A DNA stretch of 64,000 bases, from assembly GCA_964199315.1 (NCBI GenBank), contig OZ116698.1, positions 2,480,001-2,544,000 of the forward strand, in the 5' to 3' direction. Both the position numbers and the translations under genes were made by a program. Position 1 is the first letter of the stretch. The number at the start of each line of letters is the position of its first letter. The notes under the pieces were generated by a model. It searched no databases. It worked only from the letters and a program-made list of their open reading frames with translations, and was not told where the DNA came from. This stretch comes from Orbicella franksi (taxonomy: Eukaryota). This document shows positions 1-64,000 of this stretch, in pieces.

Positions 1-55
1 ACAGTGTCCCCAGTTAGCACATTAGTGCTAAATACATCGACACTTAAATAAAGTG

Positions 56-121
<66 letters not shown>
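56..121 (+). repeat. (ATT)n microsatellite, probably the tail of a non-LTR retroelement whose 3' end occupies 1-55
   Basis: About 22 perfect ATT units directly after ...cacttAAATAAAgtg. Confidence 0.85.
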
Positions 122-1078
122 TAAGTACATTGCTGTATCTTGTGGTTTCTGTTATACTACTTCAACAAAAACAGAACAACAACAAAAAAAGAAACTGAAC
201 TTGTCTTTGGTCACTTCTATATATACTCAACTGACGCAGCGCGGTCTCGTTCAAAACCTAAAACCTGAGGTGAAATTAAGGCATTCTGCCTTGGTGCTAG
301 TTTAGTGATTCAGACCTACGCCACTTTCGACTTTTGTACTGTTTCGCATTTTTTCTATGGGTTAGGATAATCGGAAATCTAATGTCTGACTTTAAAACTT
401 CCCTGGTGAACATGGCAGTACCTAAGGCGCCATAACGTTTAACTTACCAAACCATGGCTACGGCAAATTCCATTCTGTGAGAGCAATGGCTTTGCATTTT
501 GTTCACATGTAATTTTATGCAAATCAGAAAAGCTCGTGAAAAGGCTTACTTGCCCGCTGGCTCCTCTGCGTTTTCTTTGCACCTGTGATCCCTTGTGTGT
601 GAAAGAGGATAACTGTAAAAATACTCGATTTGTCTTTTCATAGTACACTGGACGAGAAGGCAAACGACGAAAGTAGAACCCGCACTCTTAAAGTTAATAA
701 TATTGCTTTTTTGCTATGCATAAGGATTTTCTCGATTTGCATTGTATAAATAAGTAATTACAAATTTCTACAGGAAATATAAAATCTTATTTTTTACGTC
801 TCTCCATAATAACTAAGCTTAAAAATATACAATGAAAGTGATTGAGAAGGCAAATCAAAATATTAAAGTAAACAGACGAAAAGTACTTTCCACGATTCCA
901 CAACCTGGCAGATGTCGACAACGTACAAAATCTTTGAAAGTAAATTGCACACCGCAACTAGTACATAAACTGAGTACTCAGAATTTCTAGTTATAATTAA
1001 ATTTATTACATGAAGAATCACTTTTGAGTCGCTTCTGGGACACTTTGGAGAAGACTCCATTCCGTTTTTCTAAAAAGA

Positions 1079-2128
1079 TCACAAATTAAGTCGCGCACGT
1101 CTCAGTAAACTTCTAAAGTACATAAACACTGGTGAAAATAATTCCATGCAGTTTCTGCGGAATACAGAACTGAAAAATGAGTAGACAAAAGCATTAGCTG
1201 TGCTGTTGACAAGCATAAGATAGTAAGCTACTATAGCGAATTCCTTTGGTACTGTCACAGACACTGCAATTAACAGTAGGTATGTAGCAAAGGGCACCGA
1301 ACACAAAACAAAGATGGCGGTTAATAAGAGCACAATAAATACGACTCCTCCTCTTCCCTGGTCATTCGGGCGACGAAACTTTCGGAAAAGTCTTGACCCT
1401 TGACTTTGCAGTAGTGACCGCACAACAGCGATATTGGCGGCCACGATAAAAATAAGTGGAACAAGAAAGGTTGCTGACAAAGTCATCAGAAGCATCACTG
1501 TAATATCGGTACCTTGAATATAGTCGTACGAACAAAACGGAATAATTCCTCGCCCGCAAAATCGTGCTTCCTGCCTCGTTAAGAAGTAAAAATCCGGTAG
1601 AGTGAAGATAAGAGAATAATACCAAGAAAATACAACCATAAGAACTGTTCTGCGAGTATTAACATCAAAATCAAATGGTTTGACAACAGCCAGGTAACGT
1701 TCTGCTGTAACACAGCATATCAGGCAGGACGAGGCAGACAGTGTAGTCCAAGATAAGCCGCCAATGAGTTTACAAACAGGTGTTATGGAAGCCTTTGAAT
1801 CGATCCCTACGAATTCGTAAATGTTGTAGATAATACAAACAGCCATGTCGGCCACACATAGGTTCTGGATGAGGAGTTTCATTGCCCCAGAATGATCTCC
1901 GCTCCGCTTCATCCGCTGTAAAACGATTATGACGAGCAAATTCCCTAGAACCGATATGATTAGCAACAATTTACTGAGCACCACTTCTACCACCGAATGC
2001 CAAGTGTCTGGCGGTATTATGCATCCGCAAAATTGTTCAAAAGCTCGCCTTTCCTTGTCTGATTCTGGAAAAGTTGAGCCTTCACAGTTGTAAGGACCTT
2101 GGGCTGAACTGTTCATCGTGGTGTTCAT
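1079..2128 (-). CDS. Intronless class A (rhodopsin-like) G protein-coupled receptor, ~349 aa, orphan
   Basis: Part of ORF 1079..2302; the likely ATG is 2128 (MNTTMNSS, two N-glycosylation sequons). Seven hydrophobic segments with GN in TM1, LCVAD in TM2, C...ERY in TM3, W in TM4, an ECL2 Cys, FLVP in TM5, CSVP in TM6 and NSTANAFVY in TM7. Confidence 0.9.
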   Translation of the reverse strand: MNTTMNSSAQGPYNCEGSTFPESDKERRAFEQFCGCIIPPDTWHSVVEVVLSKLLLIISVLGNLLVIIVLQRMKRSGDHSGAMKLLIQNLCVADMAVCIIYNIYEFVGIDSKASITPVCKLIGGLSWTTLSASSCLICCVTAERYLAVVKPFDFDVNTRRTVLMVVFSWYYSLIFTLPDFYFLTRQEARFCGRGIIPFCSYDYIQGTDITVMLLMTLSATFLVPLIFIVAANIAVVRSLLQSQGSRLFRKFRRPNDQGRGGVVFIVLLLTAIFVLCSVPFATYLLLIAVSVTVPKEFAIVAYYLMLVNSTANAFVYSFFSSVFRRNCMELFSPVFMYFRSLLRRARLNL

Positions 2129-2857
2129 CTTAACTAAGGCCGCAGGGAGAGGTTTGTCTCTTGAGATGTTTAAGAAAGTAAAATGAGGTTGTTTGTTTGC
2201 ACCAGAACGAGATGACAACCACTTAAATTTTTTCCGCTTTTTCAGTTCAATAAAGGTGGTAATGGCATCAATAAAAGCAAGCTTCAGAAACGTGCTGTAC
2301 ACAACGGAAAAATCCTTTGGTCTTTGCCGTCGTCAAATGTTTTCTTTCAAAGAGCCTTTCATTATCTTTAATGTATTCTTCTTACAAACTCACTAACGTC
2401 ATGAATAACAAATTGCAAGTTCAAGTTGACTGCAGATGAGAAAAAGCTTTCGTGATCCCGCTTATTCAAAACAAATACTTAGATTTACTTAAATATCGAT
2501 GGGACAGGAGTCATAGAAAAGTGTCTTCGTCGATAATGGTGCTATAATTGGAGTCGGTGAGTGTAGTTAAGATTTAATTTGACTGATGGGTATTTGTTTT
2601 GTTAATCCTCCAACCGAATCTTAAATGTTTTCGCATCTTTTTAAAATTCTAATTTCGTTCTGGTCAAATGACGTGACTAAACTCAGCTGGAAAACTTTAA
2701 AACAAAAACTTTAATCTATTTGAATTGTTTCCCAGGACATGGGGCCTACATTCTACACGAATACGTTTGTATTAAGATTTTACACTGCTAAATGAAAAAT
2801 CATGCGGCAAAAAGTGAACAACTTTAAACTCGATTTTACAGCGATATGATGTCGTTA

Positions 2858-5800
2858 TCACCAAGGTTCCAGTTCAGGTGAAGTCCGTTTACCTCCGCTT
2901 TCTTCAGCGTCCACTAAGTCATCCAGTCCTTCCATGGCCGCACGTAACTCGGCTTCAAGATCGAGACTCATGTCCACCCCCTCAGTAAAATCAGGAGTAC
3001 TAACAATGTCTGGCGACCCTGGGGGATGGGGAGGAGCCACAGCATCGTTATCGCGTGAATCCTCCTCTCCAGTCGTGTTAGCTTCATTAGGAATCTCTTC
3101 TTGTTGTTTTTCCGCCTCGTCCTCGTTGTGTGCAGTTTGGTCTCGGGTTATTTCATCGCTCACAGCATCTGCTGTAAGCGGATTTTGTTTGTCAATGATA
3201 GCTTCTCCATCAACAGACGAGAAAATAGTATGGCCGTGTAAGTTCTCAACCAATTCAACTACCGGACTTTGTTCAGCTTTTTCTGTTTCTGTCACCTCAA
3301 AACCTGATTGTTGATCTTTTTCTTCACTACTTCCAGTTTCGTTGTTTTGGGATTCCTGGCCTATATCAACTTCTTCCTCAACCTCTGACAGGTTAGCGAC
3401 ACCTTCCACTTGGCTTGTCCCATCAACAACACTACAAGAAGCTACACTGCTTTTCTCCTCTACCTCACTGACGGGATCAAGCCTGGATGCACTGGGAACC
3501 ATTGTGCCTACCAACAGGGCTTCCGGAGACGGGGGAGGAGGGATGGAACCACAAGTATCCCCAGAGGGAGATGATACCTGCGCGACCATTGAAAACCCTT
3601 CCTCATCGTCTAGTGTCAATTTAGCAGGTAGTGATGAATCAGACAGAATTTGTTGTACTGGCAGATCTCTGAACTCCCTTGGGGAGCTGATACGGGGAGG
3701 GGTACTCTTGGGTCTACGCAGAACACGTCTTGCTAGTGGCTGAACGGTTAAGGATTTGGGCACGCTTTCCGCCGGGGGCTGCCTAAGGGGCTTAGGGGCT
3801 CTCCGAGATGGTGTTTCTAAGAACTGAATTGGAGTCCTTGATCGAGGTGGTCTCCAAGCAGGTGCAATGTACGCTGGGAAATCTGTTGACATCTCAGGTT
3901 CTTTGACAACATTCAGCTTGCCCATCATTTTTTGACCTGCTATTCGCATTTCTTTTCTTCCATAAAGATCCCCGTGGAATTCAGCCAGAATATCCTGAGG
4001 GATGTATGTTTTACTCCCGGGGCTGGGGCTTCGTCCCGTACGTGACGGTACGTCATTCTCAATGATATTTATTATCATTCTGTCTTGTGGCCATTCTTCA
4101 GTGTCTTTCCTGGTCAATAATGGTGTGAGACTCGGGTCACGTGACAGAACCTCTTGCGTTAAAAATACTGGTTCCACAGCTATTTCATTCCCCTCCCCCT
4201 CAGGGCTGCCTAGAGCCTCACGACTTATCTCTGTTTCGTCTTGATCGTACACACTGCTTAGTGTTTCCCATCTTTTGATGTGACGTGACGTGACAGAAGT
4301 GCTATGCTCCCTGGTCTGTGGCGTCCGAGAGTAGTGCCCATATCTCTCTGGACTGATGGGCGTTGGCGCTGGGGCGTGCACTGGAGTTGGAGAATATCTG
4401 AGAGTAATGACAACAAGTTAGTGCCACTTGACAGAATTCTGCAAATCTTTATGATTTAATTGATTTTGATTTTCGAGTGGGTTTGTCTGTTTCTGAGGGA
4501 ATCTGTCATCTTTCAGCCAATCACAATCTTTTAAAAACCAACTGCGTTACTCCATTCTTCCCACACTTCACTTTGTTAATAAAGTTTTGCTGCAGTTCCG
4601 ACCAAGACACTATGACCTAGGCCATGGTCTCTTGGTTCACTTTTTTCTTTTCTAGTATTCATACAACGAATCTTTTTTATCAAACCAAGAGTCTTTTCGA
4701 AATATATACACAGTTAATAGTTCGTATAGAGTGATTATCCGCTTGAGGGAAGTTCTGAAAAGAACTGTTGTCGGTGACTGACGTTTCCACAACCTGAACG
4801 GAAGTCATCTTCAGAGTCAAGTGAATAGTGTTTGTCAGTCGATGATGTTATAAATCTGGTCCGTTGAAAATCAGTTTTTATGGTATTGGCTGTAAGACTC
4901 GTGTAAAGTTTGTCATCAGTCATTGGTCAGTTTCGATCCGTCTATTGTTAGTCAAATTGGTCGGTTTTAGGTCCGTCTTATTGTTAGTCAAATTAAGTCG
5001 GTCTGTTACAAGTCCGTTTGTCGGTTTCGTTTTCGTCGTGGATACACAGTTAAGTGGGCTACCTTACAACAGGGAGCTTACAAAAAGGTTTCGTCATAGC
5101 CACAGTAAAATAATTATGCCACGAATTGTTCTACCCACTGAACTTTCTTTGCCTTTTTTCCCACTGAACCTCTCGACCCTTAGTTTTGTTATTTTGAAAG
5201 TAAGGATAATAGATTATAACAGAAGCATATCACCTAGTCTAGGTGATATGCTTCTGATTATAATAATGGCTCTAATCAATTGTTTGATTAGCAAGTTCGA
5301 TTTTCAGGCTTGATCACCGCTTGTTTCCAGTAGTCGCCAATGCTCATGTATAGACTCTTACCTCAATGAAAGATGGCTTACCTCAGTGCTGAAGTCATAT
5401 GTCCTCTGACGGGCCAGTACTGGTTCATGTGATCGTCACTCGGTGAAACAAGTTCGCTTGCAGCCAAAGTCACATCTAGAGAGCTGCTGACCAGAGCACA
5501 CAGCTGAGAGTCTTGAGCTGCCACCTCCTCTCTTGGGGTTCCTGTGGGAGTTGGCGTGACTGATACAAGCTCAACAGGTTCCATTGCTACGCCTAAATCC
5601 AAGTTACGCGGAATAGAGTTCATACAGTGGTGTGGTTTGGCTTTGGACTGACGGTCTGAAGGAACACCGACTGAAGAAAGAGGCAACAAAACACGTCCTT
5701 GCCTTGCTGCTGTCAGTTTATCACTGACTGCTTTAATCATGCTTGACTCCAGTTTTGTGCCTTGGGTGGAGTTACCCAAGATCCTGTCACTACTCTCCTC

Positions 5801-8800
5801 ATCTGTAACTACCTCCTCCACAGGAGGGGTGAAGTGTGAGTTAATATCAATATCAAGCAACATTCGCGAGTTTTCATCAAGTACAGTTTGCTCCAGAGTC
5901 GTCGGTATTTGTTCCGATTTATTCAGGTCTTTGCTCATATCAGCTTTCACTTGTTTACCGCCTGGCAGTACCTCAGCTCTTGGACTTGAATGTTGCTTTG
6001 GTTGAACTTCTAAACCCAAAGGCAATTCTTGGTCAACTGCCATGCTATTGAAAATAGAGAAAAGAAAAGGTGAGTAAACGTACAACTGCAATCTTTTTTC
6101 TAGTGCTATAATTTCCACGCATCTTGTTTACCTAAAACGGACTTGAGGGGAGACTGAGGGGAGAGGGGATGGGGTCATGGCTGTTTTTAGGTCCTGCGGC
6201 CAGGTTACAATTGCTGCACAAGCTGAACAATTCACAAAATGAACTTCATAAAATCGAACAGACTTAATACCGAATTTTGTTTGCACTGCAGACTGATTGG
6301 CAAATTTATTTTACTCAGTCTTGTTCCTGCCATATAAGTCATACAATACACACAAGAGGACATCCAGTTTGTCAAATTCACCACAGCAAATAACATCACA
6401 ACAAAACTGACCAATCAGTTTCAACATACCAGACTTCTACCACCACCACATGAAATGCACTTACCACTTTTCAGTCAGTCACAACTCTATATTCATGAAC
6501 TACTGATACTCCTGGCTTCAAACCATTTACTACAGTATGTTGAATGAGCTATGATGTAGCTTGAAAATTACAGAAAGGCGAACATCATTAATAACTGGAT
6601 AGCTCTTTACCTTGGCTTGAGATGCTGAAGGATTCCAGCAATAACTGACTTTGGAAAGTCTCCAAAATCTTCCAGCCTACAAAAGAGATAATGTTTTCAC
6701 AAAATGTATAAACAAAGTTCATTTAATCACATTCCACTGATGTCCTGTGACAGTCAGTGAGTGAGTGTAGTTACTAGAAGAGCCAAAGTTATTAATAATC
6801 TTATGGAAACAAAGCTATATAGTAACTGTTTGTTCTCATACCCATATTTGGAGAGGTCCAGGTGCTGAACATGAACTCGGCGATGAGAGCTTGCCCGGCT
6901 TGGACTGTAAGGTAGTCCTACAGTAGGAGATCGGCGAGGCTCAGGACGTTTCTGGGAAAAGAGAGTTCAAAATAATCTCAATAGTACAGTCACGTTACTC
7001 AACCACAGAGTCAAAAAAGCATTGTAATTGAGTTAAATTTAGGCTGGCTTACAAATAGATCTAGTGGAGGTTGCAGTGGGGAGGGTTGAGGAGGGGGAGA
7101 GGGTGGGAGGACGGAAGACTGGTTGGACAGTTGGACAGTTGGTTGGATAACTTCAATTATCAACTACTATTAAACCAGAAATTATTACAATTTGTGTATC
7201 AATAATTGTCATTTTTATTATTTAATAAAACTTAAACAAATTATTCACCTTTAAATAGCCAATTACAATGTAGTCTGCCATTAGCTTGTTAGAGCATCCA
7301 CTTGTTTTAGTGCTGTCACAGGCTAGACTAGCTTTAAGGTAACTGTGAGACTTGACAAGAAGGTGAGACTGGCACTTTTTTCTTTGTGAACCGAGACATA
7401 ACGATTATTTAAATTTGAGACCGAAAATTCACAGTGTTTTAAATGCAAGCACAAGATGTTCAGACTCTAAGACATTCAGACGGTGTTTGTAAAAACAGAC
7501 AGATAAATCAGAGACAGCTTTGTGGAAAAAAATTGAGACTGCCAGATGCAGCTTGTTGTTTATAACTGCCAAAAAAAATGAGACTGCGAGACCCATGCAA
7601 TTTGATGGAAATTTTGCAAGACCCATGGTTTTTGAAGGACCATTTGCCTGCACCCCTGGCTTTGACAAGTTCTTCCAAACTTTCCCTAACTTGACACGAA
7701 GAAAGAGGAAATGTACATGTTTTCTATTTCTTTTAGACAACACTAGTATTTATTACACTAGTCTAGTAATAAATAAATATTTTTAGCCTAATATTTTTAG
7801 GCAAACGTGTGAGAAAAAAGAAAGGAAAATCAGTCTAGTTTATGAATATTAAATTCAAGCTTAAATGTTATTTGTCTTTGCTTATGCCATCATTACAATT
7901 AGTACATCAACAGCTTGTGCTGGTTATGTTTTTCCATAGAGTCATAGAGGTATAGCTCTTAGTGCATGCTTTATTTCAGGGTGTTTTCTAAAACATATTG
8001 CAGTTCAATTTCTCACTGGTTTTGTTTTCTCCATGGTAGCTGGGATCATGTCTTCTGTGACATCTTTAAATGCTATTCTATGAGGGTCTTTCCTCCTTGC
8101 AATGGACCTGAACATAAACAAGAAACAATTCTTTACTTTAAAGCAAATCATTCTTTAAATAATTAATAACACTAGTGTTAGAGAGTGCTAACCAGCAATC
8201 TCTGAATTGCTACTTGTTTATTGATCTAATTACACCAGTTGTCCAAACTATCAGGCTTTACCAGAGGTTTTACACTAAAAAAGGTTATAGCAAAGTTGAA
8301 GAAGCTAGTTTGTCAGCAGTTGTACAAATGGGAAGCAACAATGCGTGATGGTAAGTTCTGTTCAGATTGGCCATTTACCATTTACTAAAAAAACCCCAAT
8401 TTACCAAAAGATACTAAGGATCCAAGATAGCAGTGAAGAATTGCAAATGGTAAGCACATTTTCCACTTGCATATTTCATTTGGAAATTTTGGACTATATG
8501 TACCTTTCAAGATGTTCCATTTATTTCAAAAACGTTCTGGTCAGTAAAGCCAAACATGTTCAAGCTCTGGCTCAATCATTGTGTTGAGTTCTTTACGTGC
8601 TATTCAGCCAGGAGGTGTAATTTAAAACAGGTGTTGGTAAACTGCATAGTATTAAAGGCATTCATGACCAGTAATTGACTTACAACCCATCCACATAACA
8701 GAAACCAGAAATATGTAAAGCGCCAGCAGTGGCCCACTATATGTAGCTGTAAGGAACCCATAACTTTAGATTTACTCCAACCTACACAACTGTCACCTTT

Positions 8801-11042
8801 TAAGTGATAGATCCTAACTTTTTGACTTTCTTTATTTTTTAACCTTTCAGTTTACATGATAATACTTTAAACACAGAATTTTTTCACATAAATATTATAT
8901 AATTTTATTCAGCAAGTTCATACTGGTTGTAAACAAAGAAAAAACTCACCCAGTGCTTTTTGCCTTTCTCTTTTTTCTCTGCAATTGTACACATTAACAC
9001 AGGCAGTTCAATAAAAGGGAAAAAAGGAAAAAGTAATTCATTTATATTGGATGAGGTCTAAGCAAAATATGTGTATCTTGATTTGTTAGTGGTTAGCACA
9101 TCAAATATCATTTTCCCGAAGCTGAAGACTGATTTGCAAGACACGTACATGTATGTGTAAATCAGACTGTATAGACTGATTTATTATATATTAAATGACT
9201 TAAATAATCAATATAAACATAACTGTATTTACTGTGTTATTAGGCATTGTTAACAGTATTTAATTCAATCATAATAGAGGGTGGTAAAGGGGGTATAGAT
9301 CACGTTTCACGGAAAATAAAGCAGCCCTTTCACAATTCACAAAAAATACAACATTGGCATTTCACGCTTCACGGAAAATAAAAGAGAACATTTTGGAAAA
9401 TCACAGTTCACAGCGACTATGGAAATCATGATTCATGAGGAAAAAATTAGCCATTTCACATTTCACAGGAAAAAAAAGGGCCGATCATAAGTCACGAAAA
9501 TACCCTTTACCACCCTCATAATACATATGGCAATTTAGTAGCATCTCTTTTTTTGTTTACTGTAAGCATCTGTACAAGTAAGTTAAAAGAAGTAAATTAC
9601 CCTGCTGGTTTGACACCATACGAGATATGCTGAAGTAATATACACGTCCTTCCAGTCTTGTAACAGCTCATCATTTTCATACAATTCATGGACACCAACA
9701 ACTGATGCATTGCCCTTCTCATGGTGAATATCAGTGGCTTCTGAGCCAGCTTGCAATTTCTTCTTCCACAGCATGCGTTTCTGGTAATCTGTTAACACCG
9801 TTGGTGAAACAGGAGATGGACGAGGCACACAGACAGTTGGGGTGCATGAAGATGACTGACGCTGACTACTGAAAAATAGAACAAATGTCAAATACAACAT
9901 ATCCTTACACAAGCTGCTGTAAACATGAGGGAGGGCGATTGGAGAGCAGAAAAGGTCTTGACAATGTGTACCCAAGTCACAACTGAGGGTTCTTCAAGTT
10001 ACTCAACAAGTTAGTCGAGTTACTTAACAAGTATTTAACTGTACATGTACAAAGCAACTATTCCTCTTTCTTTTAAACAAAATTTAAATGGATGATGTCC
10101 TTTGTCCATCAGCCTCATAAACAACAGATGACAAGAGTGTACATTACATTGAATGACCCAAATGATGAAAGTGAAAGTTAATGACTTGTGTTGTTTTGGA
10201 ATTGGTACCTCTAAGGGGTGAAAAAATTTCAAGCCATGCCCACAAAACAGGATCTTGAGTTCTTTTCAAATGGAAGTCCACCCGGGTTTTTTTTTTCCTG
10301 CTTTAGATAGCAGCATTGATAATGCTATGATTGATTTAGCTTCATGACAACAAAACAGGGTGTTACATGTAGCAGTTTTTAAATTAACCACTGTGGAATT
10401 AACTTGGCTATTATATAATACAAAAGCTTGGAATTTGTACCTAACCTCAGATCAGGCGATAATGAGGGTAATGATGATGACCGGTGATGATATCTGTTTG
10501 ATTGTGATGTTGTACGGCCATTGATTGGTGCACTGTTCTGTCTGAGGTCTGCCTCCCCAAATGCATCAACAATTTTCAGTGTTGGAAGAGAGCCTGAAAT
10601 TCAAATAATCAATTAACAACTCTATCCTATTTCAATACTGGAAAAATGTGCTGATTAAATTTGTTTCATCTTTGATTATAATTAATTGAGTCTTGGGTAG
10701 GAACAATGGCCAATTTGTTACCGTGGAACTCTTTATAGGGCTGTCCAGGTTTGAGCCTGTGGCATTATATGTTGTGTGTTGATGGAAGTTATACATTTGC
10801 GATTTTTAGTAACTAAAAGCACAACAGCAGCTAATTTGATAGAGTCATTAAAATGATCTCACTTGCTCACCTTCGTCACTTTTCCTTCTGCTTTTAGCCA
10901 GACTATCGAAGTCTTTTTCTTCTACTGTTTCATTACTGTGAATTCCATTTCTCAGTCTAACAGCATCCTTTACTCTTTGTAAATTTGCTCTCCAACACTC
11001 AGGATGCTGGCATAAAGAACCGCACGAACTTTCACTTTTCAT
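2858..11042 (-). CDS. 10-exon gene, ~1065-aa Pro/Ser/Glu-rich protein with an N-terminal CQHPECW motif; tentatively C9orf43/DUF4647-like
   Basis: Exons (minus strand): 11042-10871, 10593-10446, 9868-9601, 8978-8950, 8107-8017, 7163-7053 (least certain), 6951-6842, 6676-6611, 6044-5382, 4397-2858. All introns are GT-AG, phases chain without stops, total 3198 nt. The family call rests on my recollection of C9orf43 motifs (CQHPxCW, LPxLxxVD, KKRK) and is not verified. Confidence 0.75.
4711..5075 (-). mobile_element. Penelope-like retroelement remnant (copy 1) carrying a minimal hammerhead ribozyme motif
   Basis: Reverse-complement homologue of 41005-41470. Contains gactCTGAAGAtgacttccgttcaggttgtgGAAAcGTCagtc at 4818-4776. 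Confidence 0.65.
9277..9517. mobile_element. MITE with terminal inverted repeats
   Basis: TIRs gagggtggtaaaggg / ccctttaccaccctc; ATAATA on both flanks (possible TSD). Confidence 0.7.
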
Positions 11043-11199
11043 TGCCGTGAATTGTGTCAAGCAGATTCTTGGTATGTTGTTAGTAGCCACAGGTTGGAAG
11101 GAAAGATTACAATACAGGTAATCTACATCTATTTGCTGGAAAAGCCATAAAAGCCGTGAAACTGCACCAACAACAACTCACAACTAGCCTTTTGCTTAC

Positions 11200-11421
11200 T
11201 GGTGACGTCACAAATCTTCCTGGCAACCGCTCGCGGGAGAATCTCACGGGACAAAGAGTTTAGAACGGGTAATCCCGTAATCAGTCGTAGACCCGCCCTT
11301 TCGCCCAGACCTTGCGCATAATTCAGAAATAGCTGCGGGAGCTTGTCACGGGAGTCGATGGTGCAGTTTCTCTTTGTACGGAGAATGAAATAACATGGTT
11401 CTTGATAATCTTTGAGTTTTT
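11200..11421. promoter_or_regulatory. Putative bidirectional promoter between the minus-strand gene and the upstream first exon of stomatin 1; perfect CRE palindrome TGACGTCA at 11203-11210
   Basis: A minus-strand donor (CCA|gtaagc) at 11200 with acceptor at 11136 defines a 5'UTR exon. The plus-strand ATG exon starts at 11422. The interval is relatively GC/CpG-rich. Confidence 0.55.
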
Positions 11422-14339
11422 ATGGCTCATCATTCTACGTCAACCAGTATGCATGTGAATCCAGTAGCTCAAAGTTATAAACAGAAGGCTGAAGGGGAGG
11501 ACAAACGGCTCATTGAACCTGGTGAGTTCAACAAAACATGTCGGCCTCCGACACTAATCGATGTTTGATCGCACCCAGCCGCGATCGAGTAAATTTCACC
11601 TTCCTTCTTTAGGATAATACTTTTCGTTTTACAGGTAGATAGAATAATTAGGAAAATCAGAACTACATGTAGTTATAGTAAATAGAATAACGTTAGATTG
11701 TATGTAAAATTTTGAGCTAATAAGGTAATATTTAACTTTGAAATTAAGCTCAGTTGCTTCCTGGAAAGTATAAACATGCGATCGATCAGGCTTTCGTTTT
11801 CATTATTGGCTGCCATTTGTTCTTTGGTCCTAGGTTTAATTAGAGCTGAAGTGCTTTTCCTAAGACGTCTGATTTATAGAACAGCGCAATTTTGTTTGGG
11901 AGGCCATTTCAAGAGTTTTCGAGACAAACTTAAATATTTTGGGGAGTTAGTTCAGTGCATTTCTAACAACTAGATTGTGATCTCAAGTTTTCTATCAGGC
12001 ATACAAATCAAGAGCTTTTAATCTAATAGTTTTGATAGCGTAAATCCACAGGTCACTCGAAGCAAATTATCTGAACCCTCCTAACAGAGACACTTCAAAA
12101 GCTGCCAAAGGTTGGAATATACTGTACTTCCCATCTGTTCTCCATGTAATGAGTTATCAAGGTCCCAGTCCCTCTCTAAAGATCTCAAGCAATATCTTGG
12201 GTTTTTTACAGGTTTATAGTAGAATTATAAGTTATGTTACTCGGCAAGTGGATCATGTATACTGAAGGCATCCATGCTCTAGTGTTGATCAATACCCCCG
12301 CTTGACCCTTGATTGGCATCTAGGATAGGCCTTGGTGGATTGTGCTCCTAAAAGTGGCATATTGTGCTACTAGCAGTGCTCAAAATTTTGCTAAATCATG
12401 CCAAAATTATGCCAGAATTCCTAAATTATGCTCCTGATTTCCGAAATTACGCTCACAAAATGACGTATATTCTGTACATATAGGCGCGCAATAACGACAC
12501 CAAATTATGATGTTTTTCAAATAAACTGTTGTTGTAAATTTGTTTGTGGTTTATGGCAGTTTGTCTCGGCCTTCAGCTGTCCAAATTAGTTGATTGCATC
12601 TCTGAACTGTTTGAAAATGCCTTCAACGACTTAACAATCACACTTGTATATACTGACTGAACCAAAAGAATATAGTACTCTCTTGATTTAAACTAACTCA
12701 AACTATAGCAAACTATAACATTGAAAGTATCAAGCCACAAAGTAAATCAACTTGTCTTGACAGTTCTGAGTTCTTTCAGCACCAATAATTGCTTGAATAA
12801 ACATGGATAAGAATAGTATACACAAGTCAACATCAGCGCTTATTGTACTGCAACATTACGCTGGTCTGGAGATAGTCTGCAAGAGCACTCTCCTGCTGAT
12901 CGCTAAATTTGTCAGAATTCGCCAAAAGAGGCCTAGTAACTAAGCATGTCAGAACAAAGTCAATACGTCAAAGTCAATTAGCGTAGCAAGAACATACTAC
13001 CTAAATGTAATTTATTTATGCAGAAAGTACAGCATATTTACTAAATTTTATGAATTTATGCTCCAAAAAGTGCTAAAAGTTGCTAATTATGCTGTGGCAG
13101 TGCTCGTTTGAGAAATTATGATTTTTGCCCCAATTATGTCAAAAATTACGCTAGCACAATCCGCCGAGGCCTATTGGCATCTCGATTGACACAAAATCAT
13201 CATCCTGACCGATACTCCCTCAACACTCAATCAACACTCAATGAACATCTCATATGACACCCGTTTGACACTCAATCAACATATGGTTGATATTTGGTCG
13301 AGTATCAATGGATTCCTATGCAGCGATCAAAAATTAGTTGACTCTTGACCAACTGTGTCAAGCTGTGAGGTGTCAATGGAGTGTTGATCAAGTATCAATT
13401 GAGTGGTGATTCCTATTATTTGGCCTGCACCAGTCTCCTCACTATTTTTTGATTACCTTGCATTAATGGTTCATATGAACTTGGCCAGTTAAGCCTTAGT
13501 TTACAAATACAAAGCCAATCAGAATGCAGTCTAGCTCAGGTGAGATGAATGTAATAATGTGAAATGAAAAAAACCAGCTGGGGTGAAAATAAAAAATTGC
13601 ATTGTGGGAAATTGTCATGTATTTCCTTTGTAACAGTCTATAAGAGTTTGACTATATTTCTTCATTTTTGACAATGGTTAATGACATGAAGGTATGAATC
13701 TAGAACAACGAGACATGGCCAGCTTCTATGTCAGCAATGTTTGCACTCAGTTCACAGATCACCAAATTAGGGCTGTCCTGAACTAATTAAGTCAGACATC
13801 ATCCAAAGGTTAACAGGCTTTCATGTGTTTCGGCAAAAGCAAAAGCAAAAGCTCAGGTGCATTAGAGACAAGTCAGTGAGCAAAGAGAGCCGGTGAAGGG
13901 CCTGGCCTGGCATCGGCTTGCTTCATATAAATAATCAATCTTTATTTGCACTCACTCTTGCAAAAGAAAAAATTACAATTTCAATGAAAATATTAACCAT
14001 AGGGACTAGCAGAGCCAGACAGCCAGTTCACTCGCCAACTTGTCTGTCACAGCTTCATCTTTGCTTGTGCTGTGGCATACTAGAGCCTGCTTGCAAGCTA
14101 ATCAGGATTTTTCAATAGTTAACAGTTTTCGTGCGACTGCAGAATTGACTGCAACAACCAACTACCATTTAACTGAAGACTAACCCAAGCAAGCAATAGT
14201 CAACAATGTTGATACAACAATGTCTCTTTAAGTAACATGTACAGTATAAACAATATACTATTATTATTATTATTGTTATTATTAATACCTATATTCCCAC
14301 TTCTCTTGTCGTTTTCAGTTGACAAAGAAGTCGATCTCA
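11422..14339 (+). CDS. STOM: Alternative N-terminal exons of stomatin 1: first exon 11422-11521 (MAHHSTSTSMHVNPVAQSYKQKAEGEDKRLIEP) and 21-nt microexon 14319-14339 (VDKEVDL)
   Basis: Donor CCTG|gtgagt is phase 1. The microexon has a strong pyrimidine tract (ttctcttgtcgttttcag) and donor A|gtcagt, phase 1 to phase 1. Both splice in frame to exon 18625, giving a ~312-aa isoform. Confidence 0.55.
12326..13173. mobile_element. Non-autonomous DNA transposon (MITE)
   Basis: TIRs taggccttggtggattgtgct / agcacaatccgccgaggccta; no ORF. Confidence 0.7.
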
Positions 14340-16019
14340 GTCAGTGAATGGAAAAATAAAAGAAATGTCTTTCTTTTTAATTCTTTTTCATGTTTTGTTT
14401 ATTTTATTTAAATTTTTGATTTTGTTTCAACCACTGTTGGCCCATGCGCAGCCTTTGTTCCCAGAGTATTCCAGTATTCAAATTGTTAACGTAAATTTTA
14501 TGACGTAATTCTATAACGTAATCATGAATACAGTGAAAATTCAAATGTACAACCATCAAACATTTGGAACTGAAGATGACATAGGAATATCGAAACATGT
14601 TTTGTAAAATGGAAATGTTGTTTCCTTTTTAAAAAATTGCTGTTAGTATGCTGTTTTTACAAACCTTAGAAATGTATGAATGCTATTTTTTAGATACTGT
14701 AAGTATTAGTTTCCCCTATTCCCTGCAGCAATCAAGAGAAAACAACTTTTCACTGGTAAATAGAGTACTGGCTGCTGCACACGATTAGCTGCTGCACACA
14801 ATTAAAGCATGAGACCCACTTTATTAATGTTAGCATCGAACGGATTGCTACATATTGAGCCACAATAAGCTATGAACTGACATGCCTGCTTTCCGTCTGG
14901 AAATACCCTTTAAATAGAGGAAACCTGATCCCTCCCAAATGCAGAGTCAGGCACTAAAGACCTTGAGGGAGAAAGGCCACTACACTAAATTAAGACAAAA
15001 TCCGATAGAAAATCGAGCAATTTCAGGTTTTAGTGGACAAAAATCTGGTACCAGAATAATTTTAAGTATTTTACAGTTATTTTTACATTTTCTGAAAGCT
15101 AAATACATAAATAATTGCCTGAAATAACTCCAAAAACAATTTCCCATGGGAATTAGGGAAAATTAATTTCAAATTTCAGTGAACTTGTGCAAACATATGC
15201 CAAATTTCATCATCAGTTTCATTTCACCGGTACTTTCAAGTGTTTCATATGAAGTTCAACATTCATTTTCGACGTTTGGTGTTGCTAGAAATGATTTTTT
15301 TTTCAGACGATATTTAAAACAGTCGCAGAGAAGTTTGCAATACAATGTAAATGATGTTGGTACCAAGTTTTTGTCCACTAGTTACTCGAACTTCTGGTGG
15401 ATTCCCCCTTAACTTGTTACATACAGAACAAGTAAACAAAATATAGTCAAAAGCGCAGTTAGGCAGCAACACCAGTCTAGAATGACTCTCCTCAGTAAAA
15501 TCCCACCGATACATGATCTCTATTCAGATGATCCTATGGCCATGAAATGATCCTATGAACCATGAAAAGGTACATTTCTTGCTATTCGTTGAATCGCAGC
15601 AAATAACAAATAGTTTCAGGCTACGAACTATCATTGACTCAGAAACAGTCTTCCATCTGATTAATAATTATTATCGATACACTCCTCCACAAAATTTAAG
15701 CCCACCAGCTCTGACCACATTTATTTGTTGTAATTTTATTCCACTTTATTTGAGCTTTCCATATTTATTTTTGTCTTTATATTGTATATTTGATATTGCA
15801 CTCATGTTAATGGGTGATTTTGCAAGAATCCAATGTTATTAAATGTACACACGGTGTGATAATCATGGCACGTTTATTGCCGCCGAGTGTTTGGTGTTTT
15901 AAAAGCTTCTGTTATGTATTTGATGTATTGCGAGTGTTCCGACAAATGCTTATAAATAACTGATAAATTAGAGTAATTACTTGCAAAAAGAAGGAGGCTG
16001 TAAGCAGGTGTAGTTTGGA

Positions 16020-16029
16020 GTCACGTGAC
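16020..16029. promoter_or_regulatory. GTCACGTGAC palindrome (CLEAR/extended E-box) 45 bp upstream of the proximal stomatin 1 ATG
   Basis: Exact match to the 10-bp CLEAR consensus; function is inferred. Confidence 0.4.
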
Positions 16030-16074
16030 ATTTGTTTTTCCGGAGAAAGCTACCGCTAAAGTCGCTTATCCTTC

Positions 16075-19000
16075 ATGGAGTTAAATCAGAAGGAAAACGC
16101 TACATTTTCTGAACCAAGTAAGTAATCACATCAACTGTATTTAAAGTCTTGCCTTTTACTTCATTTAGTGAAGTAGACACGGGGACAAAAATAATAAAAG
16201 CTTCGGCAACTGAAGCTCGTGCAAGAGAATTTTCTTGGTCGAGGGAATTGGGAAATTTTCAACATTAACGTTAACTATACTTTATTTTTTATATTCTGCG
16301 AATTCTGTCGTCAAAGTATTCGCTGACCTGACAGTTAGGCAGTGAAGCGTGTTTAATATCATGAGCGTTTTTGTTTTGAAAACAGACACCACCCGGCCGG
16401 CCGTCCGTCTGATCGCTATCCTTCTCTTTGTCGACTTTTTGTGCAACGTTCAATATTTTTTTCATGTTAAGGTTCGAACAAATAAAATGCTAAAAAGCAC
16501 ACAAATTTAACATTTTTTCGCGACATATTTTTCTGTTTTGAATGCTGTATGTAAATTACATGAAATCGTCGGAAGTTGCATGGCGCATATGATTTATTTA
16601 TTTTCTTTTTAGCCTCCTTGCGCATTCACGCTTCTCACCCTTTTGAATTGTTTATGAACGCTATTGTCAAAAAAAAGTGATTCGGTGGAAACCTTGGAGA
16701 CATCGTAATTTTTATAAAGATGTAACTGTGGGTGTTCAAATGCAAATAATAATTGTGTATTGCTTAAGTACATTATTAGCTAGGTACAGCTCTTAATGCT
16801 TTAAGGTTTTCGACAAGCCGTAACATTCATTCGACATTTTTTCGCTTCAGTGTTTAGGTAAGTCGGTCGAAATCTTTAAACTCTCTGTTTTTCTGCGAAT
16901 ATTAGCTTATTTCTTAGTCGCCGAAGGAATTAATTTTAATTTAGTCCTTTAAGTCGCGTACTGATGGCAATGTGGTGTCTGAAGATAGTAACAAATAAAG
17001 TGAATGATGAAAGACTTCTGCTTGGTTTTATAATAATACAATTACAGATCGCAAGGAAAATCTTGGAATGGGGTTATGCCTTATGAAAAGTGGCCACCAG
17101 TGGCCCAAAAAAATTATGTAAACTACTATGGCAGGTGTTAAGAAAGCATTTAAAAATGAAATCTATTAACCACCTTCTTGCATCAGTGCAGCACAAGTAA
17201 AGTTAGCCAGGATGCAGATGTGTTTTCACCAGCAATGAGTGATTAATAATGGTAATAGGACTGAGTGGAGTCCAATTCGGTCTGTAATCATACAAGTGAT
17301 GAACAAACTTGGACGACCGCGAAGCGAGAGCCTGATTTGTTAATCACGAGTATGATTACAGACTAAATTGGACAACACGATGTCCTGTTACCAATTAATC
17401 AAAACTATGACAAAATTCGAGAAACGAACAAACCATCGATTGAGCGCTGAACGATTAAACGTCGTTATAAATGCTGAAAAACACAGCAGTTTACTCAACA
17501 AAGTGCACCGTAACAGTGCACGCAAAATGACGTGTACTGTCCAATTACAAGCATGACACGTATATACTGTTCAATTAATGCTCAAATTAGGCTGCTGATA
17601 GCCAATCACATTCGAGAATTTTGTTATAGTTTTGATTAATACTATTATTATACATTGAACTCACTATCTCTTTTCTGATTGGCCGAAAATGTACAGTGAA
17701 TTTTCGAAATCAGCGTCTGTGACATCATTTCTGCAGATTATATAATAATCACATATCAAGGGCATTCAAGGTCACGGGTAATCATGTCAAGTTTGCGTGC
17801 TTTGTGTTGCTTGCCGTCAGTGAAGAAGCATTCGCTGTATAATAAAACAATCATTAGATTCGGTTTTTGTGATATCCAGAATAATCAAGGTCTCGGTAAG
17901 GGTTTTCAGCCTCAGCCTTCGGCTTCGGTTGATAACCCCTACCTCGACCTTGATTATTCTGGATATCACAAAAACCTCATCCAATAATTGTTTATAAATC
18001 TCTCACTGCCAATATAATTATTGCCCAGCCACGGTTGCACAATGATGGTTCTGAAACTTTTGAATTTGCATTTGCATGGAAGTGAAACATTCACCCGGGG
18101 GGGTTACTCCCAGAAAAATTGAGTGGGGGTGTGTGGCCTGCTTCCCAAAACCCTTACCCTATTTATGACCAAAATTTGCGATATTCCCTAGCCTATTTAT
18201 GACCTGACCAAAAATTGGAAACCCTATTTATGACCTGACCCTTAAATCAAATTCCTTTTTCAGACCTACGTTATAATTAGTTCCCTAGTTCAGACCAATG
18301 TTAAATTACCGTAAACATAATTTGTAAAGGTCTTTTTTTAATTTTCTTTTCAATAATGATGAAAAAGTGGCTTCTTGTTAAAAACATACCCATATCTAGG
18401 CTAGAGTGCAAAATCCATACCCTATTTATGACCAAAATGGCCAAAATCAGCTAAAATCGATACCCTATTTATGACCAAAATGGCTGAAAAACCATACCCT
18501 TTGGGGCCACACATACTCACATAGCCCATATGAGGGAGTAACCCCCCTCCCCAGGAACATTCAGTGGGCAAGCAAATAGGATTTGGGGACACTGTTTGAC
18601 ATCATTATGTGTTGTCTGTTTCAGGTGGAGGGAGTGATGAGAATGGTAATACTTGCTTGCATGACTTGTAATTTATTATACATGTCTGACCATGCAATGG
18701 TAACCTTTTCTGATGTACAACTGTAGTTAATTAGAAACAGGAAAAGTTTATGTAGACAGGAAAGATTAGTAAATAATTATTAAAACACTAGCCCTGAAAA
18801 TAGATTTAGTTTAGCCTTGTAGCAATTTGCAGTTGCTTACTGTAAGTATTTTTTTTTTTTTTTGACAGCTGGTACCTTTGAGAGCCGTGGTGTGTGTGAC
18901 TATGTGCTGACATTTTTCTCATTTTTGGTTTTTCTCTGTACACTGCCTTTATCTCTGTGTTTCTGCATAAAGGTAAGGAAAGGTTGTGCAAAACATGTGA

Positions 19001-22000
19001 AATGATATTTGTAATTTTAAATGCAATTGTATATTAAGCCCTAAAATAGATTTTGGGACTTTAACAGGATTCAGACGCATTACCTTTGTGCTATGCTAAC
19101 GTAGAGGCTATGGGTGTATGCTATGTTGAAGCCCTGAATTTTTTTAGGCGGAAGGGGGGGGGGGGAGTTATATGCAATCACTAAAAAATAAAACAATTGT
19201 GATTACTACTGCAATGGTCACATCTTCATTCCATTTGCATTTCTGCAGTTCACATCATTCATTAGATAAAATTGTACAAATTCGAATAATTTATAAATAA
19301 GTGTCTCTAGAGAATAGATTTTTCTTATTTACGAATAAATTTTAGGAGTTTTATAAATATATTTACTTTTTATTATTTTTTATGGCCTGGCAGGGATATA
19401 AAACCAGGAGTAGGTATAAATATCTTAGCAGTTCATACTTTATTTGGCGTGGAAGTGCTGTACCTTAGATTGTTTCCTCTAAATGTGATTTTAAAAAATA
19501 ACAGATTGTTCAGGAGTATGAGAGAGCAGTGATCTTCCGTCTTGGCCGGTTGTTACCTGGGGGAGCAAAAGGACCAGGTAAAATATCAGCATGGTGCTAA
19601 ATACAATCAACCTGATTATCTACTCTCAAGTTATCCCTATTTTGTTAGAAATTTGTAGAAGAAAATTTTACAGACTGTAATTCTAGGTGTATAAGAAATA
19701 GCATGCAATGATTCTACCAGATGTAACTAACAGCATCTGGTCTGGTCTTTTTTTTCCCTATGCAAGCACTTTTTTAGTTCAGCATCATGTCACAGCGACT
19801 TGTCACCTGGTTTACATGTGTCCCAACCTTAAATTATTTTTTCTCAAAAAGCCCTTTCAAGAAATCCACTTCCTTGATGTTGGAAAAGAAGTTCTTCTAA
19901 TGGTAAAATGGGCCTTGCCGCTTTTTGTTTAAGAGTATATGTCCCCACAAGCAACAGATAGATCATTTTGTGACCTTTACAGCACTTGATGAACCTTGAA
20001 TGTGTACGTCTTCGGCACCTTATGGTAAAGATTGCTCTATCTATCAACGTTTGATAAGGCTTATAGTTTGTTTTTAGAACAAAAATCTACACACAGTCGA
20101 ACCTGTATATAACGGTCCTGTATTAAGTGGCCACCTTCTATTACACGGCCAGTTTTTAAAGTCCCGATTTTTTGCTCATACAAATGCTGTATTAGAAGCC
20201 AGCTCTATTAAGTGGCCGTGACCACCCTGTAGCAGTCCTATGTTTGCTTGTTTTTGTTATTTTTTTACCTGTGTTAAGCGGCTACCCTGAACGTAGCAAC
20301 TATGAAATTGAACATAACAACTATGAAATGATGGAATGAGATATTTTGTTGTGAACTGAAAGTCATAGAAATATAGTACTGTATACGGTGGGGGAGTAGA
20401 GAACAATTTATTGCACAGTACTTTTACGTAATGTTACATATTTTGGCACTGAACCTTGTTTAAAGTACTGATCCCCTGAAAAAGTATTGATTGTCCTATT
20501 GTTAACTTGCATAAAGTGTTTTTGTATGATACGCCATTTAAATTGACATTAGACCAGTCTGAGTGAGTATTTTTAGTGATCCTGTATTAAGCAGCCATCT
20601 GTATTAAGCTGTCAGTTCCTCAACTCCCGATGGTGGCCGTTATATACAGGTCCCACTGTAGTACATTCTGATTTAATTTATATTTGATAACCAATTAAAA
20701 ATGGCTAACTTCAAGTGTTGTTTTTCTTTAGGGATGTTTTTCATTTTGCCCTGTATTGACTCCTATCAGAAAGTAGATTTGAGAGTGGTATCATTTGATG
20801 TACCACCACAAGAGGTACAATTTACAAGCTTGTTATGTATAGCCAGAAAAAGATTCAGGACAAAATAATGACCGAGGCAATGGTCGTGAAAATATTATGA
20901 CTAAGGCAATGTCCATGGTTAAATTCTCCTCGTACAGTGGGCGACAAAAGTAGTTGAGACACTTAGAAAATGACGCTTTTTGAGATTTAAGCACTTACTC
21001 TATTTTATTTACATCTAGTGTTAATTCTCTGATATCTCCAGCCCCCCAATTCAATGTTGTGTTGGCACTGTGGTTGTGTAGTCTAAGAAATAGAAAAATC
21101 AACATTGTTCGGAGGGGGAAGGGGGGAAATGTTTCCAAGATGCTCGAAAATTGAATTTTACTGCCAAGTGTCTCAACACGTTTATCGCCCATTGTATGTA
21201 TTTACATGTAAGATGTTAATGATGACTATAAACAAACAGAAAAAAATGACTGAGGCAAGTGCCTCAGTTTGCCTGTTACTAGCTACAGCCCTGACTATGA
21301 CTACTGGAGAGATTACAGATTGGCATGTTGCATTTAACCTACTATGAAACAAAAGTAAAACTATTAAACTAAATTGTTTTAATAAGAGAAAACTGAAGGT
21401 CCGCCATTATTTGACCACATGAGATACAAGCAAAAGCTGCATATACCAAAGGGAGTATACTTGGTAGTTTATGTAATCCCAAGTTGTAATTAGGAAAGTT
21501 AAATACAAATGAAAACTGCAGTTGATCTTTCTTCTTCTTCTCAAATTTAGAGAGGAAATTAAATGATAGGCCTGATAAATTAGACTATGAGCTCAAGTTT
21601 TCTTTGTAGTAATAGTCAACAAGGTGAACCGAAGTTGACTATCACTCATAGAAAACAAAGAAGAGTACTCTACGTACTGTTTTGGTCAACACTTTAAAGG
21701 ACTACAGAGCAAACCTTACAATTATTTTTGTTTGTTTTTAAGCCCCAAATTAAGAATAATGTTCAGTTTCAAGAGCAGTGTGTGTGCCATCGTTGTCTAT
21801 CACAAATAGAACATAACAAGAGAACCACTCAGATTCACAGATTTCCAATAGAACACAGCTGAGTGGCTACCAAATAGTGTTATAGCTTTCCAACCTTTTG
21901 GCAGTCACTTACATGTGACCCGAACTGGAGAGTGAAATAAGTGAGTAAGAGCCTGGTCCTAATTTTTCTCAGGTGTTGACAAAGGACAGCGTGACAGTTG

Positions 22001-23001
22001 CAGTAGATGCTGTGGTGTATTTCAGAATATACAATGCCACTATGTCAATCACTAATGTAGAGAATGCCAATCGTTCCACACGTCTGCTGGCCCAGACCAC
22101 ATTGCGAAATGTGCTGGGAACCAAGAACTTGAGTGAGATCTTGGGTGAAAGAGAAAGCATCAGTGATACTATGCAGGTAAATACTACTGCTATTTAATTA
22201 GTTAAAAGAACAATACATTACATGTATTTCATCTTTGAGTGATAGTATTCTTTGGTATTGGTAGAAAGGCCTAACATACTTTATTTGTGTTCAATTTCAA
22301 ACAGACCTCTCTGGATGAGGCCACTGATCCCTGGGGTGTCAAAGTGGAGCGTGTCGAAGTGTATGTACATCATGTTTCATTTTTAGGTTCTACTGACATT
22401 ATTTTGTCATTAATTTGGTTTACCTAAAACAAGCTTGTGCACCAGCTTGTTTTACTATTTCCAGTCAAGTTGTTACGCAAAGTGTCTTGGCTGGTCCTGT
22501 CCTGGTCACAGGCAAATTACTGCAAGTTTCTGTTTCCAATTCCCAGGATTTTCTATTTTTTCAATTGTGCATTGTTTGCTTGATATGTACAGGAAGGATG
22601 TGCGTCTTCCTCAACAGCTCCAGAGAGCCATGGCAGCTGAAGCTGAAGCCTCTCGTGAAGCTCGTGCTAAGGTATAACTAATAGGTTTTTCTCTACAGTG
22701 TTGTTGAGTGGTTGGTAAACAATCCTCTCATTAAAAACATAGTATTTAATTTTTATCTTCAGCTGAATTTCAGCTCAATGTCAAAACTTTACTGTCATTT
22801 TAGGTCATTGCTGCTGAGGGTGAGATGAATGCCTCTCGTGCACTGAAGGAAGCTGCTGAGATCATTTCTGAGTCTCCTTCTGCTCTCCAGCTGCGATACC
22901 TTCAGACCCTGACAACCATCTCTGCTGAGAAGAATTCCACTATCATTTTCCCACTTCCTGTCAACTTTTTGTCCAGACTTCTTCCAAGTGAGAACAAATG
23001 A
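16075..23001 (+). CDS. STOM: Stomatin (band 7/SPFH family, mec-2-like) paralogue 1, 286 aa
   Basis: Exons 16075-16117, 18625-18645, 18869-18972, 19505-19577, 20732-20814, 21973-22176, 22305-22360, 22593-22671, 22804-23001. Translates to the hydrophobic hairpin (CTLP), [51 protein letters not shown] and STIIFPLP. The symbol denotes family, not proven orthology. Confidence 0.95.
17251..17995. repeat. Two adjacent dispersed repeats, each with a long internal palindrome (17251-17392 and 17863-17975)
   Basis: The first has imperfect arms of ~58 bp. The second has perfect 30-bp arms gtttttgtgatatccagaataatcaaggtc / gaccttgattattctggatatcacaaaaac. Confidence 0.7.
18087..18548. mobile_element. MITE with internal accctatttatgacc subrepeats
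   Basis: TIRs ggggggttactccc / gggagtaacccccc. Confidence 0.65.
20094..20658. mobile_element. Tc1/mariner-like MITE
   Basis: TIRs cagtcgaacctgtatataacgg / ccgttatatacaggtcccactg, with TA on the right flank. Related to 54498-54973 and 63028-63996. Confidence 0.6.
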
Positions 23002-23064
23002 CTAGATGAACAGAAGAAAGACATAGCCACTGAGTCACCTTTGACTGAAGTTAGTGTTCTTTGA
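23002..23064 (+). other. Predicted stop-codon readthrough extension of stomatin 1: (X)LDEQKKDIATESPLTEVSVL*
   Basis: TGA-CTAG context. Twenty open codons whose last 11 match the paralogue 3 extension at 10 of 11 residues. Confidence 0.8.
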
Positions 23065-25510
23065 ACACTTATTTTTAGTTATAATAACACTTAAATTAAA
23101 GTGTTCAGTTTAAACCAAAAATGTTACGACAAAGAATTCTAGGTGATGCACACTTTAAGTAGCTAAATATGATTAGTCTTACCTAGTCAGGGTAGATGTC
23201 AAAGTGTGAATTTTCAAAGATTAGCTTTCTTTTCAAAGATACAGGATATAACAACCAGCGTGGTTAGTTGTTTACTGTAAGTTCTTTACCACACCCAGTA
23301 GTCTCAAGGGACATTTGCATGGTAATTTAATTCAGTTCTCACATAGTGTGCATTCTGTGATTGTTAAGTTCTGTGTGCCTTCTTTTACAGAGAGGCCTGA
23401 TCGTGAACACGACCTTAAATGTGTTTCTTTCTCCAGAGGAAGAGATAATGATATTGCAAAAGATATCCTGTCAACCTTACTTTCTTGGTTTATACCATGA
23501 TTATGGATCCTCATTTTTTTTTTTCCTATTGATTTATAATCAACATGAAATTAACTGGAAAAATCTTGATACCGATACATCTTATAGTGTGGATCTTGAA
23601 GCGTTTGCTCTTGTTGCAGATCATGAAAAAGTAAGGAAAACAGATATTATTTACTATAACAATTTTGGGTGTTTGCTTTGGTGTTTCATGGAACTTGTGC
23701 CAAATCAGCAATATTGTTCACCTGTCTGCAAACAATTAAAAGCTGCATGTACAGAGGAGTTAGGAGAATGGACCAGAATGAGTATTAAAAGTTTCCATCT
23801 GCAATTGTTTTTGCAAACTAGAATGTACTATGTGAGATAAGCATTTTCTGTTTTTACTGTGCAAAGAAAAGAAAAATTTATAAGGCCAAGTTCAGACGCC
23901 GTACTTCACATGAGCCGAATCGAATGCTAATGAGGGAGAACAAAGGATTTTTCTCATTTGCATTCGATTCGGCTCATGTGAAGTACAGCGTCTGAACTTG
24001 GCCTAAGAGTTAGGAGTTCCTTAAAATAGTTTTGTAAATTGAGAGGTTATAATCAGGAGAACGTTTGTACAATATGGCTGTGTTTTTACTTCGTTTCGTT
24101 TATTGCTTAAAAATATATTAACTAACTTCAGACTTGTAGAACTGCGAGGTCTATATAAAAATCACCACAAACCTTCTTTATATAACATTAGGTGGCAACA
24201 GAAAACAGATCAGTAGATGTGCGGTGAACATATTTTACTTAAATTTTACTTTAACTGTCATATCTGATAAAATCTATTGCACAGGTAAACTGGTGATCAG
24301 TACATTGGTGTCCTGAATTTTTGATTTTTAAGAAAATAGGGGTAAACCCACTTTTGAATAAAGATTAGTCACAGATGGTATGAAACGTTGAGGAATATAT
24401 TTGTGAGGGAAATGATTGAATAGAAATTGGATTTTAACTGACAGGATAAATTACAGCCATTTTGTTTTGCTTTCTGCTTATTAGCGAAAGATAAGTGTTT
24501 CAGATGATTAATTTAAAATCATAGGATAGAGCTGGCCTCGTGTTGAAAGTCAAGGTCAATTCTTTTCTGATGTATCAAAATATATATGACCAACTCTGGA
24601 TTTATGGACTTCTTTCAGGGCCAGTATATAACACTTGAGCGAAATAAAAAGTGACGTAATCAAAGGTAAATGTAAATAAAGGCCAGCTGCCAGTGTGCAA
24701 AGACTTGTGCTGAGAATGATCATACCTACTGTACTAAATAAAACAAATAAAACTACAGACCAAGTTTGGAACAGCTAAGAAGCATGATGTTGCAGCAGTA
24801 ATCACTGCTAATGTAAATTGCATGTCTGTCCCGCAGCCCTATGTGGCCAGTCCCACCATCTTCTACCGGGATACTAATACGTTACAAAAGAATTTGGAAT
24901 TTATCCTGAAATAAAAATATAACTAGTTGTCGGACTATAGTTAGTCTAACCGTCGCAAAGTTTTATTTCCACTATTGGCTTACGGGGAGAACTCTCAAGT
25001 GTAAAGGTCGGGGATGCTCGTCGACATTTCGCTGTAAATGGATCACCTAAAAGCGTTGTCATGAAACTCCTGCAAGCCCAAGAGATTCCTTGACGGCTGA
25101 AAATGGTGGCGTTTCGTCCTGAACACCCCTAGTGAGACCAAAATCCATGAGTTAAGCATCCGTCAATTCCAGCAGAAATATTGTTTTTCCCCGGGGACAA
25201 TCACTTGACCGAATTAGGGTAATAGCAGTGACTGATCTAGGGGAGGAGCCCCCTTATATTGGATAAAAATAAGGAAAAGTCACAGAAGGAAGAGAAGCAG
25301 AACAAAACCGGCCCCCCGCTTAGCTCAAGGTCTGGATCATATCCGCCACTGAATAGTCACTTGAACAAATGAGGTCACGGTAAATTACCCAATCTCACCT
25401 TTTTGGTGCCCTTCGGTGGCATTACCGGCGTATCAGGTTCAAGTGGTCTGGCCATGGGTATTCAAGGGATGCCAGCATGAAAAAGTGGAAATAAATCTAC
25501 GGTAAGTCTT

Positions 25511-25680
25511 TTGTATAAAGTTCTCAATCGTTTGGTTCCTAGTTATCGTGGAGATTTCTTCTCTAGCAAGAAAAATACTACGCATTATAATCTCAGGGGT
25601 TCCTTTACTTCGCTGCAGTTGCCGCAACCCAAATCTGAATTTCTAAAGAAAAGAGTTTGTTATAGTGGAGCAAACTCTAA
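25511..25680 (+). mobile_element. 3' fragment of an L2/CR1-group LINE ORF2
   Basis: MYKVLNRLVPSY...HYNLRGS...LPQPKSEFLKKRVCYSGA matches the typical L2/CR1 ORF2 C-terminus. Confidence 0.6.
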
Positions 25681-25919
25681 GTCGCTTTTCGCTTCACCCT
25701 GTAACTCAAAAACCGTTGCCACATTAATGCGAACACTTTTTAATATCTCAGCCGCATTAGCATCAGAAATTAGTTTAAGTAATTATTGTCTTAGAGTTAG
25801 TGCTAGTAATTGGTAATATATAATATCGTAAATAATTTTAGATAGTGTTAATCTTATTATAGCCGTTCGCCCCAAGTGAAAATCAGCTTGCTTGCTTTTC
25901 TTGTTGACGGGGCAAGCTT

Positions 25920-28900
25920 ATATATTTTGTAACGTTTCGCTAATTACACTGGAGTATGTTCACTATGTATGGTTCGTGTTAACTGTAGAAGTATTTTAGG
26001 CGTGAATCCCTAAGGGGCTAGTAGGCTATTTAAGAATTTGTAAGTTATGCAAGAGCCACTCGAAGGCATCTCTTTCAACTTTGCTGTTATGTCGCCGGAT
26101 ACTGAACGAGCGAGCGTTCCCGCTTCGATCGCGCAATCCTTCACTGAGGGAGATCTTTTTCATGAGACTGCTTCACGAACATTGTTTCCTCGTCTTTTGG
26201 ACGTTAAGTTTGATCAGAAGTTCGCTGCATTTAAACGCGGTCTCGACGAGAAACAAGCTGCCACTCAGTCTCAACTGTAGAGGCTAAAAACGGTATCCAA
26301 GGCTTCGAGTTCTTTTAACTCAAGTACAACACGAGTTCAGCAACTCTCTGCTGGATGCAACAGACGGGACCAGCAAGACCATCTCAAAAGGAAACCTTTC
26401 AGCAGTCAAGTTATTTCGTTCCGCGGACAAGAACCCCGCTGTTTGGGCAGCAGTGCAAGTACGAATCGACGAACTCGCCGAAGATTCAGAGGAAGAGAAA
26501 AAGCTCTGATCAGCCGAAATGCGAACGCTAGCTAAGATCCGGGAGAAAAAGCGGAAAAATGCGTCTAGCTGGCCAACTCTACAGCTACCCGCTCTACATC
26601 CAGTGAAGCTCCATCCACTCATGGCCTGTCCACTGGCAATTATTTTTCTTCTAATCAGCCTTTTTGTTTTTTTCGCATGCAGTCCTTTCGTGGACGTCAG
26701 CCTCAACTAGCAGACAAGTGTTTCAGATGCGGCCAAAGAAGCCACTGAGCAAATCCATCTTCCTGCCCAAGCCGTTTTAGAGGAGCCGCTGCAGCCCCTC
26801 CAAGCAGTAAAAATACATACTTATGGCAAATACCAAGCTGCATTGAAGAGAATGGGATAAGATGAGTATATAATTTTTTCAATTTAATCAAATGATTGGG
26901 AGACCCGGTTGAACTTATTGATAATTTTGTTGAACCATGTGATTCAAGGTTTTTCGGAAGTGTTGTAAAGACAATTTACTCTAAGGGGCTGAAAAATTTC
27001 CTTAGCTGTTCATTCATCGTTCGCGTAAATTTTGGTTATGTCAATTGTGTCCATTACTTTTAACTTTGTCATGGCAACCGCAAACTTCGTATAGGTTTGG
27101 ACAAAAATCAACTTTTTCGACATACTTCTGTATTTTTTTTTCCAGCTTTGTTCATCATTTTGCTGAATTTCACTAAATTGTACATTTCATAAGCATTCTG
27201 GCTTCATAAGCATTCTAGATTATTTTTTGACTTTTTAAGAAAATAGTATTATCCAAGATGGTGGGTCAAATGACGTCATGCGACGTCAAAACCAAAAAAT
27301 ATGTCATTATTTTATAGAGCAAGCTCAGGGCTTCCTGTACCTAAATAGAACGAAAACCCAAGGAGAGGGTTTCATCCCCCTTGTGCCACGATGGGGGTGT
27401 TAGTCCGAGGGTTAACAATTGTACTAGCCCTGATGACTGAATGAATGAATAAAAGACTGATTATCAGGACAGAACGCATTATATTTAAGTTAAAGGCAAC
27501 CTTATGGTTAATGTAGATTTTTTAAATCATATAGGTGCTTCTTGCTTTATTCGCGATACTATTTTTGATGGGTATTAGATTCTCTTTATTTACATTCCAC
27601 CCTCAGCTCAGTTTTCTAATAATCACTCAGCCATCCAGTCCAGTATAGTGATTTGTCGAGCAGGCTATTTCTGATCTTCTAGCCATAGGTTCAGTGGTCG
27701 AGTGCGCGTGTGCTCCTGCTGTTGTTAACCCGTTGTCAGTTTCCATACAGTTGGAGTTCTGGAAGAATGTTTTCGTATCTCAATTCCAGTGTTTTGCAGA
27801 CGTTGCTCGCAGACTATCTTGTATTGTATGCTCGGATGTTAGCGCTATTGGATTGGCTGCTTTCATTGCCATTGGTAACATTGCCTGTTTTCGCACAAAA
27901 ACTGAGATTCTATGTAGATACCAGATCGAGTACCACGTGGAGAGAACTCCACTGTGTTTGTTTTGCTTTGAAAAATTTGCACATCTTCTTTCAGGGTGCT
28001 CTGTTAAGTGGTTTACTGACAACCAAACTGTACCTTTGATCGTCGATTCTGGTAGTATGAAACTGTGTTCGCTTCAATTCGCGGGTGATATATTTGATAC
28101 CGCCAAAGAAAGTAATATCAAAATCGAGGCTGAGTTGATACCTCGTTCATTTAATGAGAAAGCTGATTACTTATGCAAGATCGTCGATTGATGACTGGTC
28201 AGTTAAAGATAGCTATTTTCATGAAGTAACCTCCTATCGGGGTCCCTGTTCAATTGGTTACTTTTCCAGTTTAAAAAAAAAAAAAAAAAATTCAAGTTTT
28301 TCCCAGTTTCTATTCGAAGATTCTCTAGCATTTAGTTGGGTAGGAGAAACCTGTTGGCTGATGCCACCTGTTTCGTTAGTTGAAAATGTCATCCGCCACA
28401 TGTTTTTGTCAATAGAACTGGTTACTCTTTACTGGCCTCTCAGCTCCCGTTTGGCCTTTTTGGTGGAACGTAGGTGGGGTTTCAGATCTTTTGTTATTGA
28501 TTTTCTCTTCGTTGAGAACGGTAAAGATGTTTATCTCCATGGGGCAAATAACAGTTCCCTTTTGACTCGGAGAATTTTAGTTGCTTGTCGGTGCTGTACA
28601 GTCCAGTGTCCAGTAGAATCTGTCTATGGAGAAGTCATGCCGCGCGGTCACGATTACGCTGTTTTAGGCCGTTGGGCCATGTCACCTTTGTGCGGGACTG
28701 CCCGTTTATCATGTGTTGATCTTAGGTGATTGCACTGTTTTAGGCCATTGGGCCATGTCATTTTTGTGCGGGACTGCCCGTTTATCATGTGTTGATCTTA
28801 GGTGATTACACTGTTTTAGGCCGTTGGACCATGTCATCTTTGTGCGGGACTGCCCGTTTATCATGTGTTGATCTTAGGTGATTACACTGTTTTAGACCGT

Positions 28901-30505
28901 TGGGCCATGCCATTTTTGTGCGGGACTGCCCGTTTATCACGGGTTGATCTTAGGTGATTACACTGTTTTAGGCCGTTGAGCCATGCCATTTTTGTGCAGG
29001 ACTGCCAGTATATAGTGTGCTGAATGCAAGATTTAGGCCTCTGGGCCTTCCTTATGTTCTGATCTGCGTGTTGTTGCATTTTTTTTTTCTAATTGTTCTC
29101 ACATTTCTTTTCTTATCTTTCAAGTCTACAAAGTGGATGTGTGTTTACTTCAAAGGTTGCCCACTCAAGAGATCCAGACGACTTCGCAAGTCGGCGGAAG
29201 GTCTTCCCTTGCGTGCCTGTAAAGCAAAGGCCCCTTCAACAACAGAGCGTTATTCAAGTGACTTTCAAACATTTAGAGAATGGTCTTCGCGCTTTGAGGA
29301 AGTCGCTTGTTTGCCGTCTGATGAGACGTCTTTTGCTCCTTATTTGGAGTATTTTGCTGCAGCAGAGTTCCCTCTACTCCACACTTGGTTCTGCCTGTTA
29401 TGGCATAAATTGGGCACACCATCGGTATGGCTTTCCGACTTGTGATTTGACTTGTGATAGAAGTTTTCTCGAGGCGGCTAAAATTGAGCTTGCAAAACCT
29501 GTTTCCATAAAAAGGGGGGCGCTGTTACTCCCGAGATGATCTTGAGGATATATAATAGGTTTGCGGGCGCCAAGGCTAATCCTGCTAATCTTCGCTTAGC
29601 CGCAATTTGCGTGACTGCCTGGTGGGCTTTTCTCCGCGGCAACGAGTTAGCTAGCCTTCGTTACTGTAACGTTAGTTTTTGCGATGCATTCGTCAAGATT
29701 TATATATGTAAGAGCAAAACAGATGTTTATTATATGAAATTTTTAGTTTTAATTTTATGAATTTATTTTCTTCGGAGATGTAGCATATTTTGCTCTCAAA
29801 AAATTCGTATTAAAATAAAGTTTTAGACTAGGCATGCGTTTGCGGAACTAGGATATCTTATACACTTGTTTAACTGATCTACATAGCTTAAGAACATGGG
29901 CCGCTAAGGAGCAGGCATCAGCAATCTACACTTTTTATGTCATGGCAGATAGAAGACTGATCGAGCCAAGGACGGCTAGTCACAGCTATATTACGATAGG
30001 TTAGAATCTTTACTTTCAGTGTCTAGAAGTTTGCACACTTAGATTCCTTTGTTCTCTTTCTTTATTTTCGAAAGCGGGCATCAATAAACGAGATGCCCGC
30101 CCCTGATGCTGTGTTTGTGTTTATTAAGATTAGTTACAAAATATTTTATAATCGTTTCAGGGTGATTAGAGTATAAATATATTTTGTAACGTTTCGCTAT
30201 TACACTGGAGTATGTTTACTATGTATGGTTCGTGTTAACTGTAGAAGTATTTTAGGCGTGAATCCCTAAGGGGCTAGTAGGCTATTTAAGAATTTGTAAG
30301 TTATGCAAGAGCCACTCGAAGGCATCTCTTTCAACTTTGCTTTTTAATTTTTCTGTTTATTGACTGCTGTATTTTCTTTATGATGATGTAACGCTCGCTG
30401 TATCCTGCATCAATAAACGAGATGCCCGCCCCTGATGCTGTGTTTGTGTTTATTAAGATTAGTTACAAAATATTTTATAATCGTTTCAGGGTGATTAGAG
30501 TATAA
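25920..30505 (+). mobile_element. Ngaro/PAT-type tyrosine-recombinase (DIRS order) retrotransposon with split direct repeats; decayed, RT core deleted
   Basis: A1 25920-26085 = A2 30177-30341 and B1 30078-30176 = B2 30407-30505 (A1-ORFs-B1-A2-B2). Broken gag (~26091-26760, DELAEDSEEEKKL, CFRCGQRSH knuckle), DIRS-type RNase H (STTWREL, WFTDNQ, IPRSFNEKADYL), methyltransferase-like region (DDW, WLMPPVSL) and YR (FLRGNEL, KSKTD, HGR*KTDRAKDG*). No TSD. Confidence 0.85.
28652..29006. repeat. 76-bp minisatellite, ~4.7 copies, inside the Ngaro element
   Basis: Units start at 28652, 28728, 28804, 28880 and 28956 (gattacactgttttaggccgttgggccatgtc...ttaggt). Confidence 0.9.
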
Positions 30506-31411
30506 GTACCAAATCCAGGAGATCGCCAATCAGCTTACCTTCGGCCCTAGCTAAGAAAACGTGAAAAGAAGAGCACTGCCGATTCAACACAAAGACATGT
30601 CAAATATTTCAAAGCATTTCCCCCGAAACTGCCCCCAAAAATGAAACTTTTGAGTCCTTTCCTTCGTATCTCAACTGCAGGGAGATTTGGTGTCCCCTCC
30701 GGGAGATTCTGTCCATGTCCGGTCGGGTTATCGGGGAAACTCCGGACAATCATAGATCAGTATTCTGGCAAAATACGAACCATGGCTCTAACAAACTCGC
30801 CTGATATGGTGCCAAACCATGCCAGAAATGTACGATAAGGTAAAATATCATTACACAAAAATACTGAAAAATAAAAGCAAACAATAATCAGCTACTAACT
30901 TTGAAAATGCAAATTTATTGCCTTTACTTTCTATTGGTAAAAAAACTCAGAGAAAATGAAAAATTAACGAATTTCAATCAATTCATTTTGCAAGGAGGAG
31001 CATGATGATCGACCGAAAACGCTAAGACCTGTATATATGACATAATTTCAAAGTGTAATTAAAAAATAAATGACAACACTCTCTCTGTGTTTTCGTTTTA
31101 TACAAAAAAAAAAAGAATTATCAACAGGAAATGTTGTTCAACAATAGTTATCCCCCCAAAGAGTTCTTTCTTTTCCAATACACTGTTTTAATTGAGTTGC
31201 ATTTTCAAATAGTTTATGTTTGCTATAGTTGCTAGGAGAACTTGCAAGCAGGTGCGCGACAAAGTCAACTGACCAGCCCCTGGCCGGGGAGACCCCATCC
31301 GTAACTCCTTATTAGGTAAACGGTTTAACCCATCTTGGGCACTTCGCTTCTTCATGTTTCGCAGTGGCGGAGTTCAAGCGGTACAACCCTAAAGAACCGA
31401 AAACGGCGCTT

Positions 31412-34400
31412 ATGGAAGAAGAAGGTCAGTCAATTTAACTCTTTTTCACCATATTAACTTCAAGGACTTGCATCTTGGTTGTGTAATTCAGCCGGAGTTC
31501 ATAGCTGGGAGTCGATCTTCGTTGATAGCTACGGGAAGTAGAGAAGCTAGGAGGAGGAATCGATAATGACAAACCTGCTAGTGTAATCATTTTTTGCTGA
31601 TATTGTGCGCATTAGTTACATTAACTGTCTTCTAAAAGCTGTTTTGTTTTGTTATATGTTACTCTGGAATAAAAGCAACGTAAAATCTGTATGGAAAGAT
31701 ATAGGTTAGGTGCCGTGCTGCAGTGTAAATTCGTCAAATCGTTCAGTTCAGCACTTCGTGATCATTCTAACATTCAAAACAGACTTGAGCTCCGCGATGT
31801 TTGTCATGCGCGAAGCTTAATCCAAGTGCTAAATTTAACAATAACATCACCGAAATATGGCTTCAGATCAAAGTCAAACTCTGGGCAGAAGTGCACAACA
31901 TAACAACAGATATGACAATGCGGCATTGAGAAGGTTGCGAAGATTTACGCACAAAAATTCCGTTTCGTATCAAGACAAACCATCAACTGTATGAGCTTCT
32001 TTGTGACAGATGAGATTTTACATGTAAGCTTTCTTCAGTTCGGCAAATCTCGAATTGCAAGGTCTAGAATGGACTCGTGCATAACGTATGATCCGCTGTT
32101 TTCGAACCCTCATGGATGGCATGTGACGGCTGTACCGAGAGAATTTAAGCTTACCTGTTGTCACAATTAGATGTTGTTGTTTTTTTTCTTGTGAAAAAAG
32201 AAATGTGAAAGGACTAGTGGCAAGAATTTTTTCTTTATATTTTTAGATAAAAGTCAGTTAATTCCCAACATTCGAACAACTACTGTAAATAATTAATATG
32301 GGAACATGTCGGTTTATATCTTCCTTTGGTAAAGACGTCAGTTTCCCTCTACAGTAAAAGGCTGGTAAACATGAAACACATGTAAGCATACGTACAAGCT
32401 AATAAAGAAATATGATATGCTTCCATTTTGATCAATTCTCTTATGCTTCGTAAATGCTAGTCAGAACATTAGGTTGTCAGCAGCTGTAGAGATGGTTTGA
32501 AGAACTTTTGATAACACTCCACCTAAATTAGACGAAACATCCAACTTTTATCCATAAAAATAAGTGTGCATTAAACCATTGTTGTTGGAATAAATTTCTT
32601 GTAGATACTTGAAGTCAAGAGTGTGTAGGTCCAGAAAATATCCATATCCCCACCATGGAGGTTATTTCACATAAGACCCCCCCACCTCCCATCTCCCTGG
32701 AGTTTCCATGTTTTGAACATGAAAATAACTCTCTCGCCCTCAGAAATTTCCATGAGAATTATGTACACCCCCTTTGGCAAGGAAGAATGCTAAAGTTATA
32801 GTAAACACACAAGGTTGTCCAAGCTACACATCACTGCTGTCTATTATCGATCAATTGCAGCATCTGAAAAAGGTGCGCATGAAGAAAACTTGCAGCAGTT
32901 TCTTAAACATGCTTCAGAAGTAATCAATAAAAGGTAACTTGTTAACTGTTAAATAAAAAAGAAATTGTCAAATGCCTGTATGGCCGCGCCCTTCCGAAAT
33001 CTTAAAATGCAGTAAATTTCCCGTGAAGGACCATGCAAAATGTGAATGAAATACACTGAATGCAAATATGGAGGACCACACAGTTGGTGCCTGGGACAAG
33101 TTGCATGAAAGCGAGGCTAGTCGGGCTTTGATGTTTTGTTTTGACAATGCTTCTCCAGAAAAGTCTTGCTTTATCGTTGATTTGGTCCATTTTGTGTTCC
33201 TGAATGCCACCAGAAGGGAGTGAAATCTTCCACAGCAGAGAAAGTGTTTTTTTTTTTCAGTTTGCCCATTCACCTCTGAGGATGTTCACAATCACGGAAG
33301 GAACTGTTTAGTTTGTTCGTTGCATTTCAGGCTGGAAGATCTTAGAAAATGTGTAAGGGATTGCATTTAGCGCCAAGTCGTTGTCATTAGGCTCAAAGCA
33401 TTGCTGAAATCATTACATCTTTTCTAGCATCAATAATGAAATGAAAGGCCAAAATTAACAAACTAGGCTAGTCACCAGTGCTTTTTGGTCCATAAAGTGG
33501 CTTTGTGTAGACTGGTAACAAGTAATGAGTTCTTCTTGGAGCCTCACGATAAAGAATAATTTTCTGTTTCAAGGGCAACTGGCAGCTGATCATAGTCTAT
33601 TAATTTGGCAAAAAGTTACTATAGTTTTTATTTATGAGACAGCATTTATTCAAAGAAAATATGCCTGTGCAATCGAAATCTGTTCCAAACGTGGGGTGTG
33701 TCTTATAATTGAGTATGTTTGCGCCACAAAATACAATTTTGCCAAATTTCCCTGATGATTAAACTTGTCAAACATCCACTAACATGTCATTCACTAACAT
33801 TCACATCATCGTAACCAGAGATTTTTCTGCATAAAACAAAAAGTGTTCCATGTTAACTAGCAATAAAGCAGCTGCCTACCAACCCCACATGACAAGCAAA
33901 AAGTCTGATAAGATAGATTATTTTAAAGTAGATTTTGGCCTAAATCAACGATGAAAACACACGATTTTGTTCCGTGATGAATGTTTAACCTCCAGGCATT
34001 CCATCCATCTTTTTGCGAATAGCCTGGAAGCTAGTTTTTCATCATCTGGTGTGAAAGGACTGTAACTAGCCAATTTGGAAGTATATTGTTGTTGTCGAAG
34101 TGAATATGGTAAAAAATTTCCCTGTAATTCAGGTTGCGTCTTATAACTGAATATTTAGGAGAAGTTTTCAGTTTGTAAACTTGATAAGCTTATGTCTAAA
34201 AGTTAACAATGCATCTCATAACCAAGTGCACCTTATAACTAAGTGCACCTTATAAGCAAACAAATACAGTGAAAGTGATTTGCAGATTCTTACCGTACTT
34301 AATTTTTAATTAGTTGACTTGTGCAGGGCTTGAAATTAACAAAATCCTTAAGTTGGCATTTGGCGACTAAGTGTTAAAAAATAGCCACTAAATGTAAATT

Positions 34401-37400
34401 TTTAGTCGCAAAATCAAATAGAAGAAACACAATTCATAGACATACACATGACATATTTAATGCTCAACAGTTTGTAATGCATTATGGGACGATTTCGAAC
34501 AGGGGTAGCCATTTTGAAGTTTTCAATAGAGGGAGAGTCATTTACCTTAGTGTGCCTTAGAATAATCAAACATGGCGATCCAGGTGGTGATCAAAGAATC
34601 GTGGCTTTGTTTGATTATATCTATTCAAGTAAATTGTGTCTTTCATCCACAAGTAATGTTCTTTTTCCTTTGAGATTACTGCTAGCCCTTTTAATTTGTG
34701 TCAGTCAAGGCAAAACCTAGTCACAAATTTACAACTACTCTCGCTTTTCTAATCGCAAATAAGTAAAGTTAAGTCGCAAATGTGACTGTACCGGTCACAA
34801 TTTCAAGCCCTGTTATATTTGATTGTCAATCTTGAGACCATGAGGGATTCATATGGGCCCACCCATTACTCTAAATGCTGCCATTTAAATTATGGTCACC
34901 TTGGTTTCTTGCTGTTTTGACTGTGATGTAAATGTCACAGTGGGATCCTAAAAAAATGGTTAAGTTGTATTTATCTTGATTTGTGTCTTTTTTTCAGATT
35001 CAGGCAGCCGTGGCTGCTGCGACTATGTGCTGACGGTATTATCTGTCGTCCTGTTCATCTGTACTCTGCCATTATCACTATTCTTTACTATGAAGGTATG
35101 ATGCCAAAATGACAAACCTTCTGATCCACCTACAGTAGGTCACCATGCATGACTCTCATTGATAAAATGCTCAGAATTTTGTTTCTTCTACTAAATTCTA
35201 TTTAGTTCTTATCTCCTATGTTACGCTTTTTTTTTTTTTTTTTAACAAAAAAAACAGATAGTTCAAGAATATGAGAGAGCAGTCATTTTCCGTCTTGGCC
35301 GATTGCTGCCTGGAGGTGCAAAAGGACCAGGTACAGATAATAATAACAATTTATCCTAGGTTGCGAGTTTAGAAAATCTAATGATTAGTGTAAGTTACTT
35401 TTCATAGTTTCTGCAAGGCATGTTATCAACATTTCTCCTGTGTCCCTAATGTCTCCCCTTGGGAACAATTTAGTTACATTCTGCCGTCGCATTGTAAAAG
35501 GACAAAGGTTTAAACAATGTTGAAATATTTTTAAAAAGGCTTCGTCTTTATTTTCTTTTAGGATTGTTCTTCATTTTACCTTGTATTGACTCCTATCAGA
35601 AAGTTGATCTGCGGACAGTCTCCTTTGATGTGCCACCACAAGAGGTAGGTACTCAGTGCTGTCCTGTCTTCTCTGCTAATCTTCACTGAAGGTTTCATAT
35701 CTTCATGGAACCATCAAACACATTTTTGAAGCAGGCCATCAGGTCTTTTAATCAGAGAAACCTATCAAAATACTTTTAAATCATTAACACTTCAAAATGG
35801 TGCAACAAAATGCAACTTCAAATGGAGGTTATAAAGTGCAATACGGAAGTTGCTATGGAAACTATAGGGGAAGCGCAAAATTTAAAAACAAAAAGTAAAC
35901 AGGCTGAAAGCCAGTTTGTTTCGTCCGACGAAATAGTTGTTGACCAACTGAAACTAAATGCGAAAAACCAAAACACTACTAAATCAACACAAATGTGGTT
36001 GAATGTCTGGGAAAAATGGGCAAATGAAAGAAAATTCAACCCTAAACTGGAGGAGTACGAGCCTGAAGATCGAGATAAAAAGTTACAAATGTTTTATGCT
36101 GAAGTAGGTACCAAAGATGGATTGTTACAATCCTGAGAGTTTGAAGTCCATGCTGGCAGCCCTTGACCATCATTTGAAAGAACATGACTAAAAGTACTCA
36201 ATTATACAAGACCGTGAGTTTTATAAGTCCAAGTTAGTGTTCGAGGGAAAAGTAAAACATCTTAGCTGGCAAGGAAAAGGGAAGAGGCCTTATGCGGCAA
36301 GTGCACTGACAGCCAAAGAAGAAGAAATACTTTGGACGGCAAAAAATCTCAGCAATTCCAGTCCAAGAGTTCTTTCTCAGACAATGTGGTGGCTTTTCAC
36401 TCAGCATTTTGGACTGAGGGGACGTCAGGAACACCATTCAATGGAAGTCGAAGACTTTGTATTTTGTGAAGGCGACTGTGGAACGGAGTACATTACATTT
36501 GGAGAACATCCAACAAAGACAAGACAGGGAGGACTTAACACAAAACGTCGCACAGTTTTGTCCAAAATGTTTGTCACTTGTGGTGCAAGATGTCCAGTTC
36601 AATTTTTCAAGCAGTACCTAAGTCGAAGTCTGCTAGAGCTTCGAGACAAACGTCCATTTTACCTTACTGTGATCAACAATCCCAATATAGAAATTTGGTA
36701 CAAGAAGCAGCGGCTTGGCGTTAACAGTATCGACCTTTGGAAGTATCTAGCAAGAGGCTAAGTAATCACATTGCCAGGAAGACGGTGGTAAAGAAACTGA
36801 GGGCAGCAAATGTCAAGAGGCAGTCTATCTTTCAGGTGACCAGCCACGCAAATGAAAAGTTGCTGAAGGACTACGATGAAGGAAGTGAAAGGGAGCATCA
36901 GGAGATATCACACATTATCAGCGGAACTCCAGACAACAACCAGACAACAACATCAAACAGTTCCCTAGGATTTCCGGTGTGGTCTTTTCCAACCAGTACA
37001 AAACAGATCCAGCAAGCAAGCAGCAGCCATCATGCTTTCACCGTAAACAATTTCCACAACTGTCAAGTCACGTTTAATATCATTCAAGGACAGTGCGGTT
37101 CACCTAAAAGTTCAGATCAGCATTAACTGTCTGTTCGAGCTAACTATTACGGAACAATTATAAACTTATCATCGCTTAACTGATTTTTCATGCTCTTAAT
37201 ATAAAAACTTGATCAGTTCATAATGTTTTCCCAAAAAAATTCATGTTTGGTTTACTTGTCACAAGGTTGTAATTGATTGGTTGAAATAAAACATGAGAGA
37301 AGTTTGGAAGCCATTACAGAGTTGCATGTCCATAGAAGCGTAACGGTCGCGTTTAGAATATTATAAATAAAAAATTGTATGATCACTCGTGCATTTCATG

Positions 37401-40400
37401 ATATATGGTCACTCGTGCCCATATATCAGGAAATGCACTCGCGTTCATACAATTTTCTATACATATTTAGCTTCCTTCATTTTATGAAATTGTAATGGGC
37501 TACAGTTCTAAATACAGGGCACGAAATTAACAAAATCCTTACGTCGCCATTTGGCAACTAAGTGGCAAAAAATAGTCGCTAAATGTAAATTTTTAGTCGC
37601 AAAATCTAATAGAAGAGACACAATCCATAGACATACATGAAGTACTCAATGCTCAAGGGCTTCCAATGCATTATAGGGCGATTTTGCACAGGGATAGCCA
37701 TTTTGAAGGTTTTGAGAGAGTCGTTTACTTTAGTGTGCCTTAGAATAATCAAACATGACGATCCAGTTGGCAATCAAAGAATCGTGGGTTTGTTTTATTA
37801 TATCTATTTGTATAAATTGTCTTTAATTTTTTTTTTTTTTTTTTTTTTGTATTTTGTTTTTATTTGTAAGTTGTGCAATGGACAAGCAAAGAGATACTGT
37901 AATGCTAGTTTTACAATTTTACATTAAAAAGGGATAGACACACAAAAAAAAAAGAAGAAAAGGGGAGGTAAAGAAGCCTATTACAATGTAAATATAAATA
38001 GATCTCTACATCCATCATCACAAAAACATAAACTAAATTAACTGAAACAAGGTAGAAATTTGTTCCATTTCTTATAATGTTTTACCAATTTATTGCTGTT
38101 AGCTGCAATTTTCTGTTCAATCTGGCAAGTTGCTTTAACGTTGGCCATGAAGACCTTTAGAGAAGGATGTATGATATTTAATTTACAGTTATAAATATAA
38201 TATTTAGCTAATAAAATAATATGGTTTAGGATATGAAAGTCCTCTGCGACATTGAATACACCGAAGATAACATTTTCTAGTGTTAAGGATGTCGAGATTA
38301 CCTTTTTTCAGAAATCCAGGAACAAAGCAACTGCCAGAAAGATTTTGTTACATTGCAATGAAAGAATAAGTGCTCAGGGGACTCGACTTCTGTTTGACAA
38401 AAGGCGCAAAGTGGAGAGTCAATCATTTTGAGTCTGAATAATTTTTCATTTGTAAAAACAATGTTATTTAACAGCTTGTACTGAAATTCCCTAGTTTTTG
38501 TATCATGTGTGACCGTAAACGGAAGAGAGTAAATCTCTTTCCATTCCAGAGAAAGATTTGGATACTTTAGTTTTATTTTCTTTTGAGCAGAAGGCGCCGT
38601 TTGCTTTTTGCGTTTAAATTCATTGTAAAGCATTTTCGAAGTGACTTTCAAAACATTTACCATAGCGTTTTCTATGTTAATTTGAAACTTGTCATTTGAG
38701 GGGGGACAAATATGTTGCTGACTTTGTTTGATGATAAGCTTCCATTCATCGGAAATAGCATTAACGATGCCCATTAATTTAAAAAGGTGGACAGGAGATA
38801 GTCGAGCTTGTAATAATTTTTCACTTTCGAGAAACCTACCATTGTCAGATATCAAATCTCCTATTTTAACAATTCCATGGAAAGCCAGGTGTTTTATGTA
38901 ACACGACTTGTTCTCAATAAGGATAAACTTATTGTTCCATATTGTTTGGTTAATAACATCGTCATAAGAAACAACGTTTGTTGTGCTAACATAAGACCAC
39001 GCATCGAGACACTCTTTGTAGAAGTCCGGTAGATAAATAGGAAGTTTACAGGTCTCAAAATTGCAGCATAAAATCTATAAATTGTCTTTCATCCGCAAGT
39101 TATGTTCTTGTTCCTTTGAGATTACTGCTAACCCTTTTAATTTGTGTCAGTCAAGGCAAAACCTAGTCGCAAATTTGCGACTACTCTCGTTTTTCTAGTC
39201 GCGAATAAGTAAAGTTAAGTCGCAAATGCGACTGTATTGATCGCAATTTCGAGCCCTGAAATACCACAAAGCCTCAAATTAGTGCCTGAGTCCTTATTTC
39301 AAATATAGGATAAGGCTTGTAAGGAGACTTGTTGGAGGGGAGAGTTGTTCTGAGGGAAGCACTTATTTGAATTTTCAGTTTAGTCTTAAACATCAATCTA
39401 ATGTAAGTAACTTAAGTGCAAAGTTTTCCATATAGTAGTTCACAAACTGAAACATTGTACTAATTCTCAAATCTGCTCATGTTACTATAATGGTAATCAC
39501 CTGTTGCTCAACATTGTCAACACTGTGGTAAGCCTTTGTTTAACTGTTTTCTCTAAAGGAGGAAGGGAGGCGCTTATTTAGGAGTTTGGCCAATACAAGG
39601 GGCACTTATTTAAGGGGGGTGCTTATTCAAGGAATTACAGTAGCTTAATTTATAATTGTTTGCAGGAGCTTTTTTTGGCAGGGGAACTTGCTTGGTTTTC
39701 CGGATTGATTGGTGACCAGTAATTACATCCAGAATGTAAAAACTTTAATATACTACTCTCATTTCAGATTTTAACAAAAGACAGTGTGACCGTGGCAGTA
39801 GATGCTGTGGTGTATTTCAGAATCCATGATGCCACTACTTCCATAACTAATGTGGAGAATGCCAATCGTTCCACCCGTCTGCTGGCACAGACCACCCTGC
39901 GAAATGTGCTGGGGACCAAAAACCTGAGCGAGATTTTGGCTGACCGTGAGGTAATCAGCCATGTCATGCAGGTAAGAACTTTATCGTACTTTATTTTTGA
40001 ATGGTTATTTTTGTAGCCCAGTTATCATTGCTATGGTCAATTCTTTCGTAGGAAACTACAAGCTGTGTTTGACAAGTCTCTGCACATCTGTTAGAAATAA
40101 TTCATTGAAAACCAAGAGTTTTTCTCCTTGTTGGTAGTTATCATCAAGTTATAACATCTTACATTAACATTAATTTAAAATGTGTGTCTACCTTTTAACA
40201 GACCTCGTTGGATGAGGCCACTGATCCTTGGGGTGTCAAAGTGGAGCGTGTTGAAGTGTAAGTAAATATTTACCCAATTTTTCCTGTTTTAACCATAATA
40301 CATGTCAACTTAGCTACACAAACAAAATCAAGGGTCATTTAAAGTTACAAAGATTGCCATAACTTACCGGTAATGACCTTGTTATCTTGTGGCAATTTGA

Positions 40401-40852
40401 GTCTTAGTTCCCCATTGGATTTATGAACTTCTTCTTTGATTTGCAGGAAGGATGTGCGTCTTCCTCAACAGCTTCAGAGAGCCATGGCAGCTGAAGCTGA
40501 AGCCTCCCGTGAAGCTCGTGCTAAGGTATATCTAAAAGGTTTTTCTATTCAGAGTCTTTGAGTGGTTGGTAAGCAATCCCCGCAGTATAGCCATAGTATT
40601 TGTGCCTTGAAATTCTGTTTTTCTCTGCTCAATGTCGAAACTTCACCATTTTAGGTCATTGCTGCTGAGGGTGAGATGAATGCCTCTCGTGCTCTGAAGG
40701 AAGCTGCTGACATCATTTCTGAGTCTCCTTCTGCTCTCCAGCTGCGATACCTTCAGACGCTGACAACCATCTCAGCTGAAAAGAATTCCACAGTCCTTTT
40801 CCCTCTTCCTGTGGATTTCCTCAGCAGATTTTTGCCTGATAGGAAAGGGTAA
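31412..40852 (+). CDS. STOM: Stomatin paralogue 2, 267 aa
   Basis: Exons 31412-31424, 34998-35095, 35258-35330, 35562-35644, 39768-39971, 40202-40257, 40447-40525, 40655-40852. Core exon lengths 73/83/204/56/79 are the same as in paralogue 1; no internal stops. The 13-nt first exon (ATGGAAGAAGAAG|gtcagt) is less certain. Confidence 0.93.
32622..33550 (+). mobile_element. Partial copy of the TGTGTRGTTCCAGAAAATATCC-ended DNA transposon family
   Basis: The left terminus and internal blocks align with 56278-57000. Confidence 0.6.
34324..34812. mobile_element. CAGGG-ended MITE (uninterrupted copy)
   Basis: TIRs cagggcttgaaatt / aatttcaagccctg; collinear with 37515-39258. Confidence 0.8.
35810..37460 (+). 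pseudogene. Crypton-type tyrosine recombinase transposon (DUF3504/ZMYM-KCTD1-like), frameshifted, in intron 4 of stomatin 2
   Basis: ORF pieces 35810-36136, 36237-36761 and 36737-37126 give [47 protein letters not shown]...KDY (the R-K-HxxR-H-Y catalytic set). A terminal palindrome lies at 37373-37454. Confidence 0.8.
37515..39258. mobile_element. Second copy of the CAGGG-ended MITE, split by an L1 insertion
   Basis: TIRs cagggcacgaaatt / aatttcgagccctg; AAATA on both flanks. The halves 37515-37824 and 39076-39258 rejoin to match 34324-34812. Confidence 0.8.
37825..39075 (-). mobile_element. 5'-truncated L1/Tx1-clade LINE with poly(A) tail and 14-bp TSD
   Basis: ORF2 C-terminus with QTIWNNKFI and the zinc-finger motif [19 protein letters not shown]22 run at 37827-37848 (poly-A on the minus strand). 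TSD TATAAATTGTCTTT at 37811-37824 and 39076-39089. Confidence 0.9.
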
Positions 40853-40909
40853 CTAGAAAGACTGAGGAAACTTGAATTTCACTCATCGATGCAAGATATT
40901 TCACTTTAG
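40853..40909 (+). other. Possible readthrough extension of stomatin 2: (X)LERLRKLEFHSSMQDISL*
   Basis: TAA-CTAG context; 18 open codons with weak similarity to the other two tails (SSMQDISL vs SPMTEVSVL). Confidence 0.45.
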
Positions 40910-41004
40910 ACATTAAAGTAGTCAGAGCTTTTCATTCTAATGGTATGCAGTAGTTTTTCCTGGAGAGCAATCTTCGCTGACGTCCTTGTTTGCATTAATT
41001 TTTA

Positions 41005-41470
41005 GTTTGTATAGTGTGATCCTCCAGGTGAGGGTAGTTCTGAAAAGAACTGTTGTTGCCTCTTAACAGATGTCAACAACTACCGGCGCCTTACGAACAA
41101 CTTATCCACGACGGAAACAAAACCGACCAACGGATTTCTAACAGACCGACTTGATTTGACCAACAATAGACGGACCAAAAAGCGACCAATTTTACTAACG
41201 ATAGATGGATCGAAACCAACCACAGACTGATGACAAACTTTACGCGAGTCTTTCAGCCAATACCAACACTGATGGCTAAACTGACCAATCACTTTCAACA
41301 GACCAAACTTATAACATTACGACTGACAAACGCTATTCACGTCACTCGGAAGATGACTTCCGCTCAGGTTGTCGAAACGTCAGTCAATAACAACAGTTCT
41401 TTTCAGAACTACTCTCACCCCAACGATCACACTATACGAACTACTGATACTCCTGGGTCCAAACCATTTG
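41005..41470 (+). mobile_element. Penelope-like retroelement remnant (copy 2) with inverted terminal segments and a hammerhead motif
   Basis: 41009-41058 is the reverse complement of ~41388-41437. Hammerhead-like cactCGGAAGAtgac...gtcGAAAcGTCagtc at 41343-41385. The interior is homologous to 4870-5060. Confidence 0.65.
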
Positions 41471-42486
41471 CTATGTTCCATTGATTTTTATCCTTATTAA
41501 CATACAACTTTTCACAGAGAAGGCTTCATGCTAGATAGAAATTGACTCCGAACATTTAAAAGCTTGTGAAACGTAGTGATTGGTTAATGTTTGGCTCTTT
41601 GGGCATAATATGCACAGAGAAATTGGCTTCCAAAATTCGCAAAATTTCCAGGTGGGAAAAGCACTAACTTTTTTGTGGTACAAGGATTATTTTGGTAGTA
41701 GGGACATTATAATTATCATTCACCAATGGAATTCCAATGGACTGTCTTTGTACTCTGAACCGGTTATTTTTTGCTTGAGATCTTCATTTTAAACTATTAT
41801 ATGGTTATCTGCACATTTTCTAGCTGAAAGGGTAAGCTTTGTTGAAAAGCAGCTAAGTTGAGTTTGGTGCTAAAACATTTTGCCTTTTACATAAGGCCAA
41901 ACAAGTATTACGCATGCAATATAGTAGTGCTACAATATATCAAATAAATGAATGCCAGGTTGGCGACAGGTTATTTTCTCTAGTTGTAGATGTTTCATGT
42001 GGATCATGCTTCTGGTTATTTTATGTACAATTGTTTTTTGGCAGCTAGGAGTAATGCTGAAGTGTAATTATTATAAAATAGTGAAAATTGCTTCAATGTC
42101 GTAGTTGGTTTTAGTGATTTAAAATACTTTAATAGTTGTTGCCAGTTGCAATAAAATTACGCTAGTCAGATCATCTTATGCATCAGGGTATACTGACTGA
42201 CAGGCAGGTGAAGCCTCTTGATGCAGGTGCTTATGTCAAATTTCTTGGCCAGTTGGCCAGAACTTGAAAGTGTACCTCCTCCCAGGGCTGACGTGTGACA
42301 CAGTGTCATGCCTGTTTCATGAGACCTTTTCATTAACTAGTTGATATTATTATACTGAAAAAGAAACAAAGGTTTTAGTTGCTAAGGAAACCTTTTTTGG
42401 CTGTGACGGCTGGCAACTGAAACAATTATTTGTCAAATTGGAATTTAATGCTGTATTCACACTTCGAGAGTTAGTCCTTACTCCGA

Positions 42487-42828
42487 CAGGGTTGCCACAT
42501 GTCAGGAAATGGTCAGGGAAACAAATTCTTCACGGTCAGGGGATAGTCGAGGAATTTTATTTGAGTCACGGAAATTTGGCATTTTGATGAAAAGACAGGG
42601 AAAACTGAAATAAATTAAACACTGCTGATTTAATACTATTGAAGGCTGGAAGAAACATTTAGGGTCACCATCTGTGATCTCAACGATTGACCGAGTGGAA
42701 AACGCGGCTGTAAGGGAAGGCTTGAAGCCACTACTATACCTGCCATTTTGTATTTATTTGGTCAGGGAAATTTTAATTTTATCAGGGAAAAGTCGGAATT
42801 TTGAGAAGTGATGTTTGTGGCCGCCATG
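42487..42828. mobile_element. hAT-like MITE with gtcaggga subrepeats
   Basis: Termini cagggttgccaca / tgtggccgccatg. Confidence 0.55.
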
Positions 42829-43479
42829 TCTGACGAGGGACTAACACTCCAGACGTCCGCTTCACTAACTTGTTACTGCGGTAAAATGACCATAGTCAAC
42901 TTTAAGGTTACAAATAACTAAGTATATCAAAGTATAACTAAAAAACGCCTTGAAAGAGCTTCTAAAAGTCAAAATTGAATAATAAACACACTAGAGTATT
43001 GATCTGTGTCTGTCTTCCAGTGAAATAAACACTATTTCATGCAAACTTTATTGGTAGGTAAAATCGACATTACTGGTAATACAGGATACAGAGCAAAACT
43101 TCCTGATCTCGAAGGTTTCTAACAATATTATGTTTTAACCTTGTTCTTTGATTTCATTGTGTATCACATCTCTATCCTCCGACCATGATAAGGCGCGTTT
43201 TTCTCCGCACACAAAAGATATAAATACACTCTCTTTGTTATGCCCTTCTTCGGTACAGCTTACATCGTCTTTCTGAGTTTTCACTAGTTTCTTCTGAATG
43301 TGTCGGTGTGGTCACTGACACGGACCAGTTTCTCTCTAGTGGTGTTCTGCCGTGATTCTAGCTGCTTTTTTTCGGTTGGTCACACAGTTAGTCACGTGGC
43401 AGATAGTTGCTCAACTTTTTTGACAGCATGTTTTAAAAGGCCATAACACCAATTTTCAGACCAATGTCATGCGTGTTGT

Positions 43480-43600
43480 TATGGTGAAAGAAGAGGGATT
43501 GGATGGACATTGACCAATGTCTTGGAAGACCTTGATTATGCGGATGATATTGCGCTGCTCCGACACCAGGACATGCAGGCAAAGACCAATGCCTTGGCAT
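43480..43600 (+). mobile_element. RTE-clade LINE reverse transcriptase fragment
   Basis: Translates to GWTLTNVLEDLDYADDIALLRHQDMQAKTNAL (YADD catalytic motif). Confidence 0.75.
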
Positions 43601-43608
43601 TGGCATCA

Positions 43609-43992
43609 GTATTTTCGTTCCAAATTTCGTGAAATTCTAATGAGTGGTTCTTGAGAAATAGGCGTATTTCCGAGAGTGCAATTTTTCATTCAATCGCAAT
43701 TTTTTTGACTTACTACGCATGCGTTGCATTTAACTGGGTTCTTTTGGTAACAAAGAAAAAGCTGAGAATTGCTGGGTTCTTTGCATCGTTACCTTTTCTA
43801 GCATGTCTTTGTAATAAAAGACTAAAGCCATCAATACACCACGTTCAATTCTAGAGAAAAATAATACAGATAGTGCGGGTGTTGAGTAAATAAAATGATC
43901 GCTCTATTGACGGCATGTTTGTTTTTTGCAATCCTTGTGCACGCGCTGAATTGCATCAGCAAAAGCGCGCGCGAAAACTGTGTTCGGCCACC
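43609..43992 (-). mobile_element. Partial copy of the TTAA-flanked Kolobok-like element at 63176-63961
   Basis: Reverse complement of 63176-63558; ends ggccacc|ttaa. Fragments of the other end occur at ~48825-49020 and ~52371-52540. Confidence 0.75.
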
Positions 43993-44461
43993 TTAAATGC
44001 TCAAGGAACAGTGAAAAAAGGTTCTTTGGTAGGGCAATTAACAACTTCTTGTAGAAAATACGAAAAGCAACGTGAATACTTTTGGAACAACTTTTGAGCA
44101 ACTTTTTGACTTTTGGGGCAACATTTAAGCAAATTTTTGAGAAATGTTGAGCATGGGCAGCTAGCCGTACTCTCCATTTTCTCGCTCCGGGAGGTCGAGG
44201 GCGGGAAAATGATGAGAGACCCTGGGAACGAGGCTGCAGAAACCTCCGTTGGCGGGGTGGGGGTGGTGGGGGGTAGAGGGGGTAAAATATTAGGAAAAAT
44301 GGAAAATTCTGTGCTCATCAGGCACACGTATGTGCGCTCATGTCTTGAAAGGGTTAATTAAACCGAAGGGCAAAGATTTTATGGTAGTTTGAAAACTTGC
44401 AAAATTACTGAAGGATTTGTATGGACAACCATTGGAGCGTGACTGGAGGGCAAAACGTTCT

Positions 44462-44607
44462 CTTCCCATACAGATCCTTCTAATTTCTAACGTCCATAAA
44501 AATTCCCTCTCAAGGGATATAAACCTGAACATTTCTTCCCATAAAAATCCTTCTAATTTCTAACGTCCATAAAAATTCCCTCTTAAGGGATATAAACCTG
44601 AACATTT
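44462..44607. repeat. Tandem duplication, 2 x 73 bp
   Basis: cttcccata...aaacctgaacattt starts at 44462 and 44535. Confidence 0.85.
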
Positions 44608-44877
44608 GCATGTAGGCTATATATTTGTAAATGTTCGTTCCATTTCTGATAACATTATGCACTACCAACGACTAAATGTGTGTTATTTATAAGCACCGTT
44701 GCAAAAGGCCTATTAGTTATTCGGAGGGTGTCAATTGGGTGGTGGCTTTTTTTTTGGCTAACGGTTAATTCAGTTTGCTTACGGTTAAGAGAAAGCTTAG
44801 AAATTAATTACAATTGTTTTTAAAAAGCTAGAAATTTATTTTCATCAGGTTTAAAAGAGGTAGAAGAGTATTATCAC

Positions 44878-47190
44878 GATGGCTAGGTGGAAAACGCGGG
44901 ACCGGGATCCTGGGGTACGGGGTACGGGGTCCCGGGGTGTGGAAAACGCGTGGTCTGGTGGAAAATGCGGGGTCTACGCGGAAACCACGGGGTCTAAGAG
45001 GAAAACACGGGGAAAACCGTTTTTCGAGGAAATATGAATTTTCTTCACTAAAATGAGAAGTCGAAATTTTGTTATTTTAAAATTGCAATGAAAATCAATT
45101 CCGTTTCTCGGCGTAAAACGCGTTTTTTGATCAAAGCAAATTAAACACTTCGTGGCAAAGAACACCATGCAATAGCCAACGTGCCGTGCAGCGGTTTTCT
45201 TTTGCATGGGACGTCTATGTTATTTTTCTTAGTAACTTGCGTGGTTTTTTTATACCTTTGAAAAAGAAATAATGAAATAATAAAGATTGTTTTGCTTACT
45301 ATCTTAAACCATGAAAAAGCCTTTCTATACAAATAATCACTTTCGACCGGTCATTATTTATCGACTGAGGGATGGCGTGGGATTTTCGGTTAAAGATAGT
45401 AACATTTTGCTGATCCCCCACTTAAATGTTATTTTATTGAATTATTCCCTTCATAGCTATTAATAAATTTCATGATCCCCCTCAATGTCTTCGCACACAT
45501 GTTCACCCTTCGACATGTATATTTAGTGCTTTTAACGGTCATATGACAGTAATATTTCTAATCATGATGCTGACTTACAGATTAATGAAGCCGCCATGGT
45601 GCAGTCTCTTGATCCGTGTCTTCCCGATATCTGATCAGGGCTCTAACAGAAGTTTTCACAGGCGTCCAATAAAGCATAACAGGCGACATAAATTAAAGTG
45701 AGGTCCAGGATTCGCCCGAAGGGACAAGCCAGCTTACGGGGTCCGGGGGTACGTTCCCCCAGAAAAGTTTCAAATTTTAGGTGGCCAAAGAATAAGATGT
45801 GATTTCATGCATTTTGGGGGGAAGGTGTTACGGAAAATGAGCTGTTTATGATCATAAAATTAGATGTAGCAAGTAGCGCTGTTTCACCATTCTAAATAAA
45901 ATACTTTTTTCTTCTTGAAAAGTCACAGTCTGTAAGTCTTAATTTATTGTTATATGTTTTTAAATTTCAATGACCAGAACAGGTGGCTACATTCGATTTT
46001 ACAGCCGGTAGAATTCCGCCGTTCTACTGAGAGCCCCGTGACTAATGTGGTCTGATGTCAGTTGACATAACAGCAACTAACCATCCCAAGTGTTTGGAAA
46101 CTGCAAAGTTACTTTTTAGAGTGCAAAAAAGCCGTCCACCAAGTCTGTATGGGTATGTGACATTTAGTGATCATCCCTTTCGGGCTCTCAGTTATGACTG
46201 ATTCCTTCCTCTGGCATCCTAAAAATCCGATGATCCCCCCAAAAATCTCCCCCCACCCCGCTCCAGGGGATAAATACTGACCGGCCCCCAATCTACAATA
46301 CGACAGAAGTAATTATAAACCTGAAGTCTGATCATTTATGAATCGCTAGTGAGGTCCCAGTCGATAGTTAATGTAAAGTGAATAACATTTTGATTTCACT
46401 AGAACAACATTTTTTTTTTGTAAACTCGTGTGTAAGGAGACGGCGAAAACGAAATCCACATTCGCAAGAGTGGAGATTATTCGCGCTGAAATGAACGCAA
46501 GCAAGTACAGTAAGGGGCCGACTTAAGGAACACCAGAATTTATTTTGGAACTGCTATTTCAAGAAGGTTACTGTATTTTCTCCATTAATAACCCTTAAAA
46601 CCTCCTTAGCTTTTGTTTCAAATTTGGCCTGGCTGGGCCAGGCGTATTTTATTTGTTTATTCTTTATATTCCATGGTAATTTTTGTTGCCATTTCTTGAG
46701 GTCCTACTTACAAGTAACCGGCTTTTAATCGAGCAAATACGGCAACTGTCGCTTTTCATGGTTAAAGATACTAAGCAAAACAATCTTTATTATTTCAATA
46801 TGTTTATTTAAAGGTAAAACAAAAATCCACGCAGGTTATTGCGAAAAATAAAATACACGCCCCATGCAAAAGAAAACCACTGCACGGCACGTTGGCTCTT
46901 GAATGGTTTTCTTTCCACGAAATGTTTGAGAAACGCGTTTCACGCCGTGATTTTCATTGTAATTTTAAAAATTCGACTTCTCATTTTAGAGAGGAAAATT
47001 CATATTTTGGCGAAACAACGTTTCCCCCGTGTTTTCCACTCAGACCCTGTGTTTTCCACCAAACCCTGTGTTTTCCACCAGACCCCGTGTTTTCCACACC
47101 CTGCGTTTTCCACACCCCGCGTTTTCCACACTCCGGGACCCCGAACCCCGTACCACGGGACACCGGCCCCGCGTTTTCCACCTAGCCGTC
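44878..47190. mobile_element. Non-autonomous DNA transposon with ~330-bp terminal inverted repeats
   Basis: 44878-~45210 is the reverse complement of ~46857-47190 (ggctaggtggaaaacgcggg...); no transposase ORF inside. Confidence 0.75.
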
Positions 47191-47544
47191 TGACAAGAGA
47201 TCTTGACACTTGCACTCTCGTGGCTAATTTCTTTTTTTTGTTGTTTTGTTTTGTTTTTTTTTACGGTTAATACTTTTTACGGCTAACGATTACAATTTTC
47301 TACATTTTACTCCTAACGGCTTGATAGGCCTAACAGTCAGCCCCATTGAGTCACTATTACGGTTGGTCAAGCCTCCCATCGATATTATATTTTCAATAAA
47401 TTGTTGTTGTTATTTACTAGCTTAGAAATCCGCCACATCAGACACAAGTAACAATAACAATGGAAAATTTATGGCAAATAAATTTGAATAACAAGATGAG
47501 AGTATTAGACGAATGTGATTGGCTGTTTCACGGGAGGAGTATTT

Positions 47545-47554
47545 ATCACGTGAT
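47545..47554. promoter_or_regulatory. ATCACGTGAT palindrome (extended E-box) and nearby CCAAT box upstream of stomatin 3 exon 1
   Basis: 88 bp before the ATG at 47643; ATTGG at ~47518. Confidence 0.35.
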
Positions 47555-47642
47555 GTAGCTGCGTAGGAGTGTGTGTTTTTTACAGCCCTGTTGAAGACCT
47601 TTGCTTTGCAGTTGAAGATCTGTCGATTTGCTCGGCGTGAAA

Positions 47643-50600
47643 ATGGCTTCGGATGGTAAGAAGTTATATTTTATCCTGCAGCTGGGCGGTAGAAATATTT
47701 AAGTATTATGGACGTATAATTTATAAGAAATTTTGCGTTGGATGGGTGCTGTTTAATACCCTTCAATTCTATCTTTGATACGTGCGTGTTGTAAGCTTAT
47801 AAGCTTCTGTGTATACAAAAAAGCAAGGTTGCTCCACACTCCCGTAGCAACGTCAAAGTTACGTATATGTGCTTGATTAACTTGAAAAACTGTGCTGAAA
47901 TTGTGCACTTTCGATGCTTAGCACGAATCTTGCGTTTGCAAGCTTCACGACCGAGAGATGACAGTGAAAAATAATTGAAACGATCCTTGCTGAGAAATGC
48001 GAGTGATCGATATCTCTTCCGAATTAATATGTTATGCTTGTAGACACTAAGGTTACTGGGTTTTTGTAGTTCAGATTCAAGCGATGTTGCGCCTTTTTTG
48101 TGAGTTTTAACTTTTCTCTCTTCATAGTTCTTTGGCTTACGTTACTATTTTTTGCTATGACGCATGATTTTGCGGAACCGCAGATTTTTCCGATCTAACG
48201 GGAAGTGTGTTAGCACTGAAACTGTAAGAGCTTGGTCTAAAATGAAAGCCTCCTTAATTTTCAAACACTTTTTGGGGTTAAATCCTTTTTTGTAGTTATT
48301 GAGTTAAGCTTAATTGTTTGCACAAGAAGTATCGGCAGTTCAAGAGATCGTCAGCCTGCCTTTTCTGACCGTACATGAGAGGCGACTCGCATAAATATTT
48401 TCCAAGTGTGGCCGGTAGCCCTGCTTAATTTCCGTGTACATTTCTTCATGCCAAAGTGAAATGAATTACTTTATGTGCCTTTCCATTTTATTTAAAATGC
48501 TGTCAAGAATTTGCCTGGGCTTGTTGATACATCATTCAACAAATGACATTTTACAGTGCTCAGCTCAATCAAACTCAATCTGTTGATTGAGTTCGGCAAT
48601 CAAACCAATCGAACTCAGTCAATCAGATTATGTTCGACTGAGTTCAGTTTAACACAATCCAATGGATTGCATTTGATTATGTTTGGCGATCGAACTCCAT
48701 TGAACGCAAACCAGTGGATTGCTTCCGATTGTGTTCAGTGAATAAATTCATTTGAGTGAAGGTCATGTTCTGTGGTCTGAAAAACTTAATTTGCATGAAA
48801 CGCAAGTTATACTTGAGTAACTTACGGTGGCGGAACATAGTGTTTGATAACCTTGTTTTATTCATCTTTTCCTCTAAAACCCTTGATCCTTTGGCTGCAA
48901 AAAATGGTAAGATGCAAGTTAACAACATAAACTGTGGGCACAGGCATGTTTTTTTTTTTTTTTTTTTTTACAGTTAAGCTGAAATATTGGTATTGCCATG
49001 GCAACGTAAATAAATTTAAACAGGATCACTTTTCTTCATTTTGCATAAAATCTATTCTTTAGATTTTCTTCATTATTTGCATGCAACAAGATTGCAACAA
49101 TGCTCACATGTTAATGCTATTTGAATAAATAATAGTTAAACGGAGAGATTTTTAATTATCCTTTGTGGAACGATAACTGGATGGTCTAGAATTTCCTCTG
49201 CTATGTTTAATTTTTTTTGATACTGTTTAAATAGAATATAAATCCATTCCTCGTCTAATATGTATCCTGTATCAATGCTAGCCATTCCCTCAGAAATTTT
49301 CTTCAACCTCTTTACCGTTGCTTGTATCTAAGCGTGAACACGTGACCCTGAAACATGTTCTAATTGGGTGTCAAACGTGGCATGATTGGTCATCAAACAT
49401 TAGCAGACTGTAACACGAACTTTCACGCTCAAAGTTCAACACACGAAATGGCTGAAAGATTGGACATTGAAGACTTCTTCAGAGAAATTGACCCTGACCT
49501 GTGTCAATATGCATACACCTTTCCCAAAAGTGGTTTTACTTCTAGTACAACCTCAAAATATTGGCGGGAGCAAGACTTTCAGAGTCTTTCAGAGCATGAA
49601 AGTTTGCATTACTGTCTGCTAAACTTCAAATGTTTGATGACCTATCATGCCATGTTTGACACCCAATTAGAGCATGTTTCGGCATCAGTTGTTCACGTTT
49701 AGATGCAAGCGACAGTATTTGACTTTATCTGGTGTAAAAAAAACTGGATAAAGTAAGGAGGTAAGTTATGTATCAAGACTTTGTTGATGGAGGATTATGT
49801 GTACCAATAATTGGTAATTGTGGAAGTCCTGGCAAAATCATTTAAACTTGGACGGATTTCTAGATAAATAAATAAACTACTTTTTTCTGGTGTAAAATTC
49901 CTATGTGGGTGGATGTGATGTGCTGAGAAAATTTTGGTAGATTTCACCGCAGGAAAGTCAAGAAAATCAAAATCTAAGGTACAGACAGAAACACTGAAGA
50001 CGTCATTCATTTGGCAGATTACTTTTTAAGACTTGGGGGATATGTATTAACTCTAAACTAGGATGGTTGTAAAATACTATTTCATTATTGCTCAATAGTT
50101 CAGTTTGATCGGTTTGTAGTGGACTGGGAGTAAATACGAACATTAGCAAGCACAACATATTAAAGTGCACCGAACCCCCAAATTTTTTTTCACTAAAACG
50201 AATCTACTTGTTATTTGAAATACTTCTGTGAAAAAATTTTTGCATTCGGTTAAATCCTTGATTTTCTTGTCCCGACGAAATCTCAAAAATAGCTCCAAAA
50301 CACCGCCATTTTGTTTCATGACCGACTTTCAGGAGAATGGGCCCAGCGGCTGTTCTGACGTCAATATCTCGCATCCTCTCATTTCCTTCAGGATGGTGTA
50401 ATACACATTCGAAAAGTGGGCAGAAACGCCTTCCAGAAGTGCTGTCGACTGTTGCAGCAATATCTCAGATTTAAAGAAAGATATTCTGTACAATTTACTT
50501 GCGATGATCGGTCAATGGTACAATAAAGACGTAAATGATGGTTGATTTTGTCAAACCGAAACAAGCGAACTGAGTCTGTGAGAACCATTGAAGAACTCTC

Positions 50601-53600
50601 ACTGGAATTAGTTCCACAGACTTTGAAACGCTACTTTCAAAATTTTCTGCTTAAAGCTAACCAGCAATTTGTAGAAATACTACGGACAACCTATATCTTC
50701 CAATCCCGCAGTATTTATAAAATAGCTGGCAAAGTTGTGTGATCAATCAAGAAGCGTTACGACAAATAATTTATACTAATATGTAAATAGGTCACAACTG
50801 TATGCCGCCAACCAACACTCATTTCTCTTTCAATTTAGATAAAAGTCAAAGATTAATCCTTTAGAAATACATGATAACAACAAAAGTGTTAGACTGACAG
50901 AGTTTTTCGAAGGTTTGGAAATCAGCAGTGTGACAAACATTCTGTGCAAATAGTGCAGTGTCGAAAATATGACCGCATAACATTATCTGCAGACCGCTTA
51001 GGGAACACATCCTTTTCACTTATCTGACGAATTTCACGCAAACTTTGAGAAAAATTTACATTGGTTATTTGGAGTTACGACTTAAATGTGTGAGAATGTG
51101 AAATCGGTAATTGTGTGAAATGTTTCCTTCTGCCTTGCTTTCTGCAGCTTCAAAAATACAGGTCCAAACAGTACGATTTTAAATCAGTCGAAGCCAGTGT
51201 TTTGGAGGTCATCAAGTCTCAAAAACTGCAACAATTACGTCGCTCTTATAAACATGAAGCATTCAACAGAAAGTAAAACAAAAACTGGATTTAATAGGAC
51301 AATCATATCTTGACATAATACATTCTTGCTAAGGACAAATGTAAACGGGCTATAAACACGTGTGGAAATCTTGCATTTAGGTGATGAAATTACCATACAA
51401 ACAGTCCTTGAGTTTTCTTTCCTGCTTTTCGTTTGCCTGCGCCTCCACTTCGTATCTAGCTTTCCATTCCTAATATAGAAGCAGTTTGTCCGCAAAGAAG
51501 TCTTCCCCTTAGTCGCTTGAAATATTGTAAATTTCTCTCAAAGCTCTAAGCAGTGAGTTCACAGTTGTCAAACATGCTCAATCGAAGTTTATTTCGGAGT
51601 CTTCCGAATCGAAACTTAACTCTGACTCCAGTGACGAAAAAGAAATGGTTCTGAAACAAAACTTGGACGTTTTAGTCCCAGAATACATTGGAACAATTTG
51701 ATTAGTTTTGTTTTCCATTTTCTGCAGCAAATACAGAGAGCTGATGAAGGCGCCATTGTGTTTGGTTCCTGGGTAGACGTCATCAGCAACCGCCGCCCCA
51801 GAATATGGTCACACAACACTTTAAGCGCTACTTTGAAAGGGCATAGAAAATTGAGGATTCAACCAAATTAAAAAATTTTTTGGCCAAAATGCCTCCAAAT
51901 AATAAGTGGACTCGTTTTAGTGAAAAAAAAAAATCGGGAGGTTAGGTGCACTTTAAATGAATATTGTGGTCAAATACAGTAAACTAACTAAGCACACTTC
52001 AGCAAGATAATCTCTTTAAGGTCATTAAAGCAAGCAATGTGAAATTTTGTTTGTTTGTAAGCGATTAAACCACTTGTATTTTTGTTTTGGTCTTTATTTT
52101 ATAGATGATGATATTTCCCGTGGTTGTTGCGACTATGTACTGACAATTTTTTCAGTCCTCATTTTTATTTGTACTTTGCCTTTCTCCCTGTGCTTTTGTT
52201 TGAAGGTAATGTCTATAATAATATTATTGTTGTTTTGTTAACCTGGCTCCCTATTTCCTGATAGTTTTTTTGAATGATGATGTGGTAATAAATGAATGAA
52301 GTCAGTGCTCACTGAGCACTTTTCGCTCTAACTATTGACGAGCAGTATAACCTTGTGTAAGTCCTCATGTAAGGTGACCAAACACAGTTTTTGATGCCTG
52401 AGCTTTATTCACCCTTTTTTCTAAAACCCCTGATCCTTTGGTTGCAAAAATGGCAAGATGCAAGTTAACAAAACAGAGTTTGTGTGTTGGTAGTTTAACT
52501 GACACATGCGCTGTTGCCAGGGGAACATAAATACATGCAATGTCAACAATTTTTCAGTTTTTCATTCTATCAAGAAATCACGTCCATAGATCAATTTGTT
52601 ATGCCAAATTTAGCAAATATGTGAAGTTTCATAAGAATCTGTTGCAAAGTCATGAAAATATGCAACCCCTAAACTTGCCAATTTTTACTAAGAACTCTAG
52701 GCGACGGGACAAGCATTGCCCAGCATTTTTTCTGCCCTTTTATCATACACTGATGCCCACCTCTGTGTATTGGTGATTGCAGGGGAATTTTAAGAAGTCA
52801 AATGCCTTATTCATTTACCAATAGGTAGTTCAGTAACTAACTATTGATCAATTTGACACGGTCCAGCTTGCTTGACTAAAATATTTCATTTAGATAGTAC
52901 AAGAATATGAAAGAGCAGTTATATTCCGTCTTGGTCGATTGTTGTCTGGAGGAGCTAAAGGACCAGGTAACACTTTACTGTTTACGCCTTTCATAATTTA
53001 TATTACTACTTTCTCTGTTCTGTCCAGTAGCCCAGGGGCTAGTGAATTATGTTGTTGGGCTAGTGGTTTCTATCCTCTGCTTGCCCAGTGGGTATGTGTG
53101 TATTTCTTTAGGAGGGGGAAGAGGGGGGGGGGGGGGGCAGATTTTGGGGTACAGATTTTTGTATTTATTTAATATGGAATTAGTTAATCATGCTAGTAAG
53201 GAATTTTTTTGAGTTACTGAGATTGACTTTCAGGCCAGTACGTCAAAATTGATTTGCTTTGCACCCTGATGTTGGAATGGAGTAGTTTGATGTTTTGATT
53301 GTCAAGAAGCCAATCCTGAAGTACTTGTAGTGAAGTGATTACTTTCCCTTTCTGGACAGATATTTTCCATAAGTTTGCCTTCGCAGTACAATTGATCAGC
53401 AAGCCATGTATGAACTGCTCATTCATTGTTAGTCCCTGTTCAGTCAAATTACTACATCAGAAGAGCAAATTAGTAGGGTTTTGAATACAGCAGATTTCTT
53501 GTAAGGGAGAAGGATACTGGGAAAATTGTCAAATTCAAGTGTCATTAACACTGTTTTGTCAGGCATTTTTTCCCTGGTTCTTCAGCTCTTTCTTGTCTGA

Positions 53601-56600
53601 TTTTGTGACTATGATGTATTTGTAGGGTTGTTTTTCATTTTGCCCTGCATTGACTCCTATCAGAAAGTGGATTTGAGGACAGTGTCATTTGATGTTCCAC
53701 CACAGGAGGTACTAACAGATTTAGGTTATGTTAAATCAATCTGTAGGCTGTGTTCTGTGGTAGCCTTGATAACAAGCAAGCGGCTATCTTTATCTTCAGA
53801 TTCTGACCAAAGACAGCGTGACTGTGGCAGTAGATGCTGTTGTTTACTTCAGAATCAGTGACCCCACTATGTCAGTCACCAATGTGGAAAAGGTTGATCA
53901 GTCAACTCGCCTGCTAGCTCAGACAACATTGCGAAACTTTCTGGGCACCAAAAACCTGAGTGAAATTTTAGCAGACCGTGAAGAAATCAGCCATGCCATG
54001 CAGGTATGAATAATGATACAATGAACATTGCTCTTAAAGTGTAATAACTTGGAGGTTGATGTAAATTGATGATATATTATTTAGTATAGATAGTTATCTG
54101 TTCTGTATACTGTCAAATACAGACTTTGTGGATTTACGATCACAAGTGTTTATTTTGAGATCTCCCTTATGAGGTCAATTTCTGAACAATCAGGGTAGAC
54201 ATTAGGATCTAACCTGGGTTTTACTTTAGGCATTCTTATTTGTTTTGGTGGTGAGAGGGTGAAAAACTAAGGAATGCCATCATATATTTATTTGAGCAGT
54301 CCACAGTAAAAAGTCAGGAATCTGGACTTTTTTTGATTGTTCATAAAACAAAATACAATATTCAGTATTGCTCTGATTGGTTCCCTAAGTAAGTAAGGAG
54401 GGAAGGAAAGAAGGAAGGAAGGAAGGAAGGAAGGAAGGAAGGAAGGGAGGAAGGGAGGAAGGGAGGGAGGGAGGAAGGAAGGGAAGGGAGGGAAGTACAA
54501 TGAAACCTGTATTAATCGGACCTCATATTAAGCAGACCCCCTCTATTAAGCGGACACTAGCTTGAGTCCCTAAATTTCCTTCCCACATTTACTGTAAAAT
54601 AAACCTGCATTGAGTGGACACCTCTGTTAAGCGGACATGGACTCCAATATTAAGCCATTTTGTTTCACAAAACCTGCAATAAGCGGACACTTCAAGGGCA
54701 TTTGGCCTCTGAAAGTTCAGCTGAGACTCCTTTAACATTGTTCAGCAATGCTATTTTAAAGCTAAATGATTATTCCAGATTGCTGCATTGACTGACTGCA
54801 CATTGTGCTATGAGCAGTCTTTAATCTCACACTGTGTTACACTGTGCTACAAAAGGGTTAATAATCAGCTATTATTGCACAACATATTGAAACCTGTTTT
54901 GAGCAGACACCAGCTGTATTTAGCAGACACTAATGAGGATCCCAAGGGTGTTCGCTTAATACAGGTTTCACTGTATGAAGAGTAATGTTTTCTTGATGTT
55001 GTTATTGTAACTTGTTGTTGCAGTCCTCGCTGGATACTGCTACTGATCCTTGGGGGGTGAAAGTGGAACGTGTGGAAGTGTAAGTGTCACAGACAGTGGT
55101 AATAGGGAGTTAAAGCAAATCGCTATGGCTGGCGCTGATATGGCTGCCGGAAGTAAATTTCCCCCAAAATGAGACATTGCACATGTACGTCAGTCGCATC
55201 CAGCCGTAGCGTGAAATCTGACTGAGTGAGTCGGGATGTTTTGCCGTAGTGGCTACTACGTCGGGTCTATTTTGCTTCTGTGGCCCTTTTCAACGGACTT
55301 CTCGGCATTTTAAGAATTGCATTGGATACTATATCCTTAAAACTCAATTTAAGTCAAAGATTGTGTCAAGGTTGCCTCTCATAAGCTTGTAAATCCGTAT
55401 CCTGAATTTACGATAAGTTTTAGCAAAGGTGTTGGAATGGCAAAGCGAATCTAGTGAAATATTCGTGTTGAGCACAAGGTTGTTTTTCTTCGGTTAAGTT
55501 TGCTTTGAGGGTTTAGTGAAGATGTTTTTTATCTGGATAACTATATGATGCTCTTTTGCTTCTTTGAGTATTGATATATTTGTGTTCTTCACTCGATATT
55601 CTTTGAGACATTTGTCTCTGAAATCACATATTTCATCCATCAAATTGTTATGGTACAAAGTGTATGGCATTCACTTTCGCTCAGAAATAACCTGTTCTGG
55701 CGTCCGACCAAATAACAGTCATCGTCCTTTGAGCGAAGCCATTTGGCTGTGAGAAACTAAATGAAAGAGATTTTAAACTCCTTAGCCGATGTTTCTCTCA
55801 TCTTTGTATTTCGCTTTACGCGCTAAACTTAAAATTTGGCAGACCACTGAGACGTACTCTCCCCAGACCTTTTCAGACACGGCAGCCGTAGTAGCAGCAG
55901 CCATAGTGATTTGCTTAAACTCCCTAATAAGTTTGCACAACCAAGTGACTGACTATTAAACAACTTGTGATTTGATTGGCTGTACATGATGATGATTATA
56001 AATAGCGGTTTTAGTTAAACATGTAGCTTGTTACTATTGATGGTGTAGTAAAGTTTGATAGACATGCTGTTTTTGACAGATTCTTATCAAAAACTCCATA
56101 AGTCTCCAAGTTTTATTTGATTCATAAGAAAAAGTAGTAATGCACACTTGGGATTATTCTGGACATTCTCATGCCTTGGTCTGCTCTTGGAGACTGGAGT
56201 TAGCCATCAAATGATACTTGTTTTCCTGAGTGAGAATTTTAAAACACATATTTGTTTCAAGAATGATGTTTTCTTATTGTGTAGTTCCAGAAAATATCCA
56301 TACCCCCACCACAGAGGGAATTTCACACAAGTTCCCCCTCCTTCCCAGAATTTCCATTTTTTGAGCACAAAAATCCCCCACCCCTTCAGAATTTCCACAA
56401 GTTTTATGTATACCACCCATACCCTCTGGAAAAAATAGTTTTGGCAAGAAAGTGTGTTAAAGTTAAAGTTAACACTCCAAACACTTAGCTGTCTGCATTC
56501 CATGTCACTGCTGTTTATTCTCGAGTGATCGTAGCATCTGAAGATACACACAGAGAAAACATACAGCAGTTTATTTAAACATGCTTTAAAAGAAAATAGA

Positions 56601-58247
56601 TAAAATGGTAACTTGTCAAATTACCTTCCTAAACGACTAAGTCTCTTTGTAAATGTGGTACAATTTCTGTTGAAGGACTGATGAGTGTGGATGAAATTGA
56701 CACCATACTTTTAATCGAGAACACAATTGCCGACACACTCGCAACAAAAGCCAATTTTACAGCAAAATTACATACAAATGGACAGAGATAAACAAGAATA
56801 AGAAATTCTCAAGGTTATGAAATCTTAACATCATTTCTACCTTTGTAAAGAAATTCATTTTCACGAAAGAAATTGACTGCCACTTGACAGCTTCCAAGAC
56901 CGATGTGAAAACAAACTAGGCTTGTCACCAGTGCTTTTTGGTCTACATGGTGACTCCAATGTAGACTGGTAACAAGTAATGTTGGCCATTTCCACATAAC
57001 GGCACGTTCTTCGCTAGCTTCCAAAGTGCTTTTTGAAGAAAGAAAATTTATTTCAAATATAATGCGATTCAAATACAAGTATTCAAGCTACTATTTTTCA
57101 CATGAAAGATCTACTTAGTAGGTAAGAAAGGATTTTTGAACAGCTAGATCGATACTTGAATCCATATTGAATCAAAGGGCATCTGGAAACGAAATCGACC
57201 ATCCAACCCCCCTCCCCTCCAGAATTTCTTGGGTCTTTGATCCCCACCCCTTCGGAATTTCCAATACTCTTCGTGGTAGGGGTATGGATATTTTCTGGAA
57301 CCACACATTAACTCTTTGGGTGGTGATATTTTATGTGACCCCATCCCCTTGCTGTGTGGCCTTCTTTCACAAGGACATTTGATCTACGGCTGCACTCCTC
57401 ATTCAACTCTCTTTGTTCTATTTTTGCATCAATTGGCCAATTCCCCCTATGGGTTGGGCCTGCAGGGAATCATGGTACTTGTATTACTCACCTTGGACTG
57501 GATATTTATTTTGATGAATACAACTACCATGATGTCCCTCAGGCTCGTCTCATAGAGGGTATTGGTCATAAAGATTTTCAGGGTTTGTGCGTCACAATTA
57601 TGCACTGGAAAAACAAGTTCATCACATCTAACCCTTTTCAGTTCCTTTGTATGCCATCTGGTAGCCTCCTTCTAAGCATAAAGGTTGTGTATCATTTTGA
57701 AAAAACTAGGCATTTGTGGTGGAAAGATAAACAACAGAAAGTCCTACATTCAATTTCTCAGCTGACAGTTGTATTGTCTCTTATGTCTTTAGGAAGGATG
57801 TGCGTCTCCCACAACAGCTCCAGAGAGCCATGGCAGCTGAGGCTGAAGCCACCCGTGATGCACGTGCTAAGGTAGGTCTGTTAACAAGCAGTTGATTTCA
57901 CATTAAATATTGGGATTACACACTCCTGCCTAGTCACTACTACTAGTTTATTTCATTTCGAACATTGTCTATGTTTCATTTGTGGGCTAATGGAGAGATA
58001 GTGGTTTCTGATGTCCTTGTGATTAACTCCAAGTTGTTTCTTACCATTATTCCAGGTCATTGCTGCTGAGGGTGAGATGAATGCCTCTCGTGCTCTGAAG
58101 GAAGCTGCTGACATCATTTCTGAGTCTCCTTCTGCTCTTCAGCTGCGATACCTCCAAACGCTGACATCCATCTCAGCTGAGAAAAATTCCACTATCATCT
58201 TCCCTCTTCCTGTTGATTTCCTTAGTAGATTTTTGCCAAACAAGTGA
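47643..58247 (+). CDS. STOM: Stomatin paralogue 3, 266 aa
   Basis: Exons 47643-47655, 52105-52205, 52894-52966, 53626-53708, 53800-54003, 55024-55079, 57793-57871, 58056-58247. Same core exon lengths and phases as the other paralogues; open frame. The 13-nt first exon (ATGGCTTCGGATG|gtaaga) is less certain. Confidence 0.93.
50164..51952. mobile_element. Kolobok-like non-autonomous DNA transposon
   Basis: TTAA on both flanks; TIRs agtgcaccgaacccc / ggaggttaggtgcact with purine-start termini. Confidence 0.75.
54395..54494. repeat. (GGAA)n/(GGGA)n purine microsatellite
   Basis: Directly visible. Confidence 0.9.
54498..54973. mobile_element. Tc1/mariner-like MITE
   Basis: TA|caatgaaacctgtattaa ... 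ttaatacaggtttcactg|TA. Confidence 0.75.
55104..55925. mobile_element. MITE with AGGGAG termini and a 3-bp flanking duplication
   Basis: agggagttaaagcaaatcgctatggctg / cagccatagtgatttgcttaaactccct; AAT on both sides. Confidence 0.7.
56278..57307. mobile_element. DNA transposon of the TGTGTRGTTCCAGAAAATATCC family (both TIRs present)
   Basis: tgtgtagttccagaaaatatccatacccccaccac / gtggtaggggtatggatattttctggaaccacaca. A short relative lies at ~60102-60260. Confidence 0.75.
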
Positions 58248-58319
58248 CTAGACGGCCAAAAGGGGACAAACAAGGAACGCTATACTGAGTCACCAATGAC
58301 AGAAGTTAGTGTTCTTTAA
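58248..58319 (+). other. Predicted stop-codon readthrough extension of stomatin 3: (X)LDGQKGTNKERYTESPMTEVSVL*
   Basis: TGA-CTAG context; 23 open codons; conserved with the paralogue 1 extension. Confidence 0.8.
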
Positions 58320-60384
58320 AATGAAGCTGCTTCTAATGACACTTGCATGTATAACTTAGCTTGTACAGTAATTTTTTGTTCAAAGTTTTAAGATTGTCGC
58401 CCAGTTGTTTGACAACTATTTAAGTTGATTAACCCTATTTAGCCTGGGCTTCTTGTTTTGTTCATGCACTTAGTCCAAGGGAGGTGGGGGCACAAACCCA
58501 TGCATCCTCAAAAGAATTCTCTCAATGGTAGTGAAACTTGTAAGGTTTTTTAAAAATTCATGCCTGTTACTGAAGTGATAATCACATGCTGTTTATAACA
58601 CCACAGAATGCCAAAATTATGTCACACTTTTTCAAATGTCCACCATCTTGGATTTCAAATCTTTTTGAAATTAGTCAAGAACAGCTCCCAAATGGGTTCA
58701 AAAAATCTGGCAAATATCAGGATAAAAGAACTGCAGAGAATTTGTTATTTGTCGTCATAATATCAAAATTTTGACAAAAGCAAACTTTTAAGCACATGGA
58801 AAATATTTCATTTTGGTGAAACACTCTCTTAAACCATGGATGCTAGTACCTTGGAAACATCAAGTTAGGTGACCAAAAGCCAAGGCAGACACTTTGTACA
58901 CACCCTCCCCCTCCTCCCCCCTCAGGCTAAATATGGTGAAGTATTTTATTACTGGTACTGGTACTGGTAATGTTTTGTGGCAGTGTCATTCCTAATCCTC
59001 TTTAAAGTGAGCCATATGTTGAACAATGTTTGTAACATGTCAGCAATCATGTGGAAACCTTTTAACTAGGTGATGTGCTTCTGTCTAATGTGCTAGAGGA
59101 AACTTTGTACATGTACTTGATTGCAAGTTGGTCATGTTGATGTTTCATCTAAAGTTACCCTAATTATGGCCCCAACGATTCCAATTCCACCATCCTTGGT
59201 TCACAGAGGAATTTGCATGTGGGTTTGCGGGTGGAGCTCAAGTGCACAACTCCAATGAGGTTTATCAACTCAGTTTTTGTAGTTTTTTGTATCAAAGGCA
59301 AACAGGAATTTAAAAATAATGCAAGATGTATGTATTTTAAAAACTGAAAGATAAATTGCCTTTGATGTTGATGCTGCACCCTTGGGCTGACCTGTTATTG
59401 GGACAGGAAAGTTGTCAAATACCCAGAGGGGGAGGGGCTGTGAAGGGGCTTGGAATTCACAGAGCCATTAGCAGATCAGCAGCAAGTTCATTAAATGAAG
59501 GCAGAGGCTGTAGATAGTTGGCACGACTGTATGCTTATGTATAAAGATGCCAGATTTTACAAAGTCCTTGAGAAAGTAAGGAAAATAATAATATGGATAT
59601 CAATTTTGTCAAAACGATGCATTACCTTTTCTGCTTGAGCATTAGTTATTCAGGATCAGGTTGTTATTTAGCATGGTACTAAGTGCATTGATAAGTGATT
59701 GTATGAAGTAGATTTACTATTTACATATGGCTCATGAAGACAGACTGTATGAAAAGTCCCACATTTTGTCTGAAGTCCAGTCATATGTCTAGTATCTGGA
59801 TGGAGTGACATTAATATCCAAGAAGGATAATGATGCAAGTAGTAGTCTGTAGCAGTCACTAGGACTATGTGTAATGTTATAATGATCTTCAATTTTACAA
59901 TACCTGAAAGTGTTTTCTTAAAATAACTATTTAATAATGAGCATCTTAAAATTAATGTTGGTATAACCACCCTTGTAACAGGGAACTTTTCGGAAACACA
60001 GTAGTACAGTTACGAAAGCTTTTGATATTTAACATGTAGAACATTATACCAGTGTATCACATTAAAGTTGAGAAAATTGTTTATATGTCATCATTCTCAA
60101 ATGTGTAGCTCCAGAAAATATCCATACCTCCCCCACAGAAGGAGTTTTTCCAAGACCTCCCACTCCTCTGGAAATTCCAATTAAACTTGATACAAATTCA
60201 AATCCCTTCTGTATGGGGGGGGGGGGGGGGGGGGGAGTATGGACATTTTCTGGTACTGCAATATGTTATAAATGTCCTGAGCTGTATTCAATGTCAAGAG
60301 AGCAACCTTGGTATGATGTGTATTGTGATGGTAACTAGCCAGAAACATTTGTGAGCCTGTGTTCCTTTCCCCACAATAATTCAA

Positions 60385-61185
60385 GGGAGGGCTTGTCTTT
60401 GAGAATGTTGGCCCTTAGGCCTTGATGGTTGTATTTAACAAGTGTAAGGGAGGGCTCTTATTTGAGAATGTTGGATCTTGGGTCTTGATGGTCTTATTTA
60501 CCCAGTGTGAGGGAGGGCTCTTCTTTAAGAATGTTGGCCCTTAGGTCTTGATGGTCTTATTTACCCAGTGTGAGGGAGGGCTCTTCTTTAAGAATGTTGG
60601 CCCTTAGGTCTTGATGGTCTTATTTACCCAGTGTGAGGGAGGGCTCTTCTTTAAGAATGTTGGCCCTTAGGTCTTGATGGTCTTATTTACCCAGCACAAG
60701 GGAGGTCTCTTCGTTGAGAATGTTAGCCCTTAGGTCTTGGTGGTCTTATTTACCCAGTGAGAGGGAGGGGTCTTCTTTGAGAATGTTAGCCCTTGGGTCT
60801 TGATGGTCTTATTTACCCAGTGTGAGGGAGGTCTCTTCATTGAGAATGTTAGCCCTTAGGTCTTGGTGGTCTTATTTACCCAGTGTGAGGGAGGGCTCTT
60901 CTTTGAGAATGTTAGCCCTTAGGTCTTGATGGTCTTATTTACCCAGTGTGAGGGAGGGCTCTTATTTAAGAATGTTAGCCCCTAGGTCTTGATGGTCTTA
61001 TTTACCCAGTGTGAGGGAGGGCTCTTCGTTGAGAATGTTGGACCTTAGGTCTTGATGGTCTTACTTACCCAGCATGAGGGAGGGCTCTTTGAGAATGTTG
61101 GATCTTAGGTCTTGATGGTCTTATTTATGAAGAGTGAGGGAGGGTTCTTATTTGAGAATGTTGCCCCCAGGTCTTAATAGTCTTA
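60385..61185. repeat. 63-bp minisatellite, ~12-13 copies
   Basis: Unit gagggagggctcttctttaagaatgttggcccttaggtcttgatggtcttatttacccagtgt. Confidence 0.9.
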
Positions 61186-62505
61186 GCCCCACCTCACACT
61201 TGGGAAATGAGGCTATCAAGACCTGAGGGCAAAATCCCAATTTGATTAAATTATGTCAAATGAAAATCTATCCTACATATGCATGACCAGATCAAGTAAT
61301 TGCAAAATGACATTTGAAGAAAGAAACTTGCTTCAGGCTGGCCTAGAAAATTAAGAATGACAACTTCTTAAATAACCTTATCTTTATTACTGGTCAATGT
61401 AAAATATATAAAGAGACGAAATATTTATTTCACAAACAAAAACAAATGTCACTTGCTATAACATGCAAAACTTGTGACCAGCACATCTAATAATAGTAAT
61501 TATATTTAAATTATTAATCCAATGCAAACATATGAAACAACATGGAGTCAACAAACCAACTATCACGGACAATTTTTGCAGTCCTCAAAAAGTGCCAGAA
61601 TAAACTAGACTGCGTTGTTTATGAAATGTTGTTTATACAAGTTCTCAAACCATCACTGAATGTGCAATCGGACTCAATTTGTGCAAAGCTATTCCATTAG
61701 CATAATTATCATGCTCACAGGAATGCCAAGTAATGATATTCATAACTCAACTCTTTTAACAACTTTGACATTCAATGATTTTTATTCTTGATAATGATGT
61801 TGCATACATCGAAACGTCAAATAACGTTATTCCTTATATTTCAACAATTTTATTACCTTGGAAATAACAGAAAACACGAAAGAATTACATTGCCTACTCA
61901 TTAAACCTACACAGGTATTATAGAGCTACTGCAGGTGAATAAACTTATACAAAACATAGCTTGTAAGTAGTGTCAGCATGTCCACATTTAGAAGCATAAG
62001 CTTGATATTTTATATATATTAATATATTCTGTCTATTTCAATATACTGATAATATGCTAGCCATACAGATATCTATAAGTTTTGATTTAAAAACACTCTT
62101 GCTCAAAAACTACGCACTAAAATTATGGTATTGAAAAAATTGCCAAATGTTTATCATATGCATATTTAACACACACTAAACCTTTAGTTTTGAATTTTTG
62201 CACACTAGAAATTGGCATGGTAACACTGAACAAAGAACAAAACACCTTTTAGTTATTAAATGTACTTGTTCTGCAATACAACATGCAAAGAAATCAAGAA
62301 AACAAAAGATAACACCTATTACTGCAACAACGGGTGTGCTTTTTCCGAATCTCGGCTGAGTATCAGCCAACACTCTTGGATGACTATCTGTTAACTTGTC
62401 GTCCATGTGTCAGTTGCCATAGTGACAGATATGTCAACTGAGTGTCCGTCGAGCATTGGTCACCATGTTATTCAGGTTGATAGACTACCTAACCTTTTTC
62501 CTAGT

Positions 62506-62804
62506 AAAGTCTGCATATGAGCCAAGTGGCCCATCAGGCCAGCTTATCCCAGTTTCTGTAGCATGAAGCGACTAGGAGTACTTCTACTCCCCCCTGGATA
62601 GGATGCTAGTCCATCGCAGGGCAACCCCCGGTATTAAGGTCCCTGGTACCCATTTATATGCCCGGGTAACTGGAGAGAAGCACTGTGAGAAGAAAGTGTC
62701 TTGCTCAAGAACACAAGACAAGAACACAATGTCCAAGGCTCTAACCTGGACTGCTTGATCCAGAGATGAGCACACTACTGGTAACCATGAGTCCACCGTG
62801 CCTC
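62506..62804 (-). mobile_element. tRNA-derived SINE
   Basis: Minus strand: gaggcacggtggactcatggtta (A-box-like) ... ggttagagcc (B-box-like), then the central block cttgagcaagacactttcttctcacagtgc...tataaatgggtacc typical of metazoan SINEs. Confidence 0.7.
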
Positions 62805-63175
62805 TCACAACCTTCCTCTTGACTGCATAAGGCCCATGATCAAAAAAGCTTGCACACCGGTGATGTGACCAGCATCATGAATTTAAAGACTAATCGAATA
62901 TATATAATATTAAAAGAGGAATAGAAGTAAGGACTTGCTCCTAATGTGCACTTAATAAATCCCATCGCTTCTAATACAACTCAATACATTTTCAATGAGT
63001 CTACTGTTCACTTTAGCAAAACTCAACTACATTTTGACCCCTATTAAACGGCCACCCTCAGGGAAATGGGTAGTGGCCTCCTAAAAGGGGTTGGCCATTT
63101 AATAAAGGTAAAAACAATAGAAAAACCCTCATCAGGACTTTGATTACTGGCCGCCTAATAGGGGTGACCATTTAA

Positions 63176-63961
63176 GGTGGCCAAACAGTTTTCATGCACG
63201 CTTTTGCTGATGCAATTCAGCACGTGCACAAGGATTGCAAAAAACAAACATGCTGTCAATAGAGCGATCATTTTATTTACTCAACAGCCCCACTATCTGT
63301 GCTATTTTTCTCTATAACTGAACGTGGTGTATTGATGGTTTTAGTCTTTTATTACAAAGATATGTTAGAAAGGGTAACGATGCAAAGAACCCAGTAATTC
63401 TCAGCTTTTTCTTTGTTACCAAAAGAACCCAGTTAAATGCAATGCATGCGTAGTAAGTCAACAAATTGCGATTGGATGAAAAATTGCACTCACGGAAATA
63501 CGCCTATTTCTCGAGAACCACTCATTAGAATTTCACGAAATTTGGCACGAAAATACTTTAGGAAATAAGTAACTGGAGTATTGAAAAAAACTGGACTTTA
63601 GCAAAGGAAATTCTAGATATTCCAGTGAACCTTCCACGAGGGATAATTAAAGATCTCTCTGTTAAATTATTATTAAAATGGTGTTAACTTGTGAGAATCC
63701 TTACAAGCTTGTTGCATGCAAATTATAAAGAAAATCTGACCACTACCAGTAGATTTTCTACAAATAAACAAAACCGATTTTAAAGGCCTGTTTATATTTA
63801 TTTTTGTTGCCATGGCAATGGCACATACGTCAGCTTAACCAGCAAAAAACAAAAGTTTGTGTTGTTAACTTACTTGCTGCCATTTTTGGCGACCAAGGGA
63901 TCAAGGGTTTCAGAGAAAAAGGTGAATGAAACCCAGGTATCAAAAACTGTGTTCAGCCACC
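63176..63961. mobile_element. Kolobok-like element (TTAA TSD) nested in a Tc1-like MITE spanning ~63028-63996
   Basis: ttaa|ggtggccaaacagtttt ... aaaactgtgttcagccacc|ttaa. The host MITE resumes with taggtggccgcttaacagtgtttcgactgTA. Confidence 0.75.
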
Positions 63962-64000
63962 TTAATAGGTGGCCGCTTAACAGTGTTTCGACTGTAATAA

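Follow-up and report, generated by a model that had tools for sequence, protein, structure and literature searches.

In the stretch analysed here (64,000 nucleotides of Orbicella franksi, contig OZ116698.1, positions 2,480,001 to 2,544,000 of the forward strand; hereafter the window), the UGA codons at 22999 (stomatin 1) and 58245 (stomatin 3) are quite likely programmed leaky stops of the UGA-CUAG class, and some coral stomatin molecules probably have an additional C-terminal tail that ends in S/T-x-L. As judged from the pattern of substitutions, the stretch between the first and the second stop evolves as protein across distant corals, and ribosome readthrough at these stops is suggested by analogy with the tested vertebrate UGA-CUAG genes. 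According to the proposed mechanism, most ribosomes would terminate at the first stop and release the annotated protein (...LPSENK), and a minority would decode UGA with a near-cognate tRNA, adding an amino acid there, and translate a further 20 codons (23 for stomatin 3) up to the second stop, so that the longer isoform would have the new C-terminus ...SP[L/M]TEVSVL.

Stomatin genes of the window and their stop codons

Three stomatin genes (paralogues 1, 2 and 3, here stomatin 1, 2 and 3) are arranged in tandem on the plus strand of the window. The respective features are as follows (positions in the window).

18868..22998, plus strand: stomatin 1, exons 2 to last, with GT..AG joints seen in three RNA runs; the frame was translated
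18868-18972, 19505-19577, 20732-20814, 21973-22176, 22305-22360, 22593-22671 and 22804-22998, plus strand: exons of stomatin 1, with joints from RNA contigs
22804-22998, plus strand: last coding exon of stomatin 1, one of the three tandem genes
22999..23005, plus strand: first stop of stomatin 1 (TGA) with CTAG, the readthrough context, AAC AAA standing immediately before it
23002..23061, plus strand: extension of stomatin 1, LDEQKKDIATESPLTEVSVL, 20 in-frame codons, the last three residues (S-V-L) of which fit the class I PDZ-ligand pattern
23062..23064, plus strand: second stop of stomatin 1 (TGA), where cross-species similarity ends
23065..23763, plus strand: remaining 3'UTR of stomatin 1, transcribed colinearly with the tail (RNA contigs)
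40655..40909, plus strand: stomatin 2, last coding exon (40655-40849), TAA-CTAG (40850-40856), 18 open codons, LERLRKLEFHSSMQDISL, and TAG
58056..58244, plus strand: last coding exon of stomatin 3, splice sites checked
58245..58319, plus strand: stomatin 3, TGA-CTAG, the 23-codon extension LDGQKGTNKERYTESPMTEVSVL and TAA (58317-58319); orthologous tails are intact elsewhere

The seven-exon model of stomatin 1 covers exons 2 to last, with the first exon lying further upstream. Its reading frame ends with ...LLPSENK, followed by TGA (22999-23001) and CTAG; that of stomatin 3 ends with ...FLPNK, followed by TGA (58245-58247) and CTAG, and that of stomatin 2 with ...LPDRKG, followed by TAA and CTAG. 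The C-terminal peptides of the stomatin 1 and stomatin 3 tails are DIATESPLTEVSVL and YTESPMTEVSVL, respectively. The stomatin 1 tail is free of stops in frame 0 and contains 3 and 4 stops in frames 1 and 2, respectively. TGA followed directly by CTAG was found at only 2 of the 1384 TGA triplets on the plus strand of the window, and these two are the stops of stomatin 1 and stomatin 3.

Both layouts had been proposed in a first-pass annotation made from the letters of the window, and both were confirmed, at 22999-23064 and 58245-58319, respectively. The tails of 20 and 23 codons (a length difference of 9 nt) are separated by the frame-preserving indel and by the synonymous differences that it had named, and the collapse of similarity that it had described past the second stop was also recovered, the identity there (about 0.5) being that of random sequence.

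The coding signature that the same annotation had drawn from these two paralogues stood in part. The dS of the last exon was 0.27-0.41 among the paralogues of the window vs 0.5-0.97 between orthologues of different species, which points to gene conversion in the tandem array because the former values are below the latter. Since gene conversion inflates similarity within a genome, the case for constraint must rest on other species; there the constraint was recovered, and the similarity of the paralogues to each other was set aside as inflated.

Tails in other species and their constraint

The comparison set combined the contigs of read-through proteins with a number of annotated coral genes and the yield of one metagenome scan. 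The read-through proteins came from a public protein collection, as fragments running through the stop for which the gene caller evidently read TGA as Trp; these fragments do not translate with the standard code, and TGA stands in the DNA at their W positions. The sample is small and, because it was found in part through gene calls that read through TGA, is biased to TGA stops. The scan of JGI metagenome contigs yielded mostly non-coral or bacterial SPFH genes, among which L019-L022 were useful and the remainder served as background. A protein search with the tail region of P0151 returned three proteins only, none additional to those already found. All annotated coral stomatins examined end at the first stop. 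The tails and their remnants at the loci of other species are given below (first stop, next bases, extension and second stop).

Stomatin-3 type, Porites lobata (L014): TGA CTAG LDGQKKMDQHSSSVSPPLTEVSVL TAA
Stomatin-3 type, Tara contigs (L003-L009): TGA CTAG LGSQKQEIGERSSESPLTEVSVL TAA
Stomatin-3 type, L010/L011: TGA CTAG LDGQKEVECERLSESPPLTEVSVL TAA
Stomatin-1 type, Oculina patagonica (L018): TGA CTAG LDEQKEAISTESPLTEVSVL TGA
Stomatin-1 type, L019: TGA CTAG LDELKKDIATVSPVTEVTVL TGA
Stomatin-1 type, L020 (cDNA): TGA CTAG LDGQCEDVHRDSNESPLPEVSVP TGA, with Pro as the last residue (...EVSVP)
More distant hexacoral-like contig L001: TGA CTAG ...EETKLVEVSIL TGA
More distant hexacoral-like contig L002: TGA CTAT ...STSLTEDSYL TAA
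Stomatin-1 type, Acropora palmata mRNA (L017): TAA CAAA, with a faint tail remnant only
Stomatin-1 type, L012: TGA CCAG, a net 4-nt deletion throwing TEVSVL out of frame
Stomatin-1 type, L013: TGA CTCG, with an early stop, the tail gone
Stomatin-2 type, L022: TAA CTGG, with a frame-shifted continuation
Stomatin-2 type, a copy in L003: TAA TGA

Among the 10 distinct intact tails of other loci, the stop is TGA followed by CTA in all 10 and by CTAG in 9, while the second stop varies (TGA/TAA) and the Leu codons at two other positions of the tail are TTG, CTG, CTA and CTT. Because CTA stays invariant despite this variation, constraint acts on the nucleotides at the first stop, and on these alignments such constraint is what a readthrough context predicts. 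The codon before the stop encodes Lys throughout, as AAA in all except stomatin 3 of the window (AAG). The loci with broken tails, namely those of Acropora, L012, L013 and the stomatin-2 types of L003 and L022, are also without TGA-CTAG; stomatin 2 of the window, with CTAG kept behind TAA, is a partial exception to this joint loss of tail and context.

The coding constraint on the tail, also claimed by the first-pass annotation, was upheld across species by three kinds of evidence. First, the intact tails are 20, 20, 20, 23, 23, 23, 24, 24, 27 and 23 codons long, all whole codons, and therefore every indel among them is in frame; in the eight tails analysed, no stop occurs in frame 0 and 1-4 stops occur in each of frames 1 and 2. 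Second, the variable sites in six scleractinian tails number 8, 7 and 15 (of 20 each) at codon positions 1, 2 and 3, respectively, and pN/pS is 0.41 in frame 0 vs 0.74 and 1.60 in the shifted frames. Within the last 8 codons (P L T E V S V L), 7 sites vary (5 at third positions and 2 at first positions of Leu codons) with a single non-synonymous change, L to M. Third, pairwise dN/dS of the scleractinian tails is 0.18-0.46, with dS similar to that of the adjacent coding exon. The identity of the flanks (90 nt past the second stop and 90 nt of the preceding intron) is 0.47-0.58 vs a random baseline of 0.51, and the alignment of the L020 cDNA to the window ends at 23065, right behind the second stop of stomatin 1.

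The two types of tail differ in how strictly they are kept, and for the stomatin-1 type the constraint is looser than the first-pass annotation had implied. The stomatin-3 type tail is intact in 4 of 4 deep lineages sampled, with pairwise coding dS of 0.76-0.97. Of the 7 other corals sampled for the stomatin-1 type tail, 4 (Acropora, L012, L013 and L020) have lost it or carry it damaged, and it may be asked whether that of stomatin 1 is a leftover drifting to loss, the function being ancestral and still performed by stomatin 3, and any product here a by-product. This is unlikely, even if the function could be supplied by stomatin 3, present in the same genome, and the comparison of the tail with that of L019 gives 4 non-synonymous changes (Q>L, E>V, L>V and S>T) vs 1 synonymous change. 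The last 12 residues are identical between the window and Oculina, with 2 synonymous differences, despite a coding dS of 0.45 and random flanks (3 synonymous and 3 non-synonymous changes were counted over the whole tail). Against L019 the tail is 92% identical with no gaps, in comparison with 97% for the coding exon and with 71-83% and gaps for the 3'UTR and most introns (one intron, 51%). TGA-CTAG and the [S/T]-x-L end are retained in the window, in Oculina and in L019, where the S>T change preserves that end. On these comparisons, the stomatin-1 type tail is constrained, more loosely than the stomatin-3 type, and is dispensable in several lineages.

In a tree of cnidarian stomatins, three scleractinian orthogroups were recovered, b (stomatin-1 type), a (stomatin-2 type) and c (stomatin-3 type), and the stomatin 1 protein was placed in clade b as sister to the Oculina patagonica gene. 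Because each orthogroup spans complex corals (Acropora, Montipora and Porites) and robust corals (Oculina, Pocillopora or Stylophora), the duplications predate the scleractinian crown group. The tail was found in two of the three orthogroups and in L001 and L002; from this distribution, the readthrough cassette must have existed before the stomatin duplications, and the tail would thus be older than the events behind the three groups and have been retained as protein. As read from the sampled loci, its fate is different in each group: it is intact and would be strongly kept in group c, it is kept or lost by lineage in group b, where the hold on it would be weaker and loss repeated, and it is lost in group a.

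For stomatin 2, the 18 open codons read as a decaying relic with no conserved extension. The protein P0010, of the same type, continues from ...LPERKG with W SPRDRKK..., which is unrelated to the stretch behind stomatin 2 of the window (compared as protein only); its W is presumably the stop read as Trp. Gene conversion may explain the relic in the window.

TGA-CTAG and the tail are absent from four anemone copies, two of Actinia tenebrosa (L015) and two of Nematostella (L016, one copy being cut by the end of the locus), and how deep the feature reaches outside Scleractinia is therefore judged from L001 and L002. Among about 33 non-coral stomatin-like last exons, TGA-CTA was found in none.

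Transcripts and other possible routes past the stop

Three RNA contigs cover the end of stomatin 1 (22878-23751 in X1, 22878-23763 in X13 and 22878-23477 in X2) and continue uninterrupted through the TGA, across the tail and its closing stop, into about 700 nt of 3'UTR. In the contigs of these three runs, no splice joint was found within 22802-23900 and no letter change at 22999-23064, the A at 23001 being kept; as assembled contigs lose rare variants, minor spliced or edited forms could escape such evidence. For the exon and 3'UTR of stomatin 3, 0.9-1.0 of the sampled words were present in polyA RNA runs.

It is very unlikely that the stop is bypassed by a route other than readthrough, that is, by selenocysteine insertion, by A-to-I editing of UGA to UGG or by a minor splice form, for which it may be said that UGA is a Sec codon, that corals have ADAR editing and that contig-level RNA data could miss rare forms. 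For selenocysteine, no orthologue has Cys at the stop position. In the Rfam search, the SECIS families were without a hit at E<=10 in the 2.5 kb behind either stop (22900-25400 and 58150-60650), and across the whole window no SECIS family reached the gathering score. The RNA contigs, with their unchanged A and uninterrupted course, speak against editing and splicing. The residues directly past the stop (L-D/G-x-Q/R-K) are conserved, and therefore translation would be contiguous with the stop; no GT..AG pair is conserved across it, and the candidate introns are 8-39 nt long.

Candidate introns were considered and rejected. The AG of CTAG as the acceptor of the last intron, a route named in the first-pass annotation as one that would refute readthrough, would yield the frame ATG AAC AGA ... 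TAG and not the tail, and the joint was unseen in the RNA contigs. GTGAGA at 22987 joined to the AG of CTAG or to CATAG (23023-23027) would give introns of 18 nt and 39 nt, respectively; for neither was a joint found in the contigs, and the sites are unconserved across species.

Likewise very unlikely is that the conserved stretch is a non-coding 3'UTR element (a hairpin or a regulatory binding site) with an incidental open frame: a 7-bp hairpin (CAUUGAC/GUUAGUG) kept by one-sided changes was predicted by RNAalifold in the conserved block, and the second stop of the stomatin-1 type lies within AGTGTTC-NNN-GAACAC, which is still present in the frame-broken L012, but compensatory double changes are absent, the covariation term is +0.2 with a consensus energy of -4.4 kcal/mol, the single-sequence fold has z = -1.6, conservation in the stomatin-3 type ends at the second stop codon, and the third-position bias, the in-frame indels, the single stop-free frame and the V/I, S/T and L/M changes would be unexpected.

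The probable readthrough class, the C-terminal end and their meaning

Readthrough of UGA-CUAG was 3.5-31% in human genes, that of UGA-CUA alone was 1.5%, and replacement of UGA by UAA made readthrough about 6-fold weaker (PMC4132726). For MDH1, a readthrough-dependent signal was followed back as far as the cnidarian Hydra by comparing sequences (PMC4207609), and the UGA-CUAG context is therefore plausibly active in cnidarians. In comparison with vertebrate OPRL1, OPRK1, AQP4, MAPK10 and MDH1 (Loughran et al. 2014, PMC4132726), the coral genes likewise have CUAG directly after UGA, all orthologues likewise share the stop and the three to four bases that follow, and the extensions are of similar length (13-30 residues in the vertebrate class vs 20-27 in corals); in both, residue conservation is densest at the C-terminal end of the extension and is bounded by a second in-frame stop. 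Unlike the vertebrate class, the coral family is stomatin, its phylum is Cnidaria (mostly Scleractinia), its putative signal is different, its readthrough is a predicted one and its cassette occurs in tandem paralogues with differing fates (kept, weakened and lost). From these comparisons, scleractinian stomatins are well-supported new candidates within the known UGA-CUAG readthrough class. Neither readthrough in stomatin nor a PDZ ligand created by readthrough was reported in the literature searched (gene lists supplementing the fly and mosquito readthrough surveys lay outside it), in agreement with the novelty that had been supposed.

In LDHBx and MDH1x (Stiebler et al. 2014, PMC4207609), UGA-CUA(G) readthrough exposes a short C-terminal signal on a fraction of an abundant protein, as is proposed here. 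However, stomatin is membrane-anchored and is not an imported soluble enzyme. A readthrough-made PTS1 was considered for the coral tails and rejected: they end in SVL, TVL, SIL or SYL, with V, I or Y as the middle residue and acidic residues upstream, and not in [S/A/C]-[K/R/H]-[L/M].

The terminal class I PDZ pattern (X-[S/T]-X-[V/I/L]) proposed at the outset was found again across species, with 9 of the 10 intact tails ending in [S/T]-x-L. These ends are VSVL (6 sequences), VTVL, VSIL and DSYL, so that S/T at -2 and L at 0 are kept through V/I/Y at -1 and one S-to-T change at -2, as in class I PDZ C-termini, to which the likeness is one of pattern; L020 is the exception with VSVP, ending in Pro. 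Stomatin oligomers may thus present the conserved [S/T]-x-L end, at their cytoplasmic C-terminus, as a putative class I PDZ ligand. The Ser-Pro of the tail, described at first as conserved, is so within Scleractinia and not outside, and by motif match is a putative kinase site. In human stomatin, only an internal motif (IDML), and not a C-terminal one, was predicted to bind a PDZ protein, and the C-terminal 25 residues form the segment for oligomerisation and raft association (PMC5456319); the coral tail would start just beyond that segment.

Tentatively, and with some doubt, the readthrough [S/T]-x-L end may further be regarded both as an ancient hexacoral stomatin feature predating the scleractinian crown and as a dosage device for PDZ anchoring. 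The efficiency of readthrough would set the proportion of tagged stomatin subunits, and if a few percent of subunits were extended, about one PDZ-binding tail would be present per ring-shaped stomatin oligomer. Stomatin assemblies elsewhere regulate ASIC/DEG/ENaC and Piezo channels; such a tail would anchor the stomatin complex and the channels regulated by it to a scaffold at a fixed low stoichiometry, and the tandem paralogues would tune or drop the tag. If this dosage reading is true, corals would provide the first case of a PDZ ligand produced by readthrough and, for animals outside Bilateria, the first documented programmed readthrough gene that is specific to a lineage.

The extended stomatin forms belong in coral gene catalogues and in the databases used for proteomic searches. 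If the tail is translated, one coral mRNA would give two stomatin forms, the minor one with a binding signal that is absent from the annotation, and the ties of stomatin assemblies to other proteins would become open to testing. If the proposal of programmed leaky stops is true, gene-specific and motif-driven UGA-CUAG readthrough would be extended to a cnidarian gene family, and the gain, retention and loss of the cassette across tandem paralogues would show, as a natural experiment, how such signals are maintained or taken apart.

Divergence and synteny of the stomatin array

Synonymous divergence was compared among the last exons of the three tandem stomatin genes, all on the forward strand of the window:
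22804-22998, + strand, last exon of stomatin 1
40655-40849, + strand, last exon of stomatin 2
58056-58244, + strand, last exon of stomatin 3

Between these paralogues it was 0.27-0.41, whereas orthologues from different corals reached 0.5-0.97. The tree nevertheless dated the stomatin duplications as older than the scleractinian crown group. The lower divergence of the paralogues despite such early duplications suggests that the array undergoes gene conversion. The synteny around the array is conserved, and a gene with a Rieske/KshA_C domain is a neighbour common to Porites lobata and a Tara contig (L003):
L003 (Tara contig), 16273-16488, strand opposite to the stomatin-3 type gene and downstream of it
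L014 (Porites lobata), 24677-26923, strand opposite to the stomatin-3 type gene and downstream of it

Repeats in and around the stomatin genes

Within the stomatin 1 intron, the depth of contigs from X20 (a DNA-like sequencing run) at 20850-21370 and 20000-20680 was 1,500-10,700 versus about 140 elsewhere, with numerous non-canonical "joints" and loose ends, and these segments are a high-copy interspersed repeat. A 76-nt unit is repeated in tandem four times between stomatin 1 and 2 (28652-29031), and a 63-nt unit in about 11 or more tandem copies downstream of stomatin 3 (60258-61187). An inverted repeat is located either in the distal 3'UTR of stomatin 1 or just past it:
23890-23995, inverted repeat, about 47 bp and almost perfect

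Its fold was estimated at -77 kcal/mol (z = -16.6), RNA depth in two runs extended to 23900, and several miRNA precursor families of Rfam were matched at E of about 1e-6, sub-threshold and far under the gathering scores. The repeat resembles a MITE or a hairpin-RNA locus.

Post-stop sequence and C-terminal tails

Seven proteins of the public collection (P0016, P0012, P0151, P0152, P0153, P0156 and P0162) were used as a handle on post-stop sequence; as proteins they are artefacts, being coral DNA translated by metagenome gene callers with TGA as Trp, in fragments that start within introns and continue past real stop codons. The in-frame codons after the first stop of stomatin 2 were compared with L022 (a related species' metagenome-scan locus, from 880) and L003 (from 4056):
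40850-40909, + strand, stomatin 2 "tail", TAA CTAG LERLRKLEFHSSMQDISL

No conservation of this "tail" was found against either locus, L022 having TAA CTGG and then an out-of-frame continuation, and L003 TAA TGA. The "tail" is most likely a relic, which gene conversion may have copied in.

In some anemone stomatin paralogues, short tails past the LPxxK end are encoded directly, with C-termini of the [S/T]-x-hydrophobic pattern in P0271 (Nematostella, ...KDQTYL) and P0276 (Exaiptasia, ...KEMTPF) and a PTS1-like (peroxisomal) tripeptide in P0304 (Actinia) and P0185 (both ...ECKL). These directly encoded tails hint that C-terminal signals are a recurring theme in hexacoral stomatins.

Follow-up and report, generated by a model that had tools for sequence, protein, structure and literature searches.

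Does the stop codon of a coral stomatin gene always end the protein? The question is raised by the third of three stomatin paralogues (p1, p2 and p3) in a 64,000-nucleotide stretch of Orbicella franksi DNA (the window), where the TGA that closes the last annotated coding exon is followed directly by CTAG and a further open reading frame. Stomatins are conserved scaffolds of ion channels and membrane microdomains, and their link to PDZ proteins is indirect, via shared partners such as ASIC3; to our knowledge, neither a readthrough isoform nor a PDZ-ligand tail has been described for known stomatins. In the literature searched, we found no paper linking stomatin to readthrough and no description of conserved readthrough in cnidarians. 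The heptamer UGA CUA G itself is a published high-readthrough motif (PMC12233894, PMC4359377).

The original prediction, made from the letters of the window, attributed the retention of this frame in p1 and p3 to purifying selection on about 11 terminal residues behind a free linker. Here, we report an analysis of the p3 transcript, the sister paralogues and homologous exons of other corals. Taken together, the comparisons suggest that the last exon of p3 probably carries a programmed stop-codon readthrough cassette, from which a minor extended stomatin with a PDZ-ligand-like end would be produced.

Results

The p3 stop codon in the mature mRNA

The p3 gene was modelled by homology among the three paralogues (Table 1); its ATG-bearing first exon was not located with this model. 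The spliced model aligns with coral stomatin fragments, the last exon having 88-100% protein identity to C-terminal fragments of coral stomatins, and exon D (window 53794-54009) scores 44.6 bits for Band_7 (PF01145; cut-off 23.6). RNA-seq run X23 supports the junctions 55079>57793 (116 reads) and 57871>58056 (210 reads), and read depth is unbroken to about 60050-60100, with a 3' bias in the stranded run X21.

Table 1. Features of p3 and of the sister cassettes, in window coordinates
Feature	Position	Strand	Basis
p3 upstream coding exons	52116..57871	+	homology among three paralogues and AG/GT boundaries
p3 exon A	acceptor near 52105, to 52205; modelled from 52116	+	paralogue homology
other p3 upstream exons	52894-52966, 53626-53708, 53800-54003, 55024-55079, 57793-57871	+	paralogue homology, AG/GT
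p3 last annotated coding exon, 63 codons, ending FLSRFLPNK	58056..58244	+	translation; coral stomatin match
p3 first stop TGA (58245-58247) in TGA CTA G	58245..58251	+	sequence
p3 variable linker, 12 codons, LDGQKGTNKERY	58248..58283	+	poor conservation across homologues beyond the first few codons
p3 conserved terminal block TESPMTEVSVL	58284..58316	+	cross-species identity, third-position-biased substitutions
p3 second, terminating stop TAA	58317..58319	+	stop in 7/7 intact cassettes; p3-p1 blastn similarity ends here
p3 3' UTR, ~1.77 kb, with ATTAAA at 60061-60066	58320..60085	+	RNA-seq depth, RNA contigs
p1 sister cassette: TGA-CTAG, 20 codons (LDEQKKDIA + TESPLTEVSVL), then TGA	22999..23064	+	sequence
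p2 altered cassette: TAA-CTAG, 18 codons ending HSSMQDISL, then TAG	40850..40909	+	sequence

Sequence beyond a UGA could also be translated by other kinds of recoding, whether selenocysteine insertion, A-to-I editing that turns UGA into UGG, or a splice that bypasses the stop; UGA is the selenocysteine codon, and RNA editing is known in cnidarians. The transcript data speak against each of these routes. Among the best-supported joints and variants listed from the raw poly(A) reads, no splice leaves the last exon or skips the p3 stop, and neither A>G nor any other variant is found at 58245-58247 (threshold 3%, about 260 reads), the single variant within 58056-58400 being a fixed SNP at 58383. 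Two RNA contigs align colinearly with the genome, one across 58109-59909, which spans the stop and the extension, and one across 58953-60139. An Rfam scan of 57700-60400 at E<=1 found no SECIS element, its two matches being chance hits to lncRNAs, and a selenoprotein identity for p3 was rejected on this count. Conservation of CTAG, furthermore, is predicted by readthrough and not by selenocysteine, editing or splicing, and we regard these routes as very improbable. Among the events listed, the mature p3 mRNA keeps the stop, and neither splicing nor editing removes it.

Two cassettes with a common terminal block

As originally described, the p3 TGA-CTAG opens an extension of 23 in-frame sense codons (58248-58316, LDGQKGTNKERYTESPMTEVSVL) that runs to the TAA at 58317-58319 and ends in EVSVL. 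It is composed of LDGQKGTNKERY followed by TESPMTEVSVL. The cassette of p1 lies 35,246 bp upstream, has a linker three codons shorter and is closed by a TGA at 23062-23064. In the 497-Mb genome, the 33-nt terminal block occurs at two sites, those of p1 and p3 (a reversed control gave 0 matches); with only these two copies, a repeat element was ruled out as its origin. The bare heptamer TGACTAG occurs 9 times in the window (7.2 expected) and so is not rare; the signal resides in its placement at a stop codon and its conservation.

The remaining paralogue, p2, has TAA in place of the first TGA, and its cassette is probably decaying; in the p2 orthologue L014, the last-exon sequence has no cassette at all.

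How much can be concluded from p1 and p3 alone depends on their divergence. The many synonymous differences that had been noted between them are borne out across the whole gene (Nei-Gojobori dS 0.83, dN 0.089, pS 0.50) and are fewer than assumed in the last exon, where third-position divergence is 0.20. Exon F is 91-97.5% identical among the paralogues, and judging from such figures, the 3' exons look partly homogenised. At the local third-position rate of 0.20, the 3 differences in the 33 nt of the terminal block give P=0.08, so that the p1-p3 comparison by itself does not sustain an argument for selection. These same observations, namely the unusual likeness of the 3' exons relative to the gene-wide pS and the non-significant identity of the block, favour the idea of relic coding sequence or of recent gene conversion between paralogues with no current selection. 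A conversion tract would not, however, leave a diverged linker with a 3-codon indel between conserved blocks, nor random sequence directly past the second stop, and relic or conversion is further opposed by the cassette being intact in separate species of both paralogue clades and in an outgroup lineage, and by the rapid decay of cassettes that are not maintained (L013, L015, L019, L028). We therefore consider it unlikely. It is the cross-species data, rather than the p1-p3 pair, that carry the sequence-based case for selection.

Conservation of the extension across corals

To these paralogues were added 13 stomatin last exons of other corals. TGA-CTAG followed by an in-frame tail ending [T/V]EVS[V/I]L-stop is kept in 7 distinct sequences, which are distributed over the clades of p1 and p3 and a further lineage that belongs to neither (L012), in line with the predicted retention in separate paralogue lineages. 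In a tree built from exon D and the last exon, p3 groups with its other-species orthologues L005 and L006 at a support of 92, and the p1 orthologues group with p1 at 85, so the duplication is older than those speciations.

In all 7 intact cassettes TGA-CTAG is invariant and follows a Lys codon (AAA or AAG), and the second stop remains a stop while varying between TAA and TGA. The tail ends in -S-V-L in p3, p1, L005, L006, L016 and L025, and in -S-I-L in L012. The whole extension measures 20, 21, 23, 24 or 27 codons, its length always changing by whole codons. The LD at its start, which had been listed among the conserved residues, is indeed kept in p1 and p3; as a constraint on the peptide it did not hold, other species having LG, and the start appears better explained by the nucleotide motif CTA-G.

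Mean ungapped identity among the 7 sequences, anchored on the stop, drops from 0.80 over the last 30 nt ahead of the second stop to 0.34 over the first 30 nt beyond it (free-end global alignments were uninformative, giving 70-80% for unrelated sequence). Within the terminal 10 codons, L012 excepted, 6 third positions vary against 2 first or second positions (Fisher p=0.007), both of the latter including Leu-synonymous changes, and about 9 minimal changes are synonymous to 1 non-synonymous. When L012, the most distant intact sequence, is added, the codon-position bias over these codons falls to p=0.26 and the strictly kept residues are reduced to EVS[V/I]L. Pairwise distances in the tail are 0.047 at positions 1+2 and 0.26 at position 3, for reference 0.03 and 0.41 in the last exon, and 0.67 and 0.62 past the second stop. 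Judged by these comparisons, the in-frame extension displays a protein-coding pattern of conservation up to the second stop, weaker with L012 included; this coding signature and the whole-codon linker lengths support the predicted selection on the terminal residues and freedom of the linker.

The tail and its leaky context are coupled, TGA-CTAG being found in 7/7 intact tails and in 1/8 copies without an intact tail (Fisher p=0.0014, phylogeny uncorrected). The cassette is lost in L013, L015, L019, L028, p2 and L014, and is therefore dispensable in some gene copies. Decay in the first four took the form of frameshifts, stop loss or context loss, with the proviso that the comparison loci come mostly from metagenome or holobiont assemblies, in which single-base indels could be assembly errors.

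The alternative that had been set beforehand as a refutation was an RNA or DNA element, for instance an AP-1 site or a small hairpin, whose conservation ignores codon position and frame. We considered it more broadly as any signal in an untranslated 3' UTR, including sites bound by microRNAs or RNA-binding proteins, with a frame open by chance. The conserved block is short (30 nt), a hairpin of 4-5 bp (GTCA/TGAC) can be drawn in p1 and p3, the AP-1 heptamer TGAGTCA occurs in both of their cassettes, and the string CTGAAGTTAGTGTTCTGTGA is intact in Desmophyllum pertusum (L015) despite a frame broken by a 7-nt deletion. L015 is, however, only ~8% diverged from p1, so identity over those 20 nt is expected by descent; TGAGTCA is missing from L005, L006, L016 and L012; and the RNAalifold consensus fold reaches -2.6 kcal/mol, with non-significant single-sequence z-scores of -1.5 to +0.2. 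An untranslated element also fits poorly with variation concentrated at third positions, a stop kept as either TGA or TAA, five linker lengths all in frame and conservation coupled to the stop context. Since conservation follows codon position and frame, with neither the AP-1 heptamer nor a fold conserved, we hold such an element to be quite improbable.

A PDZ-ligand-like C-terminus

The end of the p3 tail, -S-V-L, fits the class I PDZ pattern ([ST]-x-[hydrophobic]-COOH), a permissive pattern that about 1/20 random C-termini would fit. A complex predicted between an NHERF1-like PDZ domain of this genome and the tail (P0001 residues 70-102) scored an ipSAE of 0.42 against 0.14 for the best control, a result that the method grades as weak support, on a scale that is uncalibrated for peptides and on which a pass at <=0.60 is wrong more often than it is right; we do not count it towards binding. 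Across runs of this pair, at least 53% of contacts agreed and partner pLDDT was at least 46; the mark used for complex prediction is reached by 51/78 solved complexes and 2/108 mismatches. A hidden peroxisomal signal (PTS1) of the LDHBx type was rejected, as S-V-L has no basic residue at -1 when set against [SAC][KRH][LM].

In L026, a more distantly related stomatin, TGA-CTAT is followed by an extension of 24 codons that is unrelated in sequence and closes with a class I-pattern end, -EDTSF. This end may reflect convergence on a hidden PDZ ligand as the selected function.

Protein databases were searched for constitutive, sense-codon versions of the tail and for further tails called through the stop. 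A word-index search with the P0008 tail found P0008, P0004 and P0001 and no others, and HMMER, run exhaustively against 1.84 billion representatives, gave P0040, one repetitive protein that is unrelated, and nothing else. With the L026 exon as the starting point, no additional read-through fragments came up. Such blank results carry little weight, since a gene caller normally ends its model at TGA; among public proteins the tail is seen only where the TGA was called as Trp.

Discussion

Stop context, an extension with a coding pattern and a stop retained in the mRNA place p3 among candidates of the UGA-CUAG readthrough class. We infer that readthrough occurs, probably at a low level, and that the extended tail may have a PDZ partner. 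Most ribosomes would terminate at the UGA (58245). In the context of a preceding Lys codon and CUAG, a near-cognate tRNA would decode the UGA in a minority of rounds, after which 23 further codons would be translated to the UAA. The product, a minor isoform, would carry a flexible linker and, at its end, the conserved acidic and hydrophobic sequence ...ESP(L/M)TEVSVL-COOH. Stomatin sits monotopically in the membrane, with its C-terminus on the cytoplasmic side, so the extended tail would be displayed in the cytoplasm. There, the free -S-V-L end would most plausibly act as a class I PDZ-binding motif, tethering part of the stomatin oligomers to a scaffold.

Like human STOM and C. elegans MEC-2, the coral protein has a Band_7 domain, a hairpin-type hydrophobic exon and a conserved C-terminal segment; like the PhyloCSF-type readthrough candidates of Drosophila and mammals, it has a protein-coding substitution pattern between two stops. 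A close parallel is AQP4ex, the readthrough isoform of aquaporin-4 in vertebrates, which also has a UGA CUA G context (PMC4359377) and whose extension governs anchoring at perivascular sites together with the PDZ protein alpha-syntrophin (PMC6444679). As in AQP4ex, the proposed stomatin isoform would be a membrane protein made at low level with a few extra C-terminal residues that anchor it to a scaffold. They differ in protein family and in the extension itself, which is unrelated, and AQP4ex was demonstrated experimentally, whereas the stomatin case is one of comparative sequence. Furthermore, the canonical AQP4 end -SSV is already a PDZ ligand, while the canonical stomatin end -PNK is not, so that a ligand-like end would arise only after readthrough. 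In LDHBx and MDH1x, a leaky UGA CUA G stop exposes a peroxisomal signal, and a change of UGA to UAA lowers the effect (PMC4359377), which is relevant to p2 with its TAA. These proteins resemble the proposed extended stomatin in having a short extension with a conserved targeting or binding motif at the extreme C-terminus, which in LDHBx and MDH1x confers dual localisation; they differ in that the stomatin tail -SVL is without the basic residue of PTS1. Because stomatin is membrane-anchored, import into the peroxisomal matrix is not expected. Class I PDZ patterns have also been predicted computationally in the readthrough extensions of OPRK1, OPRL1 and MTCH2 (PMC4999894).

A broader reading is offered more tentatively, as possible rather than probable: the cassette may be an ancient anthozoan readthrough switch that predates the three-way stomatin duplication, in which the leaky UGA-CUA(G) would meter out a small, fixed fraction of stomatin with an anchor for a PDZ scaffold such as an NHERF-type or syntrophin-type protein. 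As for annotation, coral gene models end at the first TGA and thereby lack the tail. The proposed isoform offers defined handles for a test, with a unique C-terminal tryptic peptide in p3 (YTESPMTEVSVL), its counterpart in p1 (DIATESPLTEVSVL) and a 7-nt signal. If it is real, stomatin would become one of the few proteins in which a leaky stop determines localisation or partners, and conserved UGA-CUAG readthrough would be pushed back to cnidarians. Were the ancient switch also to hold true, it would be the first conserved functional readthrough in a non-bilaterian animal within the literature searched, and evidence for UGA-CUAG as a metazoan-wide programmed signal.

Tandem stomatin genes and their cassettes

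Three stomatin genes (p1, p2 and p3) lie in tandem on the plus strand in this window of a 497-Mb genome. Their exon models, which begin at the hairpin exon and extend as far as the stop, rest on mutual homology and AG/GT boundaries, and exon D, an upstream exon, matches Pfam Band_7 above the cut-off. The original prediction was that p3 independently retains the readthrough cassette of p1, that is, a TGA-CTAG stop, an in-frame extension made of a variable linker and a terminal block, and a second stop; read against both stops and extensions, its description of the two cassettes was accurate in every detail. The end of the altered p2 cassette is recognisably derived from ESP(L/M)TEVSVL; since the p2 orthologue L014 lacks a cassette, the p2 copy seems to be decaying and not retuned. 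A fourth paralogue, more distantly related, lies 62 kb downstream; it ends in TAA GAG and carries no cassette. Inverted repeat pairs between and after the genes are probably transposon remnants.

Cassettes and other features (window positions unless another contig is named; L0xx, loci from other assemblies or, for L032 and L035, PDZ loci of O. franksi)
Feature	Location	Strand	Description
p1 cassette	TGA CTAG at 22999	+	20 codons, LDEQKKDIA-TESPLTEVSVL then TGA, after ...LLPSENK
p2 altered cassette	40850-40909	+	TAA CTAG, 18-codon frame, end HSSMQDISL
p3 cassette	TGA CTAG at 58245, TAA 58317-58319	+	23 codons, LDGQKGTNKERY-TESPMTEVSVL, after ...FLSRFLPNK
L005, L006, L012, L016, L025			intact; 24, 23, 27, 23 and 21 codons
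L013			broken, frameshift
L014			p2 orthologue; no cassette
L015 (Desmophyllum pertusum GCA_029204205.1)	MU825901.1:11697-11760		p1-type; CTAG>CCAG, 3-nt insertion, 7-nt deletion before TEVSVL
L019 (L019-L024, Tara Pacific coral metagenome scaffolds)	3262-3321		TGA GTAG; second stop lost, ...SLTEISVLCL-TGA
L028			TAA CAA; remnants only
L004, L027			without cassette
L026 (ENA ERZ25073755 contig), more distant stomatin (...FLPDGK)	10172-10249		TGA CTAT, then 24 in-frame codons
Exon F (penultimate coding) of p1 / p2 / p3	22593-22671 / 40447-40525 / 57793-57871		
Inverted repeat pair	43608-44003 vs 63165-63557		93% identity
Inverted repeat pair	44878-45317 vs 46753-47190		75% identity
Inverted repeat pair	41003-41057 vs 41389-41443		89% identity
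Dispersed repeat	56278-56445, 60102-60250, 32622-32945		very high RNA contig depth, many chimeric joints
A>G	58383		p3 3' UTR
L035 PDZ, single exon	C10:18687947-18688177		NHERF1-like, PDB match E 5.5e-22; candidate tail reader
L032 PDZ, single exon	C13:19647087-19647326		syntrophin-like by eye; candidate tail reader

Conservation of the cassette in other corals

A search with the last exon matched many short gene calls in assemblies of coral holobionts and Tara metagenomes. In four of these calls TGA was translated as Trp, which makes the tail visible in the protein; examples are the protein fragments P0004 (...ENKWLDGQKEVECERLSESPPLTEVSVL), P0008 (...DEKKWLGSQKQEIGERSSESPLTEVSVL) and P0040 (...DAKWLGSRKEKSGSSVQENKEETKLVEVSILW...). 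When the DNA of twelve fragments was obtained and each last exon read past its first stop, TGA-CTAG followed by an in-frame tail ending [T/V]EVS[V/I]L-stop was found in seven distinct sequences, p1 and p3 included. The break in L015 is either a true loss or an assembly error. The L019-type copy, a widespread p1-clade form present on 40 contigs, is a case of cassette decay specific to its lineage.

Over the 30 nt that precede the second stop, the seven intact sequences share a mean ungapped identity of 0.80; over the 30 nt that follow this stop the value is 0.34. Without L012, pairwise distances at codon positions 1+2 and 3 are 0.047 and 0.26 in the terminal ten codons, compared with 0.03 and 0.41 in the genuine last exon and 0.67 and 0.62 beyond the second stop. 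Variable sites in the block fall at positions 1, 2 and 3 in the numbers 2, 0 and 6 (Fisher p=0.007, L012 again left out), and the minimal changes number about nine synonymous to one non-synonymous (Leu to Met, p3). Including L012 brings in four further non-synonymous changes, all in the block's front half (ESP to ETK, T to V, V to I), and the bias is then not significant (p=0.26). Purifying selection on the last 11 or so residues, as originally proposed, is supported by the third-position bias in the set without L012; only EVS[V/I]L is common to all seven tails. The second stop, alternating between TGA and TAA, is a stop in every intact copy. TGA-CTAG precedes 7/7 intact tails and stands in 1/8 copies lacking one (p=0.0014, uncorrected for phylogeny); leaky context and tail are kept and lost together, as predicted for a readthrough unit.

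History of the paralogues

A maximum-likelihood tree built on exon D together with the last exon recovers a p3 clade (p3, L006, L005; support 92), a p2 clade (p2, L014; 81) and a p1 clade (p1, L025, L015, L016, L013, L019; 85), with L012 outside all three. On this tree the stomatin duplication is older than the divergence of the species sampled, and separate retention of the cassette, in the p1 lineage, the p3 lineage and an outgroup (L012), is upheld.

The bare heptamer TGACTAG is not rare (9 in the window, 7.2 expected); the 33-nt terminal block has whole-genome matches at p1 and p3 only, with none in a reversed control. Across the whole gene, the p1-p3 divergence is that of an old duplication (dS 0.83, dN 0.089, omega 0.11). 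The 3' exons of the three genes are far more similar than the 5' exons (p1-p2 identity 97.5% in exon F, only 67.8% in exon A), pointing to gene conversion or to strong constraint on synonymous sites at the 3' end, and third-position divergence between the p1 and p3 last exons is only 0.20. At that local rate the 3 differences in the 33-nt block are not significant (P=0.08), so the pairwise argument for selection is weaker than it appears, even if the interpretation as a whole is supported. Simple homogenisation of the 3' ends would account for this likeness, but it sits poorly with the linker, which separates two conserved blocks yet has itself diverged and carries a 3-codon indel, with the 30 nt that follow the second stop, which are at random identity (22/30 positions differ), and with blastn similarity that stops exactly at the second stop.

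Transcripts and RNA-level alternatives

Raw reads and contigs of poly(A) RNA mapped over 55000-60400 confirmed introns 55079/57793 and 57871/58056, and read depth stays unbroken between the last exon and roughly 60.05-60.1 kb (ATTAAA at 60061). Splicing or A-to-I editing is an unlikely route to the extension: contigs are colinear across the p3 stop and extension, the events listed in this interval include no joint out of the last exon, and none of the variants listed at a 3% threshold (~260 reads) falls on the TGA. The A>G difference in the 3' UTR, carried by every read of runs X21 and X23 and also by the X1 contig, is a strain SNP, not editing. One copy of a dispersed repeat, probably a transcribed SINE/MITE-like element, lies just beyond the polyadenylation site.

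The block might instead be conserved as a nucleic-acid element, such as the AP-1 site TGAGTCA or a hairpin. Against this speak the absence of TGAGTCA from 4/7 intact cassettes and a consensus fold of the aligned cassettes that is not meaningful (-2.6 kcal/mol), single folds being no better than shuffles. For SECIS, p3 gave no Rfam match.

Probable readthrough and a putative PDZ-binding tail

UGA CUA G is a high-readthrough context (PMC12233894; PMC4359377); UGA CUA T, as in L026, can be leaky, and UAA, as in p2, makes the stop tighter (PMC4359377). The simplest account of the conserved L-D/G that opens the extension is that it translates CTA-G. The cassette in p3 is confirmed as observed and its reading as a readthrough unit is supported; that the extension is translated and under selection seems fairly likely.

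The -S-V-L end fits the class I PDZ-ligand pattern and is not a PTS1. As the stomatin C-terminus is cytoplasmic, the tail would most plausibly be read by a PDZ scaffold, and PDZ binding is tentatively put forward as the function of the tail. The L026 extension, unrelated in sequence, ends EDTSF-TAA, also a class I-like pattern, a hint of convergence from a single unreplicated case. In an exploratory co-fold, the NHERF1-like PDZ of O. franksi and residues 70-102 of the protein fragment P0001 scored 0.42 against 0.14 for the best control, on a scale not calibrated on peptides; runs shared at least 53% of contacts, with partner pLDDT at least 46, and the method rates such a result as weak support. 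The mark used is reached by 51/78 solved complexes and 2/108 mismatches, but most passes at or below 0.60 prove wrong. The score was not counted towards PDZ binding.

Our literature search found no stomatin-readthrough link, no description of conserved readthrough in cnidarians, and no tail peptide in a readthrough or stomatin context; PDZ-ligand patterns have been predicted in other readthrough extensions (PMC4999894). The closest analogues are AQP4ex, which shares the motif and whose anchoring is scaffold-dependent (PMC6444679), and LDHBx/MDH1x, in which readthrough exposes a hidden C-terminal signal (PMC4359377). The best explanation for the p3 cassette is programmed UGA-CUAG readthrough, which would yield, as a minor product, an extended stomatin whose conserved tail is putatively PDZ-binding.
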